Below are positions 1-64,000 of a stretch of 64,000 bases of DNA, in pieces. Within the stretch, counting starts at the first letter, position 1, and the number at the start of each line of letters is the position of its first letter. Source of the DNA: an uncultured delta proteobacterium (GTDB taxonomy: Bacteria > Myxococcota_A > Polyangia > Fen-1088); contig CAVYGB010000002.1 in NCBI GenBank assembly GCA_963767925.1, positions 1,312,001 to 1,376,000 of the forward strand. Direction: 5' to 3'. A program made the translations under genes and the position numbers. The notes under the pieces were generated by a model. That model had not been told where the DNA came from and ran no database searches. It saw only the letters and a list, made by a program, of their open reading frames with translations.

Positions 1-83
1 TGACTATAGCGATATAGGGGTGGTAGAGTTCGCGCGCCTCGACACAGAGGCGCTTTTTTCGTAACCACCAGGAGAACAGGTAA

Positions 84-575
84 ATGGAGCCGACTTTCCG
101 CGTGGGGGACCTGGCCGTCTATCCGGCACATGGCGTGGCACAGATCATCGGTGTCGAAACGCGCGAGATCTCGTCGAGCAAGCAGACCTTCTACATCCTG
201 AAGATCCTCGACAACGGGATGAAGATCATGATCCCGACGAAGAACGCCGCCGCCGTCGGCCTGCGCGAGCTCATCCGCGAGGAAGAGGTCGACGAGGTCT
301 TCGAGATCCTGAAGAGCCGGGAAGTCGCCGTCGAGGGCCAGACCTGGAACCGCCGCTACCGCGAGTACATGGAGAAGATCAAGACCGGCTCGGTCTTCGA
401 GATCGCCGAGGTCCTCCGCGACCTCCAGCGCCTCAAGGGCGACAAGGAGCTCTCCTTCGGCGAGCGCAAGATGCTCGACACCGCGCGCACCCTCCTCGTA
501 AAGGAGATCGCCGTGGCCACCAAGTCGAAGGAAGTAAAGATCGAGGAGAAGCTGAACCGCATCTTCGCCTGCTGA
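84..575 (+). CDS. cdnL: CarD/CdnL-family RNA polymerase-binding transcription factor
   Basis: F.VGD.AVYPAHGV N-terminus, WNRRYREY motif and LSFGERKML; no HMGA-like tail, so CdnL-type; GGAG RBS upstream. Confidence 0.93.
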   Translation: MEPTFRVGDLAVYPAHGVAQIIGVETREISSSKQTFYILKILDNGMKIMIPTKNAAAVGLRELIREEEVDEVFEILKSREVAVEGQTWNRRYREYMEKIKTGSVFEIAEVLRDLQRLKGDKELSFGERKMLDTARTLLVKEIAVATKSKEVKIEEKLNRIFAC

Positions 576-596
576 CCGTCGCGGCATCGCCCGCCC

Positions 597-633
597 GCAA
601 ACCCCGGAGTGTTCCTCCGGGGTTTTTGCATTT
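597..633 (+). terminator. Intrinsic terminator after cdnL
   Basis: AAACCCCGGAG-tgttc-CTCCGGGGTTT stem followed by a T-rich tail. Confidence 0.8.
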
Positions 634-687
634 CGGGGGCAAGGGAGCGACGGGGCGTCCTGAGGAGTTGGACGCAACGACAGGAGT

Positions 688-731
688 GCCTCGTGACTCC
701 GCGGACATAGGGGCCTCGTGACTCCGCGGAC
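688..731. repeat. 19-bp direct repeat, 2 copies (GCCTCGTGACTCCGCGGAC)
   Basis: Copies at 688-706 and 713-731. Confidence 0.85.
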
Positions 732-739
732 GGCTCACC

Positions 740-867
740 TCTGCGCAGGGAAACGGTGAAGTCAGCGATTTACCGCGCGGTCGCTCGGGCCATTTCCATA
801 GCATCTGCGCAGGGAAACGGTGAAGTCAGCGATTTACCGCGCGGTCGCTCGGGCCATTTCCATAGCA
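740..867. repeat. 64-bp perfect tandem duplication
   Basis: TCTGCGCAGGGAAACGGTGAAG...CATTTCCATAGCA at 740-803 and 804-867. Confidence 0.9.
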
Positions 868-1185
868 GGGGAGGGGAGGGCCCCGGAGTCCACGGCGCTC
901 GCGTCCGACCTCGACGGCCCGGCCGGGTAAACCAATCGAGTTTCGGGTTGCCAGGTGATCCCGATCGCACAGGACACCCACGCCAAACGTCTCCGTCCCG
1001 CGCCCGTCGCCACGACCGTCGCGCTTCGGCAACCCGCTTGCGTCGACTCCGCCGGCCGGGCTAAGACTCTCCGCGGGAAGATAATCTGTTCCCATCCGCC
1101 AGCGGCGACACCCACTGACTGACAGCACGAAGTCCGTCCGCGCGGCCACCAGCCAGTGATTCACCCCCGCGCTCAAGGAGGCACC

Positions 1186-2172
1186 TTGAATTCCGCACCT
1201 CTTTCTCCCTCGCTTCCCGCACCTCCTGTCGGCCTCAGGTCACTGGCGGGAATCCTCCTGCTCTTCGGTGCTCTGACCTGCTCCCCCGACTACGAGAGCG
1301 GCGTAACCGCTTGTGCGGCCACAGAACCGAAATGCCCGGCGGGGTTCTTCTGCAGCGGCATCCGGTGCTACGCACTCGGCACACCCGGAGTCAACCCCAG
1401 CGGCGAAGGTGGATCGAGCACCGTCGGCACCGGCGGCGCATCCGGCATGGGCGCTGCCCCGGCCACCAGCGGACGCGGCGGCGGATCGAACCCACCACCA
1501 CCGGAGCCCACCGGCTCTGGCGGACGCGGCGGCAGCAGCCTCCCGCCCACCGTCGGCGGGAGCACACCGCCGCCTCCGTCTGGCGGCACGACACAGCCGC
1601 CCGCAACGCCTCCCGGAATGGCCGCCCGCTGCGGAGCCAAAGTCGCGGCGGACACTTGCGACACCTGCATATTCACGATGTGCTGCCCCCAGCTGCAGGG
1701 ATGTTTCGATACGAGGGAGTGCCCCGCCTTCCTCGCCTGCCTCCGGGACTGCAACAACAACGACGTCTGCCTCGAGATGTGCATCCAGAGCAACCCCAAC
1801 GGGGCCCGCCTAGGAACCGACTATCTTCGCTGCCAGGGAAAGTGCTCCAGCCAGTGCGGCGGCGGCTCCGCACCACCAGCAATGCCCCCACCCGGCCAGG
1901 CCCCGCCTGCCATGCCGCCGGGCGCACCCGCCATGTGCGGCGGAGCGTCCGCGACCAGTCCCTGCAGCCAGTGCGGTTTCGCCGGCTGCTGCTCGGAGAT
2001 CCAGACCTGCCTCGGCAACGCCGCCTGCGCGGCCATCGTGAACTGCCTCCCCGACTGCATGAGCGACCAAGCCTGCCGAGACCAGTGCCTGACCACCAAC
2101 TCCGCCGCAGTCCCCCTCTTCAACCGCTTCGCGCAGTGCCTCAGCGACAAGTGCACAAAGGCCTGCAGCTGA
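1186..2172 (+). CDS. Cys-rich exported/lipoprotein with Gly/Pro linker and two tandem Cys-rich domains
   Basis: GGAGG RBS then TTG at 1186; hydrophobic segment ending ALTC; two C..C....CC.....C-type domains. Confidence 0.75.
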   Translation: MNSAPLSPSLPAPPVGLRSLAGILLLFGALTCSPDYESGVTACAATEPKCPAGFFCSGIRCYALGTPGVNPSGEGGSSTVGTGGASGMGAAPATSGRGGGSNPPPPEPTGSGGRGGSSLPPTVGGSTPPPPSGGTTQPPATPPGMAARCGAKVAADTCDTCIFTMCCPQLQGCFDTRECPAFLACLRDCNNNDVCLEMCIQSNPNGARLGTDYLRCQGKCSSQCGGGSAPPAMPPPGQAPPAMPPGAPAMCGGASATSPCSQCGFAGCCSEIQTCLGNAACAAIVNCLPDCMSDQACRDQCLTTNSAAVPLFNRFAQCLSDKCTKACS

Positions 2173-2283
2173 GCTGAACAGCCCCTGTTTCGTTAACCGC
2201 GGTCGAGCGGACGCCCCGGTCGCGCGCGCGACCCCACTACCCCGTCGACCGCGGTCGCGGCCCCGCTTCCGAGCACGGATCAT

Positions 2284-3492
2284 ATGCCCGAAGTCGTCGC
2301 GAACTCTCCTCCGCAAAGGACCACCATGCCTCCTCAGGTCATCTCGTGGCCAGCGTTGACGGTAGCAGCGGGTCTCCTCCTGATCATCCAACCGGCGTGC
2401 TCGGGGACAGACAGCACGGGTGCAGTGGGCACGGTCTCCTGTTCCTGCACGACCACGGGTGCTTGCGATCCCGGCCTGGTCTGTAGATCGAGCCTCTGCG
2501 TGGCCGACAGCCCCGCTGAGGGCAACGGCGCTACCGCCGGCATCACCCCGCCGCCCGAGAGGTCGATGAACGGCCCCCTCGAACCCTACCGAGGGGAGAG
2601 GTTTTCATTCGCCCGGCCCGTGGGGTGGCAGGTCATGGACGGACCTAACAATGGCCAGGACGGAAGGGAGGACAAGATGTTCATTTACCCCGAACCGGCG
2701 AGGGCAGGGGTTGGCTTCATTCGCCTCACCGCCGCGACTGTCCCATGGCACACGAACTCCCAAGCCAACGACCGCCTCGAGTACGTCCTCCGCGCTGGTG
2801 ACCAGACGGCGATCAGGCGACAGAGCTGCTGCACGGTATCCTTCTCCCACTGGTCCATGGCCATCGTCGACACCGGCAAGACCGGCTACAACCGCTTCCT
2901 GATGGTCCTGGCCAACAGCAACCGTCTCGGCTTCGAAAGTACGACTGCCGTCGAATCCCTGATCCAGGTCACCGCCGTCTCGATCGAAAAACTCGAGGAG
3001 GGCGCCCTGTGGATCGCCCTCAACATCGCCCAGAGCGTCGGCCCTCCGAACAGCTCCACCGCGGCGCTCGTTCATGGAACCTGGGAGAGCGTCCAGGGCG
3101 ACGGAACCGACTTCTTCGATGCCAGCGGCACCTTCATCGCAGGTAACACACACGGCGAATATCGCCTGTACAAGTTCCTCCCGAGTCGGCAGTACGAAAT
3201 CACCTCCGCCGTCGCCTTCCAGGGCCCCGTCACGACCAACGAAGCCATCGTCATCGACGAAGCCGGCCGCTACTCCCTGGACAGCGGCGTTCTAGCCCTC
3301 ACCCACCAAACTTGCATCGGGAGACAGTACAAGGACGGCGCCATGACTTTCCGCGGAGCCTGCGGCGAGGGAACGTCACCCTGGATTCTCCGAGTCGAAC
3401 CGCACTCTAACGGAGCCTTCCAGATGACCGGCGTCGCCTTAAACCCCGCCGGCTGGAACCGCCCCCAACTCATTGTTCCGTCGAGGAAGTAA
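2284..3492 (+). CDS. Lipoprotein with N-terminal Cys module and uncharacterised body (paralogue of 7637..9661)
   Basis: Hydrophobic stretch ending QPAC; CSCTTTGACDPGLVCRSSLC module; start could be a later ATG. Confidence 0.7.
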   Translation: MPEVVANSPPQRTTMPPQVISWPALTVAAGLLLIIQPACSGTDSTGAVGTVSCSCTTTGACDPGLVCRSSLCVADSPAEGNGATAGITPPPERSMNGPLEPYRGERFSFARPVGWQVMDGPNNGQDGREDKMFIYPEPARAGVGFIRLTAATVPWHTNSQANDRLEYVLRAGDQTAIRRQSCCTVSFSHWSMAIVDTGKTGYNRFLMVLANSNRLGFESTTAVESLIQVTAVSIEKLEEGALWIALNIAQSVGPPNSSTAALVHGTWESVQGDGTDFFDASGTFIAGNTHGEYRLYKFLPSRQYEITSAVAFQGPVTTNEAIVIDEAGRYSLDSGVLALTHQTCIGRQYKDGAMTFRGACGEGTSPWILRVEPHSNGAFQMTGVALNPAGWNRPQLIVPSRK

Positions 3493-3561
3493 CACGTGCC
3501 ATTTCGGTCATCAGGGTTGGTGGTCTCCTCGCTTGCGGGTCTCTTTAACACCATCTTGTGG

Positions 3562-3700
3562 CTCGACGGTGGGATCGCCGAGGAGCTGGTGCCAGTGCTT
3601 GGGGTCGACCTGGCTGGTCATGATGGTGGCGCGGTTGCCGCAGCGGTCCTCCAGGACCTCGAGCAGGTCGTTCTTCTCGGTCTCACGCGGGGCCGTCAGC
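3562..3700 (-). mobile_element. istB: IS21-family IstB (helper ATPase) C-terminal remnant
   Basis: DLLEVLEDRCGNRATIMTSQVDPKHWHQLLGDPT resembles the IstB LLE.LEDRY...STI.TSQ.P...WH...GDPT motif; no Walker A and no istA; boundaries approximate. Confidence 0.75.
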
Positions 3701-3921
3701 TCGGCAGACATACTCAGCCGTCGAAGAGGGGGCTGTGTCCACACAGGCCCCCGGGCGCCTAAGTCCCTCTCGCCCTCTCGCTCCTCCCACCAATCTTCGG
3801 GGCGTACACGTCTTCGGGGCATACCCGCGGCTCTCGCCTCTTACCGTTCAATCCCGTGAGGGCCGTCGATGCGCCGGCGCCGCTTGTCCACAAAACGCCC
3901 AAAGGAGTGTCGCACAGGCCC

Positions 3922-3961
3922 CGAAAGAAGAGCCCCTGACGGCCAAATGGCGTCAGGGGCT
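3922..3961 (-). terminator. Intrinsic terminator downstream of the needle-like gene
   Basis: AGCCCCTGACG...CGTCAGGGGCT 11-bp stem (3931-3961), followed on the minus strand by CTTCTTTCG. Confidence 0.7.
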
Positions 3962-3983
3962 GGATTCTCTGCCTCTTCGGCCT

Positions 3984-4469
3984 TCAAACTCGAAGATTCT
4001 GCTGAAGAGCTTTGTTGGTCTCGTGCTTCGCCTGGGCCAACTGACTCTGCAGAGTGATTGCACTGTGCCACATCTGCATAGACTCCTGCTGCTTCATCAT
4101 CTCTAGCTGAAAAAGCTTGTTCGGGTCACCCGCCGCCATCTCTTCCAACTTGGCGAATCGGTCTCCGCCTCCACCAAGAGGCCCTTCTAGCTCGCCCCCA
4201 CCGAAACCAGCACCTCCTGCTCCTGCTCCTGCTCCTGCTTGTCCCTGCCGCGACGGTGCTTCCGGCTCGGTCTGGAAGAAACCCTTGGCGGCCTCTTTGA
4301 GGTTCGGCGCGACGTCGACTACGTCCTGCGCCAGCCCGAGCCAATTTCCCGTCGCGGCGTTAACGACTCCGCTCGCGATGTCGCCCACGCCTTCGGGAAA
4401 TCCAAGGGCGTCAAAAACGCCTTCCGCTACGCTACCGAGGCCGCCGGTGATCTTGTCCAAAAAGCCCAT
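3984..4469 (-). CDS. T3SS needle/pilus (SctF)-like protein with N-terminal Gly-rich extension
   Basis: C-terminus QESMQMWHSAITLQSQLAQAKHETNKALQQNLRV aligns without gaps to the PrgI C-terminal helix (recalled from memory); GGAG RBS; no signal peptide. Confidence 0.6.
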   Translation of the reverse strand: MGFLDKITGGLGSVAEGVFDALGFPEGVGDIASGVVNAATGNWLGLAQDVVDVAPNLKEAAKGFFQTEPEAPSRQGQAGAGAGAGGAGFGGGELEGPLGGGGDRFAKLEEMAAGDPNKLFQLEMMKQQESMQMWHSAITLQSQLAQAKHETNKALQQNLRV

Positions 4470-4511
4470 TTTTATCTCCCTCTATTCGACTTTCGTTTTG
4501 TCCAATCGACG

Positions 4512-4871
4512 CTACTGAGAGGCGTTCTGCTTGGCCTCTTGAACCGCTCGAGCAAACTGAAGCAGCTCTTCTCTCATCTTGCGAATGTTCTCGTTCGCCG
4601 GATCGATACCGTGTGCCGTCTCCAACAGGACCAACGCTTCCTTGAACTGGTTCTGCTTCCGAAGCATCGTCGCATAGAGGCCGAGCGACCAAGCATCCTT
4701 GCTCTCAACGGCCAGAACCCCTTTCAACAGCTTCTGAGCGTCCTCGTACCGTTCCGCCTGGTATAAGTTGTACGCTGTCTGACGCATTTCTTGGAGAAGC
4801 GCGGGGGGAGCATCTACGACGTCCTTGACCGTCAGTGCACCCCAGGCGGGCTGTTCGCGAGCGTTGTCCAT
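4512..4871 (-). CDS. SycD/LcrH-like TPR type III secretion chaperone
   Basis: 119 aa from ATG at 4871 (AAGGA RBS); LTVKDVV...LQEMRQTAYNLYQAERYEDAQKLL...LGL resembles the SycD first TPR. Confidence 0.68.
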   Translation of the reverse strand: MDNAREQPAWGALTVKDVVDAPPALLQEMRQTAYNLYQAERYEDAQKLLKGVLAVESKDAWSLGLYATMLRKQNQFKEALVLLETAHGIDPANENIRKMREELLQFARAVQEAKQNASQ

Positions 4872-4913
4872 TGCCTTGTCCTTTCGTTCCGTTCCGTTCC
4901 TGAAAGCCAGTCC

Positions 4914-4941
4914 CTTATCGGGCCGGCCGGCGGACAGTTGC
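4914..4941 (-). promoter_or_regulatory. Putative sigma28 (FliA/WhiG)-like promoter GCAAC-N14-CCCGATAAG
   Basis: -10 element close to GCCGATAA; same motif and spacing as 17620-17647; ~43 nt upstream of the ATG. Confidence 0.5.
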
Positions 4942-5010
4942 GTGTGCGAAGAGGACGGATGCCGAATATTTCGTCCCTTCTCGCAACCCCCTGTAACCCT
5001 TGAGTTTACC

Positions 5011-6675
5011 TCAACCTCCGGCCGAACAAAAACGCCCAAGCCGCCTGGCCAGCCGTAACTGTTCTCCAGCACGCTTGGCGCTCATGAGATTGAGCACATG
5101 CCGCTGCATCTCGAGGAGTGCGTCCCGGTGACCCCCCTTGACATCGCCCTCAAGTCCTGCTGTGAGACCGCGTAGAGCGGGCCCCAGTTCTCCCCTGCGG
5201 ATGAACGTGTAAGCAAGATTCAGATTTGTCTGCGGATCCGAAGGATCAATCCCCTGCGCGCAAACATAAGCCTCATGCGCCTCCCCGAACCGCGCTAGCG
5301 AATAGAGGAGGTCCCCACGAATGTTCCAAAGCCAGGCGCTGTACCAACGATTCAGACGCAGCGCCGCCCCGACCCACTCCAGTCCCAAATCCCGCTCCTC
5401 CGCCTGATTGGCAACCATCGCTGCCTCACCGAGCAGCGCCCAGTCTCTAGGACTCTCCAACAACGCCGCGCGATAAGACTCGAGCCCTTCTCTTAGTCGT
5501 CCCATCTTCAGGTTCTCCCGAGACCGCCTCAATGATAGGGCACGCCGCCGGCCAGACGCGGAGTCAAAAAGCCTCCCGAACGCCAAGGCTGTCAATCGCA
5601 ACTCTCGACGGGTGACGAGCCTGGAGTGAACCGCTTGCTCATCGTCTCCTACAGGACTCGATACGGTCAACGCCTGTCCGACCAACGTGTCTTCCAGCAC
5701 AGGGAAATTCACACCCATCGCCGAGGTAACACCAAAGCGCTCGGCCGTGAGTGGTCGCCCCGACGAGGACGACCGCGTGACACCGTAGTCGTTGATGAGA
5801 ATGAAACCATCATCGGATATAGCCTGCGCGACTCCCGACAGATACTCGAACGCTCCGAAATTCCATGCAGCAGCTTCGCCCTCGCGAAGGTCCGTTGCCA
5901 GCCGAGAAACCCCGGGGATCTGGCCAACACCGTCGACCCGAAAATCCATCTGATAGTCAAAAAGCGTGAGAAGCGGGAACAGCTTCTCGAGGTCCTGAGA
6001 GTCACCCGATACGGCGACGGCTCTAATGTCATCGACACACATTCCAGTAAAGGACCGAACTACCTCTGAGTCGTCTATCAACTCGGTGCGAATGCAGAGT
6101 TGCTCGATAACACCAGCAGTGGTCTTACGCACCAACGCCGCCGGAAGAACACACAGAAGATAGTTGCAGAAAACAGCGCGAACGCCGGTCTCAACCCTCA
6201 ATACGCTCCGAGCATCGGCCAAGTGAGCCCGCACATGGCCTCGATGACTCTCAAACAACTTCATCTTCCCCCATTGTTCAAGAGTCGCCGGAGAACCATC
6301 GGTCACGACGAACTGAAGACGCTCGTAGAAATCCTCTTGGGCGTCATCACAGAGGGCCCGGAACGCGTCCAAAAAGTGAAGTGCAAAGAGACCAGTGCCT
6401 GCACCGTGTTCCACCACCGTGATCACTCCACTTGGCCTCGTTTCCCGAAGGTTCGCTAGAAGCAGACGTGCCGCATCCTCGGAAAGACGGCCGCTGTTGT
6501 TAACCCGATAGGGAACCTCTTTCCGGATGAAGGGTTTCACGCCTTCCAGGCGCCAGTAGAGCTCAGAAACTCGCCATTCGAGACACTCGCTTATGGGTCG
6601 AAAATCCTCGATGAGTCGAGCGCCGCGAGGGTCCTCCACCCGCTGCGGGCCCCTACATTTCGCCTCCATTGTCAT
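5011..6675 (-). CDS. MidA/NDUFAF7-like SAM-dependent methyltransferase with C-terminal TPRs
   Basis: VVEHGAGTG SAM motif, FYERLQFVVTDGSP and GFILINDYG; TPR-like helices at the C-terminus. Confidence 0.7.
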   Translation of the reverse strand: MTMEAKCRGPQRVEDPRGARLIEDFRPISECLEWRVSELYWRLEGVKPFIRKEVPYRVNNSGRLSEDAARLLLANLRETRPSGVITVVEHGAGTGLFALHFLDAFRALCDDAQEDFYERLQFVVTDGSPATLEQWGKMKLFESHRGHVRAHLADARSVLRVETGVRAVFCNYLLCVLPAALVRKTTAGVIEQLCIRTELIDDSEVVRSFTGMCVDDIRAVAVSGDSQDLEKLFPLLTLFDYQMDFRVDGVGQIPGVSRLATDLREGEAAAWNFGAFEYLSGVAQAISDDGFILINDYGVTRSSSSGRPLTAERFGVTSAMGVNFPVLEDTLVGQALTVSSPVGDDEQAVHSRLVTRRELRLTALAFGRLFDSASGRRRALSLRRSRENLKMGRLREGLESYRAALLESPRDWALLGEAAMVANQAEERDLGLEWVGAALRLNRWYSAWLWNIRGDLLYSLARFGEAHEAYVCAQGIDPSDPQTNLNLAYTFIRRGELGPALRGLTAGLEGDVKGGHRDALLEMQRHVLNLMSAKRAGEQLRLARRLGRFCSAGG

Positions 6676-6860
6676 TTCACCTCGCTCTCCTCTCGTCGGG
6701 CCGGCACGCGTCGCGCCGCGCTCTTCATGTGAGCTGCCTCGTCAGGACACTACACCAGCCCAGCGTGTCATTAAGCCTTGACTTGTGTCGTGCGCCAGGA
6801 TATTCGAAGAGGCCCGGAAACGCGCCACTTCTCTTCACCGCTCCACTGCGAGGAATGGAA

Positions 6861-7640
6861 ATGTCTACAGCTCTAGGGACGAGATGTACGGCTCTGCTTG
6901 CGATCGCGTGCGTCGCCACCCTCCCATCGATCGCCCAAGGACAGTACGCAGGGCCCGACGGCTATCTTTGGAACAACCCCGTGTCAGCCTCAGCGGCGCT
7001 ATTTATCCAGCAGAGCATCATGTCTGAGACCATGGGTTTGGGCGCCAATGCCAAGCAGCGCCTTCTAGGAGACACGGCTAAGCGCCGCAGTCCTTCCTCC
7101 CATCGCCAACCAGGCGGTACGACAGCATTTACGCCGAGACGCCATACCGTTCTGGACCAATTCACAGGCACCCGAAGAGACCAAGCAACCAAACTCTTGG
7201 ACGACTGTCAAAAGGTGTATGCCAAAACCTTAGCGCTGACAGGAGCGGCCCAGCCCTCCGAACTCAATGACCTCTCAACTTCGACCGCCTTCTACTTCAT
7301 CATCGCTCACTATATCTATTGGCAGGGTCAATCCCAGGTTCCTGCGGACCCTCAGCCCGCGCATTTTCAGACTCTCCGAAACAAACTCCGCGTCCGGTAT
7401 GTCTCCAACGGAAGTATGATTGGTAAGAGCGACACCGAAAAGCAAGCCGCTCACGACAGCTTGGTTCTTTCCGCTTGCATACCCATGGTGCAATTCACTC
7501 AGGCCAAGAAGGCGAACAGCGAGCCAGGCAAACAAACGGCGCGAAAGGCCGCCGCAGACCTGCTAACCAGGCTCGGTCTTTCTCCGAATGCGATGCGATT
7601 TCAGCCCGACGGTACCGTCCTCATTCGTGGTATCGATTGA
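6861..7640 (+). CDS. Exported helical protein (DUF6683-like)
   Basis: Signal peptide ending AQG; NDL....AFY....Y.Y and SD.EKQ patterns; family call tentative. Confidence 0.55.
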   Translation: MSTALGTRCTALLAIACVATLPSIAQGQYAGPDGYLWNNPVSASAALFIQQSIMSETMGLGANAKQRLLGDTAKRRSPSSHRQPGGTTAFTPRRHTVLDQFTGTRRDQATKLLDDCQKVYAKTLALTGAAQPSELNDLSTSTAFYFIIAHYIYWQGQSQVPADPQPAHFQTLRNKLRVRYVSNGSMIGKSDTEKQAAHDSLVLSACIPMVQFTQAKKANSEPGKQTARKAAADLLTRLGLSPNAMRFQPDGTVLIRGID

Positions 7641-9661
7641 AACCCCTTCTGCCCTCTCGGATAGCGGCGATCGGACCCCGAGTCTTCGTCACTCTGGCGT
7701 TGGCGGCATTTTCGGCTGGCTGCCCGGGACCGGGAGAACGTTGCACCTTGGGCACCGACGGTTGCGCCTGCACATCATCGCTGACCTGCGATCTGGGCTT
7801 GGTCTGTGCGTCCCAGGTCTGCCGGGGCCCTTCCCCGGGGGCCGCCGCAGGAAGTAGCGCCGACTCCGTATCACTCGAGCCGTTCAGGGCACCGGATATC
7901 ACATTCGCGAAGCCGAAGGGCCTGCTTCGGAAGGGTAACGATGCTCGCGTCTACGTCTTCGAGGCACCGAATCTGGACGAGGCCCCCATCACGGGGTTTC
8001 AGGTCGGTTACCTGGGACACATCCGCTCCTCGCAGGTTCCATCTGCCCTTCAGGTGCTAGAGAAGGTCATCACGAGCGAAAAGCTCACGTCCGTCGGGAC
8101 ACCGGCGTCTTCGCCTGAATACGCCACCTCGCTGGTGGATACCGGAAAGCCCGGTCCTTTTCGGTATGCTCGGATATCAGCGCTACGTCACTGGAAACTC
8201 GTTAGCGAAGGCGTCGCCGCTGTCCACCAGCCCCCTCCGCTCTCCCTAGACCTTCTGCTCCTTCAGATCAGCTTTCCAGACTCGGAGATCGACGAGAAGC
8301 TCAAGCTTCCGTACCTCCTCAAATCCATCGCGTGGGGCGTGGCCTTGCCGCCCGACACCCTTTCTCTGGACGAGCTATCGGGTACCTGGGAGAGCTCCAG
8401 TGGTGGTTTCCCCAGCGACGCCTTCACTTCGGAAGGTATCTACACCGGGTCCTTCCAGTCAGGGAGCCTCTTCCGAATTGCTCTCGATCAAACATGGACC
8501 TACGACCTCCTCACCTCCTTCTCTGTAAGCTGTGCCGGCGTCCCTGGCTGTGTCCTCGAGGGAATCGCCACGACAAGCAGTCGAGGGCGCTATCTGGCGG
8601 AGGGCGGCACGATCACCTTCGAGCCTTCCCGCTGCCAGTATCGTTTCTACGACAGGAACGTCCAGCTGAAGACGATGGCGGGATGTTCGCCGGACATGCT
8701 GCCAGCTACCTTGCGCATGGGCCGCGGTCCGCGAGGCGGGTTGTCCGTCGGCGGCCTTGGTACCGTCCCGGTGAACGCCGACCAGCAGAAACTCCTCCAC
8801 GCTGCCAGGAAGGGCGGGCCAGGCGGCACCTGGGACGCTCCAGTTGAAGGCCCTCCTCGTCCCGTCGATGAGACCTTCAATATCTGCGGCCTCTCCGAGA
8901 GTGAGCCGAACGATGAGCCGACCCAAGCCACCCCGGTGGTCGCGCAGCAGCGAGGATGTCTCCCGACCAGCCAGGACGTCGACCTCTTCCGCGCAACCGC
9001 CCCGGCCTCTGATCTCGGGGGCGGCTACTACGAAGGCTCGCTCTCCAGCGTCAACGCGCTCAGCCTGGAGGTTTATCCAGGAGCAGACCTTTCCGCTTCG
9101 AATCGTCTCTTGGCTGCCAGTACAGGGCGTGGTGATCGGACGTACTTCTACTGGCCAGGTGCCCCCGGTCAGACCTACACGTTGCGATTGAACACCGCTT
9201 CGCGCTCCTGGTGTGCCTACGACCTCGACATCGCCTACCACAAGGTAGACGACGCTTTCGAGGTCAACGACACTATCGACCAAGCCACCCCGATTGCCGT
9301 CGGTTCCCCCGTCGACGCCTTCTTCTTTGCCGGCAAGCGCCCGGGCACGCCGCCGATAAACTACGAGGACTGGTACTCTTTTCAGCTCCATCCTGGGCTG
9401 GCGACCATCCGCATCGATGTCCCGGCCGATATCGCTGCCGGAGTGAAGGTCATCGGTCCCTCCGGTTCGGGGCCGGAGCGCTATGTCTTCAACTCGTCTC
9501 CTGGCGAAGACTACCTCCTCGCCGGCTTCACGGTCATGACTTCGGGCACCTACCGGGTGAGGCTCACCTATGTCCCGGCCCCCGGGGGAGTGGCCATCGT
9601 AAGAGGGATGGTTCCCCCGAGCTTTACGACACCGTACCGCCTCCTGGTGACCCAGCCTTGA
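7637..9661 (+). CDS. Lipoprotein: Cys module + uncharacterised domain + two PPC-like beta domains
   Basis: TTG overlaps the upstream stop (TTGA); lipobox FSAGC; CTLGTDGCACTSSLTCDLGLVCASQVC; ESEPND...QAT and DAFEVND...QATPI repeats. Confidence 0.72.
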   Translation: MKPLLPSRIAAIGPRVFVTLALAAFSAGCPGPGERCTLGTDGCACTSSLTCDLGLVCASQVCRGPSPGAAAGSSADSVSLEPFRAPDITFAKPKGLLRKGNDARVYVFEAPNLDEAPITGFQVGYLGHIRSSQVPSALQVLEKVITSEKLTSVGTPASSPEYATSLVDTGKPGPFRYARISALRHWKLVSEGVAAVHQPPPLSLDLLLLQISFPDSEIDEKLKLPYLLKSIAWGVALPPDTLSLDELSGTWESSSGGFPSDAFTSEGIYTGSFQSGSLFRIALDQTWTYDLLTSFSVSCAGVPGCVLEGIATTSSRGRYLAEGGTITFEPSRCQYRFYDRNVQLKTMAGCSPDMLPATLRMGRGPRGGLSVGGLGTVPVNADQQKLLHAARKGGPGGTWDAPVEGPPRPVDETFNICGLSESEPNDEPTQATPVVAQQRGCLPTSQDVDLFRATAPASDLGGGYYEGSLSSVNALSLEVYPGADLSASNRLLAASTGRGDRTYFYWPGAPGQTYTLRLNTASRSWCAYDLDIAYHKVDDAFEVNDTIDQATPIAVGSPVDAFFFAGKRPGTPPINYEDWYSFQLHPGLATIRIDVPADIAAGVKVIGPSGSGPERYVFNSSPGEDYLLAGFTVMTSGTYRVRLTYVPAPGGVAIVRGMVPPSFTTPYRLLVTQP

Positions 9662-9829
9662 CGTTCAGGTGCACGGCACTGGCTTTTGAGAGCGCCCCTC
9701 TGGTCAAACAGTGCAAGAGCGTGTTCGACTCTAACGGGCCTCCTTCAGTCTTCCCTCTCCCTCACGGTCTCGATGTCGAAACAGCCCGGGTGAATACCGG
9801 GTGTGCCGCGTGAGGCGCGTCCGCTTCAT

Positions 9830-11122
9830 TCACCACCGGGGTTGCACGTTGTTTCCAGAAGTCGTCAGCTGATCCAGTGTCCCGGTCGCGGGATCGATGG
9901 CGAACAGGTCGGCCCTCGGAGGTTCCCCGATGGCCATCCCGACCACGGCGCGTCCGTCCCCGACGACGGTCACCCACAGGACATCGCTGACGTCGTTCGT
10001 TGGCCGCAGGATCACGTTCATCTGGCCGCTGACACGATCCCAGACCGCAAGCCCGGCCCGGCGTCCCGACTGACCGCCCGCCTTGTATTCAAACTCCGCG
10101 ACCACCAGCGCACCCGAGCCATCTTTGAGCCATGCCGGCGTTTCGCTGCCGATCAAGAGAGGCGAGGCCGTCGTGCGGTCCGCCGCCACCAGCCGCTGTT
10201 GCTCGACGGGCGTCGTGCTCCATTCGTACAGGCCTGCCTCCGTCGAACCCGCGCAGATCTTCTCCACTACCAGCATGGACTGTCCGCTCGGACTGGGGGC
10301 CGGATGGCCGCTCACCTGGCAGGAGGGGTGCAGCTTGAACTGGAGGCTTCCCTCCGACAGAGACGCGAACCTTCTGCCCTCCGGCGGCAATAGGTCCAGT
10401 CGGTCGCTCCGCGATCCACTCGGTCAGCACCTGAAAAAAGAGCGTCTTCCCGTCTGCCGACCACGCGGGGGCGTTGACCGCCGTATGGAAGCCGCGCAGC
10501 CTGCAGCGCCCGGACATGCAGATCTCGTCTCCGGGGCAGGTCGAGCTGTTCGCACACATCTCTCCTGATCCGTTCCCCGTCGTGAACGGCGGGGTGAACC
10601 GGACGAACTGTTTTCCGTCCACGCTCACCGCCCAGATCGCTCCGGTGGGGAATCCTGCCGACAGGTCAGCTTGCGACGGACGAAAGCTGCTGGAGGCGAA
10701 CGCGATCGCCTTCCGATCCGGCGAGACGGCCATGCCTTTGATCCTCGAGCCACGGCCAACGTTGTCATCGAGCTGGCTGATCAGTCGCTCCTGCCGCGTG
10801 CTCAGGTTGTAGGAATAGAGATGAGACACCAAGGGCGCCTCTGTCCCCCCCTTTTGATCAGCTTCTCGAACACCACCTCGTCCGCCGGTAGGGGTTCGAC
10901 TGCGTTCCCACCCCCCTGCGTAGGCCCTCCCGGAGGCTCACCAGCACTGCTGCTCCCGGAGGGTCCCAAGCACCGACCTTCCACGCACATCCGGCCAAGA
11001 TCACAGAGACCCGCGCTCGTACACGTACAGCTCTCGGTGCCGACGGCGCACTCCTCACCGGAGTCGGGACAGCCACTGGCCAACCCTCCAAGTAACGCGA
11101 GAATCAACAGCTTCGTCCGCAT
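9830..11122 (-). CDS. Lipoprotein: Cys module + TolB/PD40-like beta-propeller, split by two frameshifts
   Basis: Lipobox LASGC; CAVGTESCTCTSAGLCDLGRMCVEGRC; AVSPDRKAIAF, PAWSADGKTLFF and QPRW spread over three overlapping frames. Confidence 0.68.
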
Positions 11123-11210
11123 GAAGAGCTCCTCGTCCGTCTACGCGTTGAATGCGGCCCGGCCGCAGGCTGCCAGGCTACCATCAGTTGGCCCCACCAG
11201 ACGCCAAGCA

Positions 11211-11240
11211 TTGACACGCTCTGTTCTGCCCGGATAGACA
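11211..11240 (+). promoter_or_regulatory. Putative sigma70 promoter TTGACA-N18-TAGACA
   Basis: Perfect -35 hexamer upstream of the FAD oxidase gene. Confidence 0.4.
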
Positions 11241-11271
11241 GTCTCTGCCTCATGCCGATCTGGATGCGCGG

Positions 11272-12639
11272 GTGATACGGGGGCTCTTCCGGGGCACCGT
11301 CCTCGAACCGGGGGACGCCGACTACACCTTGGCCTGCGCGGGGTTCAACGGTGAGACCACGCGGCGGCCCAGGTTGATCGTCCGCTGTGTCGACGATGGC
11401 GATGTCCAGGCGGCCGTCCGGCTCGCGGTGAACGAAGGCTTGCCGCTATCGGTGAGGGGAGGGGGCCACTCGATCGGTGGGTACGGGTCGGTGGACGGAG
11501 GCATCGTGGTCGACCTCCGCTCGAGGAGGCGGGTTTCGCTCGATCGAGAGGACGATGCAATTTCTGTGGAAGGCGGCTGTACCTGGGGCGAGGTGATCTA
11601 CCACTTGACTCGCGAGCACCGAGCCACGCCCGGTGGCTTCAGCGCTCGGGTGGGAGTTGGCGGCCTCACGCTCGGTGGCGGGTACGGGCTGCTGTCCCGA
11701 CTCCACGGGCTCGCCGCCGACAACCTCGTCCATGCCGACGTCGTCACGTCCGACGGCAACATGGTTCGAGCGGGAGCCGGAGACGCCGACCTGCTCTGGG
11801 CCATGAGGGGGGCGGGAGCCAACTTCGGGGCTGTCACTTCGCTGCGCTTGCGGGTGCACGCGGTGCCGCCCTTGCTGGTCGCTCAGGCCGTTTACCCACT
11901 GGACCAGGCGGGCGACCTCCTCCGGCGCTACGCCGAGCTCATTCCGGCCCTTCCGGATGCCACCACAGTCTACCTGGGCCTGGCCGGTCAGCCTGCGGGG
12001 GCGGGCGTCTTGACCTTCCTTGGCTTCCACCTCGGCGATCGGGCCGAGGCGGAGCGTCTGCTGGGTCCACTGGCGCGCCTCGGGCGGCCGCTCGTCGCTC
12101 AGATGCAGGCGGCGGCCTACTGGCGCATTCACGTTCCGGGGCCCGATAATTTCCTTCAGGAGGGCCATCACCACGCCTGGAAGGCGCATTTCCTGGCGTC
12201 GCTGGACGACGACGCCCTGGGGACTATCGCCGAGCACGCCCTTCAGGCCAGGAACCAGGATCTGCTGATCATGATCGAGCACCTGGGCGGCGCCATCGGC
12301 CGGGTCCGACCGGACGCGGCCGCATTTCCGCATCGCCACGCGTCCTTCGGAGTCGTCACCGCGGTGAAGTGGCGACCACCAGGCGCCGCCGATGACGCCC
12401 GCGCTATTCAGGGCAGCCTCCATCGGGCGCTGGCGCCCCGATCCATCGGGACCTATGTCAACTACGTCGGTAGTCCCCACGGTCCACTCGAGGTCGAGGC
12501 TGCCTACGGCGCGAACTTGCCGCGCCTCCGCCAGCTCAAGCGTCGCTTCGACCCCAGCAACCTCTTCCGCAGCAACGTGAACATCCTCCCCGCGGAGGCC
12601 TGCACGCCACTGCCCGGCGCTGGCCCGGAGCCCCGCTGA
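11272..12639 (+). CDS. FAD-binding oxidoreductase (VAO/berberine-bridge family)
   Basis: VRGGGHS FAD motif, VGVGGLTLGGGYG, WAMRGAGANFG and C-terminal YVNY...LKRRFDPSNLFR. Confidence 0.92.
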   Translation: MIRGLFRGTVLEPGDADYTLACAGFNGETTRRPRLIVRCVDDGDVQAAVRLAVNEGLPLSVRGGGHSIGGYGSVDGGIVVDLRSRRRVSLDREDDAISVEGGCTWGEVIYHLTREHRATPGGFSARVGVGGLTLGGGYGLLSRLHGLAADNLVHADVVTSDGNMVRAGAGDADLLWAMRGAGANFGAVTSLRLRVHAVPPLLVAQAVYPLDQAGDLLRRYAELIPALPDATTVYLGLAGQPAGAGVLTFLGFHLGDRAEAERLLGPLARLGRPLVAQMQAAAYWRIHVPGPDNFLQEGHHHAWKAHFLASLDDDALGTIAEHALQARNQDLLIMIEHLGGAIGRVRPDAAAFPHRHASFGVVTAVKWRPPGAADDARAIQGSLHRALAPRSIGTYVNYVGSPHGPLEVEAAYGANLPRLRQLKRRFDPSNLFRSNVNILPAEACTPLPGAGPEPR

Positions 12640-14264
12640 TGGACGTCCTCCTGGTGACCGATCTCGAGGGAGTGGCCGGAGTCGACGATGTCGGGGACCT
12701 CCTCGAGGGGACCCCAGGTTTCCCGGCCGCTCGAAAGCTCCTCGAGCGCGAGGTGGAGGCCGCCTGTCTGGGACTCCGGGAAGGTGCTGCCCGCGCAGAC
12801 AAGGTCCTCGTCTCCGACAGCCACCGCGGCGGCCCCTCTCCCACGCTCGACCCCCGAAATTTGCCGCCCGGAGCGCTCTTCTTCCGCGGCGCCGACGCCT
12901 ACGATCCATCGCTGCTCGACCGGGTGGACGCTGTCGCCTGTCTCGGCATGCACGCAGGTGACCGAGGCTTCACCCCTCACACAATCGATCTCTCCTGCCT
13001 GTGGGAGACGGAAGGACGTCCGGTCAGCGAGACTGACCTCTTGCTCGGCCTCGCCGCAGAACGGGGCTTACCGGTTGTCTTCGTCGCCGGCGACGATGCC
13101 CTGGCCCCCGGGGTTCCCTTCGTCCCCACCAAGACGGCGCTGTCGGCGATTCGCGCACGCTCGCGTGATCCAGCGGCTGTGGCGACGGAGATCCGCCGCG
13201 CCGCTGCGGGCAAGCCCGTGCCGGCGCCGGGTCTGACCGGCACTCTGGCAGTGAGGTTCCGCAGTCGATGGATGGCCGAGGTCGCCGAGCGCGCCGGAGG
13301 GCTACGCCTCGACGAGACGGCGGTTCGCCTTCCGGAGGGCTCTCTCTCGCAACGAATCGCCCACGGTCGCCGTCTCGTACACGCCGTGTCGGACCCGATG
13401 TTCGCGGCCTTCCGTCCCTGGGCGTTGCCCGAGGAAGCCTCCACCCTGGCAGCGCGCTCCTTCGAGAGGAGAGACCCAACGCCTCGGCAGTCCGAGGCCC
13501 GGCGCGCCCTGACTGCCTTCCTGTCGGGCTCCGAGGGTCCCGACGATTGGTGTCGAGCGAACCGCGCCCTCACCCTCCACATGCTCGAAGGTCATGCCCC
13601 CGCGTTCTTCGCTGCCGAGGACCTGGCCCCCGTCCTCGGCGAGGCCGTGGAACGGCTGGCCTTGGTCCCCCGAGACTTTCCGCCGGCGCTCGATCCGGTC
13701 CAGGCCATGGCCCGGCTCGACGCCATCTACGTACTTCATGAGCGCGGCCACCCTGCCCCGGTGGACGGGGACCAGCTGGCCCGCTTCGCGTCGACCACGC
13801 GTTCCTCGAACGTGCCTTTCGCGTGGTTGCTCGGCGAGATCGCTCATCAGATCGGCCTCCCGGGCCGGCTCGCCCTCCCTCCCCGCCCCTACCGACGGGG
13901 CATGCGGATCATCGACCTCTTCTGGGTGACGCACCAGATCCTCCTGGAGACCCGCTATCTTCGCAAGCCGCTCCCTGCCCGTGGCTGGGAGACCGCCACG
14001 GAAGAGCTCCTCCTGGCCACCCCCTTCGTCGTCGAAAACGGCCACCTGGACCTCGCCGCCCAGCTCTGCTTTTGCCTCACAACCGCTGGGGAGGGACGGG
14101 CCCCGGAACGTGAGCGCCTGCTCGCGAGCCTGGCGTCTCATCAAAACTCTCGTGGGGAAGTCATCGAGGACTCCACCGCCAGGCTCCGGTCTGCCGACGT
14201 TCGACGCCGCCTCGAGACCCATTGCACGGCTGCGGCCCTCCTCGCCTTTGCGACTGCCTGCTGA
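12639..14264 (+). CDS. M55 (DppA-like) D-aminopeptidase domain fused to a C-terminal helical domain
   Basis: DLEGVAGV, VSDSH, GMHA, HT and GDD motifs in the N-terminal half; TGATG overlap with the upstream gene. Confidence 0.75.
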   Translation: MDVLLVTDLEGVAGVDDVGDLLEGTPGFPAARKLLEREVEAACLGLREGAARADKVLVSDSHRGGPSPTLDPRNLPPGALFFRGADAYDPSLLDRVDAVACLGMHAGDRGFTPHTIDLSCLWETEGRPVSETDLLLGLAAERGLPVVFVAGDDALAPGVPFVPTKTALSAIRARSRDPAAVATEIRRAAAGKPVPAPGLTGTLAVRFRSRWMAEVAERAGGLRLDETAVRLPEGSLSQRIAHGRRLVHAVSDPMFAAFRPWALPEEASTLAARSFERRDPTPRQSEARRALTAFLSGSEGPDDWCRANRALTLHMLEGHAPAFFAAEDLAPVLGEAVERLALVPRDFPPALDPVQAMARLDAIYVLHERGHPAPVDGDQLARFASTTRSSNVPFAWLLGEIAHQIGLPGRLALPPRPYRRGMRIIDLFWVTHQILLETRYLRKPLPARGWETATEELLLATPFVVENGHLDLAAQLCFCLTTAGEGRAPERERLLASLASHQNSRGEVIEDSTARLRSADVRRRLETHCTAAALLAFATAC

Positions 14265-14322
14265 GGCGCTCGCGCCCGAACCCTGCGTGACGGCCGCGCA
14301 GGGTTCGGCGTCTGGTGGCCCT

Positions 14323-14937
14323 CTACTGAGATCGGGGCGGCCGGGATTCGATCTTGCCGAGGGGGAGGACGGGTTTGTCGGGGGGAGGGGGGAGCTCGGC
14401 GGGTTTGCGGGTGGGATCGGTGTCGTCGATCCAGCGCAGGGTGATGAGGCGGAGCTTCATGTTGCGGGGGAACGTCGAGCGAACCAGCTGCTTGAGCTGG
14501 TCGGGAGTGGCGCCCTCCCGGCGGCGTTTGAGAAGGGTTCGCACCTCGGGTGGGGGATCGATCTCGGCACGGCCGAGATCGGCCGTCAGGGACAGCTCTT
14601 CGGGAGTGTATTCCTTCAGGGCGCGCGTGACAGCGGATGGGTCTCCGGGCGGGGCGCCCCGCTGGGCCTGGTCGGGACGCAGCGGGGGCATGCGGGTGGC
14701 CGGACGGGCAGGCGCTGCGGCCTGGCGAGCGGCAGGTACCGTCGGCTCATCGGTGGGCGAGGGGGGAGGGGCGGCCTCGGAGGGCGCCTGTGCGGTGGGC
14801 GGCACCGGATCCGCGGTCACGGCCGGGGCGGGCGCGGGCGCGGGCACGGAGACAACCGCCGGCCGAGGGCGCAGCCAGAAGACCGCTGCCGCTGCGGCCA
14901 GGGCCAGCAGCACCGGCACGATGATCCGCGCCTTCAT
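14323..14937 (-). CDS. Membrane-anchored Pro-rich hypothetical protein
   Basis: N-terminal TM helix, Pro/Ala linker and small C-terminal domain; ATGA overlap with the clostripain gene. Confidence 0.65.
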   Translation of the reverse strand: MKARIIVPVLLALAAAAAVFWLRPRPAVVSVPAPAPAPAVTADPVPPTAQAPSEAAPPPSPTDEPTVPAARQAAAPARPATRMPPLRPDQAQRGAPPGDPSAVTRALKEYTPEELSLTADLGRAEIDPPPEVRTLLKRRREGATPDQLKQLVRSTFPRNMKLRLITLRWIDDTDPTRKPAELPPPPDKPVLPLGKIESRPPRSQ

Positions 14938-17270
14938 ACGCCCTGACCCGGCGGCGGGGTGGTGGTTCCCGTCGGTGGCGGGGTGGGCGGGGTGGTTCCC
15001 GGGGGAGTGCTCCCCGGCTGCGAGGTCGGCGGCGGCGGCATGCTGACGCTGCCGCTGCCGGGCCGGTCACCGAGCTGCACGAGGTTTGCCTTGAAGCTGT
15101 TGTTCCCCCAGACGTCCGCCACCCTCAGCATGAGGATGTAGGCGCCTGCAGAGGCGGTGTTCAGCCCGAACTGGACCGTACCGTTGGCGGGGATGTAGAC
15201 GCCGGTCGGGGAGAGCTGCTTCTCGATCACCCCCATCTCCAGATCGAACACCTGGAGCGTCGGCACGAAGACGGCCTTGTCGAAGACGCCCGCGAGCTCC
15301 GCCAGGGTGAAGACGCGAAAGCGCCCACCACCCAGGTCCAGGACGACATTGGTCGCTCCGCCAGTCTTGGGGTCGACAAGCAGGCTGGCGGGGAGGGCGC
15401 TTTCTCCATCCTGCACCACGCCCTCGGCGGCCAGGTAGGGCGTCTGGTAGGTCTGCCCCTGCGCGGTGAACGCCCAGGGCGTGAGCGACACAGGCAGGTT
15501 CTCCGGGTTGGCGACCAGGACGGAGTGCTTTCCATCCCAGGTCAGCGCGTGCTCTCCGGCACCGATAAAGCCGTGGGCGATGGACCCGAAAAGAGTCGCG
15601 TAGCGGGCGCTCCTGGCCTGAAACAGCAGCCCTTCCACGTAGGCCGTGTCGTCTCCCGTGATCTGGAAGGCCACTTGCGCCGCGTCGTCCGGCTTCGGTG
15701 GGGAGGTCACGGTGGCGGTCGCCGTCACCGTCGGTCCGGTCGCCGGCATCGCCGCCCGGAGCATGTTCAGCGAGGCGCCCCATCCAGTGGCTCGCTCCCA
15801 GGGCCCTGCCAGCCGCGGGTAGAGGCCCAGAGTCTCCGGGTCGATCAGCTTGACCGGGCCTCCATACACGTGGAGACCGAGCTGGGCCTTCCGGATATCC
15901 CCGGCCGCAACGGCCAGACGAGCCGCCAGCGCAGCGTCGTAGGCCCGGGAGGCTGCGCCGCTGAGGGCCAGGTTGCTCCCCCCCTTCAGGGTCTCGAGGA
16001 TGTTTCCGATGTCGCGCAGGTCCAGCCCGCCGCTGTCCGCACCGCTGAAATACCCCGGGAAGCTCAGATACAGCCCGCGCGCGGCCAGGGCCGGGCCGCC
16101 CGGGGTCCTCATCTGATCACTGACCGTCTTCATCGCGGTCATGAAGGTCCCGAACTTCTCGGTGTCCCACACGGCGTGCGAGCGAAACATGGTGTCCATG
16201 CCCCCGGCCTTCCGGTGGTGCTCGTCCCACTGCGCGGCCTCGGCGACGGCGAACTCCTTGCCGGTGGCTGAAGCGTTGGCGCTCAACCAGGTCAACGTCT
16301 CCGTGTAGTCGAACCCGTCGCCATAATCGAGCTCGGCGTTGGCGATGAAGACCTTGGTGAGATCCGCGAAAGGAGGGATCACCTCGACCCCCGACATCAA
16401 GCAGGTGTCGAACCCGAAGATGTCGAGCGGACGGACACCGCCGAGACCGGCCCGCTGAAGCCCCGCCCGTACGGCAGAGGCCACGCTGTCGACGGCCATG
16501 CCCGGCGCTCGCTCGCGCGTGTTGTCCTGGTTGTCTCCGCCGAAGCCGCCCCGCCAGGCTCCACCGTGGTCCCACAGGATGACGCCGTAGCGATCCGCGG
16601 GGAACTGCTTGAAGGTGGCTTCGATCGCCGAGGCCAGGATGGTGGGATCATCGAAGTCGAGCTCGTTCTCGGCCCCGAGCTCCTGGGGCTCCTGCCCGTT
16701 TCCAGTGATCCGGTACCAGAACGCTCCCGGCGGAAACATCGGACCACCAGCCATGACCCGCACCTTGGCGTTCCAGTCGACCAGCGCGATGAACTGGACG
16801 TTGTCGCCGATCTTCGCCTGGCTCATCTCCGCTATGTCGCGCAGCAAGGACGGGCTCAGCGAGTGGTCGCCGTGCCCATAAAAGAAGATGGTCCACTTGG
16901 CCCCGCCGGCGCCCGGTCGTTGCCCGCTGCCGGCGAGCCCGGCGAGGTTCGCGAAGCCCGCCTCGCGAGGCAGCGGCGTCTGCCCATCCGCCCCGGTGAC
17001 CGGAGCGGGACTGGTGCCCCCGCCGACAGCGACCGTCTGGGTGGGGGCGCTCATGTTCGGGCCCGGCCCACCGCCCCGGAGGCAGACTCCGGACTGGCAA
17101 CTCAGCCCCGGATCACATTGATTGGTGCTCGTGCAGGCGCAGGTCTCGACGCCGACGACACAGGAGCTTGCATCGCCGCTCCCGGTACAAGCGGGGACGA
17201 GCGAAACGGCAGCGCCGAACAGCCCGAAGAGCGTGAGGAAACCGACTCGAGGACCGACTGGTGTCTTCAT
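14934..17270 (-). CDS. Clostripain (C11)-family cysteine peptidase lipoprotein with N-terminal Cys module
   Basis: Lipobox VPAC; KWTIFFY, ILWDHGGAW (catalytic His) and FGFDTCLM (catalytic Cys); CVVGVETCACTSTNQCDPGLSCQSGVC. Confidence 0.85.
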   Translation of the reverse strand: MKTPVGPRVGFLTLFGLFGAAVSLVPACTGSGDASSCVVGVETCACTSTNQCDPGLSCQSGVCLRGGGPGPNMSAPTQTVAVGGGTSPAPVTGADGQTPLPREAGFANLAGLAGSGQRPGAGGAKWTIFFYGHGDHSLSPSLLRDIAEMSQAKIGDNVQFIALVDWNAKVRVMAGGPMFPPGAFWYRITGNGQEPQELGAENELDFDDPTILASAIEATFKQFPADRYGVILWDHGGAWRGGFGGDNQDNTRERAPGMAVDSVASAVRAGLQRAGLGGVRPLDIFGFDTCLMSGVEVIPPFADLTKVFIANAELDYGDGFDYTETLTWLSANASATGKEFAVAEAAQWDEHHRKAGGMDTMFRSHAVWDTEKFGTFMTAMKTVSDQMRTPGGPALAARGLYLSFPGYFSGADSGGLDLRDIGNILETLKGGSNLALSGAASRAYDAALAARLAVAAGDIRKAQLGLHVYGGPVKLIDPETLGLYPRLAGPWERATGWGASLNMLRAAMPATGPTVTATATVTSPPKPDDAAQVAFQITGDDTAYVEGLLFQARSARYATLFGSIAHGFIGAGEHALTWDGKHSVLVANPENLPVSLTPWAFTAQGQTYQTPYLAAEGVVQDGESALPASLLVDPKTGGATNVVLDLGGGRFRVFTLAELAGVFDKAVFVPTLQVFDLEMGVIEKQLSPTGVYIPANGTVQFGLNTASAGAYILMLRVADVWGNNSFKANLVQLGDRPGSGSVSMPPPPTSQPGSTPPGTTPPTPPPTGTTTPPPGQGV

Positions 17271-17619
17271 CTGGAGGACCTCTCGCTGAAAAATGGAACA
17301 CTGAGCAAAGAAGCGTGCATAAGCTAACCGAAGAGCCGCAACACGTCCATCGCAGTGCTTGCACCAGGCGCGTTGTCGGATATGTAGTCTCCCGGCTTCG
17401 GATGCACGCCGGAAAAGTTGCGCGATTCTCGCGAGAAAAGCGGGTAGGCGGGCCGCCAGCCCGCTCTGGCCCGCTCCTCTGGGCCGGTCGAAGTCTCCCT
17501 TCCAGAAGGAAGGCGGGCTTCACCGCCGCTCCGCTTCTCGCTTTTCTACGCGCGGTAACGTGACTAAGCTGGCCCCTATATACTGCGTTGCGCTAACGCC
17601 ACCCGCATCGAATCCAGTA

Positions 17620-17647
17620 GCAACTCGTCGCAGGCGCAACCGACAAG
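17620..17647 (+). promoter_or_regulatory. Putative sigma28-like promoter GCAAC-N14-ACCGACAAG
   Basis: Same motif and spacing as 4914-4941; ~46 nt upstream of the ATG at 17693. Confidence 0.5.
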
Positions 17648-17692
17648 AGCCGCCACAGGCATAACGCGCACGTCAGCGAAAGGATCTTCAAC

Positions 17693-19285
17693 ATGGCTTC
17701 GACGATCGACAACCGCAGCTCGGTGCACAGCGCCCCACCCACCGTCACCGAAGACGCCGGTGCAGCCAAGAGCGTCTCCAGCCTCCCGGCCCAGGGCCCC
17801 ATCTCCGGTGAGCAGGCTCGGGATGCCATCAAGCAGGCCACCCAGGATCTCGACGGGCAGGCCGCCGGCCTCGAATACAACCAGCTCAAGGACTGGGCCT
17901 CCGCCAACAAGGACCGCCTGTCACCGGAGGCGCAGAAGCTGTTCCAGATCTACGACCGATACGCGCTCGACGCCCTCAAGCAAGGCAAGACCGGCATCGA
18001 CACCGGCAACTACGACAAGATGCTCAAGGAGATGGACGGCGCCCTCCCTCCGACCTGGCAGAAGATGGACAAGATCGAGGGAAGCTGGCACCAGGCGTCC
18101 AATCTCCAGCAGAACGTCTTCGGGGAGATCAAAGACGCCTACAAGGACTTCAAGGAGCTCCTGAACCGCCAGCCGACCTACAACGACAGCGGCGCGGGCA
18201 AGGCCCTCCGGGATCTCGACAACAAGACCACCCTCGACAGCATCCGCAACGCCGGCCTCTCCGGCTCCGGCCGACAGGCCAGCGTGAGCGGCACCGACAT
18301 GGTCGACACGATCGACAAGGCCACCTCCGACCTCGATGGCCAGGCGGCCGGCCTCGAGTACCGCGACGTCAAGACCTGGCAGGACGCGAACAAGAACAAC
18401 CTCTCGCCGGAGGCCAAGAAGGTCCTCGACATCTACGACAAGTACGCCACAAAGGCGCTGGGCGAAGGGCGCACCCATCTCACCCAGGACGAGCACAAGT
18501 CGATGATCGCCGAGATGCGCGAGGCAGCCAAGCCCCAGCAAAAGGCCACGGAGTACAACGACAAGAGCGCGGGCAAGGCCATCGAGACCCTGAACGACAA
18601 GCTTCGGGGCCCAGGACAGGGCGACATCAGCGGCAAGGACATGACCAACGCCATAAACCGTGGCACGAAGGACGGCGACGGTCAGGCGGCGGGCCTCGAA
18701 TACCGCGACTTCAAGACCTGGTTCAACGAGAACAAGGACAAGCTCTCTCCGGAAGCCAAGAAAGTCATGGAGATCTACGACCGCTACGCGACCAAGGTCA
18801 TGGGCGATGGGCGCACCTCCTTCACCGCCGCCGAACACAAGGCGATGATCGCGGAAATGCGACAGGCGGAGAAGCCTGCGGCCCAGCACCTCGACGCGGG
18901 TGCGGGCAAGGCGATCGACGGTCTCAACGAGAAGCTCGGCCAGAAGAGCGGATCGAAGATCGATGGCCAGGAGCTGACCCAGGCAATCTTGAAGGGCACG
19001 GAAGACCTCGACAATCAGGCCGCCGGCCTCGAATACGACGAGTTCCGGAAGTGGGCCAACGAGAACGCTGCCTCCCTCTCGCCCGAGGCCAAGAAGGTGA
19101 TGGAGATCTACGACAAGTACGTCACCGAGGCTCACAAGCAGGGCCGCACCGGCATCCTGCCGGAGGACCACGCCAAGATGGTCACCGAGATGCAAGACGC
19201 CTCAAAGCCGAAGCTGACGGCGACCGACGTGATGAACGCGTACAGCTTCGAAGACATCCGCGCGCGGCTCCCGCACAAGGGCTAA
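17693..19285 (+). CDS. Hydrophilic protein with four ~100-aa repeats and no signal peptide
   Basis: Four copies of D.D[GN]QAAGLEY.....W...N...LSPEA.K...IYD.Y; AAGGA RBS; strongly biased codon usage. Confidence 0.85.
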   Translation: MASTIDNRSSVHSAPPTVTEDAGAAKSVSSLPAQGPISGEQARDAIKQATQDLDGQAAGLEYNQLKDWASANKDRLSPEAQKLFQIYDRYALDALKQGKTGIDTGNYDKMLKEMDGALPPTWQKMDKIEGSWHQASNLQQNVFGEIKDAYKDFKELLNRQPTYNDSGAGKALRDLDNKTTLDSIRNAGLSGSGRQASVSGTDMVDTIDKATSDLDGQAAGLEYRDVKTWQDANKNNLSPEAKKVLDIYDKYATKALGEGRTHLTQDEHKSMIAEMREAAKPQQKATEYNDKSAGKAIETLNDKLRGPGQGDISGKDMTNAINRGTKDGDGQAAGLEYRDFKTWFNENKDKLSPEAKKVMEIYDRYATKVMGDGRTSFTAAEHKAMIAEMRQAEKPAAQHLDAGAGKAIDGLNEKLGQKSGSKIDGQELTQAILKGTEDLDNQAAGLEYDEFRKWANENAASLSPEAKKVMEIYDKYVTEAHKQGRTGILPEDHAKMVTEMQDASKPKLTATDVMNAYSFEDIRARLPHKG

Positions 19286-19405
19286 CTCCCCGAGCGAGGT
19301 GATGGCCGCGGCCTCCGGGCCCGGCCGTCCCCCTCGGTTCGCGCCGCCGTCGCCGTCACGCCACGTGCGCCCGAGAGCGCGCGTACGACCTGCCGGATCG
19401 GCCCC

Positions 19406-20197
19406 CTACTGCATCCTCCGGGCGCGCCCGTCGAACTGCACCTGGCATGTTTCCGTGAGACCGGGCTCGCGGGTGGAGAACTTGAACCTGGCCATCGTGA
19501 CGGCGACATCGCCGCTGACCAGGATCGTACCGCCGACGGGCGTGACGACGTAAGAGGACTCGCCTTCGGCGAAGCTACAGGGAGGGGCCGTCCGGTAGGT
19601 GGCGGTAGCGCCGCTGACGTCGAGCCGAAACGTGCATGGCTCGGCGAACTCCCACAATGGCGCGTCGACACCCTTCTCGAGCTGGAACGTCCCGCTGAGC
19701 GATTCGACGGAGGGGCCGCTCACCTCGCAGTTCCAGGTCTCGGAGCCACTGGTGAACTCCCAGGTGCCCAGAAAGGCCGTGACGTCGGCGACTGGAGGCT
19801 CCGGGGCGGGCGGTACCGGCCCTCCGACGGTGCCACCACCGGCCCCGCCCGCACCCGTTCCGCCAATCCCGGTCCCGCCGGAACCGATGTTTCCCGGACT
19901 GATCCCACCCGCGCCGTCCGATGCAGCGTCCGGACGGAAGATGGGGCCGATCCCGCTTCCGCCCGCCCCGCCTGCTCCATCGGGATCGCCGGGCACGCTG
20001 CTACCGCCGCCGGCATCGCGGAGCAGGCCTCCGAAGAGGCCGCCACCGCCGCTGGGGCTCGGCGGGGCGGCGCCGGCTGGAGGTACAGGCTCATTGCGGG
20101 GGCTGCTGCAGGAAAGGGCGAGAGCGACCATCCAAAACCTGGGAAGCCGTCCCCGCACTCCCTCTTGGTCCAGCACACCGAGATGCATGGCGTCCAT
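19406..20197 (-). CDS. Lipoprotein with Gly/Pro linker and beta-rich C-terminal domain
   Basis: LALSC lipobox; FLGTWEF lipocalin-like start; start codon uncertain (20197 or 20131). Confidence 0.6.
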   Translation of the reverse strand: MDAMHLGVLDQEGVRGRLPRFWMVALALSCSSPRNEPVPPAGAAPPSPSGGGGLFGGLLRDAGGGSSVPGDPDGAGGAGGSGIGPIFRPDAASDGAGGISPGNIGSGGTGIGGTGAGGAGGGTVGGPVPPAPEPPVADVTAFLGTWEFTSGSETWNCEVSGPSVESLSGTFQLEKGVDAPLWEFAEPCTFRLDVSGATATYRTAPPCSFAEGESSYVVTPVGGTILVSGDVAVTMARFKFSTREPGLTETCQVQFDGRARRMQ

Positions 20198-20328
20198 ATA
20201 ACATGCCGGAATCAGTGCGTGAGCCACCGCTGCTCCCGCACCGAGCGACCAGAAACACCCCGACGCTGAGGCGGGCCTGTCTCGGAGAGCCGCCTCGCTG
20301 ATGCGACGCCACTTCGAACCCGCTGCGC

Positions 20329-20565
20329 CTAGCGAGCGGCGAAGTTCGAGCGGGCGTACGACTCGAGGTATCCGCACGTGCGGCAGCGGTAAGTGCCGAT
20401 GGGGATGAGCGTGTCTTCGGGCGAGCGGGCTCCTTCCCAGAAAGACTTTTCCGGGTGACCGCCGGCCCAGTGGCTCACGCCGCGGGCGCCGTAGGTGTTG
20501 TCGACGGTGAAGCCTTGTTCCATCTTGCCGGCGCACTTGGGGCAGGTCGTGGGTATGTTCGACAT
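20329..20565 (-). CDS. Small zinc-ribbon protein (DUF6487/PF20097-like)
   Basis: CPKC..KMEQGF ... YRCRTCGYLESYA. Confidence 0.75.
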   Translation of the reverse strand: MSNIPTTCPKCAGKMEQGFTVDNTYGARGVSHWAGGHPEKSFWEGARSPEDTLIPIGTYRCRTCGYLESYARSNFAAR

Positions 20566-20705
20566 GGGTGGATCCTGGGTGGGGAATGATACATGGGCGC
20601 TGGCGGCGGCAGCTGGTCCCGGGCCCCGATCGTCGAACGACCCTGTAGTCCGCCACAGCAAGATCCTCCAAGTTTGGGGTGGGGGGTGGGTGTAGAAAAC
20701 GGGCG

Positions 20706-22406
20706 ATGACTTCGAACGGGCTGGGGTTCGTGATTTTCGAGACGGCGATCGGGTGGTGTGGGTTGGCCTGGGGGGAGCGGGGGGTGGTGGGGGTGCAGTT
20801 GCCGGAGGGCGGGGAGCGGGAGACGCGGGGGCGGATGTTGCGGAGGTTTCCGGGGGCGGTGGAGGGCGCTGCCGCGGGCGAGGTGCGGGGGGCGGTGGAG
20901 GACATCGTGGGGTTGTTGCGGGGGGAGGCGACGGATTTGTCGCGGGTGGTGCTCGACATGGATCGGGTGCCGCTGTTTCACCGGCGGGTGTACGACGTCG
21001 CGCGGAGAATCCCTCCAGGAAAGACGCTTACTTACGGGGACATCGCGCACCGGCTGGGGCAGCCTCACGCGGCGCGGGCGGTGGGGCAGGCGCTGGGGCG
21101 CAACCCATTCGCCATCGTGGTGCCCTGCCATCGGGTGCTCGCGTCCGGTGGGCGGGTGGGGGGGTTCTCGGCGACTGGTGGCATCGCCACGAAGTTGCGA
21201 ATGCTCACCATCGAGGGGGCGCATCAGCGGGACCTGCCGGGGCTGAGCGACGGGCCCCCGGCCGCGGCGACTCTGGTTGCACCAGCGCCGGCCGGGAATA
21301 GCGAGGAGACGCCCGCGGACTTCACGCTTCCCAGGATCGGGCGCAAGGGGCCGTCTCGGGCGACAGGAAAGACGACAGGAAGCCTGACGGATCGAACAGC
21401 CACCTCTGCGCGTGCGGCATCCCGGTCCGGCGTCACCGGCGTGCGCAGCGGCCCTAAATCACTCCGCGCCGCCAAGAGCTCCCCCACCAACGTGACCGCC
21501 AGGTCCTCCGGCGCCGCCAAGAGCACTCCCCCTCGCGCGCCCCGCGCCACGAATCGGGCGGGCGCCATCGGAGCACGGCGGGTCCCCGACACGCCACTCC
21601 GCGCCGCCAAGAGCTCTCCCACCACCCGCACGCTCCGCGCCGCCAAGAGCTCTCCCACCACCCGCGCGTCCCGCTCGGCGAAAGAAGACGCCGCCGCAAG
21701 CATCGGCAAACCGACGAGCGTGGTGCCGAAGCCGGCGCGGGGGCGGGGGGCGGGGGGCTTTCGATTCGATACTCAGGCGGCGGTGGCGCACCTTCGGGGG
21801 GCAGACCCTCTGCTGCGGCGGCTGATCGATGCGGTGGGGCCTTTCGTGATGAAGCTCGACCGGACGCGGAGCCTGTTTTTTGCGCTGGCGGAGGCCATCG
21901 TCTACCAGCAGCTCACGGCGAAGGCGGCGGCGACGATCTTCGGGCGGGTGCGGGGGTTGTTTCCCGGGGGCGGGGAGGTGTTCACGCCGGAGCAACTCCT
22001 CGCTGTGGGGGAGGCGGAGCTGCGGGGGGCGGGGCTCTCGCGCAACAAGATGCTCGCGCTGCGGGACCTGGCGACCCGGGCCGGCGCGGGGGAGATCCCC
22101 GCGATGGCGGATGTGCACCGCATGGACGACGAGGCCATCGTCGAGCGGTTGACCCAGGTGCGTGGGATCGGGCGCTGGACGGTGCACATGCTGCTCATGT
22201 TCCGGCTCGGGCGGGCGGATGTGCTGCCGGCGGACGACTACGGGGTACGGCAGGGGTTCGGCATCACCTTCCGCAAGAAGGAGCTCCCGGCGCCCAAGGA
22301 GGTCCTCGCGCGCGGCGAACGCTGGCGGCCCTACCGCTCGGTGGCGAGCTGGTACCTCTGGCGCGCGGTCGAGCGGGCCCGCTCCCGAAAACAGATGAAA
22401 GCCTAA
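20706..22406 (+). CDS. Fusion: methylated-DNA-protein-cysteine methyltransferase (Ogt) + basic repeat linker + AlkA-type DNA glycosylase
   Basis: AARAVGQAL..NP...VVPCHRV; LAEAIVYQQL, HhH VRGIGRWT, VLPADD and WRPYRSVASWYLW in one ORF. Confidence 0.88.
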   Translation: MTSNGLGFVIFETAIGWCGLAWGERGVVGVQLPEGGERETRGRMLRRFPGAVEGAAAGEVRGAVEDIVGLLRGEATDLSRVVLDMDRVPLFHRRVYDVARRIPPGKTLTYGDIAHRLGQPHAARAVGQALGRNPFAIVVPCHRVLASGGRVGGFSATGGIATKLRMLTIEGAHQRDLPGLSDGPPAAATLVAPAPAGNSEETPADFTLPRIGRKGPSRATGKTTGSLTDRTATSARAASRSGVTGVRSGPKSLRAAKSSPTNVTARSSGAAKSTPPRAPRATNRAGAIGARRVPDTPLRAAKSSPTTRTLRAAKSSPTTRASRSAKEDAAASIGKPTSVVPKPARGRGAGGFRFDTQAAVAHLRGADPLLRRLIDAVGPFVMKLDRTRSLFFALAEAIVYQQLTAKAAATIFGRVRGLFPGGGEVFTPEQLLAVGEAELRGAGLSRNKMLALRDLATRAGAGEIPAMADVHRMDDEAIVERLTQVRGIGRWTVHMLLMFRLGRADVLPADDYGVRQGFGITFRKKELPAPKEVLARGERWRPYRSVASWYLWRAVERARSRKQMKA

Positions 22407-22850
22407 CGAGGGGGCCGTCTACTTCGCGAATCGACGGCGGAGTTACGGATCGTCCCGGGATATTCCTCCAACCGGTACCCGGGTCGCGGCCGAGGGCGGA
22501 CCTCCTCTCTCGTACGGCAGAACCTGTCTTGTTCGAGCCGCCGATGGGAGAGCCGATCCTGCGGTGGTGCCGCGCGCGCGAACCGCTTCCTCGAAGGGCC
22601 CGAGATTGCACCGTCAGCAGAGACGTACGGCGAAGGCCTGGTTCTACCGCGCCGGAGGGCCGCGACCTTGAATGTAGCTAACCTCGCCGTCCCTTGAACG
22701 CGGAGGGCTTCGCGATGGTTCTACTGGCCTCCCGGACTGCGGCGCCAAGGCATAGCTCCTCTGACTGTCCCTTTTCGTGTCAGTTCGATCACCTCCGGAC
22801 CGGAGCGTGCGGTGGTACGAATGGGGGTTCCCTTCTGCGAGGTCGTCTCC

Positions 22851-25034
22851 ATGAACTGCTTGCACCGCTACCGGTCGATGGTGCTCCTGTGGGCTCTGAT
22901 GCTCGGGGGGACGGTTGGCTGTCCTTCGCCCAACGACATGCCGATTCCCGTGCCGGATCCGCCGCGAGCCGGGTCGACCGATGGACGGCCGCCGATCACG
23001 GCGGTGCCGACGGATGGGCCGGGGACCTCTCCGGGTGGGGGCAGCGACGGGGGGGGCATCGATCCCACGAGCTGTCCGGACGGGCAGCAGTTCTGTGCGG
23101 AGAAGGGGTGTGTCGACACGACGTCGCCGGAGGCGTGCGGGCGATCGTGTGCGCCTTGCCCGACCATCACCGGCGGCACGGCTACCTGCGACGGGACCCG
23201 GTGTGGGCTGGTCTGTCCGGCGGGGATGCGGGTCTGCCTCGACAAGTGCATCGCGGAGGGCGCGCCTTGTGACGACGTCTGCCCGGATCCCAAGCAGCGG
23301 CTCTGCAACAACGGCTGCGTGAACCTGGACAACATCGCCGCCTGCGGGCCCGAGTGCGTGACCTGTCCGGCGTCGGTCAACGGCAAGACGTCCTGCAACG
23401 GGACGAGCTGCGAGATCGCCTGCGACGCCGGCTTTCACCTGTGCGACGGCGTGTCCTGCAAGTCGGATCGCGACCCCCGGAGCTGCGGCAGCTCGTGCAC
23501 GCCCTGCCCGGTCCCCGAGGGCGGCGAGGCGACCTGCGATGGCACGGTCTGCGGGGCCAAGTGCCCGGCCAGCACGAAGCTGTGCGCGGGGGCCTGCATT
23601 CCGGTCAACCAGGCCTGCATGGGCGTGTGTCCCGACGGCAAACACGACTGCGACGGCAACTGCGTCCCCAACGACGTCAACTTCTGTGGGCCCTCCTGCC
23701 AGCAGTGCCGCGCGCCGGCCAACGCGGACGCCCGCTGCGCCGGCGACGGCTGCGAGTTCTCCTGCCGCAGCGGCTTCCGGACCTGCGGGGACGGCTGCCT
23801 GGCCAACGACCGGCCCTGCGACGGCGCCTGCCCGGGCGGGCGCAAGGTCTGCGGCGACCGCTGTGTGCCCACCTCCACCTGCTGCACCGGTGGCAGCGAG
23901 GGTTGCCCGGAGTGCTCGAGCTGCAACAACGGCACCTGCGGGCGGCGGCCCGACGGCACCGGCTGCGGCAGCAACCGGGTGTGCGCGGCCGGGTCCTGCA
24001 TCGGCTGCGGGTCGTCGGGGCAGACCTGCTGCGCGTCCAGCGCCTGCGGCGGCGGGCTGGTCTGCCGCCAGAGCACCTGCGTCGGCTGCGGATCGATCGG
24101 CGAGCCCTGCTGCGCCGGCGACGGGTGCGACGGCGGGACGGTCTGCCGCTCCGGTTCCTGCGCGAGCTGCGGCGGCTTCGGCGAGCCCTGCTGCGCCGGA
24201 AACGCCTGCGACGGCGGCGGGCTCTCCTGTCAGGGTGGGACTTGCAGAGGCGAATGCACGCCCGGGATGCGCATCTGCGAAAACGGGCTCCCCCGCGTCT
24301 GCAGCACGACCGGGCAGTGGCAGACCGGCAGCGCCTGCAACAACCAGGCGTGTGTGAACGGGACCTGCCAGGGCAACTGTGCCCCGGGCCGGCGCGGCTG
24401 CCGCAACGCCGAGACGCCCCAGGTCTGCAACAACAGCGGCCAGTTCGTGGCCGAGCAGGCCTGCCAGGGGGTGTGCCGGGGCGAAGGGGAGTGCGTGGGC
24501 TCCTGCCGCCCCACCGCGCCCGCCCGCTGCGAAGGCCTCACCCGCATCACCTGCGACGGCAACGGCAACTCTTCGCCGGAGTCCTGCCAGCCCCGCCAGG
24601 CCAACGAGACGCCCTCCTGCTCGGCCAGCGGCTGCCAGTCGAGCTGCAACGTCAGCCCCGGCCGCTGCAACGGCAGCAGCCGCTGCTGGAGCCTCGAATA
24701 TGGCTGCGACGAGTGCGTCGAGGGCCTGATCTGGCGGGACATTCCCGGCACGCCCGGCGGCGACCGGGTGTGCGTGAACCGGGCGGCGTTCGATCGCGTC
24801 CGCCAGGAGAACGCCGAGCACCCGGCCAACGTCGACCCCATCGACCGCACCTTCGGTCCCAACACCTGCCGGCAGGGCTTCGTCTTCCGCGACGCTTTCC
24901 CGGGCGACGAGGTCTGCGTGACCGGGGCGTCCCGCAGCCAGGCGGCGGCGGAGCGCAACGCCCAGAACAACGGTGCGGTCACCCGGGTGCGCGCCAACCC
25001 CAACTGCCCCACCGCCGACCGGCGCTGCAACTGA
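22851..25034 (+). CDS. Very Cys-rich repeat lipoprotein with duplicated C..G..[WF]RD..PGD.VCV C-terminal motif
   Basis: TVGC lipobox; many CG.SC..C and CG..G.PCC repeats; start uncertain. Confidence 0.75.
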   Translation: MNCLHRYRSMVLLWALMLGGTVGCPSPNDMPIPVPDPPRAGSTDGRPPITAVPTDGPGTSPGGGSDGGGIDPTSCPDGQQFCAEKGCVDTTSPEACGRSCAPCPTITGGTATCDGTRCGLVCPAGMRVCLDKCIAEGAPCDDVCPDPKQRLCNNGCVNLDNIAACGPECVTCPASVNGKTSCNGTSCEIACDAGFHLCDGVSCKSDRDPRSCGSSCTPCPVPEGGEATCDGTVCGAKCPASTKLCAGACIPVNQACMGVCPDGKHDCDGNCVPNDVNFCGPSCQQCRAPANADARCAGDGCEFSCRSGFRTCGDGCLANDRPCDGACPGGRKVCGDRCVPTSTCCTGGSEGCPECSSCNNGTCGRRPDGTGCGSNRVCAAGSCIGCGSSGQTCCASSACGGGLVCRQSTCVGCGSIGEPCCAGDGCDGGTVCRSGSCASCGGFGEPCCAGNACDGGGLSCQGGTCRGECTPGMRICENGLPRVCSTTGQWQTGSACNNQACVNGTCQGNCAPGRRGCRNAETPQVCNNSGQFVAEQACQGVCRGEGECVGSCRPTAPARCEGLTRITCDGNGNSSPESCQPRQANETPSCSASGCQSSCNVSPGRCNGSSRCWSLEYGCDECVEGLIWRDIPGTPGGDRVCVNRAAFDRVRQENAEHPANVDPIDRTFGPNTCRQGFVFRDAFPGDEVCVTGASRSQAAAERNAQNNGAVTRVRANPNCPTADRRCN

Positions 25035-25297
25035 CCGCGCACGAATGAGCGGCGACAACCTGCCACCCTCCCCTCTGCGGTCGGGGCCAGGCCCGGGAAG
25101 ACCGAAACAAGGTGCCTGCTCACCCGACGCTGGCGGGTCATATTCCAGACCGTCATGACCAAGGCCAGGACCCCGGGGAGCAAAGGACCATCCATGAGCG
25201 CTCCGCTTCGAGCGGCATCCTCCCTCGAACGATGCTTCGAGCGGCTCGCTTGCTTCCTGAGTCCAGCCGTCGTCCTGGGCCAGGGCGAGGGCCGGCC

Positions 25298-27287
25298 ATG
25301 AGGGACAGGCTCGATCGACGCGCCTCGGGTGGTTCGGGGCCCGGGTGCGGACGCAGCGGCTTCTCGTCCGGCTGGCGCCCACCGCTCCTGGCCGGGCTGA
25401 TCGCCGTGGCCTTCACCGCCTGCTCGGACCCGGCACCCCCTGCGGACCTGCCGGGCGACGGCGGCGCCAGGGACAGCGGCGCCCCGCTCTCCGACGGACC
25501 CGCCCTCCCGGACGCCCGACGCCACCGGCGCCGCGTCCTCCAACCCAGACGGGCCCGGCGCCGACCCGCCCGGTCCCGACGGCCCCTCCACTCCCGCCAC
25601 CGACGCGGGCAGCGGCGACGGGCCCGCCAGCGACGGGGGACCGCCTGCGCCCGCGACCGTCCCCGAGATCCTCACCAACCGCTACGACAACGCCCGCACG
25701 GGGGCCAACCTGCGCGAGACGGTGCTCTCGCCCGCCACCGTGCCCTCGCTGCGCCTGCTCGGCGGCTGGCCGCTCGATGGGGAGGTCTACGCCCAGGTGC
25801 TCGTCGCCGACGGGATCGAGGTCGCCGGCCGCCGCCGGGCGGTCGCGCTCGTCGCGACCATGCGCAACAGCCTGTACGCCTTCGACGCCGACGCGCCCCC
25901 CGACCAGGCGCTGCTCTGGCGGCTCGGCGAGATGCGCGAGCTGGGCACCCCGGCCTTCTGCAGCCGCAACGTGGGCGGCTTCAACGGCATCCTGTCGACG
26001 CCGGTGATCGACAAGGCCCGCGGCAGCGCCTTCCTCGTCGCCCGCGACTGCGATCCCAACTTCCCGCCCGACGCCCCCTCCTGCCAGCACCGGCTGTTCG
26101 AGGTCGCGCTCGCCACCGGTGAGATCCGGCAGCAGGCCGTCATCGCCGGGTCGGTGACCGTCCCGCCCGGCAAGGGCAGCGCCGGGGCCACCGTCCCCTT
26201 CGTGCCGAGTGCCCACTGGAACCGGCCCGCCTTGCTCCTCACCGACGGGGCGCTGCACATCGCCTTCGGCTCGGGGCCGGCTGGCGACGCCCACGAGGAG
26301 GACTTCGTCTACCACGGCTGGCTGTTCCGCTACGCCGCTGCCGACCTGAGCCAGGCGCCGCAGGTGTATTGCACCACCCCGCGCGGCCGCGGCGGCTCGG
26401 TCTGGCAGGCGGGGGCGGGGCCCGCTGCCGACGGGGACGCGGTCTTCCTGACCGGGGCCAACGGCATCCAGGGCGACAGCCGCGTTCACCCCCCGGGCGA
26501 GTGGCCCGACCGCCCGGTCGGCCAGGAGGACAGTGTGGTCCGCTTGCCCCACGCCAGCCCGCTGCCCGGCCCGGCCGACCCGATCGCCCAGTACTTCGAC
26601 AGCCGGCCTTACCTCCCCGACGGCAACGTGTTCCGCTACATGGAGAGCGGGGACAACGGCTTCGGCTCGTCGGGCCCGCTGCTCATCCCCGAGACGAAGC
26701 TGCTGCTGGTCGGCAGCAAGGCCGGGCTGGTCTACCTGATCGACCGCGAGACGATGGCGGCCACCCAGGAGCCGCTCAACCCCTTCACCGCCCTGCCGCT
26801 GCAGCCCGGGCACACGCTCTATCTGCACTCCTGGTGGGGCATCCCGGTCATCACGCAGGCCTTCGTCTACTGGCGGCCGGCCAGCGCCGCCGCGCCCGCC
26901 AGCCCCCGCCGCGTCGGGCACGCCTTCGCCTGGGCGTCCAACGACCGCCTGCGGTCCCTGCGCTTCGACCACGACAGCGGGCGCCTCGAGCCCGGCGCCA
27001 CCTCCGAGCTGCCGGTGGTCGCCGGCGGCGGCAACCTGGTCCTGTCGGCCGACGGCGAGCGCGAGGACTCCGCCGTGCTGTGGGCGTCCACCCGCTCCAC
27101 GACCCGGCCCGAGCCGGACGGGCAGCTCTGGGCCATCGACCCCCGCACGCTGGCGGTGCTGTGGCGGGCCGACACCCCCGCCTGGTCGAAGTTCACGCCG
27201 CCGACGGTCGTGCGCGGGCGGGTCTTCCTGCCCAGCACGTCGAACGACGTCACGGCCCCCCGCCAGGTCCTGGTCTACGGCCTCTGA
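25298..27287 (+). CDS. Lipoprotein with PQQ-like beta-propeller (one frameshift near ~25520)
   Basis: AFTAC lipobox in one frame; TNRYDNARTGAN..E..L, GILSTPVID, FGSSGP and KFTPPTV..GRV in the next frame. Confidence 0.68.
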
Positions 27288-27338
27288 CTCCGGGCGAAAA
27301 GCTTGCCTCCACCCTCGCCGGCACGCTAAGAACCGCCG

Positions 27339-29801
27339 ATGCGCTTCCGTCCGTTTTCGTTCGCCGTCGCCCTGGCGAGCTTCTCGACGATCGCGCTCGA
27401 GCTGACGCTGACCCGCATCTTCAGCGTCACGATGTATTACCACTTCGCCTTCATGGTGGTGTCCATCGCCATGCTGGGGCTCTCCGTCTCCGGGGTGGCC
27501 ATCTACCTGCTGCCCCGCCTGTTCCAGGACCGCCGCACCCCCGCCCTGGCGGCGGTGTTCATGTTGCTGTTCGCCGGGCTTTCGCTGCTGGCGCTCAAGA
27601 CGGCGCTCGACAACCCGATCAGCCTCACCCACTGGCGCGAGAACATCGGACGCCTCGCGGCGCTCTACACCACCGCCGGCCTGGGGCTGCTGGCCTCCGG
27701 GTTCGCCATCTCGCTGGCCATCGCCGGGGCCCGCGAGCGCATCGGGCAGATCTACGCCTTCGACCTCATCGGCGCCGCGCTCGGCTGTCTGGCGGTCGTG
27801 CCCGCGGTCTCCTTCCTGACGGGGCCCGGCGCGGTGATCGCCTGCGCGGCGGTGGCGGGGCTGTCGGCCGTGCTCTTCGCCCTGTCGGCGCCCGCTCGCG
27901 GCAACGGCGGCCACCTCCGGCTGGGGCTGGCCGGCCTGGGCGCGGTCACGCTGGTCGGGCTGGGCTTCCTGGCCGCGACCGAGGGGACCGCGCTCCGCTT
28001 CGGCGCCGCCCGCAACCCGAGCAAGTTCCTCGGCAACCGCCCGGTGCTGTTCGAGAAGTGGAACGCCATCTCCCAGATCACGGTCGCCCCGGCGGGCCGC
28101 GACGACCACCGCTGGATCTTCATCGACGCCGACGCGGCCACCCGCATCTGGTCGGGGGCGATCAAGAACGACGGCTACCAGGCGCCCCGCCGCTACGGCG
28201 AGGTGCGGGTGGCGGCGCTGGTCTACACCCTCCGCAACGACAAGACCGCCCTCATCATCGGACCAGGCGGCGGCACCGACGTCATCTCCGCCCTCTCGCA
28301 CGGCGTTCCCAAGGTGGTCGGTGTCGAGGTCAACCCGATCATCGTCAACAACGTGGTCAAGGGCGCCTTCGCCGACTTCGCCGGTGACCTCTACCGCGAC
28401 CCGCGGGTCCACGTGGTCGTCGACGAGGGGCGCAGCTACATCCGCCGCTCCGATGAGCTGTACGGCTCGATCCAGGCGACCCTCGTCGACACCTGGGCGG
28501 CCTCCTCCTCCGGGGCCTTCACCCTCTCCGAGAACAACATCTACACGGTCGAGGCCTTCGAGGAGTTCCTCGGGCGCCTCACCCCCGGCGGCATCATCTC
28601 CGTCACCCGCTGGTACGACGGCGCCCGGCCCAAGGAGTTCCTGCGGCTCATCGCCCTGGCCCGCGAGGCGCTCGAGCGCCGCGGGGTGGCCCCGGCCGAC
28701 GCCCACCGCCACTTCGTCCTCGCCACCGACCGCGAGCGCCGCGGGACGCTCATGCTCAACCGCGACCCCTACACCGCCGCCGAGGTGCAGACCCTCGCCG
28801 ACAAGGCGGCCGAAGGCTCGCTCCAGCTCCTCTACGCGCCCAGCCGGCCCACGGGACCCCAGGCCGGCACGGGGGCCCGCAACGTGGCCGACGAGGACGA
28901 CCTGCTGGCGGCCTTCTTGCGAGCGCCCTCGGCGGCCACCTTCCTGCAAGGCCTCTCCTACGACGCCAGCCCCACCACCGATGACCGGCCCTTCTTCTTT
29001 TACAACCTGCGGCTGAGCGACCTGTCGTCGATCCTCGGGCGGCTGGGCTCGGTGGAGATCAACAACCTGGGGGTGGCCATCCTCCTGCTCCTGCTGATCC
29101 TCTCGGCCGCCCTCACCCTCGTGCTGGTCGTGTTGCCCCTGGCCCTGTTCGAGCGGCGGGGGCTGGCGGCGGGCGAACGCGGGCGCAAGCTGCGCCTCCT
29201 GATGTACTTTCTGACGCTGGGGCTCGGCTTCATCCTCGTCGAGCTCGGGTTCATGCAGACCTTCGTGCTCTTCCTGGGGCACCCCATCTACGCCCTCGCG
29301 GTCGTGCTGGCCGGCCTGCTGTGCGCGAGCGGCCTGGGCAGCGCCCTGTCGGGCTGGGGTACGCGCCGCTTCGGAGTGCAGGGGTACGCCCGGCGCACGA
29401 TCGGCGCGCTGGCGGTGGTCCTCATCGTCTACGCCTTCGTGCTCACGCCCCTGTTCCGGGCGCTGCTGGGGCTGCCCCTGCCGGCCCGGGTCGGGCTGGC
29501 CCTCGTCCTGGTGTTCCTGCCCGGTCTGCTGATGGGGGCGCTGCTGCCCAGCGGGGTGCGCGCGGCCCAGAGCTTCGGGCCCGGCACGGTGGCCTGGTGC
29601 TGGGGCCTCAACGGCTCGGCCAGCGTCGTGGGGTCCATCCTCGCCGTCATGCTGTCGATGAACTTCGGCTTCACCGCGGCGCTGCTGCTCGGCATCGGCG
29701 TCTACCTCGTCGGCCTGTTGCTGCTGCCGAACGTCGCCGCCGGTCCCGCGGGCGCGACAACGGCTGCGACCGCGCCCATCGCGGCCCCGCCCCCCGCCTG
29801 A
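27339..29801 (+). CDS. Multi-TM membrane protein with central spermidine-synthase-like SAM domain
   Basis: ELTLTRIFS, IYAFDLIGA, LIIGPGGGTD, VEVNP, DEGRSYI, TDDRPFF and WGLNG motifs. Confidence 0.85.
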   Translation: MRFRPFSFAVALASFSTIALELTLTRIFSVTMYYHFAFMVVSIAMLGLSVSGVAIYLLPRLFQDRRTPALAAVFMLLFAGLSLLALKTALDNPISLTHWRENIGRLAALYTTAGLGLLASGFAISLAIAGARERIGQIYAFDLIGAALGCLAVVPAVSFLTGPGAVIACAAVAGLSAVLFALSAPARGNGGHLRLGLAGLGAVTLVGLGFLAATEGTALRFGAARNPSKFLGNRPVLFEKWNAISQITVAPAGRDDHRWIFIDADAATRIWSGAIKNDGYQAPRRYGEVRVAALVYTLRNDKTALIIGPGGGTDVISALSHGVPKVVGVEVNPIIVNNVVKGAFADFAGDLYRDPRVHVVVDEGRSYIRRSDELYGSIQATLVDTWAASSSGAFTLSENNIYTVEAFEEFLGRLTPGGIISVTRWYDGARPKEFLRLIALAREALERRGVAPADAHRHFVLATDRERRGTLMLNRDPYTAAEVQTLADKAAEGSLQLLYAPSRPTGPQAGTGARNVADEDDLLAAFLRAPSAATFLQGLSYDASPTTDDRPFFFYNLRLSDLSSILGRLGSVEINNLGVAILLLLLILSAALTLVLVVLPLALFERRGLAAGERGRKLRLLMYFLTLGLGFILVELGFMQTFVLFLGHPIYALAVVLAGLLCASGLGSALSGWGTRRFGVQGYARRTIGALAVVLIVYAFVLTPLFRALLGLPLPARVGLALVLVFLPGLLMGALLPSGVRAAQSFGPGTVAWCWGLNGSASVVGSILAVMLSMNFGFTAALLLGIGVYLVGLLLLPNVAAGPAGATTAATAPIAAPPPA

Positions 29802-29990
29802 GCACCGGCCCCGCCTGCAACGATGAAGGCGCCCGCCACCGCCGCACTCCCCACCTGAGCACTGTCCCCGGGTCGCCGGCCAATCCGCCTCCGTAAGAGC
29901 CCCGCCTCGGGCCGGGCGCTGCCCCGACCGCCCCGGCGCTCACCGGCCCCCACGGTGGCCGAGCCGCCGCTGCTCTGACAGATTTGGCCC

Positions 29991-30836
29991 ATGGCCGTCA
30001 CGCGGGTGCTGCGGCGGGGCGATGTCTCGGTGGTGGACTACCGCTGCACGGCGCGGGCGGGGGACCGGCCCTTCCCCGAGCAGCACGGCAGCTTCTCCCT
30101 GTCGTACGTGTTCCGGGGCAGCTTCGGGTACCAGACGCGGGGGCGGGCCTTCGACCTGGTGGCGGGCTCGCTGCTCGTCGGCTACCTCGGCGACGAATAC
30201 CTGTGCACCCACGAGCACGCCGGCGGCGACGCCTGCCTGTCGTTCTCCCTGGCGCCTGCGCTTGTCGACGCCGTGGGGGGCAAGGCGTCGCTGTGGCGGG
30301 CGGCCTGCGTGGCGCCGCTGCCCCAGCTCATGGTGCTGGGCGAGCTCGGCCAGGCGGCGGCGGCCGGTCGCAGCGACGTCGCCCTCGACGAGGTGGGGCT
30401 GCTGCTGGCCGCGCGGTTCGTCGAGCTGGCCAGCGGGCGGACGCGACAAGCCCAGGCGGCCTCTGCGCGCGACCGGCGCCGGGCGGTGGAGGCGGCCCTC
30501 TGGATCGACGCGAACGCCGCCGAGCCGGTCGCGCTCGCGGCGGCGGCGCGCCAGGTGGACCTCAGCCCCTTTCACTTCTTGCGCCTGTTCTCGGCGGTCC
30601 TCGGCGTGACCCCCCACCAGTACCTGGTGCGCGCGCGCCTGCGCCACGCCGCCCGGCTGCTGGCCGACCGCGACCGCGGCCGTTCGATCGCGCAGGTCGC
30701 CTTCCGGGTCGGCTTCGGCGACCTCTCCAACTTCGTCCGCACCTTCCACCGGGCCGCCGGCGTCTCCCCCCGCGCCTTCCGCCAGGCGGCCCGCGGCGAC
30801 CGGGCCCTCGCCCAGGAACGCCTCGCTCATCCGTGA
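29991..30836 (+). CDS. AraC-family transcriptional regulator
   Basis: [10 protein letters not shown]...GVTPHQY and [13 protein letters not shown]...G.SP. Confidence 0.92.
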
Positions 30837-31008
30837 GGGGAGCCGAACGGCGCTCGCCCTGCAAAGGCGCCTGATACGGGCGAGTCGCGCAAACCGAGGA
30901 CCGCCCATCCCTGAGGGGAGGCAACTCGCTTGGGGGTGGCTGCGTGCCTGTCCGAGCGGATCGAGCGCCGCGAAGACCCGCAGGCTGAGCCTTCACGCCG
31001 GCGGGCGA

Positions 31009-31653
31009 TCAGGCGGCCGCGCGGCGCCCGGGGCGGCGGGCCAGGTCCATGCCGTCGCCGGCGTGGGTGAAGACCGGCGAGGGGGCCGGCCGGCGGATCG
31101 CGGCCCGGTCCTCGAAGGCGTCCGCGCCCACGATCGGCTGGCGGACGTCGAAGCCCGGCGGGTCGAGGCCAACGCCGTCCCGCCCGAGCTGGGGGCCGAC
31201 GCCGGTGCGGGCGGCGGCGGCGAGGCGGGGCTCGAGCGCGTCGCCCGGGTGGAAGGACGAAGCAGCCAGCGCGGGCGTGCGCCGGTGGGGCGCGACGTTG
31301 TCGAGCTCGCTGCCAATCGGCCCGGTGATGAGCAGCCGGGCGAAGGCGGCGCCGCGCGCGTTGACCCCGTCGACCTCGGGTCCAGCCGGCGCCAGGTAGC
31401 GGAGCGCGACCTCGCCCGGGCCGTCGAAGCCGATCTCGTATTCCCGGGGCGGCGGCGGCTCGACGCCGTCCAGGCCGAAGAAGGGCGCCATGCCGGCGCC
31501 CCGCGCCTGATAACCGTCGACGAAGTCCCCGTCGACGAGCACCTGCACCTCGGCCGCCACCTCGGGCAGGGGGGGCGCGTATTGCGACGGATCGACGTCG
31601 CGCAGGCGCGAGTCGTCCTGCAAGTAGCCGGGGTGCTGCGAATCGAGTCTCAT
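31009..31653 (-). CDS. Hypothetical protein
   Basis: Coding-like GC3 pattern on the minus strand; no recognisable motif. Confidence 0.45.
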   Translation of the reverse strand: MRLDSQHPGYLQDDSRLRDVDPSQYAPPLPEVAAEVQVLVDGDFVDGYQARGAGMAPFFGLDGVEPPPPREYEIGFDGPGEVALRYLAPAGPEVDGVNARGAAFARLLITGPIGSELDNVAPHRRTPALAASSFHPGDALEPRLAAAARTGVGPQLGRDGVGLDPPGFDVRQPIVGADAFEDRAAIRRPAPSPVFTHAGDGMDLARRPGRRAAA

Positions 31654-31829
31654 CCGGTCGGCCGCCAGTGGCGAGGTTACCTCAAGTTGGCCAGTCCGGA
31701 TCGTGACGCAACATGGCGCGCGCCCCTCGACAGGAGCGGGCAACTGTCACATTTCGAGACCCCCGCCCTGAACACCACTCATCCCCGACCCGCGCGGCGT
31801 GCGGCTTCCGGCGAGCGCGGTATGAACCA

Positions 31830-34878
<3,049 letters not shown>

Positions 34879-34985
34879 GGCTGTGCTCGTGCGGGCTTCC
34901 GGAGCTTTGCTGGCTCTCTGGCCAGCAGCGAGGAGGCCTGCTGAAAGATCTGCACCCGGGATGGGCAGCAGTCGCGGGTAGCGAA

Positions 34986-36162
<1,177 letters not shown>

Positions 36163-36166
<4 letters not shown>

Positions 36167-37271
36167 AGCCGCATCGGCATGATGACGCCGAGGTAGTCGC
36201 TGCCGTCGGCCGGCCGCACGACCGCCGGATCCAGCTCTCCGGCCAGCTCGAGCTTGACCTCGGGCGTCGCGATCTCGGTGAGCACATCGATGAAGTAGCG
36301 GGCGTTGAAGCCCACCTGCACCGGGCCACCCTTGTAGTTCACCTCGAGCTCGCTCGCGCGCGTTGCCGAGGTCGGGGTTGTCCGCCTCGATGCTCAGGCG
36401 CCCCTTGTCGAGGGCCACCCGCACGCCCATGGTCTTGTCCGAGGCCATGATGGACACCCGGCGGAAGGCGTCGAGCAGCTCGTCCCGGGGCACGGTGACG
36501 ACCTTGTCGTTCTCCTTGGGGATGACCTGCTCGTAGGGCGGGAACTGCCCCTCGTTGAGCTTCACGGTCAGGGCGATGCTCGTCGGCCCGCAGGAGGAAG
36601 TGCCCCTGGTGAAACGCCGATCTCGCAGGGCTTGTCTCGCCCCTCGAGCACCCGCCGAATCTCGGCCACGCCCTTGCGCGGGATGAGCACGCCCCGCTCG
36701 AGCACCGGTCCGCCCGGCAGCTCGCGCCCCACCTTGGACAGCCGGTGGCCATCGGTCGAGACCATCCGGGCCTGCTTGCCGTCCGATTCGAACAGCACGC
36801 CGGCCAGGTGCTGGCGGGTCTCATCGGTCGAGACCGAGAAGGCGGTCTTGGCGAACATGTCGCGCAGCACGGCCGATTCGACCGGCGTGAGCTGGGCCTC
36901 GGCCACCGCGGGAAGCTTGGGGAACTCCCGGTCGGCCATGCCGACCAGCTTGAACTCGGCCCGCCCGCCCCGGATCTCGGCCCAGTTCTGCTCGTTGCGG
37001 CGAAGGTGGACCTCCTCGCCGGCCAGGCCCTTGACGATCTCGTGGAACTGCCGCGCGCCGAGGGTGAGGCCCGCCGCTCGCCTCGATCTTCGCAGGCAGG
37101 AGCGCCATCACGGAGATGGTCAGGTCGGTGGCCGCGCAGAGCAGATGCGTCCTTGCCTTCCGTCCGGCACAGGACGTTGGCCAGGATGGCCATGGTGCTC
37201 TTGCGGTCGGCGATTCCGGACGCGAGGTAAAGACCTTTGAGGAGCTGGTTCTTCTCGATTCGGAATTCCAT
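36163..37271 (-). CDS. dnaN: DNA polymerase III beta sliding clamp (frameshifted)
   Basis: ATDL, DETR, VSTDGHRL, FPPYEQVIP and C-terminal IMPMRL. Confidence 0.93.
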
Positions 37272-37344
37272 GGCACTTGCTCTCGGTCAGGGCGCGCCGG
37301 TCTGCGATCGACTCCGTGTCGTGCGCGCGGCGCAGCGCTCGAGG

Positions 37345-37640
37345 AACAGCAAACAATTACACGGTCTCTTCTTCCTATAAAGAGAAGATCTTAATAGAAG
37401 AAGCAGTAGCAGAAGTGGTGTGGATGGCCGGTGATCACCGCGCTCACCGACGGTCGCGAGGGTGCTCCAGGCTGTTGAGAACCTGGTGAGACGCGCCGGG
37501 GATAAAGGTGTGGAGAGCCGGGGTCCCGATCGTGAACAGGCCGTGCACAGAGTTGTGCACAGGCGCCTGTGGAAGGTGTGGCGCCGACGTGACGCAACCG
37601 TCGGGCACGCGCCGACCCGCCGGCGGATGTGAATGCCGGG
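37345..37640. other. Chromosomal replication origin oriC (AT-rich DUE, DnaA-trios, DnaA boxes)
   Basis: AT-rich 37350-37394; seven NAG trios at 37395-37415; adjacent box TGTGGATGG at 37419; further degenerate boxes at ~37497, 37509, 37553 and 37568; dnaA-dnaN intergenic position. Confidence 0.8.
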
Positions 37641-37765
37641 GGTCGGGGAGGACACGTTCCAGGCGCACGCAGGTGCCTCAAGCGCCTCCCTCGAGTCTCG
37701 GGTAGGGACGCAGGGTGGGCCGCCCGTCGATGGAGCGCTGGGACCGCTGCACGGCGAACGCCGGA

Positions 37766-37812
37766 GCCCCTCACCCCATCCCTCTCCCCGCTGCCGCGGG
37801 GCGAGGGCGAAC
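37766..37812 (+). repeat. REP-like palindromic element, copy 2
   Basis: Matches 32225-32271 and 46123-46171. Confidence 0.8.
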
Positions 37813-37825
37813 AGACGGCGGGGTG

Positions 37826-38040
37826 GCCCGATTGTCGTTGGGGGCCGGGCGCGGAGGGAGGGCGAACAAGCCCCGATGTCGTTCGGGCCGGGCGCGGAGA
37901 GGGCGAACAAGCCCCGATTGTCGTTCGGGCCGGGCGCGGAGGGAGGGCGAACAAGCCCCGATTGTCGTTCGGGGGCCGGGCGCGGAGGGAGGGCGAACAA
38001 GCCCGATTGTCGTTCGGGCCGGGCGCGGAGGGAGGGCGAA
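37826..38040. repeat. Tandem array of five ~40-46-bp units
   Basis: Unit GCCCCGATTGTCGTTCGGGCCGGGCGCGGAGGGAGGGCGAACAA starting at 37826, 37870, 37911, 37955 and 38001; no unique spacers. Confidence 0.9.
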
Positions 38041-38079
38041 TGAGCGGCGGGGTGCCCCCGGCTGGAACGCCCCCGGCGG

Positions 38080-39496
38080 CTACAGCTCGCGCAGGTGGCC
38101 TTCGAGGGTGTTGATGACGCTGCGGTGGGCGGGGTCGGTGCCGGCCAGGCGCTCGATCTTGCGGACGGCGCTGATGACCGTGGAGTGGTCCTTGCCCCCG
38201 AAGCGGCTGCCGATCTCGGGGTAGCTCATCGAGGTGAGCTGGCGGGCCAGGTACATCGCCACCATGCGCGGGTGGGCACACCGCCCGGTGGCGCTTGGGG
38301 CCCTTGAGGTCGTGCAGCTTGACCCCGAAGTAGCTCGCCACCTCGCGCTGGATGGCCTCGATGGTCAGACCGGGCGGCGTGGTGGGGATGAAGTTGCGTA
38401 GCGTCTCCTCGGCCAGCTCGCGCGTGATGGTGCGCCCCTCGATCGAGGCCCGCGCGGCCAGGCGGGTCAGGGCCCCCTCCAGCTCGCGGACGTTCGACTT
38501 GACCTGGGCGCCCAGGTACAGCGCCACGTCGTCGGGGATGACCAGGTTCTCGAGCTCGGCCTTGCGCTTGAGGATCGCCACCCGGGTCTCGAGGTCGGGC
38601 TGCCCGATCTCGGCGATGAGGCCCCAGGTGAACCGGCTGCGCAGGCGATCTTCCAGCCCCGGCAGCTCGCCCGGCAGCTTGTCGCAGGTGAGGACGATCT
38701 GCTTGTGGGCGTGGTGGAGGGCGTTGAACGTGTGAAAGAACTCGTCCTGCGAGCTGTCCTTGTTCGAGAGGAACTGGATGTCGTCGATGAGCAGGACGTC
38801 CGGATCCTCGCGATACCGTTTTCGGAATTCTTCCATCAACCCCACGCCCCCCTGGCGGCGGCCATTGGTCATCGCGCCGATGAACTCGGTCACGAACCGC
38901 TCGCAGGTGACGCAGACGATCTTCCACTCGGGGTGCTGCCGCCAGATCTCCTTGCCGACCGCGTGCAGCAGGTGGGTCTTGCCGAGGCCGACCCCCCCGT
39001 AGATGAACAGCGGGTTCCACTTGGAGGCCGGTGACTCGGCCACCATCCGCGCGGCGGCGTGGGCGAACTGGTTGGTGGGCCCAACCACGAACTTCTCGAA
39101 GGTGTAGCGGGTGTTCAGGCTGCGGGGGGGCTCTGACTCGCGCAGGCCCACCGTACCCGGTGCACCGAAGCCTGGTAGGCCACCGGCCCGCAAGGACGAT
39201 GCGCCATCGGAGTCGTCCCCTCTGACCAGGTCCTGGCCGGGCTGCACCAGCAACGGGTCCGCGTCGATCTCGAAATCGACCGAAAACTGGCGCTGCGTGC
39301 GGGTTTGCAGGTTCTCCAGGATGAAAGGCAGGAAGTTATCCTCGAACCACTCCTTGTGGTAGCGGTTGGGCGCCCGGAGGCGGATGCGGCCCTCGGTGAT
39401 GCCGAGGCACTCGATGGGCCTCAGCCAATGATCGCGCTGCGCTGGTTTGACCAGCGGCTCGATGGATCGGACGACTTCTCCCCATAACTCAAGCAT
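38080..39496 (-). CDS. dnaA: Chromosomal replication initiator DnaA (one frameshift near 38278)
   Basis: [30 protein letters not shown] and domain [14 protein letters not shown]. Confidence 0.96.
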
Positions 39497-39497
39497 G

Positions 39498-39506
39498 TTA
39501 TCCACA
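39498..39506 (+). promoter_or_regulatory. Perfect DnaA box TTATCCACA immediately upstream of the dnaA start
   Basis: Exact consensus match, 1 nt from the ATG (39494-39496). Confidence 0.8.
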
Positions 39507-40244
39507 GGGTGCGGCACGTAAAAAACGCAGTAATCCCCGAAGCCTCCGGGCCGGTCTCCACGTTCTGACAACAGGGGGAGACTACGGGCAATCGATGGAC
39601 ACCCTTGGTGTCGGTGTTGGGGCGACGGAGGCGAGGGAACAACTGCCGAGGCGTTCTGATACCAGAACGTCAGAAAGGGCAGCAAGCGCCCTGCGGTCCG
39701 CCTTCGCACATCGCTGAAATCATGACCGTTTTTTCATTTCGCCCGCCGGGGCAGAACCAGGTCTTGGCGACGTGCACGAACCTACATCGACCCTAACCAT
39801 CTGAAACTGCAGCAGATACGGACCGGGTCAGAATCCGGATCCCCGGCGGGGCGGCTAACTCCGGGAGCAGACGGCGTGGGCCTCGTGCAGCCCGCATGAC
39901 ATGCGGCTTTGCGCGATCGGCGGGTACCGTAGCGTCAAGGTCTCCGACGGGTGGGAGGTTTCACCAGAGGATCCGGCGCGTCACAGTCCCGTCGCTGACG
40001 GGCGTCGCATTTCTGACGGTGGCCATTTCTTCCTGTCGGGCCAGGTCGTTACATACGTACACCGTCGGTGGGTACAGGCCTTCCCGGTGTGCGCCGTTAC
40101 ACACATCGATACCCCGCGGCAACGCGGGACCTGGCACCTGGCCGGGTGGTCCGGTGGCCCCCAGTCGGGTGTATCGAGTTGTCACCCGAGGTCGCCCGGC
40201 CGGCCCCCCGCCGGGACCGGATGTGACGATGTGCTGGGGGCGCG

Positions 40245-40273
40245 TTGACAGGTGCCCGCCCTGGTGCTAGTTC
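40245..40273 (+). promoter_or_regulatory. sigma70 promoter of the rpmH operon
   Basis: TTGACA-N17-TAGTTC with a TG extended -10. Confidence 0.6.
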
Positions 40274-40310
40274 ACACCTCCCCGATGGGGAGGAGAGCTC
40301 GGAGGAACCC

Positions 40311-40460
40311 GTGAAGCAGACGTTTCAGCCGCACCGCAAAAGTCGACTACGCACCCATGGGTTCCGGAAGCGGATGAGCACCAAGGCCGGCCGCGAGATA
40401 ATCAAGCGCCGCCGGCGCAAGGGTCGCCACCAGCTCACCGTCAGCATCTCCGAGAAGTAG
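40311..40460 (+). CDS. rpmH: 50S ribosomal protein L34
   Basis: KQTFQP...[23 protein letters not shown] and GTG start. Confidence 0.95.
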
Positions 40461-40483
40461 CGTCTTCGGAAGGCTCCAGGAGG

Positions 40484-40888
40484 GTGGCCACTACGCGCCA
40501 GGCCGGTGGTCCCCATGCTGGTCGGGCGGAGACCTTCCCCCGGGAAGGGCGCCTGCGCCGCCGGGTCGACTACCTGGCCGTGCAGCAGGCGGCCCAGCAG
40601 CCGGACGGACGCCGGGTCTCGGGCCGCAACTTCCTGCTGCTGGCGCGCCGTCGCGCCGGCGCCAAACCGCAACCCGCCCGGCTCGGCATCACCGTGAGCC
40701 GCAAGGTGGGAAACGCGGTCGCGCGCAACCGCGTGAAGCGCTGGGTGCGCGAGAGTTACCGGCGCCTGCCTGGCCCCCAACCCGCCGGGCAGGATTTGGT
40801 GCTGATCGCCCGCCCCGGGGCGGCGGATCGCGATTTCCGGACCACCAGCGCCGAGATCGCCTCGCTCTTGCGGCGCTTGCGGACATGA
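40484..40888 (+). CDS. rnpA: Ribonuclease P protein component
   Basis: RLGITVSRKVGNAVARNRVKR. Confidence 0.95.
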   Translation: MATTRQAGGPHAGRAETFPREGRLRRRVDYLAVQQAAQQPDGRRVSGRNFLLLARRRAGAKPQPARLGITVSRKVGNAVARNRVKRWVRESYRRLPGPQPAGQDLVLIARPGAADRDFRTTSAEIASLLRRLRT

Positions 40889-41235
40889 CTGCGCGGTTCC
40901 GAGCGGCCATGATTGGGCCAGCGAACGTGAACGCGTATGCCACCGACCCCCCTTCGCCGGTGATGCCCGGGCGGCGCCCGTCGGCGATCGCGCGGGCCAT
41001 GTTCTTTGCCATCCGGATGTACCGGCTCCTGCTCGGCCCGATGCTGGGTCCGAGCTGCCGCTACATCCCGACCTGCTCGCATTACACCGAGGAGGCGATC
41101 CGCACCTGGGGACCGTGGCGGGGCCTGGCGCTGGGCGCCTGGCGAATCGCGCGCTGTCACCCCTTCTGCGCCGGCGGGCTCGACCCGGTTCCCGCGCGCG
41201 GGCAGCCCAAACCCGACACCTTGCCCCTGGGATAG
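40885..41235 (+). CDS. yidD: Membrane protein insertion efficiency factor
   Basis: CRYIPTCSHY and RCHPF..GG.DPVP. Confidence 0.93.
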   Translation: MTARFRAAMIGPANVNAYATDPPSPVMPGRRPSAIARAMFFAIRMYRLLLGPMLGPSCRYIPTCSHYTEEAIRTWGPWRGLALGAWRIARCHPFCAGGLDPVPARGQPKPDTLPLG

Positions 41236-41241
41236 ACCGTC

Positions 41242-42915
41242 ATGGACAAACGCACCCTCGTGGCCGTCGCGATCTGCATGGGGATCCTCCTTCTATGGTG
41301 GAAGATCTTCCCGCCGACGCCTCCGCCTGCTCCGCCCCCGCCGCCCGTGGCCGTTCAGCCGCAGGCGCCCTCCACCTCTGCGAGCGCGCCCGGCGTGCCC
41401 CCCACGGCAGGCGCTGCCGCCCCGGTCCCCACCGGCGGGACCGCAGCCGGCGGCACCGCCCCCACCCGGGGACCGGAGGAGCAGGTCATCCTGCGCGCCT
41501 CGGGCGCCCGCTTCGTGCTGTCGAGCTGGGGAGGGACCTTGCGCCAGGTCTACCTGGAAGAGCCGCACTTTCTGCGCGACAAGGCCGATCCGGCCAGCGG
41601 CTACCAGATCGTCGGCACGGTCGCGCCCGATCAGGCGCCGTTGCGTACGACCTTCTCCAAGGCGGACTTCACCTCGCCCGAGGCCGGGAGCTGGACCGTG
41701 CAGCGGCCGGCGGCCGACACGGTGCTGTTCCGGGCCGAAAACGCCCAGGTCGCCATCGAGAAGCGCTACAAGGTCGCGGGTCCTTACCGGATGTCGCTCG
41801 ACGTGACGGTGGAGAACCGCAGCAGCGGGCCGCTGTCGGGCAGCCTGGCCCTGCACCTCTACGGCAAGCAGGATCCGACCAAGCAGGCGGGCGGCTTCTG
41901 GGACATCGCCGAGGCCAACGTGGCCAGCCTGGTCTGCTTCGTCAACGACAAGGTGGAGCGGTCGACCATCGAGGGGGTGGTCAAGGAGCCAAAGGAGTTC
42001 CTCGGCCAGGTGCGCTGGCTGGCCGCCGATGACAAGTACTTCGCGGTGGCGGCCATCCCTCATCCGGACACGCCCGACGGACAGCGGAGCTGTGCCCAGC
42101 GGGCGCTCGACGGGCTGACCGGGGAGACGGTGTTGACCTTCGCCGGCCGGCAGGTGGCGGCGGGGGCCAAGGTCAGCTACCCGTTCACGGTCTTCGCCGG
42201 GCCGAAATACATCGATCATCTGCGCCAGGTGAAGCCCGGCGGGAACGAGATAGAGCTCGACCGGGTCGTCGACGTCACCTTCGCGGTGCTGTCGCGGCCC
42301 CTGCTCTACCTGTTGAAGGTCTTCCACGGCTGGGTCGGCAACTGGGGCCTGGCCATCGTCATGCTGACCTTGTTCGTCAAGCTGCTGACCTTCTACCCGA
42401 CACACCGGGCGATGATGTCGGGCAAGAAGATGCAGCGCCTGACGCCCAAGATGCAGGCCCTGCGCAAGAAGTTCGAGAACGACCGGCAGCGGCTGGGCGT
42501 CGAGACCATGAACCTCTACAAGCAGCACGGGGTCTCGCCCCTCGGTGGCTGCTTGCCGACGCTGATCACGATGCCGATCTGGATCGCGCTGTTCTCGACC
42601 CTCAACTATTCGGTCGAGCTGCACCGGGCGCCGTTCATCGGTTACATCCGGGACCTGTCGATCCGGGACCCCTACTTCATCACCCCGCTGCTGATGGGCG
42701 GGATCATGTTCCTGCAGATGCGCATGTCGCCGGCGGGGGCCGACCCGCAGCAGCAGAAGATGATGGCCATCATGATGCCGATCATGTTCACGGCCTTCTC
42801 GCTCTTCTTGCCGGCCGGGCTGGCGCTCTACACCTTGACCAACTCGTTGCTGGCCATCGTCCACCAGCTGTTCGTCAACCGGCTGGACAAGAAGCTGTCC
42901 GAAGGAGGCGCCTGA
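41242..42915 (+). CDS. yidC: Membrane protein insertase YidC
   Basis: GNWGLAIV.LT, PLGGCLP and DPYFI.P. Confidence 0.96.
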   Translation: MDKRTLVAVAICMGILLLWWKIFPPTPPPAPPPPPVAVQPQAPSTSASAPGVPPTAGAAAPVPTGGTAAGGTAPTRGPEEQVILRASGARFVLSSWGGTLRQVYLEEPHFLRDKADPASGYQIVGTVAPDQAPLRTTFSKADFTSPEAGSWTVQRPAADTVLFRAENAQVAIEKRYKVAGPYRMSLDVTVENRSSGPLSGSLALHLYGKQDPTKQAGGFWDIAEANVASLVCFVNDKVERSTIEGVVKEPKEFLGQVRWLAADDKYFAVAAIPHPDTPDGQRSCAQRALDGLTGETVLTFAGRQVAAGAKVSYPFTVFAGPKYIDHLRQVKPGGNEIELDRVVDVTFAVLSRPLLYLLKVFHGWVGNWGLAIVMLTLFVKLLTFYPTHRAMMSGKKMQRLTPKMQALRKKFENDRQRLGVETMNLYKQHGVSPLGGCLPTLITMPIWIALFSTLNYSVELHRAPFIGYIRDLSIRDPYFITPLLMGGIMFLQMRMSPAGADPQQQKMMAIMMPIMFTAFSLFLPAGLALYTLTNSLLAIVHQLFVNRLDKKLSEGGA

Positions 42916-42920
42916 ACGTC

Positions 42921-43193
42921 ATGGCCACCCGGGAAAACCTGACCGAGCTGGCGGCGAACCTGCGCGGCAGCCGCGAGCGGCTCGAGGCGACGGCCGATCG
43001 CGCGGCGGCGCTGCAGCGGCGCCTGCGCACCGACGCCCCCACCATCGTGTCGCTCGACAAGCTCAGCCGCAACGAGGGACCCCGCCCGGCGGCCCAGCCA
43101 GGCAAGCCGAGCACCGCGGAGCGCTTCGAGGGCGACGAGATCGCGATGGCCTCCGACGCCTGGGAGATCAGCCTCATCAACGAAGAGGGTTGA
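42921..43193 (+). CDS. Small coiled-coil hypothetical protein
   Basis: GGAGG at the end of yidC; 90-aa ORF in operon orientation. Confidence 0.55.
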   Translation: MATRENLTELAANLRGSRERLEATADRAAALQRRLRTDAPTIVSLDKLSRNEGPRPAAQPGKPSTAERFEGDEIAMASDAWEISLINEEG

Positions 43194-43268
43194 AGACCAG
43201 CGGCTGACCCTCGCGCCGCCCCGGCGCGGCTTGCGCGGGACCGTGACTCGATCGATGCTGGGTTTGCC

Positions 43269-43889
43269 ATGCGCGTGCGGCAACATGTCAACCCGCTGAA
43301 GTCGGACTACTTCACCATCGCCCCGGCGGCGGTGGTGGTGCCGGCGGGCATGGCGGTGGAGGTGGAGCTGGGGTCGGCCGAGGCCTGGTTCCTGATGGGA
43401 CGGGCGCAGCAGGAGCCGGGGACCCTGTTCGTGGGCGTGGAGATCCGGCGCGACCTCGTCGACAAGGCCAACCGGGACTGCGCCGAGGCGGGCATCCCCC
43501 GGGTGCAGAACGTGTTCGCCAACATGTCGGTGGACCTGCCGCGGCTGTTCGGCGAGGCGAGCGTGCGCCGGTTCTTCCTGAACTTCCCCGATCCCTACTT
43601 CAAGCGGCAGCAGCACAAGCGGCGGGTGCTGGCGCCGGCGCTGGTCGACGACCTGGCCCGGCTGCTCGAGCCCGGCGGCGAGATTCACGTCAACACCGAC
43701 ATCTTCGACCACGCCCTCGACGCCATGTTTCTGCTCGAGTCGGATCCCGGCCAGCGCTTCCACAACTTGCGGGCGCCCTGGAGCTTCCTCGATGGCAGCC
43801 GGTTCGCGGCCCGCTCGCGGCGCGAGCAGCAGTGCGAGCGGGAGGGGGCGCGGATCTGGCGGCTGGCCTACGGCCGGACCCGACCCTGA
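43269..43889 (+). CDS. trmB: tRNA (guanine-N7)-methyltransferase
   Basis: RVRQHVNPL, VELGS, GVEIR and NFPDPYFK...HKRR. Confidence 0.9.
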   Translation: MRVRQHVNPLKSDYFTIAPAAVVVPAGMAVEVELGSAEAWFLMGRAQQEPGTLFVGVEIRRDLVDKANRDCAEAGIPRVQNVFANMSVDLPRLFGEASVRRFFLNFPDPYFKRQQHKRRVLAPALVDDLARLLEPGGEIHVNTDIFDHALDAMFLLESDPGQRFHNLRAPWSFLDGSRFAARSRREQQCEREGARIWRLAYGRTRP

Positions 43890-44015
43890 CGGGGGAGCCG
43901 GTCGATCGCTCTGGACAATAACGCGCGTCAGGGGGTCTCATACCCGCCGGGGTCCTGACCGTGCGCGCTCTGCCGCTCCGGCGAGCCAGCGATCGCGGTC
44001 ACGGTTGCCAGGGCA

Positions 44016-46109
44016 ATGTCGACGACGCGGGCGCGAGGATGGTCAGCTAGCGCGGGCCGGGCAGGCTGGCGGAGCCGCGGTCTGACCGCCCTGGGGCTGG
44101 CCCTCCTGCTGGCCGGCTGTGGGTCGGTGGCAGCGGTCGAGGGGCAGGGCGACGGCGGCGGCCGCGACGGGCCCGGCGGGGGGCCGAGCGCCCTCGACGG
44201 CGGCCAGCTGGCGCCGCTGGGCGTGGCCTGCGAGCTGGCGGCCGAGTGCCTGAGCGGGTTCTGCACCGACGGCGTCTGCTGCGACGTCTCCTGCACGGGC
44301 GCCTGCGTCGCCTGCAACCAGGCCGAGCAGCTCGGCCGCTGCGCCCCCATGCCGGCCGGGGCCGCCGACCAGCACGGCGTCTGCGTGGCCGAGCCGGTGG
44401 CGAGCTGCGGGCTGAGCGGGTTCTGCAACGGCCAGGGCGGCTGCGCCAAGTTCAGCGCCGGCACGGTCTGTCGCCCCGCCAGCTGCAGCGACCCCCAGAG
44501 CTTCCTGCCCGCCAGCTTGTGCGACGGCGACGGGGCCTGCCGGCCCGGGACGGCGGTCTCCTGCGCCCCCTCGACCTGCGAGGCGGGGGCCTGCCTGGGG
44601 AGCTGCACCCGCGACGAGACCTGCGTGCCGCCGCAGACCTGCGTCTCGGGCACCTGCGGGCCCAAGGGTCTGGGCCAGGACTGCCTGTCGAGCGCGCAGT
44701 GTGGGTCCGGGTTCTGCGTCGACGGCGTCTGCTGCGAGAGCGCCTGCACCGGGCGCTGTTTTTACTGCGCCAACCCCGAGGCCCGGGGCAAGTGCACGCC
44801 CGGCAAGCCGGGGACGGTCGACCAGCGGGCGGCCCGGGGCGAGACCGACCCAACCCGGATCTGCGCCGACGGGGGCGCCGCCGCCTGCGCCCAGAACGGG
44901 CGCTGCGACGGGGCGGGCGGCTGCCAGCGCTACGCCGACGGCACCGTCTGCCGGCCGCCCCGCTGCGACGCCGCCGGCAACAGCGACACCGCGCCCGGCA
45001 CCTGCGGGGCGGGCGCCTGCCGGGTGCCGGCGAGCGGGAGCTGCGCGCCCTACCTGGGGTGCAGCGGCAGCCAGTGCCGGGGGAGCTGCGACAGCGACGG
45101 GCAGTGCGCGGCCGGGTTCGTCTGCCTGGCCGGCGGCACCTGCGGCAAGCGGCGCAACGGCGAGGCCTGCCTGCGCGCGCTCGAATGTATGAGCGGCACC
45201 TGCGCCCAGGGGCGCTGCTGCGCCACCGCCTGCACGGCGAGCTGCAAGTCCTGCGGGTTGCCCGGCATGGAGGGGACCTGCGCCAGCGTGGCGGCGGGGG
45301 GAGCCGATCCCACCGGGGCCTGCCGCGACGACGCCTGCTCGAACGGCTGCGACGGGGCGGGGGGGTGCCGCCGGGAGAGCGTGGGCACGATGTGCGGGGC
45401 GCCCGGCTGCGGCCCGGGCGACAGCATCGCCACCCGGGTGTGCAACGGCGGCGGGGTGTGCGAGACGCGGACCATGCCCGGCCCGTCCTGCGGCCGCTGC
45501 GGGGGCACCACCTTGTGCGACGGGGGCTGCAGCCGGCCCACGCCGCCCAACCTCGACGCCGCCTGCGGCCGCTGCGGGGGCAAGATCCGCTGCGACGCCC
45601 GCTGCAGCGTCGACGACCCGCCCGGCCTGGGCGACCGCTGCGGCTCGGCCGGGGCCATCGACTGCAGCGGCGGCTGCCGGGGGCCCCTGTTTCGCCTGTA
45701 TCACCCGGGGGTCGACGACCATTTTTACACGATGTCGGCCGGCGAGCGCGACCAGGCGGTGGCCCAGTTCGGCTACACCTCCGAGGGGGTGGCGGGTTTG
45801 CTCTACGAGGGCCGGGTGGCGGGGACGACGCCGCTGTTCCGCCTCTACCACGGCCCCACCGGGGACCACTTTTACACGGCGTCGGCCGAGGAGCGGGACC
45901 GGGCGGTGGGGGAGTTCGGCTACGCGCTCGAGGGGACCACCGGGTTCATCCACACCGACCAGGCGGCGGGGACCATCCCCCTGTTCCGGCTGTACAGCGG
46001 CGCGGCCGGCGACCATTTCTACACGGCGTCGGCCGAGGAGCGGGACCGGGCGGTGGCCCAGTTCGGCTACGTCTTCGAGGGCGTGACCGGCTTCGTGTTT
46101 CCGCCCTGA
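44016..46109 (+). CDS. Cys-rich repeat lipoprotein with three C-terminal LFRLY...DHFYT repeats (DUF5648-like)
   Basis: LAGC lipobox; C.SG.C.DGVCC repeats; 3x PLFRLY....DHFYT....ERD.AV..FGY..EG. Confidence 0.82.
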
Positions 46110-46122
46110 GGACTGCCGCCGC

Positions 46123-46479
46123 AGACCCCTCACCCCTCCCTCTCCCCGCTGCCGCGGGGCGAGGGCGAACAGGCGGTGGTGGGCGTCGATCAATGTCCGA
46201 GGTGAGGATCCGAGGCGGCGGATTCGTCGGAGATTTTGGCATTCCCTCGACCGTTCGCCCTGGCCCCGCGAAGCGGGGAGAGGGAGGGGTGAGGGGTCTG
46301 CGGGGGCGGATTCGTCGGAGATTTTGGCATTCCCTCGACCGTTCGCCCTGGCCCCGCGAAGCGGGGAGAGGGAGGGGTGAGGGGTCTGCGGGGGCGGATT
46401 CGTCGGAGATTTTGGCATTCCCTCGACCGTTCGCCCTCGCCCCGCGAAGCGGGGAGAGGGAGGGGTGAGGGGTCTGCGG
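46123..46479. repeat. REP-like cluster: one forward element plus three 88-bp tandem units carrying the inverted element
   Basis: Units start at 46218, 46306 and 46394 (GCGGATTCGTCGGAGATTTTGGCATTCCCTCGACCGTTCGCCC...GAGGGGTCTGCGG); lies between convergent genes. Confidence 0.9.
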
Positions 46480-46496
46480 ACGAGCGTGGGCGGGTG

Positions 46497-48510
46497 CTAC
46501 ATGACGAGGGCGAGCTCTTCGAGCTGCTTGATGCGGTCGCGGACGGCGGCGGCTTTTTCGAACTCGAGGGCCTCGGCCAGGTCGAACATCTCCTTCTTGA
46601 GCTGCTCGATGAGCGGCGGGGATCTCGTCGGGGGAGAGCTGCTTCTTGCCCTTCTTGCCGCCGCCGGGAGCTGCCACTTGCCGAGGTCGACGAAGTCGTC
46701 CTGGGGGCTGCCGGCCAGGTCGTGGATCGCCTTCTGGATGGTGGTGGGGGTGATGCCGTGCTCGAGGTTGTAGCTCTCCTGCAGGGCCCGGCGCCGGCTG
46801 GTCTCGCTGATGGCCTTCTTCATCGACTCGGTCTCGCGATCGGCGTACATGATGACCTTGCCCCGGATGTTGCGGGCGGCCCGGCCGATGGTCTGGATCA
46901 GCGAGCGCTCGGCCCGCAGAAACCCCTCCTTGTCGGCGTCGAGGATCGCCACCAGCGAGACCTCGGGCAGGTCGAGGCCCTCGCGCAGCAGGTTGATCCC
47001 CACCAGCACGTCGAACTCGCCCAGGCGCAGGTCGCGCAGGATGGCGATGCGCTCGAGGGTGTCGATGTCCGAGTGCAGGTAGCGCACCCGCACCCCCAGC
47101 TCGGCGTAATATTCGGTGAGGTCCTCGGCCATGCGCTTGGTCAAGGTGGTGACCAGCACCCGCTCGTTGATCTTGACCCGCTCGCGCACCTCGCCCAGCA
47201 GATCGTCGACCTGGGAGGCCACCGGCCGGATCTCGATCTCGGGGTCGAGCAGCCCGGTCGGGCGGATCATCTGCTCGACCACCACCCCCTGGGCTGGCGT
47301 CGAGCTCGTACTCCCCGGGCGTGGCCGACACGTAGATCGCCTGGGTGGCGCGCTCGCGCCACTCCTCGAAGCTGCAGGGGGCGGTTGTCCATGGCCGAGG
47401 GCAGGCGAAAGCCGTATTCGACCAGGGTCTCCTTGCGCGAGCGGTCGCCCTTGTACATCGGCCGAGATCTGCGGGATGGTCTGGTGGGACTCGTCGACCA
47501 TCAGCAGGTAGTCCTTGGGGAAGTAGTCGATCAGGGTGGGCGGCGGCTCGCCGGGCGCCCGGCCCGACAGGTGGCGCGAGTAGTTCTCGATCCCCTTGCA
47601 GCGGCCCATCTGCTCCAGCATCTCGAGGTCGTAGAGGGTGCGCTGCTGCAGGCGCTGCTCCTCGACCAGCTTGTTCTGGTCTGTGCAGCTCGACCAGGCG
47701 CTCGCGCAGCTCCTCCTTGATGCCGTTCATGGCCCGCACCAGCTCGGTGGCGGGGGTGACGTAGTGCGAGCCGGGGAAGATCGACACCTCGTCGACCTTG
47801 CGCAGGACCTTGCCGCGCAGGGGGTCGACCTCCGAGATCGATCTCGATCTCGTCGCCCCACCACTCGATGCGGATGGCCCGCTCGCGCTCGTAGGCCGGG
47901 AAGACCTCGACCACGTCGCCTCGCACCCGGAAGGTGCCGCGGGAGAAGTCGACGTCGTTGCGCTCGTAGTGGATCTCGACGAGCCGGCGCAGGACCGCGT
48001 CGCGCCGCACCTCCACCCCCGCCGCCAGGTCGAGCTTCATGCGCCAGGTAAGCCTCGGCCGCCCCGATGCCGAAGATGCAGGAGACCGAGGCCACGATGA
48101 TCACGTCGCGCCGGGTGAGCAGCGCGATAGGTGCCGGCGTGGCGCATGCGATCGATCTCCTCGTTGATCAGCGAGTCCTTCTCGATGTAGGTGTCGGTGG
48201 TGGGGACGTAGGCCTCGGGCTGGTAGTAGTCGTAGTAGCTGACGAAGTAGTGGATGGCGTTGTCGGGGAAGAGCTGCTTGAACTCGAGGTAGAGCTGGTG
48301 GGCCAGGGTCTTGTTGTGGGCGATCACCAGGGTCGGCCGCTGCAGCTGCTCGACCATGTGGGCCATGGTGAAGGTCTTGCCGCTGCCCGTGATCCCCAGC
48401 AGCACCTGGGCCGGATCGCCGCGTCTGACGCCGGCCACGAGCTCCTGGATGGCGACGGGCTGGTCGCCCCGGGGCACGAGGTCGGTCTTGAGGGTAAAGG
48501 GCGTGGGCAT
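46497..48510 (-). CDS. uvrB: Excinuclease ABC subunit B (several frameshifts)
   Basis: [45 protein letters not shown] and LEFEKAA..RD. Confidence 0.95.
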
Positions 48511-48647
48511 GGAGGTCGGGACCCGATCAGCCGGCAAGCGTAGCGCAGGTTCCCTGTCCGCCCACGGTCAGGTTTGTCCGGGCCGCCGTGGGTGCGGCGG
48601 ACGCCTGCCGGGGGTTCTGACTACATGTGTGCGCTATAGTGTAGCGG

Positions 48648-49373
48648 ATGGCCTTGCCGCTCCACGGTAACCAGCGCACGCCCGGTCCGGAACGGCGCGG
48701 CCACGTCATCCGCGGGTATTACGCGATCCTCGACGTCCGGGTCCGGCCCGGCGCCGAGGAGCCGGTCGAGGTGGCGACCGAGGTCATGCGGGCCGAGCAG
48801 CTCCTGGCGGCGCGGCCCTGCTGTCTGCAGCTTCGCGCCAAGCACCTGCCCGTGCGCCCCCTGCTGGAGCTGGCCACCCGGCTGGCCCCCCTGTGCCGCC
48901 AGGCGGGGGTGCCCTTCTGCGTGAACGACCGGCTCGATCTGGCCCTGGTGGTGCGGGCCGACGTGGTCCACCTGGGGCAAGACGACCTGTCGCTGGCCGA
49001 CGCCCGCCGGGTGCTGGCCACCCTGGGCCACAACGTGATCGTCGGCGTCTCGACCCACTCGCTGGCCCAGGCCCGGGCGGCGGTCGAGGCCGGCGCGGAC
49101 TACATCGGCTTCGGGCCGGTCTTCGCCACCGGGAGCAAGGAGCGGCCCGATCCGGTGGTGGGGCTCGAGGGGCTGCGCGCGGTGACGGCGGCGGTGCCGG
49201 TGCCGGTTGTCGCGATCGGCGGTATCCGTCGGATCAACATCCCCCAGATCGTGGCGGCGGGTGCGGCGGCGGCGGCGGTCATCGCCGACATCGAAAACGC
49301 AGAAGACCGCCTCGCGGCCGCCCGCGAGGTGAGCGCCGCCTTCGGGAGCAGAACGTATGAACGATCAGCTTAG
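48648..49373 (+). CDS. thiE: Thiamine-phosphate synthase
   Basis: QLRAK, VNDRLD, VHLGQDD, GVSTHS, GPVFAT.SK and AIGGI; start uncertain. Confidence 0.92.
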   Translation: MALPLHGNQRTPGPERRGHVIRGYYAILDVRVRPGAEEPVEVATEVMRAEQLLAARPCCLQLRAKHLPVRPLLELATRLAPLCRQAGVPFCVNDRLDLALVVRADVVHLGQDDLSLADARRVLATLGHNVIVGVSTHSLAQARAAVEAGADYIGFGPVFATGSKERPDPVVGLEGLRAVTAAVPVPVVAIGGIRRINIPQIVAAGAAAAAVIADIENAEDRLAAAREVSAAFGSRTYERSA

Positions 49374-49869
49374 TGGTCAGATGGTCGGCGACGTGGTCCG
49401 GGCGCGGGCCCGCCGGCTGCGCCGGGGGTGTCAGGTGGCCGGGGCGGCGCTCCTCGTGCTGGTGGCCGGGCTCTCCTCCCCCTCCTGCGCCAACGACGAC
49501 TTCACCGTCGACCGGACGATGCGCCCGGCGCCGGGGCCCAACCCCTTCGTCGACGCTGGCGCCGACGCCGAGGAGTCGTATTGCCCGGCCCAGGTGCCGA
49601 AGATCGGCGAGAACTGCCCCTCGGACATGGAGAACCTGATCCGCTGCAGCTTCGTCGTCGGGGTCTGTGAATATCAGGCGAGCAGCTACGACATCACGGT
49701 CGACTACTGCTGCTCGCGCGGCACGGTCTGGGACACCTGCGGGACCAACACGACCCCCTGTGATCGCGACCCCGACGCGGCCGCGCCCGATCCGGTGATC
49801 CCGCCCGACGCGGGCCCGCGCCCCGACGCCCGGACCGACGCCGCCCCGGACGTCAGCCCCGACGCCTGA
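49357..49869 (+). CDS. Small Cys-rich lipoprotein
   Basis: Hydrophobic segment then SPSC; Cys-rich domain; PDA-repeat tail. Confidence 0.6.
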   Translation: MNDQLSGQMVGDVVRARARRLRRGCQVAGAALLVLVAGLSSPSCANDDFTVDRTMRPAPGPNPFVDAGADAEESYCPAQVPKIGENCPSDMENLIRCSFVVGVCEYQASSYDITVDYCCSRGTVWDTCGTNTTPCDRDPDAAAPDPVIPPDAGPRPDARTDAAPDVSPDA

Positions 49870-50040
49870 GCTGGCGCGCGGTTCGCCCGCGCCCACTCGC
49901 CTGCTCCGCCCTGGTGCTGTCTGACGCGTGGCCTCCGGCCGCTTCTCCGGAACGTCACAGGAGTGTTTCGGAGTCCTTGCGCCTGGCTCCGGGGACCCGT
50001 CTACATTTTTGGCAATAACAACAAAGAGCGAGATTGCCAA

Positions 50041-50154
50041 ATGAAGCTGGCGAATGTGGTGCTGGGGGGGAGCGAGGCGAGACCGTGGACGGCCTGGCTC
50101 GTGACCCTCTTCGAAGTGACCGTGGTCCTGGCGCTGCTGCTGACCCGGGACTGA
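50041..50154 (+). CDS. Putative 37-aa single-TM small protein
   Basis: ATG follows an AT-rich palindromic patch; hydrophobic C-terminus; weak RBS. Confidence 0.35.
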   Translation: MKLANVVLGGSEARPWTAWLVTLFEVTVVLALLLTRD

Positions 50155-50209
50155 GCGTGCCGGGGCGGCCGTCGGGCCGCCCCGGGCCGGGTGGGCGGCC
50201 GCGCCTGGA

Positions 50210-50917
50210 TCAGCCGGTCTCGTCGGGGCGGCCGACGAAGCGGTAGCCGACGCCGCGGACGGTCTCGATGTAGTCGCCGGCGCGGCCGAGCTTCTCGCGC
50301 AGGCGCTTGACGTGGGTGTCGACGGTGCGGGTGGCCATCTCGGCGCTGGCGCCCCACACGTCCTCGAGCAACGAGCCGCGGGTCTGCACCCGGTCGCGCC
50401 GGTCGTACAGCGTGCCGAGCAGCTTGAACTCGAGGGCGGTCAGCTGCACCTCGGCGTCCTCGACCCAGGCCCGGTGGGCGCTGCGGTCCATCAGCAGGCA
50501 GCCGAAGCGGATGGGGCCCTCGCCCTCGGCCACCGGCACGGGCGGGGCGGCCCGCCGGCGCAGCACCGCCTGCACCCGCAGCAGCAGCTCGCGCGTGCTG
50601 AAGGGCTTGACCACGTAGTCGTCGGCCCCCAGCTCGAAGCCGACCACCCGGTCGATCTCCTCGCCCTTGGCGGTCACCATCATGACCTGGGCGTCGCGGG
50701 TGTGGGCGTGGCTCTTCAGGATCCGGCAGACGTCGAGGCCCGACGAGTCGGGCAACATGATGTCGAGCAGGACCAGGTCGGGCCGGCGCTCGCGGGCCAG
50801 GGCCAGGCCGGTGGCGGCGTCGGCGGCAGAGAACACCTCGTAGCCGGCGCCCTTGAGGTTGTACTCGAGCAGCTCGCGCAGATCGGTTTCGTCTTCGATG
50901 ACGAGCACGCGGGCCAT
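50210..50917 (-). CDS. OmpR/PhoB-family response regulator
   Basis: VLVIEDE, LLDIMLP, GADDYVVKPFS and RTVDTHVKRLREKL..IETVRGVGY. Confidence 0.93.
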   Translation of the reverse strand: MARVLVIEDETDLRELLEYNLKGAGYEVFSAADAATGLALARERRPDLVLLDIMLPDSSGLDVCRILKSHAHTRDAQVMMVTAKGEEIDRVVGFELGADDYVVKPFSTRELLLRVQAVLRRRAAPPVPVAEGEGPIRFGCLLMDRSAHRAWVEDAEVQLTALEFKLLGTLYDRRDRVQTRGSLLEDVWGASAEMATRTVDTHVKRLREKLGRAGDYIETVRGVGYRFVGRPDETG

Positions 50918-50942
50918 GGGTTCTCGGGGGACTCGGGCCACG

Positions 50943-54402
<3,460 letters not shown>

Positions 54403-54543
54403 ACTGTTTCCCGGGCCGGAACCTACACGGGCGGGCCGCCGGGTTCCACCACCGGTTTGTACCCCCTGCCGCCGGCCGCGCGTCAGAGGGTGACCTGAGT
54501 ATTTCTGGTGTCGCGGGCGCGGGCGGGTATAAGGGCGGGCTCC

Positions 54544-56712
54544 ATGGCAGACGGACCGGCTCTCAGGGCGGGGCTCAAGCTGGCCGCCGGGCTGGCCCAC
54601 TTCCGGCTGGCGCCGGCGGTGCGGGGGGCGCGGGCGGTCGACGTGGGGGCCGCGACGGGCGGCTTCACCGAGCTGCTGTTACAGCAGGGCGCCGCGCATG
54701 TGACGGCGATCGACGCCGGGCAAGGGCAGCTCCTGCCGCGGCTGCGCGCCGACGCCCGGGTGGCCAGCCACGAGCGGACCGACTGGAGGACGCTGTCGCG
54801 GCAGCAGGCGCCCGGGCCCTTCGACTTTTTCACGGTCGACGTCAGCATCGTGGCGGCGCGGAGCATGTTGCCGGGTCTCGCTCTCCGGCTGCGGGCGGGG
54901 GCCCAGGGGGTCGTCCTGCTCAAGCCGCAGCTCGAGGTGCCGCCCCGCCCGCAAGAGCAGCCCGCCGACCCCGCCGTGCGGGCCCGGGCGCTGGCGGTGT
55001 TTCGCAAGAAGGCGGCGGGCCTCGGGTTCCAGGTGGTGGGCCAGATGGACGCGCCGGTGGCCGGCGCCAGGGGCACGGTCGAGCTGCTCCTGCACCTGCG
55101 CTTTTCCGGACGCCCGGGAACCCCGCCGGCGTGGGGCGAGGTAGCGCGCGGCGAGGCAGGGTCGGGCGGTGGGCGGCGCGTGCGGGCGGCGCGGCCGGAG
55201 CCGCCGGCTGGCGGAGTCGCGCCGAGCGGAGCGGGGCCGAGCGGAGCGGGGCCGAGCGGAGCCGCGTCGAGCGGAGCCGCGTCGAGCGGAGCCATCCGGG
55301 GTCGGGCCGGCGAAGGGTTGACCGGGGAGCTGGCCTGGTTCGCGGTTGTGGCGCCGGGGCTGGAGGCGGTGGCCCGGGCGGAGGTGGAGCGGTTACCGGG
55401 GGTGAAGAAGGTGGAGGTGGTGACGGGCGGGGTGGCGTTCGCCGGCGACCTGGCGGTGGGAGCGGCGGCCAACCTGCGGCTGCGGGTGGCGACGCGGGTG
55501 CTGCTGCGGGTGGGGACGGTGCGGGCGCGGGAGTTCCCCAAGCTGCGGCGGCTGCTCGGCGCGCTCGACTTCGCCCCGCTCGTCGCGGCGGACCGGCCGC
55601 TTCGGCTGAACGTGTCGGCGACCCGCTCGCGCCTCTACCACACCAAGGCGCTCGCCGAGACGGTGGCGCTGGCCATCGGCGACCGGCTGGGCGCGCCGAT
55701 GGCGCTGGCCGCGCCGGCTCCCCCGGAAGAGGAAGAGGAAGAGGACCCGCCCGCGCCAGCCCAGGGGAGCGCGGCCTCCGGGACATCATCCGGTCACGGA
55801 GAAGAGGTGGCCTCCGGATCGGCGAAGAGCGCCGCGGGCGAGCCCGTCGAGCCGGCAGAGCCGGTCGATACCGTGGACCCGGCGGAGCCGGCCGAGCCGG
55901 TGAAGCCGGCCGAGGCGCTGGAGACGCGGGTGCTGGTGCGGGGGGAGGACGACGTCTGGACGGTGAGCGTGGACGCGTCGGGCGAGCTGCTGCACCGGCG
56001 GGGCTGGCGGGTGGAGGCGGGGCGGGCGCCCCTGCGCGAGACGCTGGCGGCGGGGGTGCTGGCGCTGGCGGGGTACGACCCCGTGCGGCCCCTGATCGAT
56101 GCCATGTGCGGCGCCGGGACGCTGGCCCTCGAGGGCGCGGCCATCGCGGCCGGGCGGGCGCCGGGGCTGGGGCGTTCGTTCGCGCTCGAGCGCTGGCCGG
56201 GCTGGCCGCCCGCGGTCGGGCAGCAGGTGCGGGCCCGGGCGGAGAAGGAGCAGGCGGCCCGCCCGCCCGCGCCCATCGCCGGCTGGGATCGCGACCCGGC
56301 GGTGCTCGAGCGGGCCCGGCGCAACGCCGAGCGGGCCGGCTTCGCCGTGGCGGTAGGGTTCGAGCAGCGGCAGATCGGCGACTGGCGCGCGCCGGCCGAG
56401 GGTGGGCCCGGGCTGCTGGTGATCAACCCACCTTACGGCCGGCGGCTGACGAACCCGGCCGCCGCCCGCGCCCTCGTGCGCCAGATCGGCGGTGCGCTGC
56501 GCGCCCACTTCGCCGGGTGGCGGGCGGCCGTGCTGCTGGGCGACCCGCGCTGGGCGCCGCTGCTCGGCCTCGCCAACCTCGCGTTGCATCCCCTCTTCAA
56601 CGGGGGCCTGCGCGTGCAGCTCGCGGTGGGGGAGGTGAAGGGGGCGCGCGCTCCCGCCGGCGCGGCGCCCGGGCGGGCGGTCGACGGTGCGGGGCGAGGG
56701 GGCCCAGGGTAG
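54544..56712 (+). CDS. Fusion: TlyA/FtsJ-like RNA methyltransferase domain + THUMP/RlmL-type m2G methyltransferase
   Basis: [21 protein letters not shown] and LLKPQ.E; then [32 protein letters not shown] and NPPYG. Confidence 0.8.
55221..55293 (+). repeat. 15-bp minisatellite (~5 units) in the fusion linker
   Basis: CGAGCGGAGC core repeated every 15 bp, encoding PSGAG/SSGAA. Confidence 0.8.
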
Positions 56713-56728
56713 ATTGCGCGCCGGAATC

Positions 56729-58459
56729 ATGGTTGGCAGAGTGCTGGCGAAGCTTCGCGGCGGATGGGGGGCGCGCGGCGCGCTCTTTCTCGCGCTGTTC
56801 TCCTTCTTTCTGCTCTCGGGCGGGCGCGAGCGGCCCTACGCCGACGCCACCCCGATGTGGGAGGTGGCCGAGTCGATCGTGCGGCGCGGGTCGCTGTCGA
56901 TCCGGACGGCCTGGCCCGCGGATCTGCCGCGCGGGCGCGGCGGGCGGATCTACGCGGTGGCGCCGCTGCTGCAGTCGCTGGTGCACGTGCCGGGCGCCTG
57001 GGGCCGCTGGGCGCTCGGCAAGATCGCGCCGGCCACCGCGCCCTATTCGATGCCTCTCTTCAGCCACCTGGCGCCGGCGGCCCTCGGCGCCGCGGCTTGC
57101 CTGACCTTCTGGCTGCTCGTCGGGGGACTGGTGGGGCCGCTGGCGGCGGCGCTGTCGACCGGGACGCTCGCGCTGGGGACCTACCTCTGGGTCTACGCCC
57201 GCTCGCCCTACTCGGAGGTCCTGCAGGCGACCTGTTTCCTCCTGTTTCTCCTGGCGCTGCTGCGGGCGCGGGCGGCGCCGAGCACCCGCAGCGCCGTCTG
57301 GCTGGGGGCGGCGGCCGGGGCCCTGCTCGCCAGCAAGCTGCTCTACGCCCTCGCGCTGGTCGGGGGGATGGCCTGGCTGGCCCACGGCCTGTTGCGCGCG
57401 GCCTGGCGCCGCCCGGTCGATCTGGCGAGCGCACCCGCTCCGGCGGAAGCGGAAGCGACCGCGGCCGGTCCGGGCGGGCGGCCGGCGCTGCTGGCGGCGC
57501 TGCGGCTGTTCGGCTGGGTGGCGCTGGGGATGGCGCCCTTCGTCCTGCTGGTGCTCGGCTACAACTACCTTCGCTGGGGGAGCTGGCTCGAGGCGGGCTA
57601 CGCCCTCAACACGACCCCGGGGCGGGTGATGCTGCCGGTGTTCGGCGAGAGCCTGCCGGTCGGGCTGGCCGGCCTCTTCCTCTCGCCGGGCAAGAGCTTC
57701 TTCCTCTACAGCCCGCCGCTGCTTGTCGGGCTGCTCGGGTTGCCCCGGCTGTACCGGAGGGCGCCGGCGGTGGTGGCGGCGCTGGCGCTCACCGCCTTGC
57801 CGGTGGTGCTCCTGTACGGCAAGTTCCTGTTCTGGGCGGGCGACTACGCCTGGGGGCCCCGCTATCTGGTCTTCCTCGCCCCGCTGCTGATGGTGCCGGC
57901 GGCGGTGGTGCTCGACGACGTGCTGGCTGCGACGCACCGCTGGTGGCGGCGGGCGCTGCTGGCCGGGCTGGGCCTTCTGGCGGCGGTCGGGATCGGCGTG
58001 CAGGTTGTCGGCAACAGCTTCATCTGGGACCACCACATCCGCATCACCCGGGAGCTGAGCGAGGCCTGGCTGGGGCGGCCGAACAAGACCGGCGCCGCGG
58101 TCCCCGAGCGCGAGGGGCTGTGCGGGGCCTGCTTCGAGGACATGCACCGGCAGCAGTGGCTGCCGGCCTTCCAGCCCATCGCCGGCCACCTCTGGTTGCT
58201 CCGCCACGTGCCCCGCGGCCACGACTGGGCGACGGCGGTCAAGGACACCCCCTGGAGCCGCTACACCACCGTGCCCTTCGACGTCTCCGGGCCCTACGAA
58301 GCGGTTCGCCTCGACTGGTGGTTCCTCGAGCTGCGCACCCTCAGCCTGCCGCTCGCCCTCGTCCTCCTCGTCCTGCTGACGGCAGGCACCGCGGGCGGCA
58401 CCCGGGCCTTCCTGCGCCGCTGGCGCCGGCCCCCTGGTGCCCCGGCCCCGACCGTCTGA
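56729..58459 (+). CDS. Polytopic membrane protein, GT-C (PMT/ArnT-like) glycosyltransferase-like
   Basis: YAR..YSE, SPGKS.F.YSP and WGPRYL motifs with many TM helices. Confidence 0.7.
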   Translation: MVGRVLAKLRGGWGARGALFLALFSFFLLSGGRERPYADATPMWEVAESIVRRGSLSIRTAWPADLPRGRGGRIYAVAPLLQSLVHVPGAWGRWALGKIAPATAPYSMPLFSHLAPAALGAAACLTFWLLVGGLVGPLAAALSTGTLALGTYLWVYARSPYSEVLQATCFLLFLLALLRARAAPSTRSAVWLGAAAGALLASKLLYALALVGGMAWLAHGLLRAAWRRPVDLASAPAPAEAEATAAGPGGRPALLAALRLFGWVALGMAPFVLLVLGYNYLRWGSWLEAGYALNTTPGRVMLPVFGESLPVGLAGLFLSPGKSFFLYSPPLLVGLLGLPRLYRRAPAVVAALALTALPVVLLYGKFLFWAGDYAWGPRYLVFLAPLLMVPAAVVLDDVLAATHRWWRRALLAGLGLLAAVGIGVQVVGNSFIWDHHIRITRELSEAWLGRPNKTGAAVPEREGLCGACFEDMHRQQWLPAFQPIAGHLWLLRHVPRGHDWATAVKDTPWSRYTTVPFDVSGPYEAVRLDWWFLELRTLSLPLALVLLVLLTAGTAGGTRAFLRRWRRPPGAPAPTV

Positions 58460-58497
58460 ACCGCGGAAGCCGGGCGGGCCCGCGATGTTCGAGCGGC

Positions 58498-61179
58498 TCA
58501 GCCCGGGGGGACCTTGTCGAGCTGGAGGGCGCCCGCTACGGCGCTGGCCCGGATGTGGTCGCCGGGGGCGAGCTGGCCGGCGAGGATCTTCTCGGCCAGG
58601 GGGTCGCGCAGGCGGCGCTGCAGGCTGCGCTTGACCGGGCGGGCGCCGAAGGCGGGATCGTAGCTCTCGCGGGCCAGCAGGGCGCGCGCCTCCGGCGTCA
58701 CCTCGAGGGTCAGCTTCTGCTCGGCCAGGGTGATGGCCAGGCGGCGGAGCTGCAGGTCGACGATGGCCTCGATCTCCTTTTCCCCGAGGGGGTTGAAGAT
58801 CACGGTCTCGTCGATGCGGTTGAGGAACTCGGGGCGGAAGTGGCCGTGCAGGGCGGCCCGCACCTCGCGCCGGATCGCCTCCCGGTCGCCGGCGGCGGCG
58901 AGGATGGCGGGGCCGGCCAGGTTGGAGGTCAAGATGAGCACGGTGTTGGCGAAGGGGACGGTGCGGCCCCGGCTGTCGGTGAGGCGGCCGTCGTCGAGCA
59001 CCGCCAGCAGCACGTTCCAGACGTCGGGGTGGGCCTTCTCCACCTCGTCGAACAGCACCACCGCGTAGGGGCGGCGGCGCACCGCCTCGGTGAGCTGGCC
59101 CCCCTCCTCGTAGCCCACGTAGCCGGGCGGGGCGCCCGACAGGCGGGCCACCGTGTGCTTGTCCATGTATTCGGACATGTCGAGCCGGATGAGGGCGTGC
59201 TCGTCGTCGAACAGGAACTCGGCCAGGGCCTTCGACAGCTCGGTCTTGCCCACCCCGGTCGGGCCCAGGAACAGGAACGACCCGATCGGCCGGCCGGGGT
59301 CGGCCAGCCCGGCCCGGGCCCGCTTGACCGCCTGGCCCACCAGGCGCACCGCCTCGTCCTGGCCGAGCACCCGCTCGCGCAGGCGGGCCTCGATGCCGAG
59401 GATCTTCTGGCGCTCGCCCTCGAGCATGCGGGCCACCGGGATGCCGGTCCAGTCGGCCACCACCCGGGCCACGTGCACCGGCTCGACGGCGTCCTCGAGC
59501 AGGCGCTCGCTCCCCTGCACCGTCCGCAGGGTGGTCTCCGCGTCGGCGGCGGCCTTCTCCAGGGCGGGGAGCTGACCGTGGCGCAGCTCGGCCGCCCGGG
59601 CCAGGTCGCCCGCCCGCTCCGCCGTCTCGGCCTCGCCCCGCAGACCATTGAGCGCCCGCAGGGCCCCGGTGAGGGTGTTGATGGCGTCGAGCTCGGCGTG
59701 CCACTTGCTGCGCATCGGCTCGAGCCGGGCGCGCAGCTCGGCCAGCGAGGCCGACAGGCGCTGCCGCCGCTCGCCCCGGTCGGCCTCCCGGTCGCGGTCG
59801 AGGGTAGCGAGCTCCAGGGCCAGGGCTCGCTCGCGCCGGGCCAGGGCGTCGACCTCGTCGGGCTGCGAGTCGAGCTCGAGCCGCAGGCGGCTGCCCGCCT
59901 CGTCGAGCAGGTCGATGGCCTTGTCGGGCAGGGCCCGCCCGGCCACGTAGCGCCGGGCCAGCTTGACCGCGGCCACCAGGGCGGCGTCCTGGACCCGCAC
60001 GCGGTGCTTGTCCTCGTAGCGGGTCTTGATCCCGCGCAATATGGCGATGCCGGTCTCCTCGTCGGGCTCCTCGATCATCACCGGCAGGAAGCGCCGCTCG
60101 AAGGCGGGGTCCTTCTCGATGTGCAGGCGGTACTCGTCGACGGTGGTGGCGCCGATGCAGGTCAGCTCGCCCCGGGCCAGCGCCGGCTTGAGCAGATCGG
60201 CGGCGTCGAGGGCGCCGTCGCCCTGGCCCGCGCCGATGAGGGTGTGGATCTCGTCGAAGAACAGCAGCGCCCGCCCGCCCGCCTCGCGCACCTCGGCCAG
60301 CAGGCCCCGCACCCGATCCTCGAACTCGCCCCGGAACTTGGCCCCCGCGATCAGCGCCCCCACGTCGAGGGCCAGGATCCGCTTGTCGGCCAGGCCGCTC
60401 GGCACGTCGCCGGCGGCGATGCGGGCGGCCAGCCCCTCGACCACCGCGGTCTTGCCCACCCCGGGATCGCCGACAAGGATGGGGTTGCTCTTGCCGCGCC
60501 GGCCGAGGATCTGCATCAGGCGGCGGGTCTCGTCGTCGCGCCCGATCACCGGGTCGAGCCCCCCGGCGGCGGCCAGGGCGGTCAGGTCGCGGGCGTACTT
60601 CTTCAGCAGGACGCCGATGCCGTTGCCCGCCCGCTCGTCCGCCAGGGGGGCGCCCGCGGTCGGCCCGCTCATGCCCCGGGCGGGCGAGCTGGAGGCGTTC
60701 GCTGCCGGCGCCTCCGACTCGTCCGGGGAGAGGGGCAGGGCCCCGCCCGCCGGGCGGCCGGTGGCGGCCGCGGCCTGCTCCAGCTTGGTGAGGGTGACGC
60801 CCAGCTCGCGCAGCACCTCGGCGGCGGCCGAGCGGGTCTCGAGCGGGATGCCGATCAGCAGGTGCACCGGGGAGACCGCCGCCTCGCCGCGCTCGCGCGC
60901 CTCGACCTGGGCCAGGTCGAGCAGGCGCAGCACCCGCTCGGCGAGGTAGACCTTGGCCCCTGGCACCTTGGCCTGCCCGCGCAGGGCCTGCTCGAGCCGC
61001 AGGCGGACCTGGTGCAGGTCGGCCCCGGCGCGCTCGAGCACATCGGCGCTGGCCGGCACCTCGGTCAGGGCCGACAGCAGATGCTCCAGCTCGACCGCCT
61101 CCTCGTCGCGGGCGCGGGCCAGCCGCTGGGCGGCCACCACCGCACCCCGCCCCTCGCGCGAGAGGAAGTCGAAGCTCAC
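58498..61179 (-). CDS. clpB: ATP-dependent chaperone ClpB
   Basis: Clp-N domains, GDPGVGKT, coiled-coil middle domain, [17 protein letters not shown] and FRPEFLNR. Confidence 0.93.
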
Positions 61180-61186
61180 GAGGCGA

Positions 61187-61534
61187 TCACCTGGCGGGCT
61201 TGGACCGGGAGGCGTTCACGAAGCGCAGCCGCAGGTCGTAGAGCAGGTTCTCCAGGAGCTGGGCCTCGTTGGTGTTCAGGTTGCCGCGGGTCTTTTCCTC
61301 GAGCATCGACAGGAGGTCGATGCTGTGTTTGGCCAGGGGCAGGTTCTGGCTGGCGGCGCTGCCGTCCGGGGCCTCGACCTCCCCCAGGTGCATCAGGGTC
61401 GAGCTGCCGAGCGACAGCAGGAAGGTCGAGAAGTCGACCGGCGGCAGCCGCTCGCCGGGCCCCGACCCGGCCGCGGACGGCGGGCTCCCCGGCTCGGTCT
61501 GGTCGGCCTCGAACTCGTCCTCCGCGGATGACAT
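61187..61534 (-). CDS. DUF1844-family protein
   Basis: F.TFLLSL...LMHLGE...AKHSIDLL.MLEEKTRGNL...E..LL..LLYDLRLRF. Confidence 0.85.
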   Translation of the reverse strand: MSSAEDEFEADQTEPGSPPSAAGSGPGERLPPVDFSTFLLSLGSSTLMHLGEVEAPDGSAASQNLPLAKHSIDLLSMLEEKTRGNLNTNEAQLLENLLYDLRLRFVNASRSKPAR

Positions 61535-61616
61535 AGCGCAAGGTTAAGCCCGTCACTCCGCGCTTTCAACACGGCCCGGCGCGATCGGCGGGCCGGACCG
61601 GACGCCGGGAGGGCGA

Positions 61617-62000
61617 TCAGGAGGTTTTGGGGGGCTCTTCGCTGGTCCCGTTGGTGGGGGCGGCCGGCTCCAGATCGTCGTCGTCCAGCTCCTCGATGTC
61701 GTCGTCCTCGTCCTCGTCGTCCTCGTCGTCCCCCACGTCGTCGTCCATGCGCAGCTCGGCCGAGCCGGGGGCGGGGGGGATGGCGATGATCGGCGTCGCC
61801 TGGTACTCGACCGGGCGGGGGGCGGAGGGGGCGATGTTCGAGGGGGGGGCGTCCTTGGGCGCGATCTTGTCGGTCACGTCCTCCAGGGTCTTGACGTGTT
61901 TCTCGACATCCTTGCGCGTGATGAGCCCCTTGCGGATGTTGCGCTCGACCGTGCGGATGTCGAACAGCTTCAGGGGTTTCGGCTCATCGTCGCGATTCAT
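61617..62000 (-). CDS. Small protein with basic N-terminal domain and long acidic tail
   Basis: LFDIRTVERNIRKGLITRKD..KH..L.D followed by a D/E-rich C-terminus. Confidence 0.7.
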   Translation of the reverse strand: MNRDDEPKPLKLFDIRTVERNIRKGLITRKDVEKHVKTLEDVTDKIAPKDAPPSNIAPSAPRPVEYQATPIIAIPPAPGSAELRMDDDVGDDEDDEDEDDDIEELDDDDLEPAAPTNGTSEEPPKTS

Positions 62001-62167
62001 GGGCTGTTCTGGTTAATGCACGAGGGGTTCCGAGTCAAGAGGACCTGGCGCCGACCTGAACCGATTTTCAGGTAGCGGGCGGAGCGCGGCCCGGGAAACG
62101 ACCGGAGTTGATGGAAATAACCAGGGCAGCCGGGTAGTTCTATGGGGCCACGCCCGAGGGAGCTTCA

Positions 62168-63153
<986 letters not shown>

Positions 63154-63175
63154 CCGTTCCCGCCGGCCGCGCCCA

Positions 63176-64000
63176 ATGTTGACCCGCGAGCTGCTCAAGA
63201 AGATCCGCAGCATCGAGATCGTCACCGCGCGGCTGGTGCGCGATCAGCTCGCCGGGCAGTACCACTCGGTGTTCAAGGGGCCGCGGCATCGCCTTCTCCG
63301 AGGTGCGCCAGTACACGCCGGGCGACGACATCCGCCCGATCGACTGGAACGTCACGGCCCGCATGAACGAGCCGTACGTGAAGCTGTTCATCGAGGAGCG
63401 CGAGATGACCGTGCTCCTGCTGGTCGACATGTCGGCCTCCGGGCACTTCGGCTCGCGCGCGCAGGAGAAGCGCGAGCTGGCCGCCGAGCTGGCGGCGCTG
63501 TTCGCGTTCTCCGCCATCCGCAACAACGACCGCGTCGGGCTGATCATCTTCACCGACGAGGTCGAGCGCTTCGTGCCGCCCAAGAAGGGCAAGAAACACG
63601 TGCTGCGCGTGATCAGCGAGATCCTGTCGTTCCAGCCGCGTTCGCCGCGCACCTCGATCGCGCGGGGCCCTCGACTTCCTGGGGCGCATCGCCCGCCGGC
63701 GGGCGGTGGCCTTCCTGATCTCCGACTTCCTGGCGCCCTGCCGAGCTACGAGCGCTCGCTGCGCATCGCCGCCCGCCGCCACGACCTGGTCCCGGTCACG
63801 GTGACCGACCCGCTCGAGGAGGGCTTCCCCCCGGTCGGCCTGGTCGAGCTCGAGGATCCCGAGACCGGCGAGGTGCTGGTGTTCGACACCTCGGGGCCGG
63901 AGGCGCGGGCCTTCGCCGCCCACAGCCGCAAGGTGCGGGAGGGGCGCGAGGCGCTCTGGAAGCGGCTCTCGCTCGACGCCATCACCCTGCGCACCGACCG
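63176..64000 (+). CDS. DUF58 (vWA-like) MoxR partner; frameshifted and truncated by the window end
   Basis: GQYHSVFKG, then [19 protein letters not shown] and DRVGL in a shifted frame. Confidence 0.88.

Follow-up and report, generated by a model that had tools for sequence, protein, structure and literature searches.

A putative type III secretion chaperone/substrate pair with an N-terminally extended needle-family protein in an uncultured Myxococcota genome

INTRODUCTION

Do three adjacent genes in the genome of an uncultured delta proteobacterium of the Myxococcota form a portable cassette that delivers a needle-like filament protein, its chaperone and a dedicated modifying enzyme to a T3SS (type III secretion system) encoded elsewhere, as a preliminary description of the locus proposed? 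Needle subunits with TPR-like chaperones are well established, for example YscF with YscG/YscE and PscF with PscG/PscE. That an appendage subunit may be encoded alongside the enzyme that modifies it is a notion taken from the flagellin methylase FliB. For myxobacterial T3SS-like systems, passages in two papers state that SctF, secretin and translocon are absent (PMC3459982, PMC12075869), and evolutionary and mechanistic models are built there on the absence of the needle. In the following we describe the three proteins (P0001, needle-like; P0002, TPR; P0003, methyltransferase-TPR), their relatives and the secretion genes of the host genome.

RESULTS

Layout and base composition of the locus

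The window (the whole stretch of DNA that was analysed, 64 kb) contains the following features at and around the three genes:

84..575, plus strand: CarD/CdnL-family gene (CarD_C 5.2e-32, CarD_TRCF_RID)
3511..3822, minus strand: remnant (scar) of an IstB helper gene of IS21, immediately downstream of the terminator
3921..3961, minus strand: terminator-like hairpin, 11-bp perfect core stem, then CUUCUUUC; closes the TPR/needle-like gene pair
3984..4469, minus strand: P0001, N-terminally extended SctF/needle-family protein by family profiles, 161 aa
4512..4871, minus strand: P0002, three-TPR protein (TPR_19 3e-10), predicted P0001 chaperone, 119 aa
5011..6675, minus strand: P0003, MidA-type (Methyltransf_28, PF02636) SAM methyltransferase with C-terminal TPRs, 554 aa
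6855..7640, plus strand: DUF6683 gene (PF20388), divergent from the methyltransferase gene

The three minus-strand reading frames are intact and co-oriented: 3984–4469 (161 aa), 4512–5072 (186 aa from a GTG) and 5011–6675 (554 aa). Because homologues of P0002 align from Met67 only, its true start is most likely ATG 4871, giving 119 aa; the sequence AAAGGA is located 7 nt upstream of this codon, and GAGGGAG 6 nt before the ATG of P0001. The P0002 gene lies 42 nt upstream of P0001, and 139 bp separate the methyltransferase stop from the TPR start. Just 3′ of the P0001 stop the core stem of the hairpin spans 3931–3961 and is followed by CUUCUUUC. The hairpin folds at −38.4 kcal/mol (z −4.12), with 0 of 200 shuffles equally stable, and is absent from the list of a consensus terminator scanner. 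The initial account of three co-oriented genes closed by a terminator is in agreement with these data; a weak terminator-like hairpin was also seen at the 3′ end of the methyltransferase gene. A sigma-70 promoter scan gave zero sites, and no sigma-54 promoter was seen by eye upstream of the TPR gene.

The GC content is 0.54–0.61 across 3751–7750 and at most 0.66 over about 1–11250, compared with ∼71% for the genome, all 13 contigs of which lie at 0.70–0.72; GC3 in the low-GC stretch is about 0.62–0.67. The visibly lower GC noted before is thus borne out, and so is the IS21 scar: the ORF 3511–3822(−) matches IstB_IS21 (PF01695) with 27.4 bits against a cut-off of 24.1, covering positions 170–208 of 238 only, and IstA was not found. 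Because of the low GC and the IS21 fragment the stretch looks acquired, as the word portable had implied, and the P0001/P0002 pair was probably acquired horizontally. A genome of the same genus (G001) has no close copy of the pair and carries a different one, 24–31% identical (24% in alignment A3, 28% in A1/A4, 31% in A5). The CarD/CdnL-family gene, next to which the pair sits, appears to be conserved as a chromosomal neighbour: two further genomes of this class have CarD look-alike frames beside their family pairs (loci L010 and L063), judged by eye on sequence likeness only.

P0001 and its family

P0001 begins with a three-helix N-domain that bears the motif LPE..GD...TGN, continues with a disordered, Gly/Ala-rich linker (about residues 66–103) and closes with a C-terminal part in which a short helix and a GDP turn precede a long helix ending ...ALQQNLRV. 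A profile search of 1.84 billion representatives yielded 266 family proteins at E ≤ 1e-3, of which 85 remained at E ≤ 1e-10. Family members are 140–490 aa long and share the N-terminal motif and a C-terminus of the form ...MNQLMT.ML.A.H.M.M.IIQN.RA. Pfam T3SS_needle_F (PF09392) matches 24 of 88 aligned members at E ≤ 0.01 (best 3.4e-9), P0001 not among them, and NCBIfam TIGR02105 (SctF) matches 18 of the 88 (best 2.1e-7). P0001 itself, whole or as residues 101–161, matches no needle model at E ≤ 1 in Pfam or NCBIfam. Its closest relatives (34–48% identical) reach 17–21 bits on T3SS_needle_F, the cut-off being 29.4; weak EspA matches were also seen in relatives. Searched against the PDB, the family profile found a 43-residue chain of 7y6c at 2.2e-5 and aligned end-to-end with PrgI 43–83, including ...AIIQNFR, at an E of 0.32; an extreme C-terminus of the IIQNFR type is what we take to be the conserved mark of SctF needle subunits. 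A PDB sequence search with an 8-sequence profile returned nothing significant.

An AF2 model of P0001 based on 88 sequences has a pLDDT of 72.5, and of >90 in the helix 116–160, compared with 48.6 when 8 sequences were used. The model places a helix at 104–113, the GDP turn and the helix 116–160 in a needle-type helix-turn-helix. Foldseek with this model gave zero PDB matches at E ≤ 0.001, and a wide VIA-align search gave only generic coiled-coil rows, all at Z ≤ 5.7; these searches are uninformative on the fold. Neither a transmembrane segment nor a known tip or translocator family was detected (Pfam/NCBIfam). Closest in the ESM Atlas are clusters of Myxococcota ‘hypothetical proteins’, one with PF09392 on 17% of its members, and an HrpA cluster appeared at 0.82 from the P0001 search. 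BLASTP of P0001 against a 71-aa needle-like protein of Pyrinomonadaceae produced zero alignments. We dropped the possibility that two Pyrinomonadaceae genes had fused to give P0001, as a 153-aa homologue has its own needle-type tail.

By profile search, P0001 belongs to a large family without a name, whose members are needle and pilus subunit relatives (SctF, HrpA, EspA-like) with an extended N-terminus. The link from P0001 to SctF is transitive, via the family, because P0001 alone matches no needle model. The earlier description of P0001 as needle-like is supported by the SctF matches at family level.

P0002 and its pairing with P0001

P0002 is 46% and 40% identical to the TPR proteins adjoining family genes at loci L007 and L010. 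In 28 of 42 other loci a same-strand TPR gene is found within 400 bp of the family gene, and BLASTP matches P0002 to 8 of these family-adjacent TPR proteins. Complex modelling of P0001:P0002 with analyst-built alignments gave a median score of 0.67 (0.72, 0.60, 0.67), which may reflect memory of solved needle/TPR-chaperone complexes, whereas the best of three controls scored 0.00. In the calibration set the same mark was given to 116 of 157 solved complexes and to 2 of 215 mismatched pairs. The partner has a pLDDT of no less than 53, at least 41% of contacts are shared between runs, and the predicted interface comprises P0001 residues 127–144 and 36–74.

Among NCBIfam models P0002 matches TIGR02552 (SycD/LcrH) best, with 27.1 bits against a cut-off of 104.8. 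This model matches 19 of 21 partner TPR proteins, all below its cut-off (best E 1.7e-16), and the unrelated TPR model PEP_TPR_lipo also matches 19 of 21; the E-value of P0002 to SycD in the PDB is 0.026. By these scores the likeness to SycD/LcrH is generic TPR similarity, and the SycD-like label given to P0002 at the outset is not supported by the model score. The broader suggestion of a small TPR protein acting as chaperone is supported by the adjacency counts and by the complex model: adjoining a client that it is predicted to bind, P0002 would fall into the class of T3SS TPR chaperones. That no cassette of this kind had been described is overstated for the pair, as the family comprises 266 representative clusters and, in Acidobacteriota, lies inside ordinary-looking T3SS clusters.

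The methyltransferase-TPR gene

P0003 matches PF02636 with 41.5 bits (cut-off 23.3) and has an intact SAM-binding GxGxG (EHGAGTG), with G91, G93 and G95 invariant in 16 homologues (alignment A7), which confirms its naming as a MidA-type methyltransferase-TPR protein. There are 240 full-length homologues; a PDB search with the family profile found TPR proteins only and zero solved relatives of the catalytic domain. Among the 46 other family loci, which span about 219 kb, none has a methyltransferase homologue. Conversely, a family member, DUF6683 or T3SS core gene was seen in 0 of 80 metagenome methyltransferase loci (up to 9 kb flank), and T6SS VgrG/PAAR/DUF2169 genes adjoin the homologue in 25 of the 80. 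The enzyme was not found in the pair-carrying genomes G001 (same genus), G006 and three Pyrinomonadaceae MAGs, and it is rare, with 1 carrier among 60 relatives and 1 among 121 genomes from the class of the Pyrinomonadaceae. Hence, the three genes do not recur together as a cassette would, the P0003 family recurring instead in T6SS spike islands; going by gene neighbourhoods, the P0003 gene is most likely an independent neighbour of the pair.

Type III secretion genes in relatives and in the host genome

In the Pyrinomonadaceae MAG G061 a gene cluster ends with a P0001 homologue (49% over 51 aa to P0001, E 6e-10), a TPR gene, the 71-aa needle-like gene and DUF6683. SctV (709.9 bits), SctN and SctR of this cluster are over their cut-offs and SctJ, L, Q, S, T and U are present; on these matches we regard it as a real non-flagellar T3SS. 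In a sample of 201 Myxococcota, FHIPEP was found in 26 of 26 family-positive genomes versus 91 of 175 others, tallies that are floors from a stricter first look and include kin that are not independent. The family is present in 19 of 19 sampled genomes of one Myxococcota family.

All ORFs of at least 45 aa in the window were compared with 37 flagellar/T3SS query proteins, with zero matches at E ≤ 1e-3, consistent with the earlier remark that the window holds no other such genes; family HMMs match only the locus genes there. The host genome, 84% complete, contains a flagellar cluster and, dispersed outside the window, SctN (611.2 bits, cut-off 604.75), SctR (226.2, cut-off 208.6), SctS, SctT and SctU genes, SctJ (143.3 bits, below its cut-off of 161.95) and an SctV-type gene, in line with the T3SS export machinery postulated elsewhere in the genome. 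The SctV-type gene (C2:1269278–1271284) is a fragment that reads in four frames; this may be an assembly error, because other host genes matched by the FliI/YscN ATPase model are split as well. A shorter needle gene was not found in this genome, the family HMM matching P0001 and one contig 3 ORF only.

The DUF6683 protein encoded next to P0003 matches PF20388 with 55.0 bits (cut-off 23.6) and probably starts at Met63, with an N-terminus that resembles a signal peptide. In the T3SS clusters of Pyrinomonadaceae, too, the pair is followed by a DUF6683 gene, and one is found in four further Pyrinomonadaceae/Acidobacteriota loci (L015, L018 (=L040), L019 and L021); the homologue in L018 scores 108.9 bits and is 23% identical to the window protein (E 3e-6).

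DISCUSSION

We consider it likely that P0002 and P0001 are the chaperone and substrate of a T3SS. The observations behind this reading are the family membership of P0001, the adjacency of the two genes, the T3SS context in relatives, the T3SS genes of the genome and the in silico interface. Chaperoning, export and polymerisation of P0001 are inferred steps, and the evidence as a whole is computational. The last 45–60 residues of P0001 would contribute a needle-type turn and a polymerisation helix, and the first 65 residues a family-specific helical domain joined via the disordered linker. P0002 may cradle the C-terminal helix, together with a portion of the N-domain, while P0001 is in the cytoplasm, keeping P0001 monomeric until it is exported by a non-flagellar-type apparatus whose SctN, SctJ, SctRSTU and SctV-type genes are scattered elsewhere in the genome. 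After export, a filament or cap could form by packing of the C-terminal helices, the N-domains lying outside; this step is based on the packing mode of needle subunits. The DUF6683 protein would likely be an accessory, secreted or periplasmic, and is perhaps a third partner of the two-gene pair.

Like SctF, the P0001 family has a C-terminal turn and helix that end in an IIQNxR-type motif and matches PF09392 and TIGR02105; a small all-helical TPR protein, predicted to hold the P0001 helix, is encoded alongside; the host genome has non-flagellar T3SS genes, and homologues lie inside the G061 T3SS cluster. However, P0001 is twice as long as SctF (about 70–90 aa) with its conserved 65-residue N-domain and disordered linker, is itself below the needle models and is encoded away from core T3SS genes, and no YscE-like second chaperone was seen at the locus, unlike in the YscF/PscF systems. 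As a longer subunit keeping a needle-like C-terminal helix P0001 is reminiscent of HrpA and EspA. Distant paralogues in these genomes match HrpA_pilin (22.8 bits, cut-off 25) and NCBIfam T3SS_pilin_HrpA, and P0001 relatives match EspA weakly, all below threshold. In contrast, as far as the libraries show, neither HrpA nor EspA is known to have the motif LPE..GD...TGN, and the hosts are soil Myxococcota/Acidobacteriota, not plant or animal pathogens. P0002 shares its size, three TPRs and adjacency to a putative secreted client with the SycD/LcrH class II chaperones, but differs in its score (27.1 versus 104.8 bits) and in a client that is needle-like, not a hydrophobic translocator. P0003 is comparable to the MidA/NDUFAF7 arginine methyltransferases in matching Methyltransf_28 above cut-off, although it bears a C-terminal TPR fusion; unlike in a FliB-type pairing, it is not found together with the needle-like family.

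T3SS-type core genes that lack any obvious needle gene are also a feature of the ‘needleless’ T3SS* of Myxococcus and the ‘Myxo’ NF-T3SS from the same phylum (Abby and Rocha 2012). Passages of PMC3459982 describe the ‘Myxo’ NF-T3SS as loci, some short and some long, in which gene order is conserved, and report scattered NF-T3SS loci for Chlamydiales, Hamiltonella defensa and a Yersinia plasmid; by that account the scattered organization here is comparable to the latter and not to the ‘Myxo’ system. In contrast to the needleless Myxo T3SS, as characterized in these passages, a divergent SctF-family gene is present here.

Several other explanations have to be weighed. P0001 could be a T3SS substrate and not a filament subunit, namely a tip, inner-rod, translocator-like or regulatory protein that docks via its needle-type helix, with a glycine-rich amphipathic N-domain acting on the target membrane or cell wall. 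The Pyrinomonadaceae clusters point in this direction: they encode a separate 71-aa needle-sized protein adjoining the homologue, and also two longer proteins whose C-termini are similar, one HrpA-like (155 aa) and one of 192 aa, and with several paralogues bearing the same tail their roles probably differ. SycD-type TPR chaperones classically serve translocators, relatives of P0001 match EspA weakly, and the N-domain is conserved independently of the tail. However, neither a transmembrane segment nor a known tip or translocator family was detected in P0001, and the family HMM revealed no shorter needle gene in the genome; we regard such a role as unlikely. A pair unconnected with type III secretion, consisting of a coiled-coil protein and a generic TPR partner, would fit the generic TPR matches, a P0001 that alone matches no curated family and fold searches that return coiled coils only. 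Needle matches of the family in two libraries and the PDB, in register with the C-terminus, homologues inside a T3SS cluster and the FHIPEP co-occurrence (26 of 26) already disfavour this explanation, which we hold to be extremely improbable.

The remaining alternatives concern the chaperone/substrate pair in its genomic setting. Low GC and the IS scar allow that it may be an unused passenger, intact by chance on inert, horizontally acquired DNA in a host without a complete injectisome. The base composition (GC 0.54–0.61 versus 0.71, GC3 about 0.62–0.67), the IS21 fragment, the merely 24–31% identical pair of G001 and the SctV-type gene spread over four frames would all be compatible with this. 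Yet all frames of the locus are open, with ribosome-binding sites and a terminator, the dispersed SctN, SctJ and SctRSTU genes are intact, and split frames also in other matches to the FliI/YscN-ATPase model argue for assembly errors rather than decay, which makes disuse improbable in our view. The three-gene cassette, with a methyltransferase-TPR protein reserved for the modification of the needle-like protein, or of its complex with the chaperone, prior to export, draws on the adjacency and common orientation of the genes (139 bp apart), the intact GxGxG and a TPR domain by which the enzyme could bind a helical client. Moreover, its family adjoins secretion-system genes elsewhere, those of T6SS spikes, and a role on secreted or appendage proteins is therefore conceivable. 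Against this stand the counts of 0/46 and 0/80 in the two sets of loci, the pair-carrying genomes in which the enzyme was not found (G001, G006, three Pyrinomonadaceae MAGs), its rarity (1/60 and 1/121) and the weak terminator-like hairpin at its 3′ end; we judge the cassette to be very unlikely.

The pair at this locus is probably an extended needle-family substrate with its TPR chaperone, acquired horizontally by all appearances, and the pairing is known from many soil bacteria. With 266 representative clusters, the unnamed needle-tailed family and its TPR chaperone are a concrete candidate for the ‘missing’ filament of myxobacteria, and the family would indicate that needle subunits can carry large N-terminal domains. 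More tentatively, and with considerable doubt, one may think of the T3SS-type machines of Myxococcota and Acidobacteriota, described as needle-less or undescribed, as using a divergent SctF relative, overlooked so far, that is extended at its N-terminus, has one TPR chaperone and is in many cases encoded at a distance from the core genes. The N-domain, facing outward, would equip the filament surface with a new function, for instance in contact with prey or cell walls; P0001 would be a copy moved by horizontal transfer, and the methyltransferase-TPR family would more broadly modify appendage proteins of secretion systems, here of a T3SS and elsewhere of T6SS spikes. The proposed three-gene system is thereby corrected to a two-gene pair, perhaps with DUF6683, and the methyltransferase-TPR family is set apart, with T6SS spike islands as its recurrent home.

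Organization of the locus

The three minus-strand genes of the preliminary description, their hairpin terminator, the adjoining IS21 scar and the low GC content were confirmed. A reading-frame scan places the three open reading frames at 3984–6675; the features of the locus are as follows.

84–575, plus strand: cdnL/carD-family gene (Pfam-confirmed), 3.4 kb from the P0001–P0002 pair
3511–3822, minus strand: IS21 IstB fragment (27.4 bits, cut-off 24.1), directly downstream of the hairpin
3931–3961: hairpin 3′ of the P0001 gene, followed by CUUCUUUC (fold −38.4 kcal/mol, z −4.12)
3984–4469, minus strand: P0001, needle-like protein (161 aa)
4512–4871, minus strand: P0002, TPR protein (119 aa)
5011–6675, minus strand: P0003, MidA-type methyltransferase-TPR protein (554 aa)
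start probably 6855, divergent from the methyltransferase gene: DUF6683 gene (Pfam and translation), signal-peptide-like N-terminus
10089–10832, minus strand: PD40 beta-propeller fragment, at the distal end of the low-GC region
11272–12639, plus strand: FAD/BBE oxidase, beyond the PD40 fragment, host GC
12639–14264, plus strand: D-aminopeptidase-like gene, beyond the PD40 fragment, host GC

The motif GAGGGAG lies 6 nt 5′ of the ATG of P0001, and ATG 4871 is the best read of the P0002 start since homologues align only from that point. GC content is 0.54–0.61 across 3751–7750 and stays under the genome mean for about 11 kb; the host assembly (9.34 Mb, 13 contigs, 84% complete), in which the window spans C2:1312001–1376000, has 71% GC. 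The pair was probably acquired by horizontal transfer, as judged from the low GC, the IS21 scar and a sister species with a different pair that is only 24–31% identical. A search of the window with 37 T3SS and flagellar query proteins gave no further matches beyond the module, in line with the earlier statement that it holds no other such genes.

Paralogous proteins of no known family lie on both sides of the module, at 2284–3492(+) (402 aa, probably a lipoprotein) and 7475–9661(+) (728 aa), and match each other with E 3e-16. Further such genes lie at 10802–11122(−) and 14934–17270(−), and weak relatives on host contigs C13 and C3, the latter ∼3 kb from a needle-like paralogue. Within the class, two other genomes have a reading frame that resembles cdnL by eye next to the pair (L010, 259–834; L063, 2303–2827). 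The cdnL neighborhood may represent an ancestral location or a hot spot for insertion, yet the window's copy has foreign GC.

A family of needle-tailed proteins

P0001 alone matched no family in Pfam or NCBIfam, and one close homologue (P0004) was present among 5.8 billion clustered proteins. Weak matches in relatives led to two loci in which a similar protein lies 3′ of a small TPR protein: L007 from the same genus and L010 from the same family. A profile of eight sequences then retrieved 266 representatives at E ≤ 1e-3, 85 of them at E ≤ 1e-10. Members share a conserved N-domain (...LPE..GD........TGN...), for which Pfam and NCBIfam hold no model, a linker of highly variable length and the C-terminus ...DP..M..LQ.RM..I..MNQL.T.ML.A.H.M.M.IIQN.RA.

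Among 88 aligned members, 24 matched Pfam T3SS_needle_F (best 3.4e-9) and 18 matched NCBIfam SctF (best 2.1e-7). Against the PDB the family profile found a 43-residue chain of 7y6c (2.2e-5); the depositors label this chain a needle co-chaperone, but the aligned stretch resembles part of a needle. An in-register alignment of the profile with PrgI 43–83 extends through ...AIIQNFR (E 0.32). With the needle model (cut-off 29.4) the nearest relatives of P0001 (34–48% identity) reach sub-threshold scores of 17–21 bits and P0001 itself gives no match; its membership in the needle superfamily is therefore transitive, via its family.

An AF2 model of P0001 from the 88-sequence alignment (pLDDT 72.5) shows three N-terminal helices, disorder at 66–103, a short helix at 104–113, a GDP turn and a helix at 116–160 with pLDDT >90; fold searches with this model were uninformative. 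In the ESM Atlas P0001 adjoins Myxococcota ‘hypothetical protein’ clusters, one with 17% PF09392, and an HrpA cluster is more distant (0.82). Two solitary host genes (C3:34024–34518 and C3:51961–52659), which end ...DTAKSAVSNIRS, represent another branch of the needle-tail superfamily, one that is HrpA-like; neither has an adjacent TPR gene, and relatives elsewhere precede a 138-aa protein.

Of 201 Myxococcota genomes sampled, at least 26 carry the family, including 19/19 of one taxonomic family; this number is a floor because the first-pass screen was stricter. FHIPEP occurs in all 26, compared with 91 of the remaining 175, related genomes not being independent. A genome-collection scan yielded a same-genus contig and seven loci in Acidobacteriota MAGs (by title five Pyrinomonadaceae and two only Acidobacteria or Acidobacteriota).

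In genome G061 the N-domain of the homologue shares 49% identity with P0001 (E 6e-10). Next in order come a TPR protein of 157 aa, a needle-sized protein of 71 aa, a DUF6683 protein and a protein of 185 aa; a DUF6683 gene is present in the window as well. The upstream region contains a non-flagellar T3SS cluster that looks complete: SctV (709.9 bits, cut-off 692), SctN and SctR exceed their cut-offs, and SctJ, L, Q, S, T and U are present together with FliJ-like and FHA/SctD-like proteins, an SLT lytic transglycosylase, a FliA-like sigma factor, an HrpA-like protein of 155 aa and another, SycD-like TPR protein. This contig (C37) encodes four proteins with a common needle-type C-terminus (155, 192, 153 and 71 aa; L039/L040/L018) and two small TPR proteins.

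According to PMC3459982, the ‘Myxo’ NF-T3SS is without SctF, and earlier finds of NF-T3SS were confined to Chlamydiae, Proteobacteria and Verrucomicrobia; PMC12075869 and PMC11509652 term myxobacterial and bradymonabacterial systems needle-less. In full-text literature on the T3SS needle or SctF in Myxococcota, Bradymonas and Acidobacteriota we did not find the family described; a table of bradymonabacterial T3SS genes (PMC11509652 Supplementary Table S4) may bear on this.

A predicted TPR partner for P0001

P0002 contains three TPRs (TPR_19, 3e-10) and shares 46% and 40% identity with the TPR proteins of L007 and L010, respectively. It had been described as a SycD-like chaperone. SycD/LcrH is indeed its best NCBIfam match, but its 27.1 bits fall short of the 104.8-bit cut-off, and this likeness is generic because 19 of 21 partner TPR proteins match the SycD/LcrH model and 19 of 21 an unrelated TPR model; PDB matches are likewise generic. 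A same-strand TPR gene lies within 400 bp in 28 of 42 other family loci, counted with an HMM built partly from these loci, which also recovered six loci outside its training set.

Complex prediction for P0001 and P0002 from our own alignments scored 0.67 in the median run (0.72, 0.60, 0.67), compared with 0.00 for the best of three controls; partner pLDDT was 53 or higher and no fewer than 41% of contacts recurred between runs. In calibration, 116 of 157 solved complexes passed this mark, as did 2 of 215 mismatched pairs. In the confident part of the predicted interface the TPR groove touches residues 127–144 and 36–74 of P0001. TPR-like chaperones hold needle subunits in much the same way, so the score may partly be memory of known structures. 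The models support a putative binding of P0001 by P0002.

The best-supported reading, on evidence that is all computational, is a T3SS substrate with its chaperone: an N-terminally extended needle-family subunit and a TPR protein. P0002 would chaperone P0001, which would be exported and polymerise, and the pair would serve the dispersed non-flagellar T3SS of the host.

Type III secretion genes of the host

The proposal of a T3SS encoded elsewhere in the genome is supported, and its refuting case, a genome devoid of any export apparatus, does not apply: the host has a flagellar cluster and SctN/J/R/S/T/U/V-type genes. The non-flagellar-type core genes are dispersed, some standing alone and others in small clusters.

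C8:555–582 kb: full flagellar cluster
C8:2004.3–2007.6 kb: FliO-like, SctR (226.2 bits, cut-off 208.6), SctS, SctT and SctU, beside a ribosomal protein operon
C8:1123705–1125027 and C8:3091216–3092616: SctN, standing alone (611.2 bits, cut-off 604.75), and the SctJ group
C2:1269278–1271284: SctV/FlhA-type gene beside rplU-rpmA-obg, 42 kb upstream of the window, reading in four frames

SctJ scored 143.3 bits, below its cut-off of 161.95; upstream of it lie a FliA-like sigma factor and a 179-aa protein whose tail (...VKQTLGTQV) is rod/needle-like. The frame breaks in the SctV-type gene may be assembly indel errors rather than pseudogene lesions, because other matches of the FliI/YscN ATPase model (FliI- and ATP-synthase-type) are split in the same manner.

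The methyltransferase-TPR protein

The preliminary description had joined all three genes into a portable cassette, a new system with a dedicated methyltransferase. The comparisons support a substrate/chaperone pair, probably horizontally acquired, but not the three-gene system. P0003 carries Methyltransf_28 (41.5 bits, cut-off 23.3) and C-terminal TPRs, and has 240 homologues. All 120 listed, its own entry excluded, cover 93–100% of the query at 39–50% identity; the GxGxG motif is invariant in the alignment, and source names include Blastocatellia, Bryobacterales and Binatia. Homologues were not found in five genomes that carry the pair, were absent from all 46 other family loci, and occurred in 1 of 60 relatives and, within the Pyrinomonadaceae class, in 1 of 121 genomes. 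Conversely, in the 80 metagenome loci with a P0003 homologue, family members, DUF6683 genes and T3SS core genes were all absent. A dedicated action of P0003 on the needle-like protein is thus unsupported by the gene neighborhoods, since its homologues do not travel with the pair and recur in T6SS islands instead.

T6SS markers (E < 1e-20) were found in 25 of these 80 loci (L082–L161) and in 11 of the 38 having at least 2 kb on each side. In G023 (L051, contig C335) the homologue is flanked by a DUF2169 gene on one side and a Tox-PAAR-like gene on the other, with VgrG, Imm49 and Imm11 close by. The T6SS spike island has a conserved order: DUF6484, a 437-aa HEAT-like protein, DUF2169, methyltransferase-TPR, Tox-PAAR-like, then VgrG and immunity genes.

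Follow-up and report, generated by a model that had tools for sequence, protein, structure and literature searches.

The locus described here raises the question of what a type III secretion (T3SS) needle helix does on a protein much longer than a needle subunit. A sequence-only reading of the window (the whole 64,000-nucleotide stretch of DNA that was analysed) had singled out one such protein, here called P0001, and had proposed a decorated needle or pilus subunit, or a needle-translocator hybrid that displays a membrane-active domain. The open reading frame is real, with a start codon and a ribosome-binding site (Table 1), and its N-terminus, AGAGAG linker and C-terminus are as quoted in that reading. 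The length of about twice that of a normal needle subunit also holds, at 161 aa for P0001 against 80 aa for PrgI.

Table 1. Features of the P0001 locus, with positions counted from the first letter of the window
Feature	Position	Strand	Remark
Two-domain needle-helix protein P0001, 161 aa	3984..4469	-	ORF with ATG start
Ribosome-binding site GAGGGAG of the P0001 gene	4476..4482	-	
N-terminal helical domain, residues 1-65	4275..4469	-	Conserved; predicted chaperone contact
E-P-x-x-P motif, residues 68-72	4254..4268	-	P72 nearly invariant
Gly/Ala-rich disordered linker, residues 73-103	4161..4253	-	
SctF-type short helix, turn and long C-terminal helix, residues 104-161	3987..4160	-	
TPR chaperone gene, 119 aa	4512..4871	-	ATG at 4871; best NCBIfam match SycD/LcrH, below cut-off
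Promoter-like motif GCAAC-N15-CCGATAA	4915..4941	-	70 nt before the TPR start; conserved
carD-family gene	84..575	+	Landmark adjoining the pair in relatives; context, outside the system
IS21 istB remnant	3511..3822	-	Just 3' of the P0001 gene

Searched alone, P0001 matched no Pfam family, no needle family in NCBIfam (the sole match being TrbK, at 0.053) and no needle chain in the PDB. The PDB matches that did appear, to alpha-synuclein and other low-complexity chains, were compositional and were rejected. A PF09392 search of the source genome returned nothing, the control of that search being likewise without signal, and no close relative was present among the 580 pattern matches of a metagenome scan with P0001. 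Among sequencing runs, no RNA data set was listed as containing the sequence, and one soil run was listed with a small share. In the AlphaFold model the N-terminal domain forms three helices (pLDDT 56-76) and the linker is disordered. The C-terminal region consists of a first helix of only 10 residues (104-113) and a long helix (116-160), with a pLDDT of 89-96 over residues 121-160. Foldseek gave no match with this model, and with VIA-align the whole model resembled generic helices only (best Z 5.5).

P0001 alone is thus not significant; its resemblance to needles becomes significant through the profile of its family. One close relative and P0001 gave a two-sequence profile, which retrieved 141 representatives among 1.84 billion sequences. 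The helix alignment comprises 112 of 142 proteins, namely those with the C-terminal helix, N-domain-only proteins and apparent chance matches being excluded; the two-domain alignment comprises 33 members of 119-237 aa, chosen by eye for the presence of both ends. The family layout is a conserved N-domain (residues 1-65), the EPxxP motif, a low-complexity linker that varies widely in length, and the C-terminal helix; the largest two-domain proteins, which have variable inserts, measure 400-540 aa. In the helix, Q128 and N158 are invariant and H149 is nearly so, and all three are retained in P0001. Two positions that are hydrophobic in the family are polar in P0001 (Q141 and Q156). P0001 is a divergent member, scoring 26 bits against the two-domain C-terminal profile, compared with 80 for P0003 and P0005, which are both in that profile. 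Its look-alike clusters in the Atlas are mostly from Myxococcota, and PF09392 is found on 17% of the members of a look-alike cluster. Many proteins with the N-domain only (P0015, P0027, P0036, P0045, P0072, L037:8605-9228 and L125:8571-10013) lack the needle helix. They share with the needle-helix proteins a hydrophobic-R-small terminus, possibly a common C-terminal signal or a degenerate helix.

Against a profile built from 110 relatives, P0001 and P0003 being left out, the last 48 residues of P0001 reach 41.5 bits; the maximum for 1000 shuffled sequences is 13.8. In the PDB, the family profiles place EsaG, PrgI and MxiH first. For the 33-member two-domain profile, needle subunits or their fusions are the top 12 of 14 matches, headed by 7y6c_F at an E value of 3.9e-5, the only one of the 14 below 1e-3; the matched chain of 7Y6C is described in the cited part of the source as the EsaG needle peptide (PMC9426511). 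For the 112-member helix profile, needle chains are the top 8 of 34 matches (best E 1e-5) and unrelated chains begin at E 0.009. At E values up to 0.1, PF09392 (T3SS_needle_F) matches 43 of the 112 members, the best at 4.5e-9, against 4 for EspA, 2 for SseC and 1 for HrpA; the EspA matches (best 0.0033), like those to SseB in 3 of the 112, are weak. TIGR02105 matches 23 of the 112, compared with 2 for SctI. A needle-profile search, which had been put forward as a check, is negative for P0001 itself and positive for members of its family. As judged from these profiles, the tail of P0001 is homologous to T3SS needle subunits, and the relationship is real and well supported. The proposal of an SctF-like needle helix on a longer protein is supported by the profile searches, the neighbouring T3SS-type TPR chaperone and the presence of a T3SS in the genome.

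The alignment to PrgI that had been put forward in the earlier reading is correct in its register. The last 40 residues of P0001 align without gaps and with 7 identities (Q128, Q141, S142, A154, Q157, N158 and R160), W134 facing an aromatic and E150 an acidic residue of PrgI as claimed. The D-P turn (residues 116-117) does not fit, lying four residues earlier than in PrgI. P0001 is by homology a needle-family subunit that falls outside strict SctF membership on score and size: it has no match to PF09392 or TIGR02105, its relatives matching mostly weakly, and with 161 aa and two domains it differs from the single helix-turn-helix of 70-90 aa. It is not assigned to SctI either (PF17001/NF038054), given only the 2 weak matches among the 112 members and another gene in front of sctJ in the source genome. 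Needle, rod, tip and EspA-type proteins all have a similar terminal helix. The role of P0001 is therefore not fixed by homology, and the remainder of the protein and its genomic setting have to be considered.

The N-domain bears the family motif E-x3-D-x2-GLPE-x2-GD-x-ASG-x2-N-x2-TGN. Searches of the PDB, Pfam and the Atlas gave no usable relative for it, with no translocator family among the Pfam and PDB matches, and VIA-align found generic helices (best Z 6.8, rmsd 2.5, 56 aligned). An N-domain acting as a fused YscE-type co-chaperone was considered and rejected, as it fits in size and predicted position without sequence support. The suggestion of a membrane-active domain is not supported, in view of a Kyte-Doolittle peak of 1.04, of 8 acidic against 3 basic residues, of the lack of likeness to the SseC-like neighbour P0224 (probability 0.1%) and of the predicted coverage of most of the domain by the chaperone. 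The peak is low in all 33 two-domain members (0.53-1.46). With these values, P0001 does not classify as a hydrophobic translocator (SctE/SctB).

P0001 could nevertheless be a true tip-translocator fusion, in which the helix would anchor on the filament and the N-domain would enter the target membrane and replace separate translocators. No SseC-family gene was found in the source genome, which is 84% complete. In two genomes (G012 and G031), a separate gene for the N-domain lies downstream of the TPR gene, in the position of translocators at other loci. The two-domain counterpart of Myxococcus xanthus AM003 (476 aa) matches NolX at 1.9e-5 and HrpK1 at 8e-4 and is followed by a SycD-like TPR gene; the partner of P0001 is SycD-like too. 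The acidic and weakly hydrophobic N-domain, its dissimilarity to P0224 and the lack of translocator families among its matches all argue against such a fusion, which we regard as distinctly unlikely. From the needle-translocator hybrid of the earlier reading, only the positional part stands, by which the gene occupies the tip and translocator slot of other Myxococcota; the splitting of the gene in some genomes, with needle helix and N-domain encoded separately, and the NolX/HrpK1-like inserts of the M. xanthus counterpart agree with this part.

Seven syntenic homologues of the TPR protein were scanned, and six of them match SycD/LcrH below the cut-off as it does itself. The P0001 operon contains no small YscE-type co-chaperone gene. 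In 8 of the 12 relative loci fetched, the order carD, TPR gene, two-domain gene and convergent gyrB is kept. The remaining four comprise one locus with the pair elsewhere, two with split genes and one with the other subfamily; in the split loci, the needle-helix gene and the N-domain-only gene flank the TPR gene. Nine of 10 loci have the sequence GCAAC-N15-[CT]CGA[ATG] upstream of the TPR gene, at 53-78 nt from its start; this count was made on the same sequences from which the motif was derived and on kin that are not independent. At spacings of 13, 14, 16 and 17 the motif was not found, and its chance rate is 0.0023 per 170 nt. We take the GCAAC-N15-CCGATAA motif to be sigma-28-like; a search for a sigma-70 promoter between positions 3400 and 5100 found none. 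The same motif precedes sctI-sctJ and one needle-helix paralogue on contig C3 of the source genome, as well as the long-locus paralogue of Myxococcus sp. Y35. P0001 shares its genome with the core of a non-flagellar T3SS and its promoter motif with sctI-sctJ, at a site away from the core loci.

For the complex of the TPR protein with P0001, a prediction score of 0.69 was obtained, against 0.00 for the best control; the mark used is reached by 116 of 157 solved and by 2 of 215 mismatched pairs. At least 39% of the contacts recur between runs, and the partner pLDDT is at least 54. The score may reflect likeness to similar chaperone complexes that have already been solved. The predicted interface covers residues 15-74 and 127-145 of P0001, and the most confident contacts are made by its helix at 133-141 with residues 29-55 of the TPR protein, among them the invariant G51. 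The EPxxP motif is inside this interface. It loosely resembles a class II anchor and departs from the P/VxLxxP consensus, the chaperone classes being compared as given in the cited part of PMC13466201. The TPR protein is thus predicted to bind both the N-domain/EPxxP region and the needle helix.

A grip of this kind bears on the explanation that P0001 is the major needle subunit with an N-terminal extension, building a decorated filament once released from its TPR chaperone. The foremost predicted contacts are those of the TPR protein with the needle helix, and, according to the cited part of PMC9426511, it is by the C-terminal helix that a needle chaperone holds its client. In addition, PF09392 matches 11 of the 33 two-domain members (best 2.7e-6), compared with 2 for EspA. 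Against this, the partner is best matched by SycD/LcrH, members of 400-540 aa with variable inserts would be hard to pack at every subunit, and the gene order of relatives assigns the needle position to another protein.

In named Myxococcaceae and their kin, sctI and sctJ come directly after a gene of a separate needle-helix subfamily in all 74 loci with enough flank among 80 fetched, and sctR, sctU and sctV follow in 64 of 64; the loci are close kin obtained with a single retrieval pattern. The sctF position before sctI-sctJ therefore belongs to this other subfamily. In long loci, an extended copy and a TPR gene are placed ahead of a sigma factor, sctI and sctJ. The same loci also hold minimal copies of 72 aa. 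Short copies near sctV gave five matches in Archangium gephyra, three in Corallococcus coralloides, three in Citreicoccus and two in Myxococcus sp. Y35; none was detected in the fragmented draft of M. xanthus AM003. Identical 72-aa needle-helix genes stand in tandem near sctV in A. gephyra and C. coralloides (L163:10216-11469, L163:17400-18074 and L171:5726-6382), a gene dosage that suggests a highly expressed filament subunit. Two 72-aa copies that were scanned have no PF09392 match on their own. Taken with the SycD-type partner, the occupied sctF position and the minimal copies make P0001 unlikely as the major needle subunit. The long loci also encode DUF1521 proteins with TPR neighbours of their own (L162:7560-8705 and L163:8578-9726), which are candidate T3SS substrates.

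The carD-linked slot, which P0001 and its partner share with relatives, is occupied differently in three other genomes (G273, G111 and G179). There, a longer needle-helix gene lies in the slot, with translocator-like genes behind it (loci L128, L174 and L176); SseC matches of 8.4e-5 and 5.9e-8 were obtained in two of them, L128 and L174. Apparent tip-(TPR)-SctE-SctB operons are found at L128:8658-10617, L174:3019-5811, L176:4068-7319 and L173:3253-5648, the last with a weak SctB2 match. The scores of the "tip-like" subfamily are approximate, 1 of 14 rows being in the wrong-strand translation. Genes for the same helix thus stand in tip-chaperone-translocator operons in the carD slot of other genomes, and no translocator gene follows P0001. 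This position makes a tip or minor subunit likelier than a main needle. In combination with the other subfamily in the sctF position, the translocator-like genes of the carD slot point to a compact, chaperoned tip or minor subunit.

The source genome (9.3 Mb, about 71% GC) encodes a non-flagellar T3SS in scattered loci, namely sctRSTU, a sigma factor with an sctI-like gene and sctJ, sctV, and sctN; SctN scores over its cut-off. Against the family profiles the SctI-like gene reaches no more than 2.2 bits, which assigns the rod role to a gene distinct from P0001. Four secretins are present, all outside the T3SS loci, two of them in pilM-Q-like and gsp-like contexts as read by eye. Two stand-alone needle-helix paralogues (C3:34024-34518 and C3:51961-52659, loci L121 and L122) are of the operon-heading subfamily of Myxococcaceae. 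Their C-terminal 56 residues are identical, and they are the foremost shaft-subunit candidates of the genome. A flagellar role for P0001 was set aside, the flagellar cluster on contig C8 having its own flagellin. In several loci (L161:9513-9992, L036, L123, L181 and L190), a needle-helix paralogue is followed by an unnamed conserved protein of about 125-160 aa. In the source genome this protein stands alone at C8:2790035-2790409, with a similar promoter motif upstream.

Among 251 genomes of the phylum, in each of which at most 14 candidates were scored, the family occurs in 49, SctJ-type genes (told apart from FliF by a gap in the scores, from 98 to 87 bits) in 55, and both in 47. In one of the two genomes with the family and without SctJ, the match is to the linker only. 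Of the 61 genomes in the taxonomic family of the source genome, 57 have SctJ and 28 have a member that the two-domain profile detects, so the basal body is often without a detectable partner.

The pair stands 3.4 kb away from carD in the window, inverted and next to the IS21 remnant, which may be related to the inversion. This setting is relevant to the last explanation, in which P0001 does not polymerise and acts as a soluble regulator of export or a rod-length element of the periplasm, or is a copy in decay. The polar residues Q141 and Q156, the inverted position in a stretch of lower GC (0.57-0.60), the many genomes of the taxonomic family without a member and the missing T3SS secretin are all compatible with it. 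The intact reading frame, ribosome-binding site, promoter motif and partner gene, the retained Q128, N158 and H149 and the separate SctI-like rod gene speak against it, and of the explanations weighed here we hold it to be the least probable.

Several neighbours of the pair were also noted. A SAM-dependent methyltransferase (PF02636) fused to C-terminal TPRs is encoded directly upstream in the same low-GC stretch (5011-6675, minus strand); it is placed outside the system, since it is absent beside the pair in relative loci and the promoter lies in between. A lipoprotein-like gene, clostripain-like by eye (14934-17270, minus strand), has a GCAAC-N15 motif near 17421, 151 nt upstream. Positions 17693-19285 (plus strand) encode a lysine-rich protein of 530 aa with about five repeats containing a QAAGLEY motif and with weak Pfam matches only. 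Accessory genes, lipoprotein-like and other, fill about 31 kb (about 600-32000) between carD and gyrB, which are about 1-2 kb apart in relatives. Among the housekeeping genes of the window, gyrB, dnaN, recF and uvrB appear frameshifted, probably through assembly errors.

Overall, we favour, at a probability of roughly 0.55, that P0001 is exported by the scattered myxobacterial T3SS and joins an SctF-type filament as a tip or minor decorated subunit, and not as the shaft. The 74 of 74 loci with the other subfamily before sctI-sctJ and the two such paralogues in the source genome count in favour of this role. On the other side are the divergence of P0001 and its lack of a needle match of its own, the single PDB match of 14 below 1e-3, the frequent lack of a member in SctJ-containing genomes of the taxonomic family and the absence of a secretin from the T3SS loci of the source genome. 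In the proposed sequence of events, the predicted grip of the TPR protein on the N-domain/EPxxP region and the needle helix would keep P0001 from polymerising in the cytoplasm. After its export by the scattered T3SS of the source genome, the helix would pack with the shaft subunits, probably the two C3 paralogues. The linker would then display the N-domain (in M. xanthus, the larger NolX-like inserts) on the outside, towards the outer membrane or a prey cell.

Like the SctF needles PrgI, MxiH and EsaG/SsaG, P0001 has a homologous C-terminal helix that ends in N-hydrophobic-R, and its paralogue subfamily retains the order needle-sctI-sctJ. As in the class III chaperone pairs PscE-PscG and EscE-EsaH, a TPR partner is predicted to hold the helix. 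Unlike SctF, the P0001 family is twice as long or more, has a conserved N-domain and linker and stays below the curated cut-offs. It also deviates from the SctF/class III systems in that no YscE-type co-chaperone gene is present, the TPR protein is matched best as SycD-type and the pair is encoded away from the T3SS core.

P0001 resembles the SctA tips (EspA, SseB, IpaD/SipD) in having additional domains in front of a filament-packing helix at the C-terminus. The self-chaperoning N-terminal bundles of IpaD and BipD, described in the cited part of PMC13466201, are counted as a further likeness. The carD slot of other Myxococcota, with its tip-like, TPR and SseC-like genes, is likewise comparable to known tip-chaperone-translocator operons. 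In contrast to SctA tips, matches to EspA (4 of 112) and SseB (3 of 112) are weak, a long central coiled coil is lacking and no translocators were found in the source genome.

A third close system is the T3SS* of myxobacteria, called "needleless" (mxan_2434-2464 in M. xanthus; the short and long Myxo loci of Abby and Rocha, 2012), in which the export apparatus is of the kind found here, with SctRSTUV, SctJ, SctI and SctN, LcrH-like TPR proteins and no dedicated secretin. In the cited parts of the literature, this system is described as lacking needle and translocon (PMC3459982, PMC10433427, PMC12075869, PMC12428579). Abby and Rocha (2012) report Myxo systems without SctF, through loss (PMC3459982); a 2023 review gives a cluster without needle or translocon homologues (PMC10433427); and the "needleless" label is kept in papers from 2024-2025 (PMC12075869, PMC12428579, PMC11509652). 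In the current model, as outlined there, the tips of Tad pili stand in for the needle, and how the T3SS* of M. xanthus lyses prey without one is presented as an open question in papers of 2023-2025 (PMC12075869, PMC10433427). In the literature searched, no paper naming SctF homologues in Myxococcota was found, and the family genes are annotated as "hypothetical protein" in Myxococcus, Corallococcus and Hyalangium. Unlike the T3SS* as published, SctF-like genes head both locus types and stand in tandem beside sctV. The apparent translocator operons bear on the Myxo systems that are described as without a translocon, and the genes named here permit a direct test of the needleless T3SS* and of the SctF-loss statements in a tractable laboratory organism. 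At what we consider even odds, the predatory myxobacterial T3SS would not be needleless: a divergent SctF-type set, made up of an extended operon-head protein, tandem 72-aa copies beside sctV and chaperoned two-domain proteins as interchangeable tips, would build the conduit for prey lysis, and the earliest-branching injectisome lineage would have kept its needle subunit.
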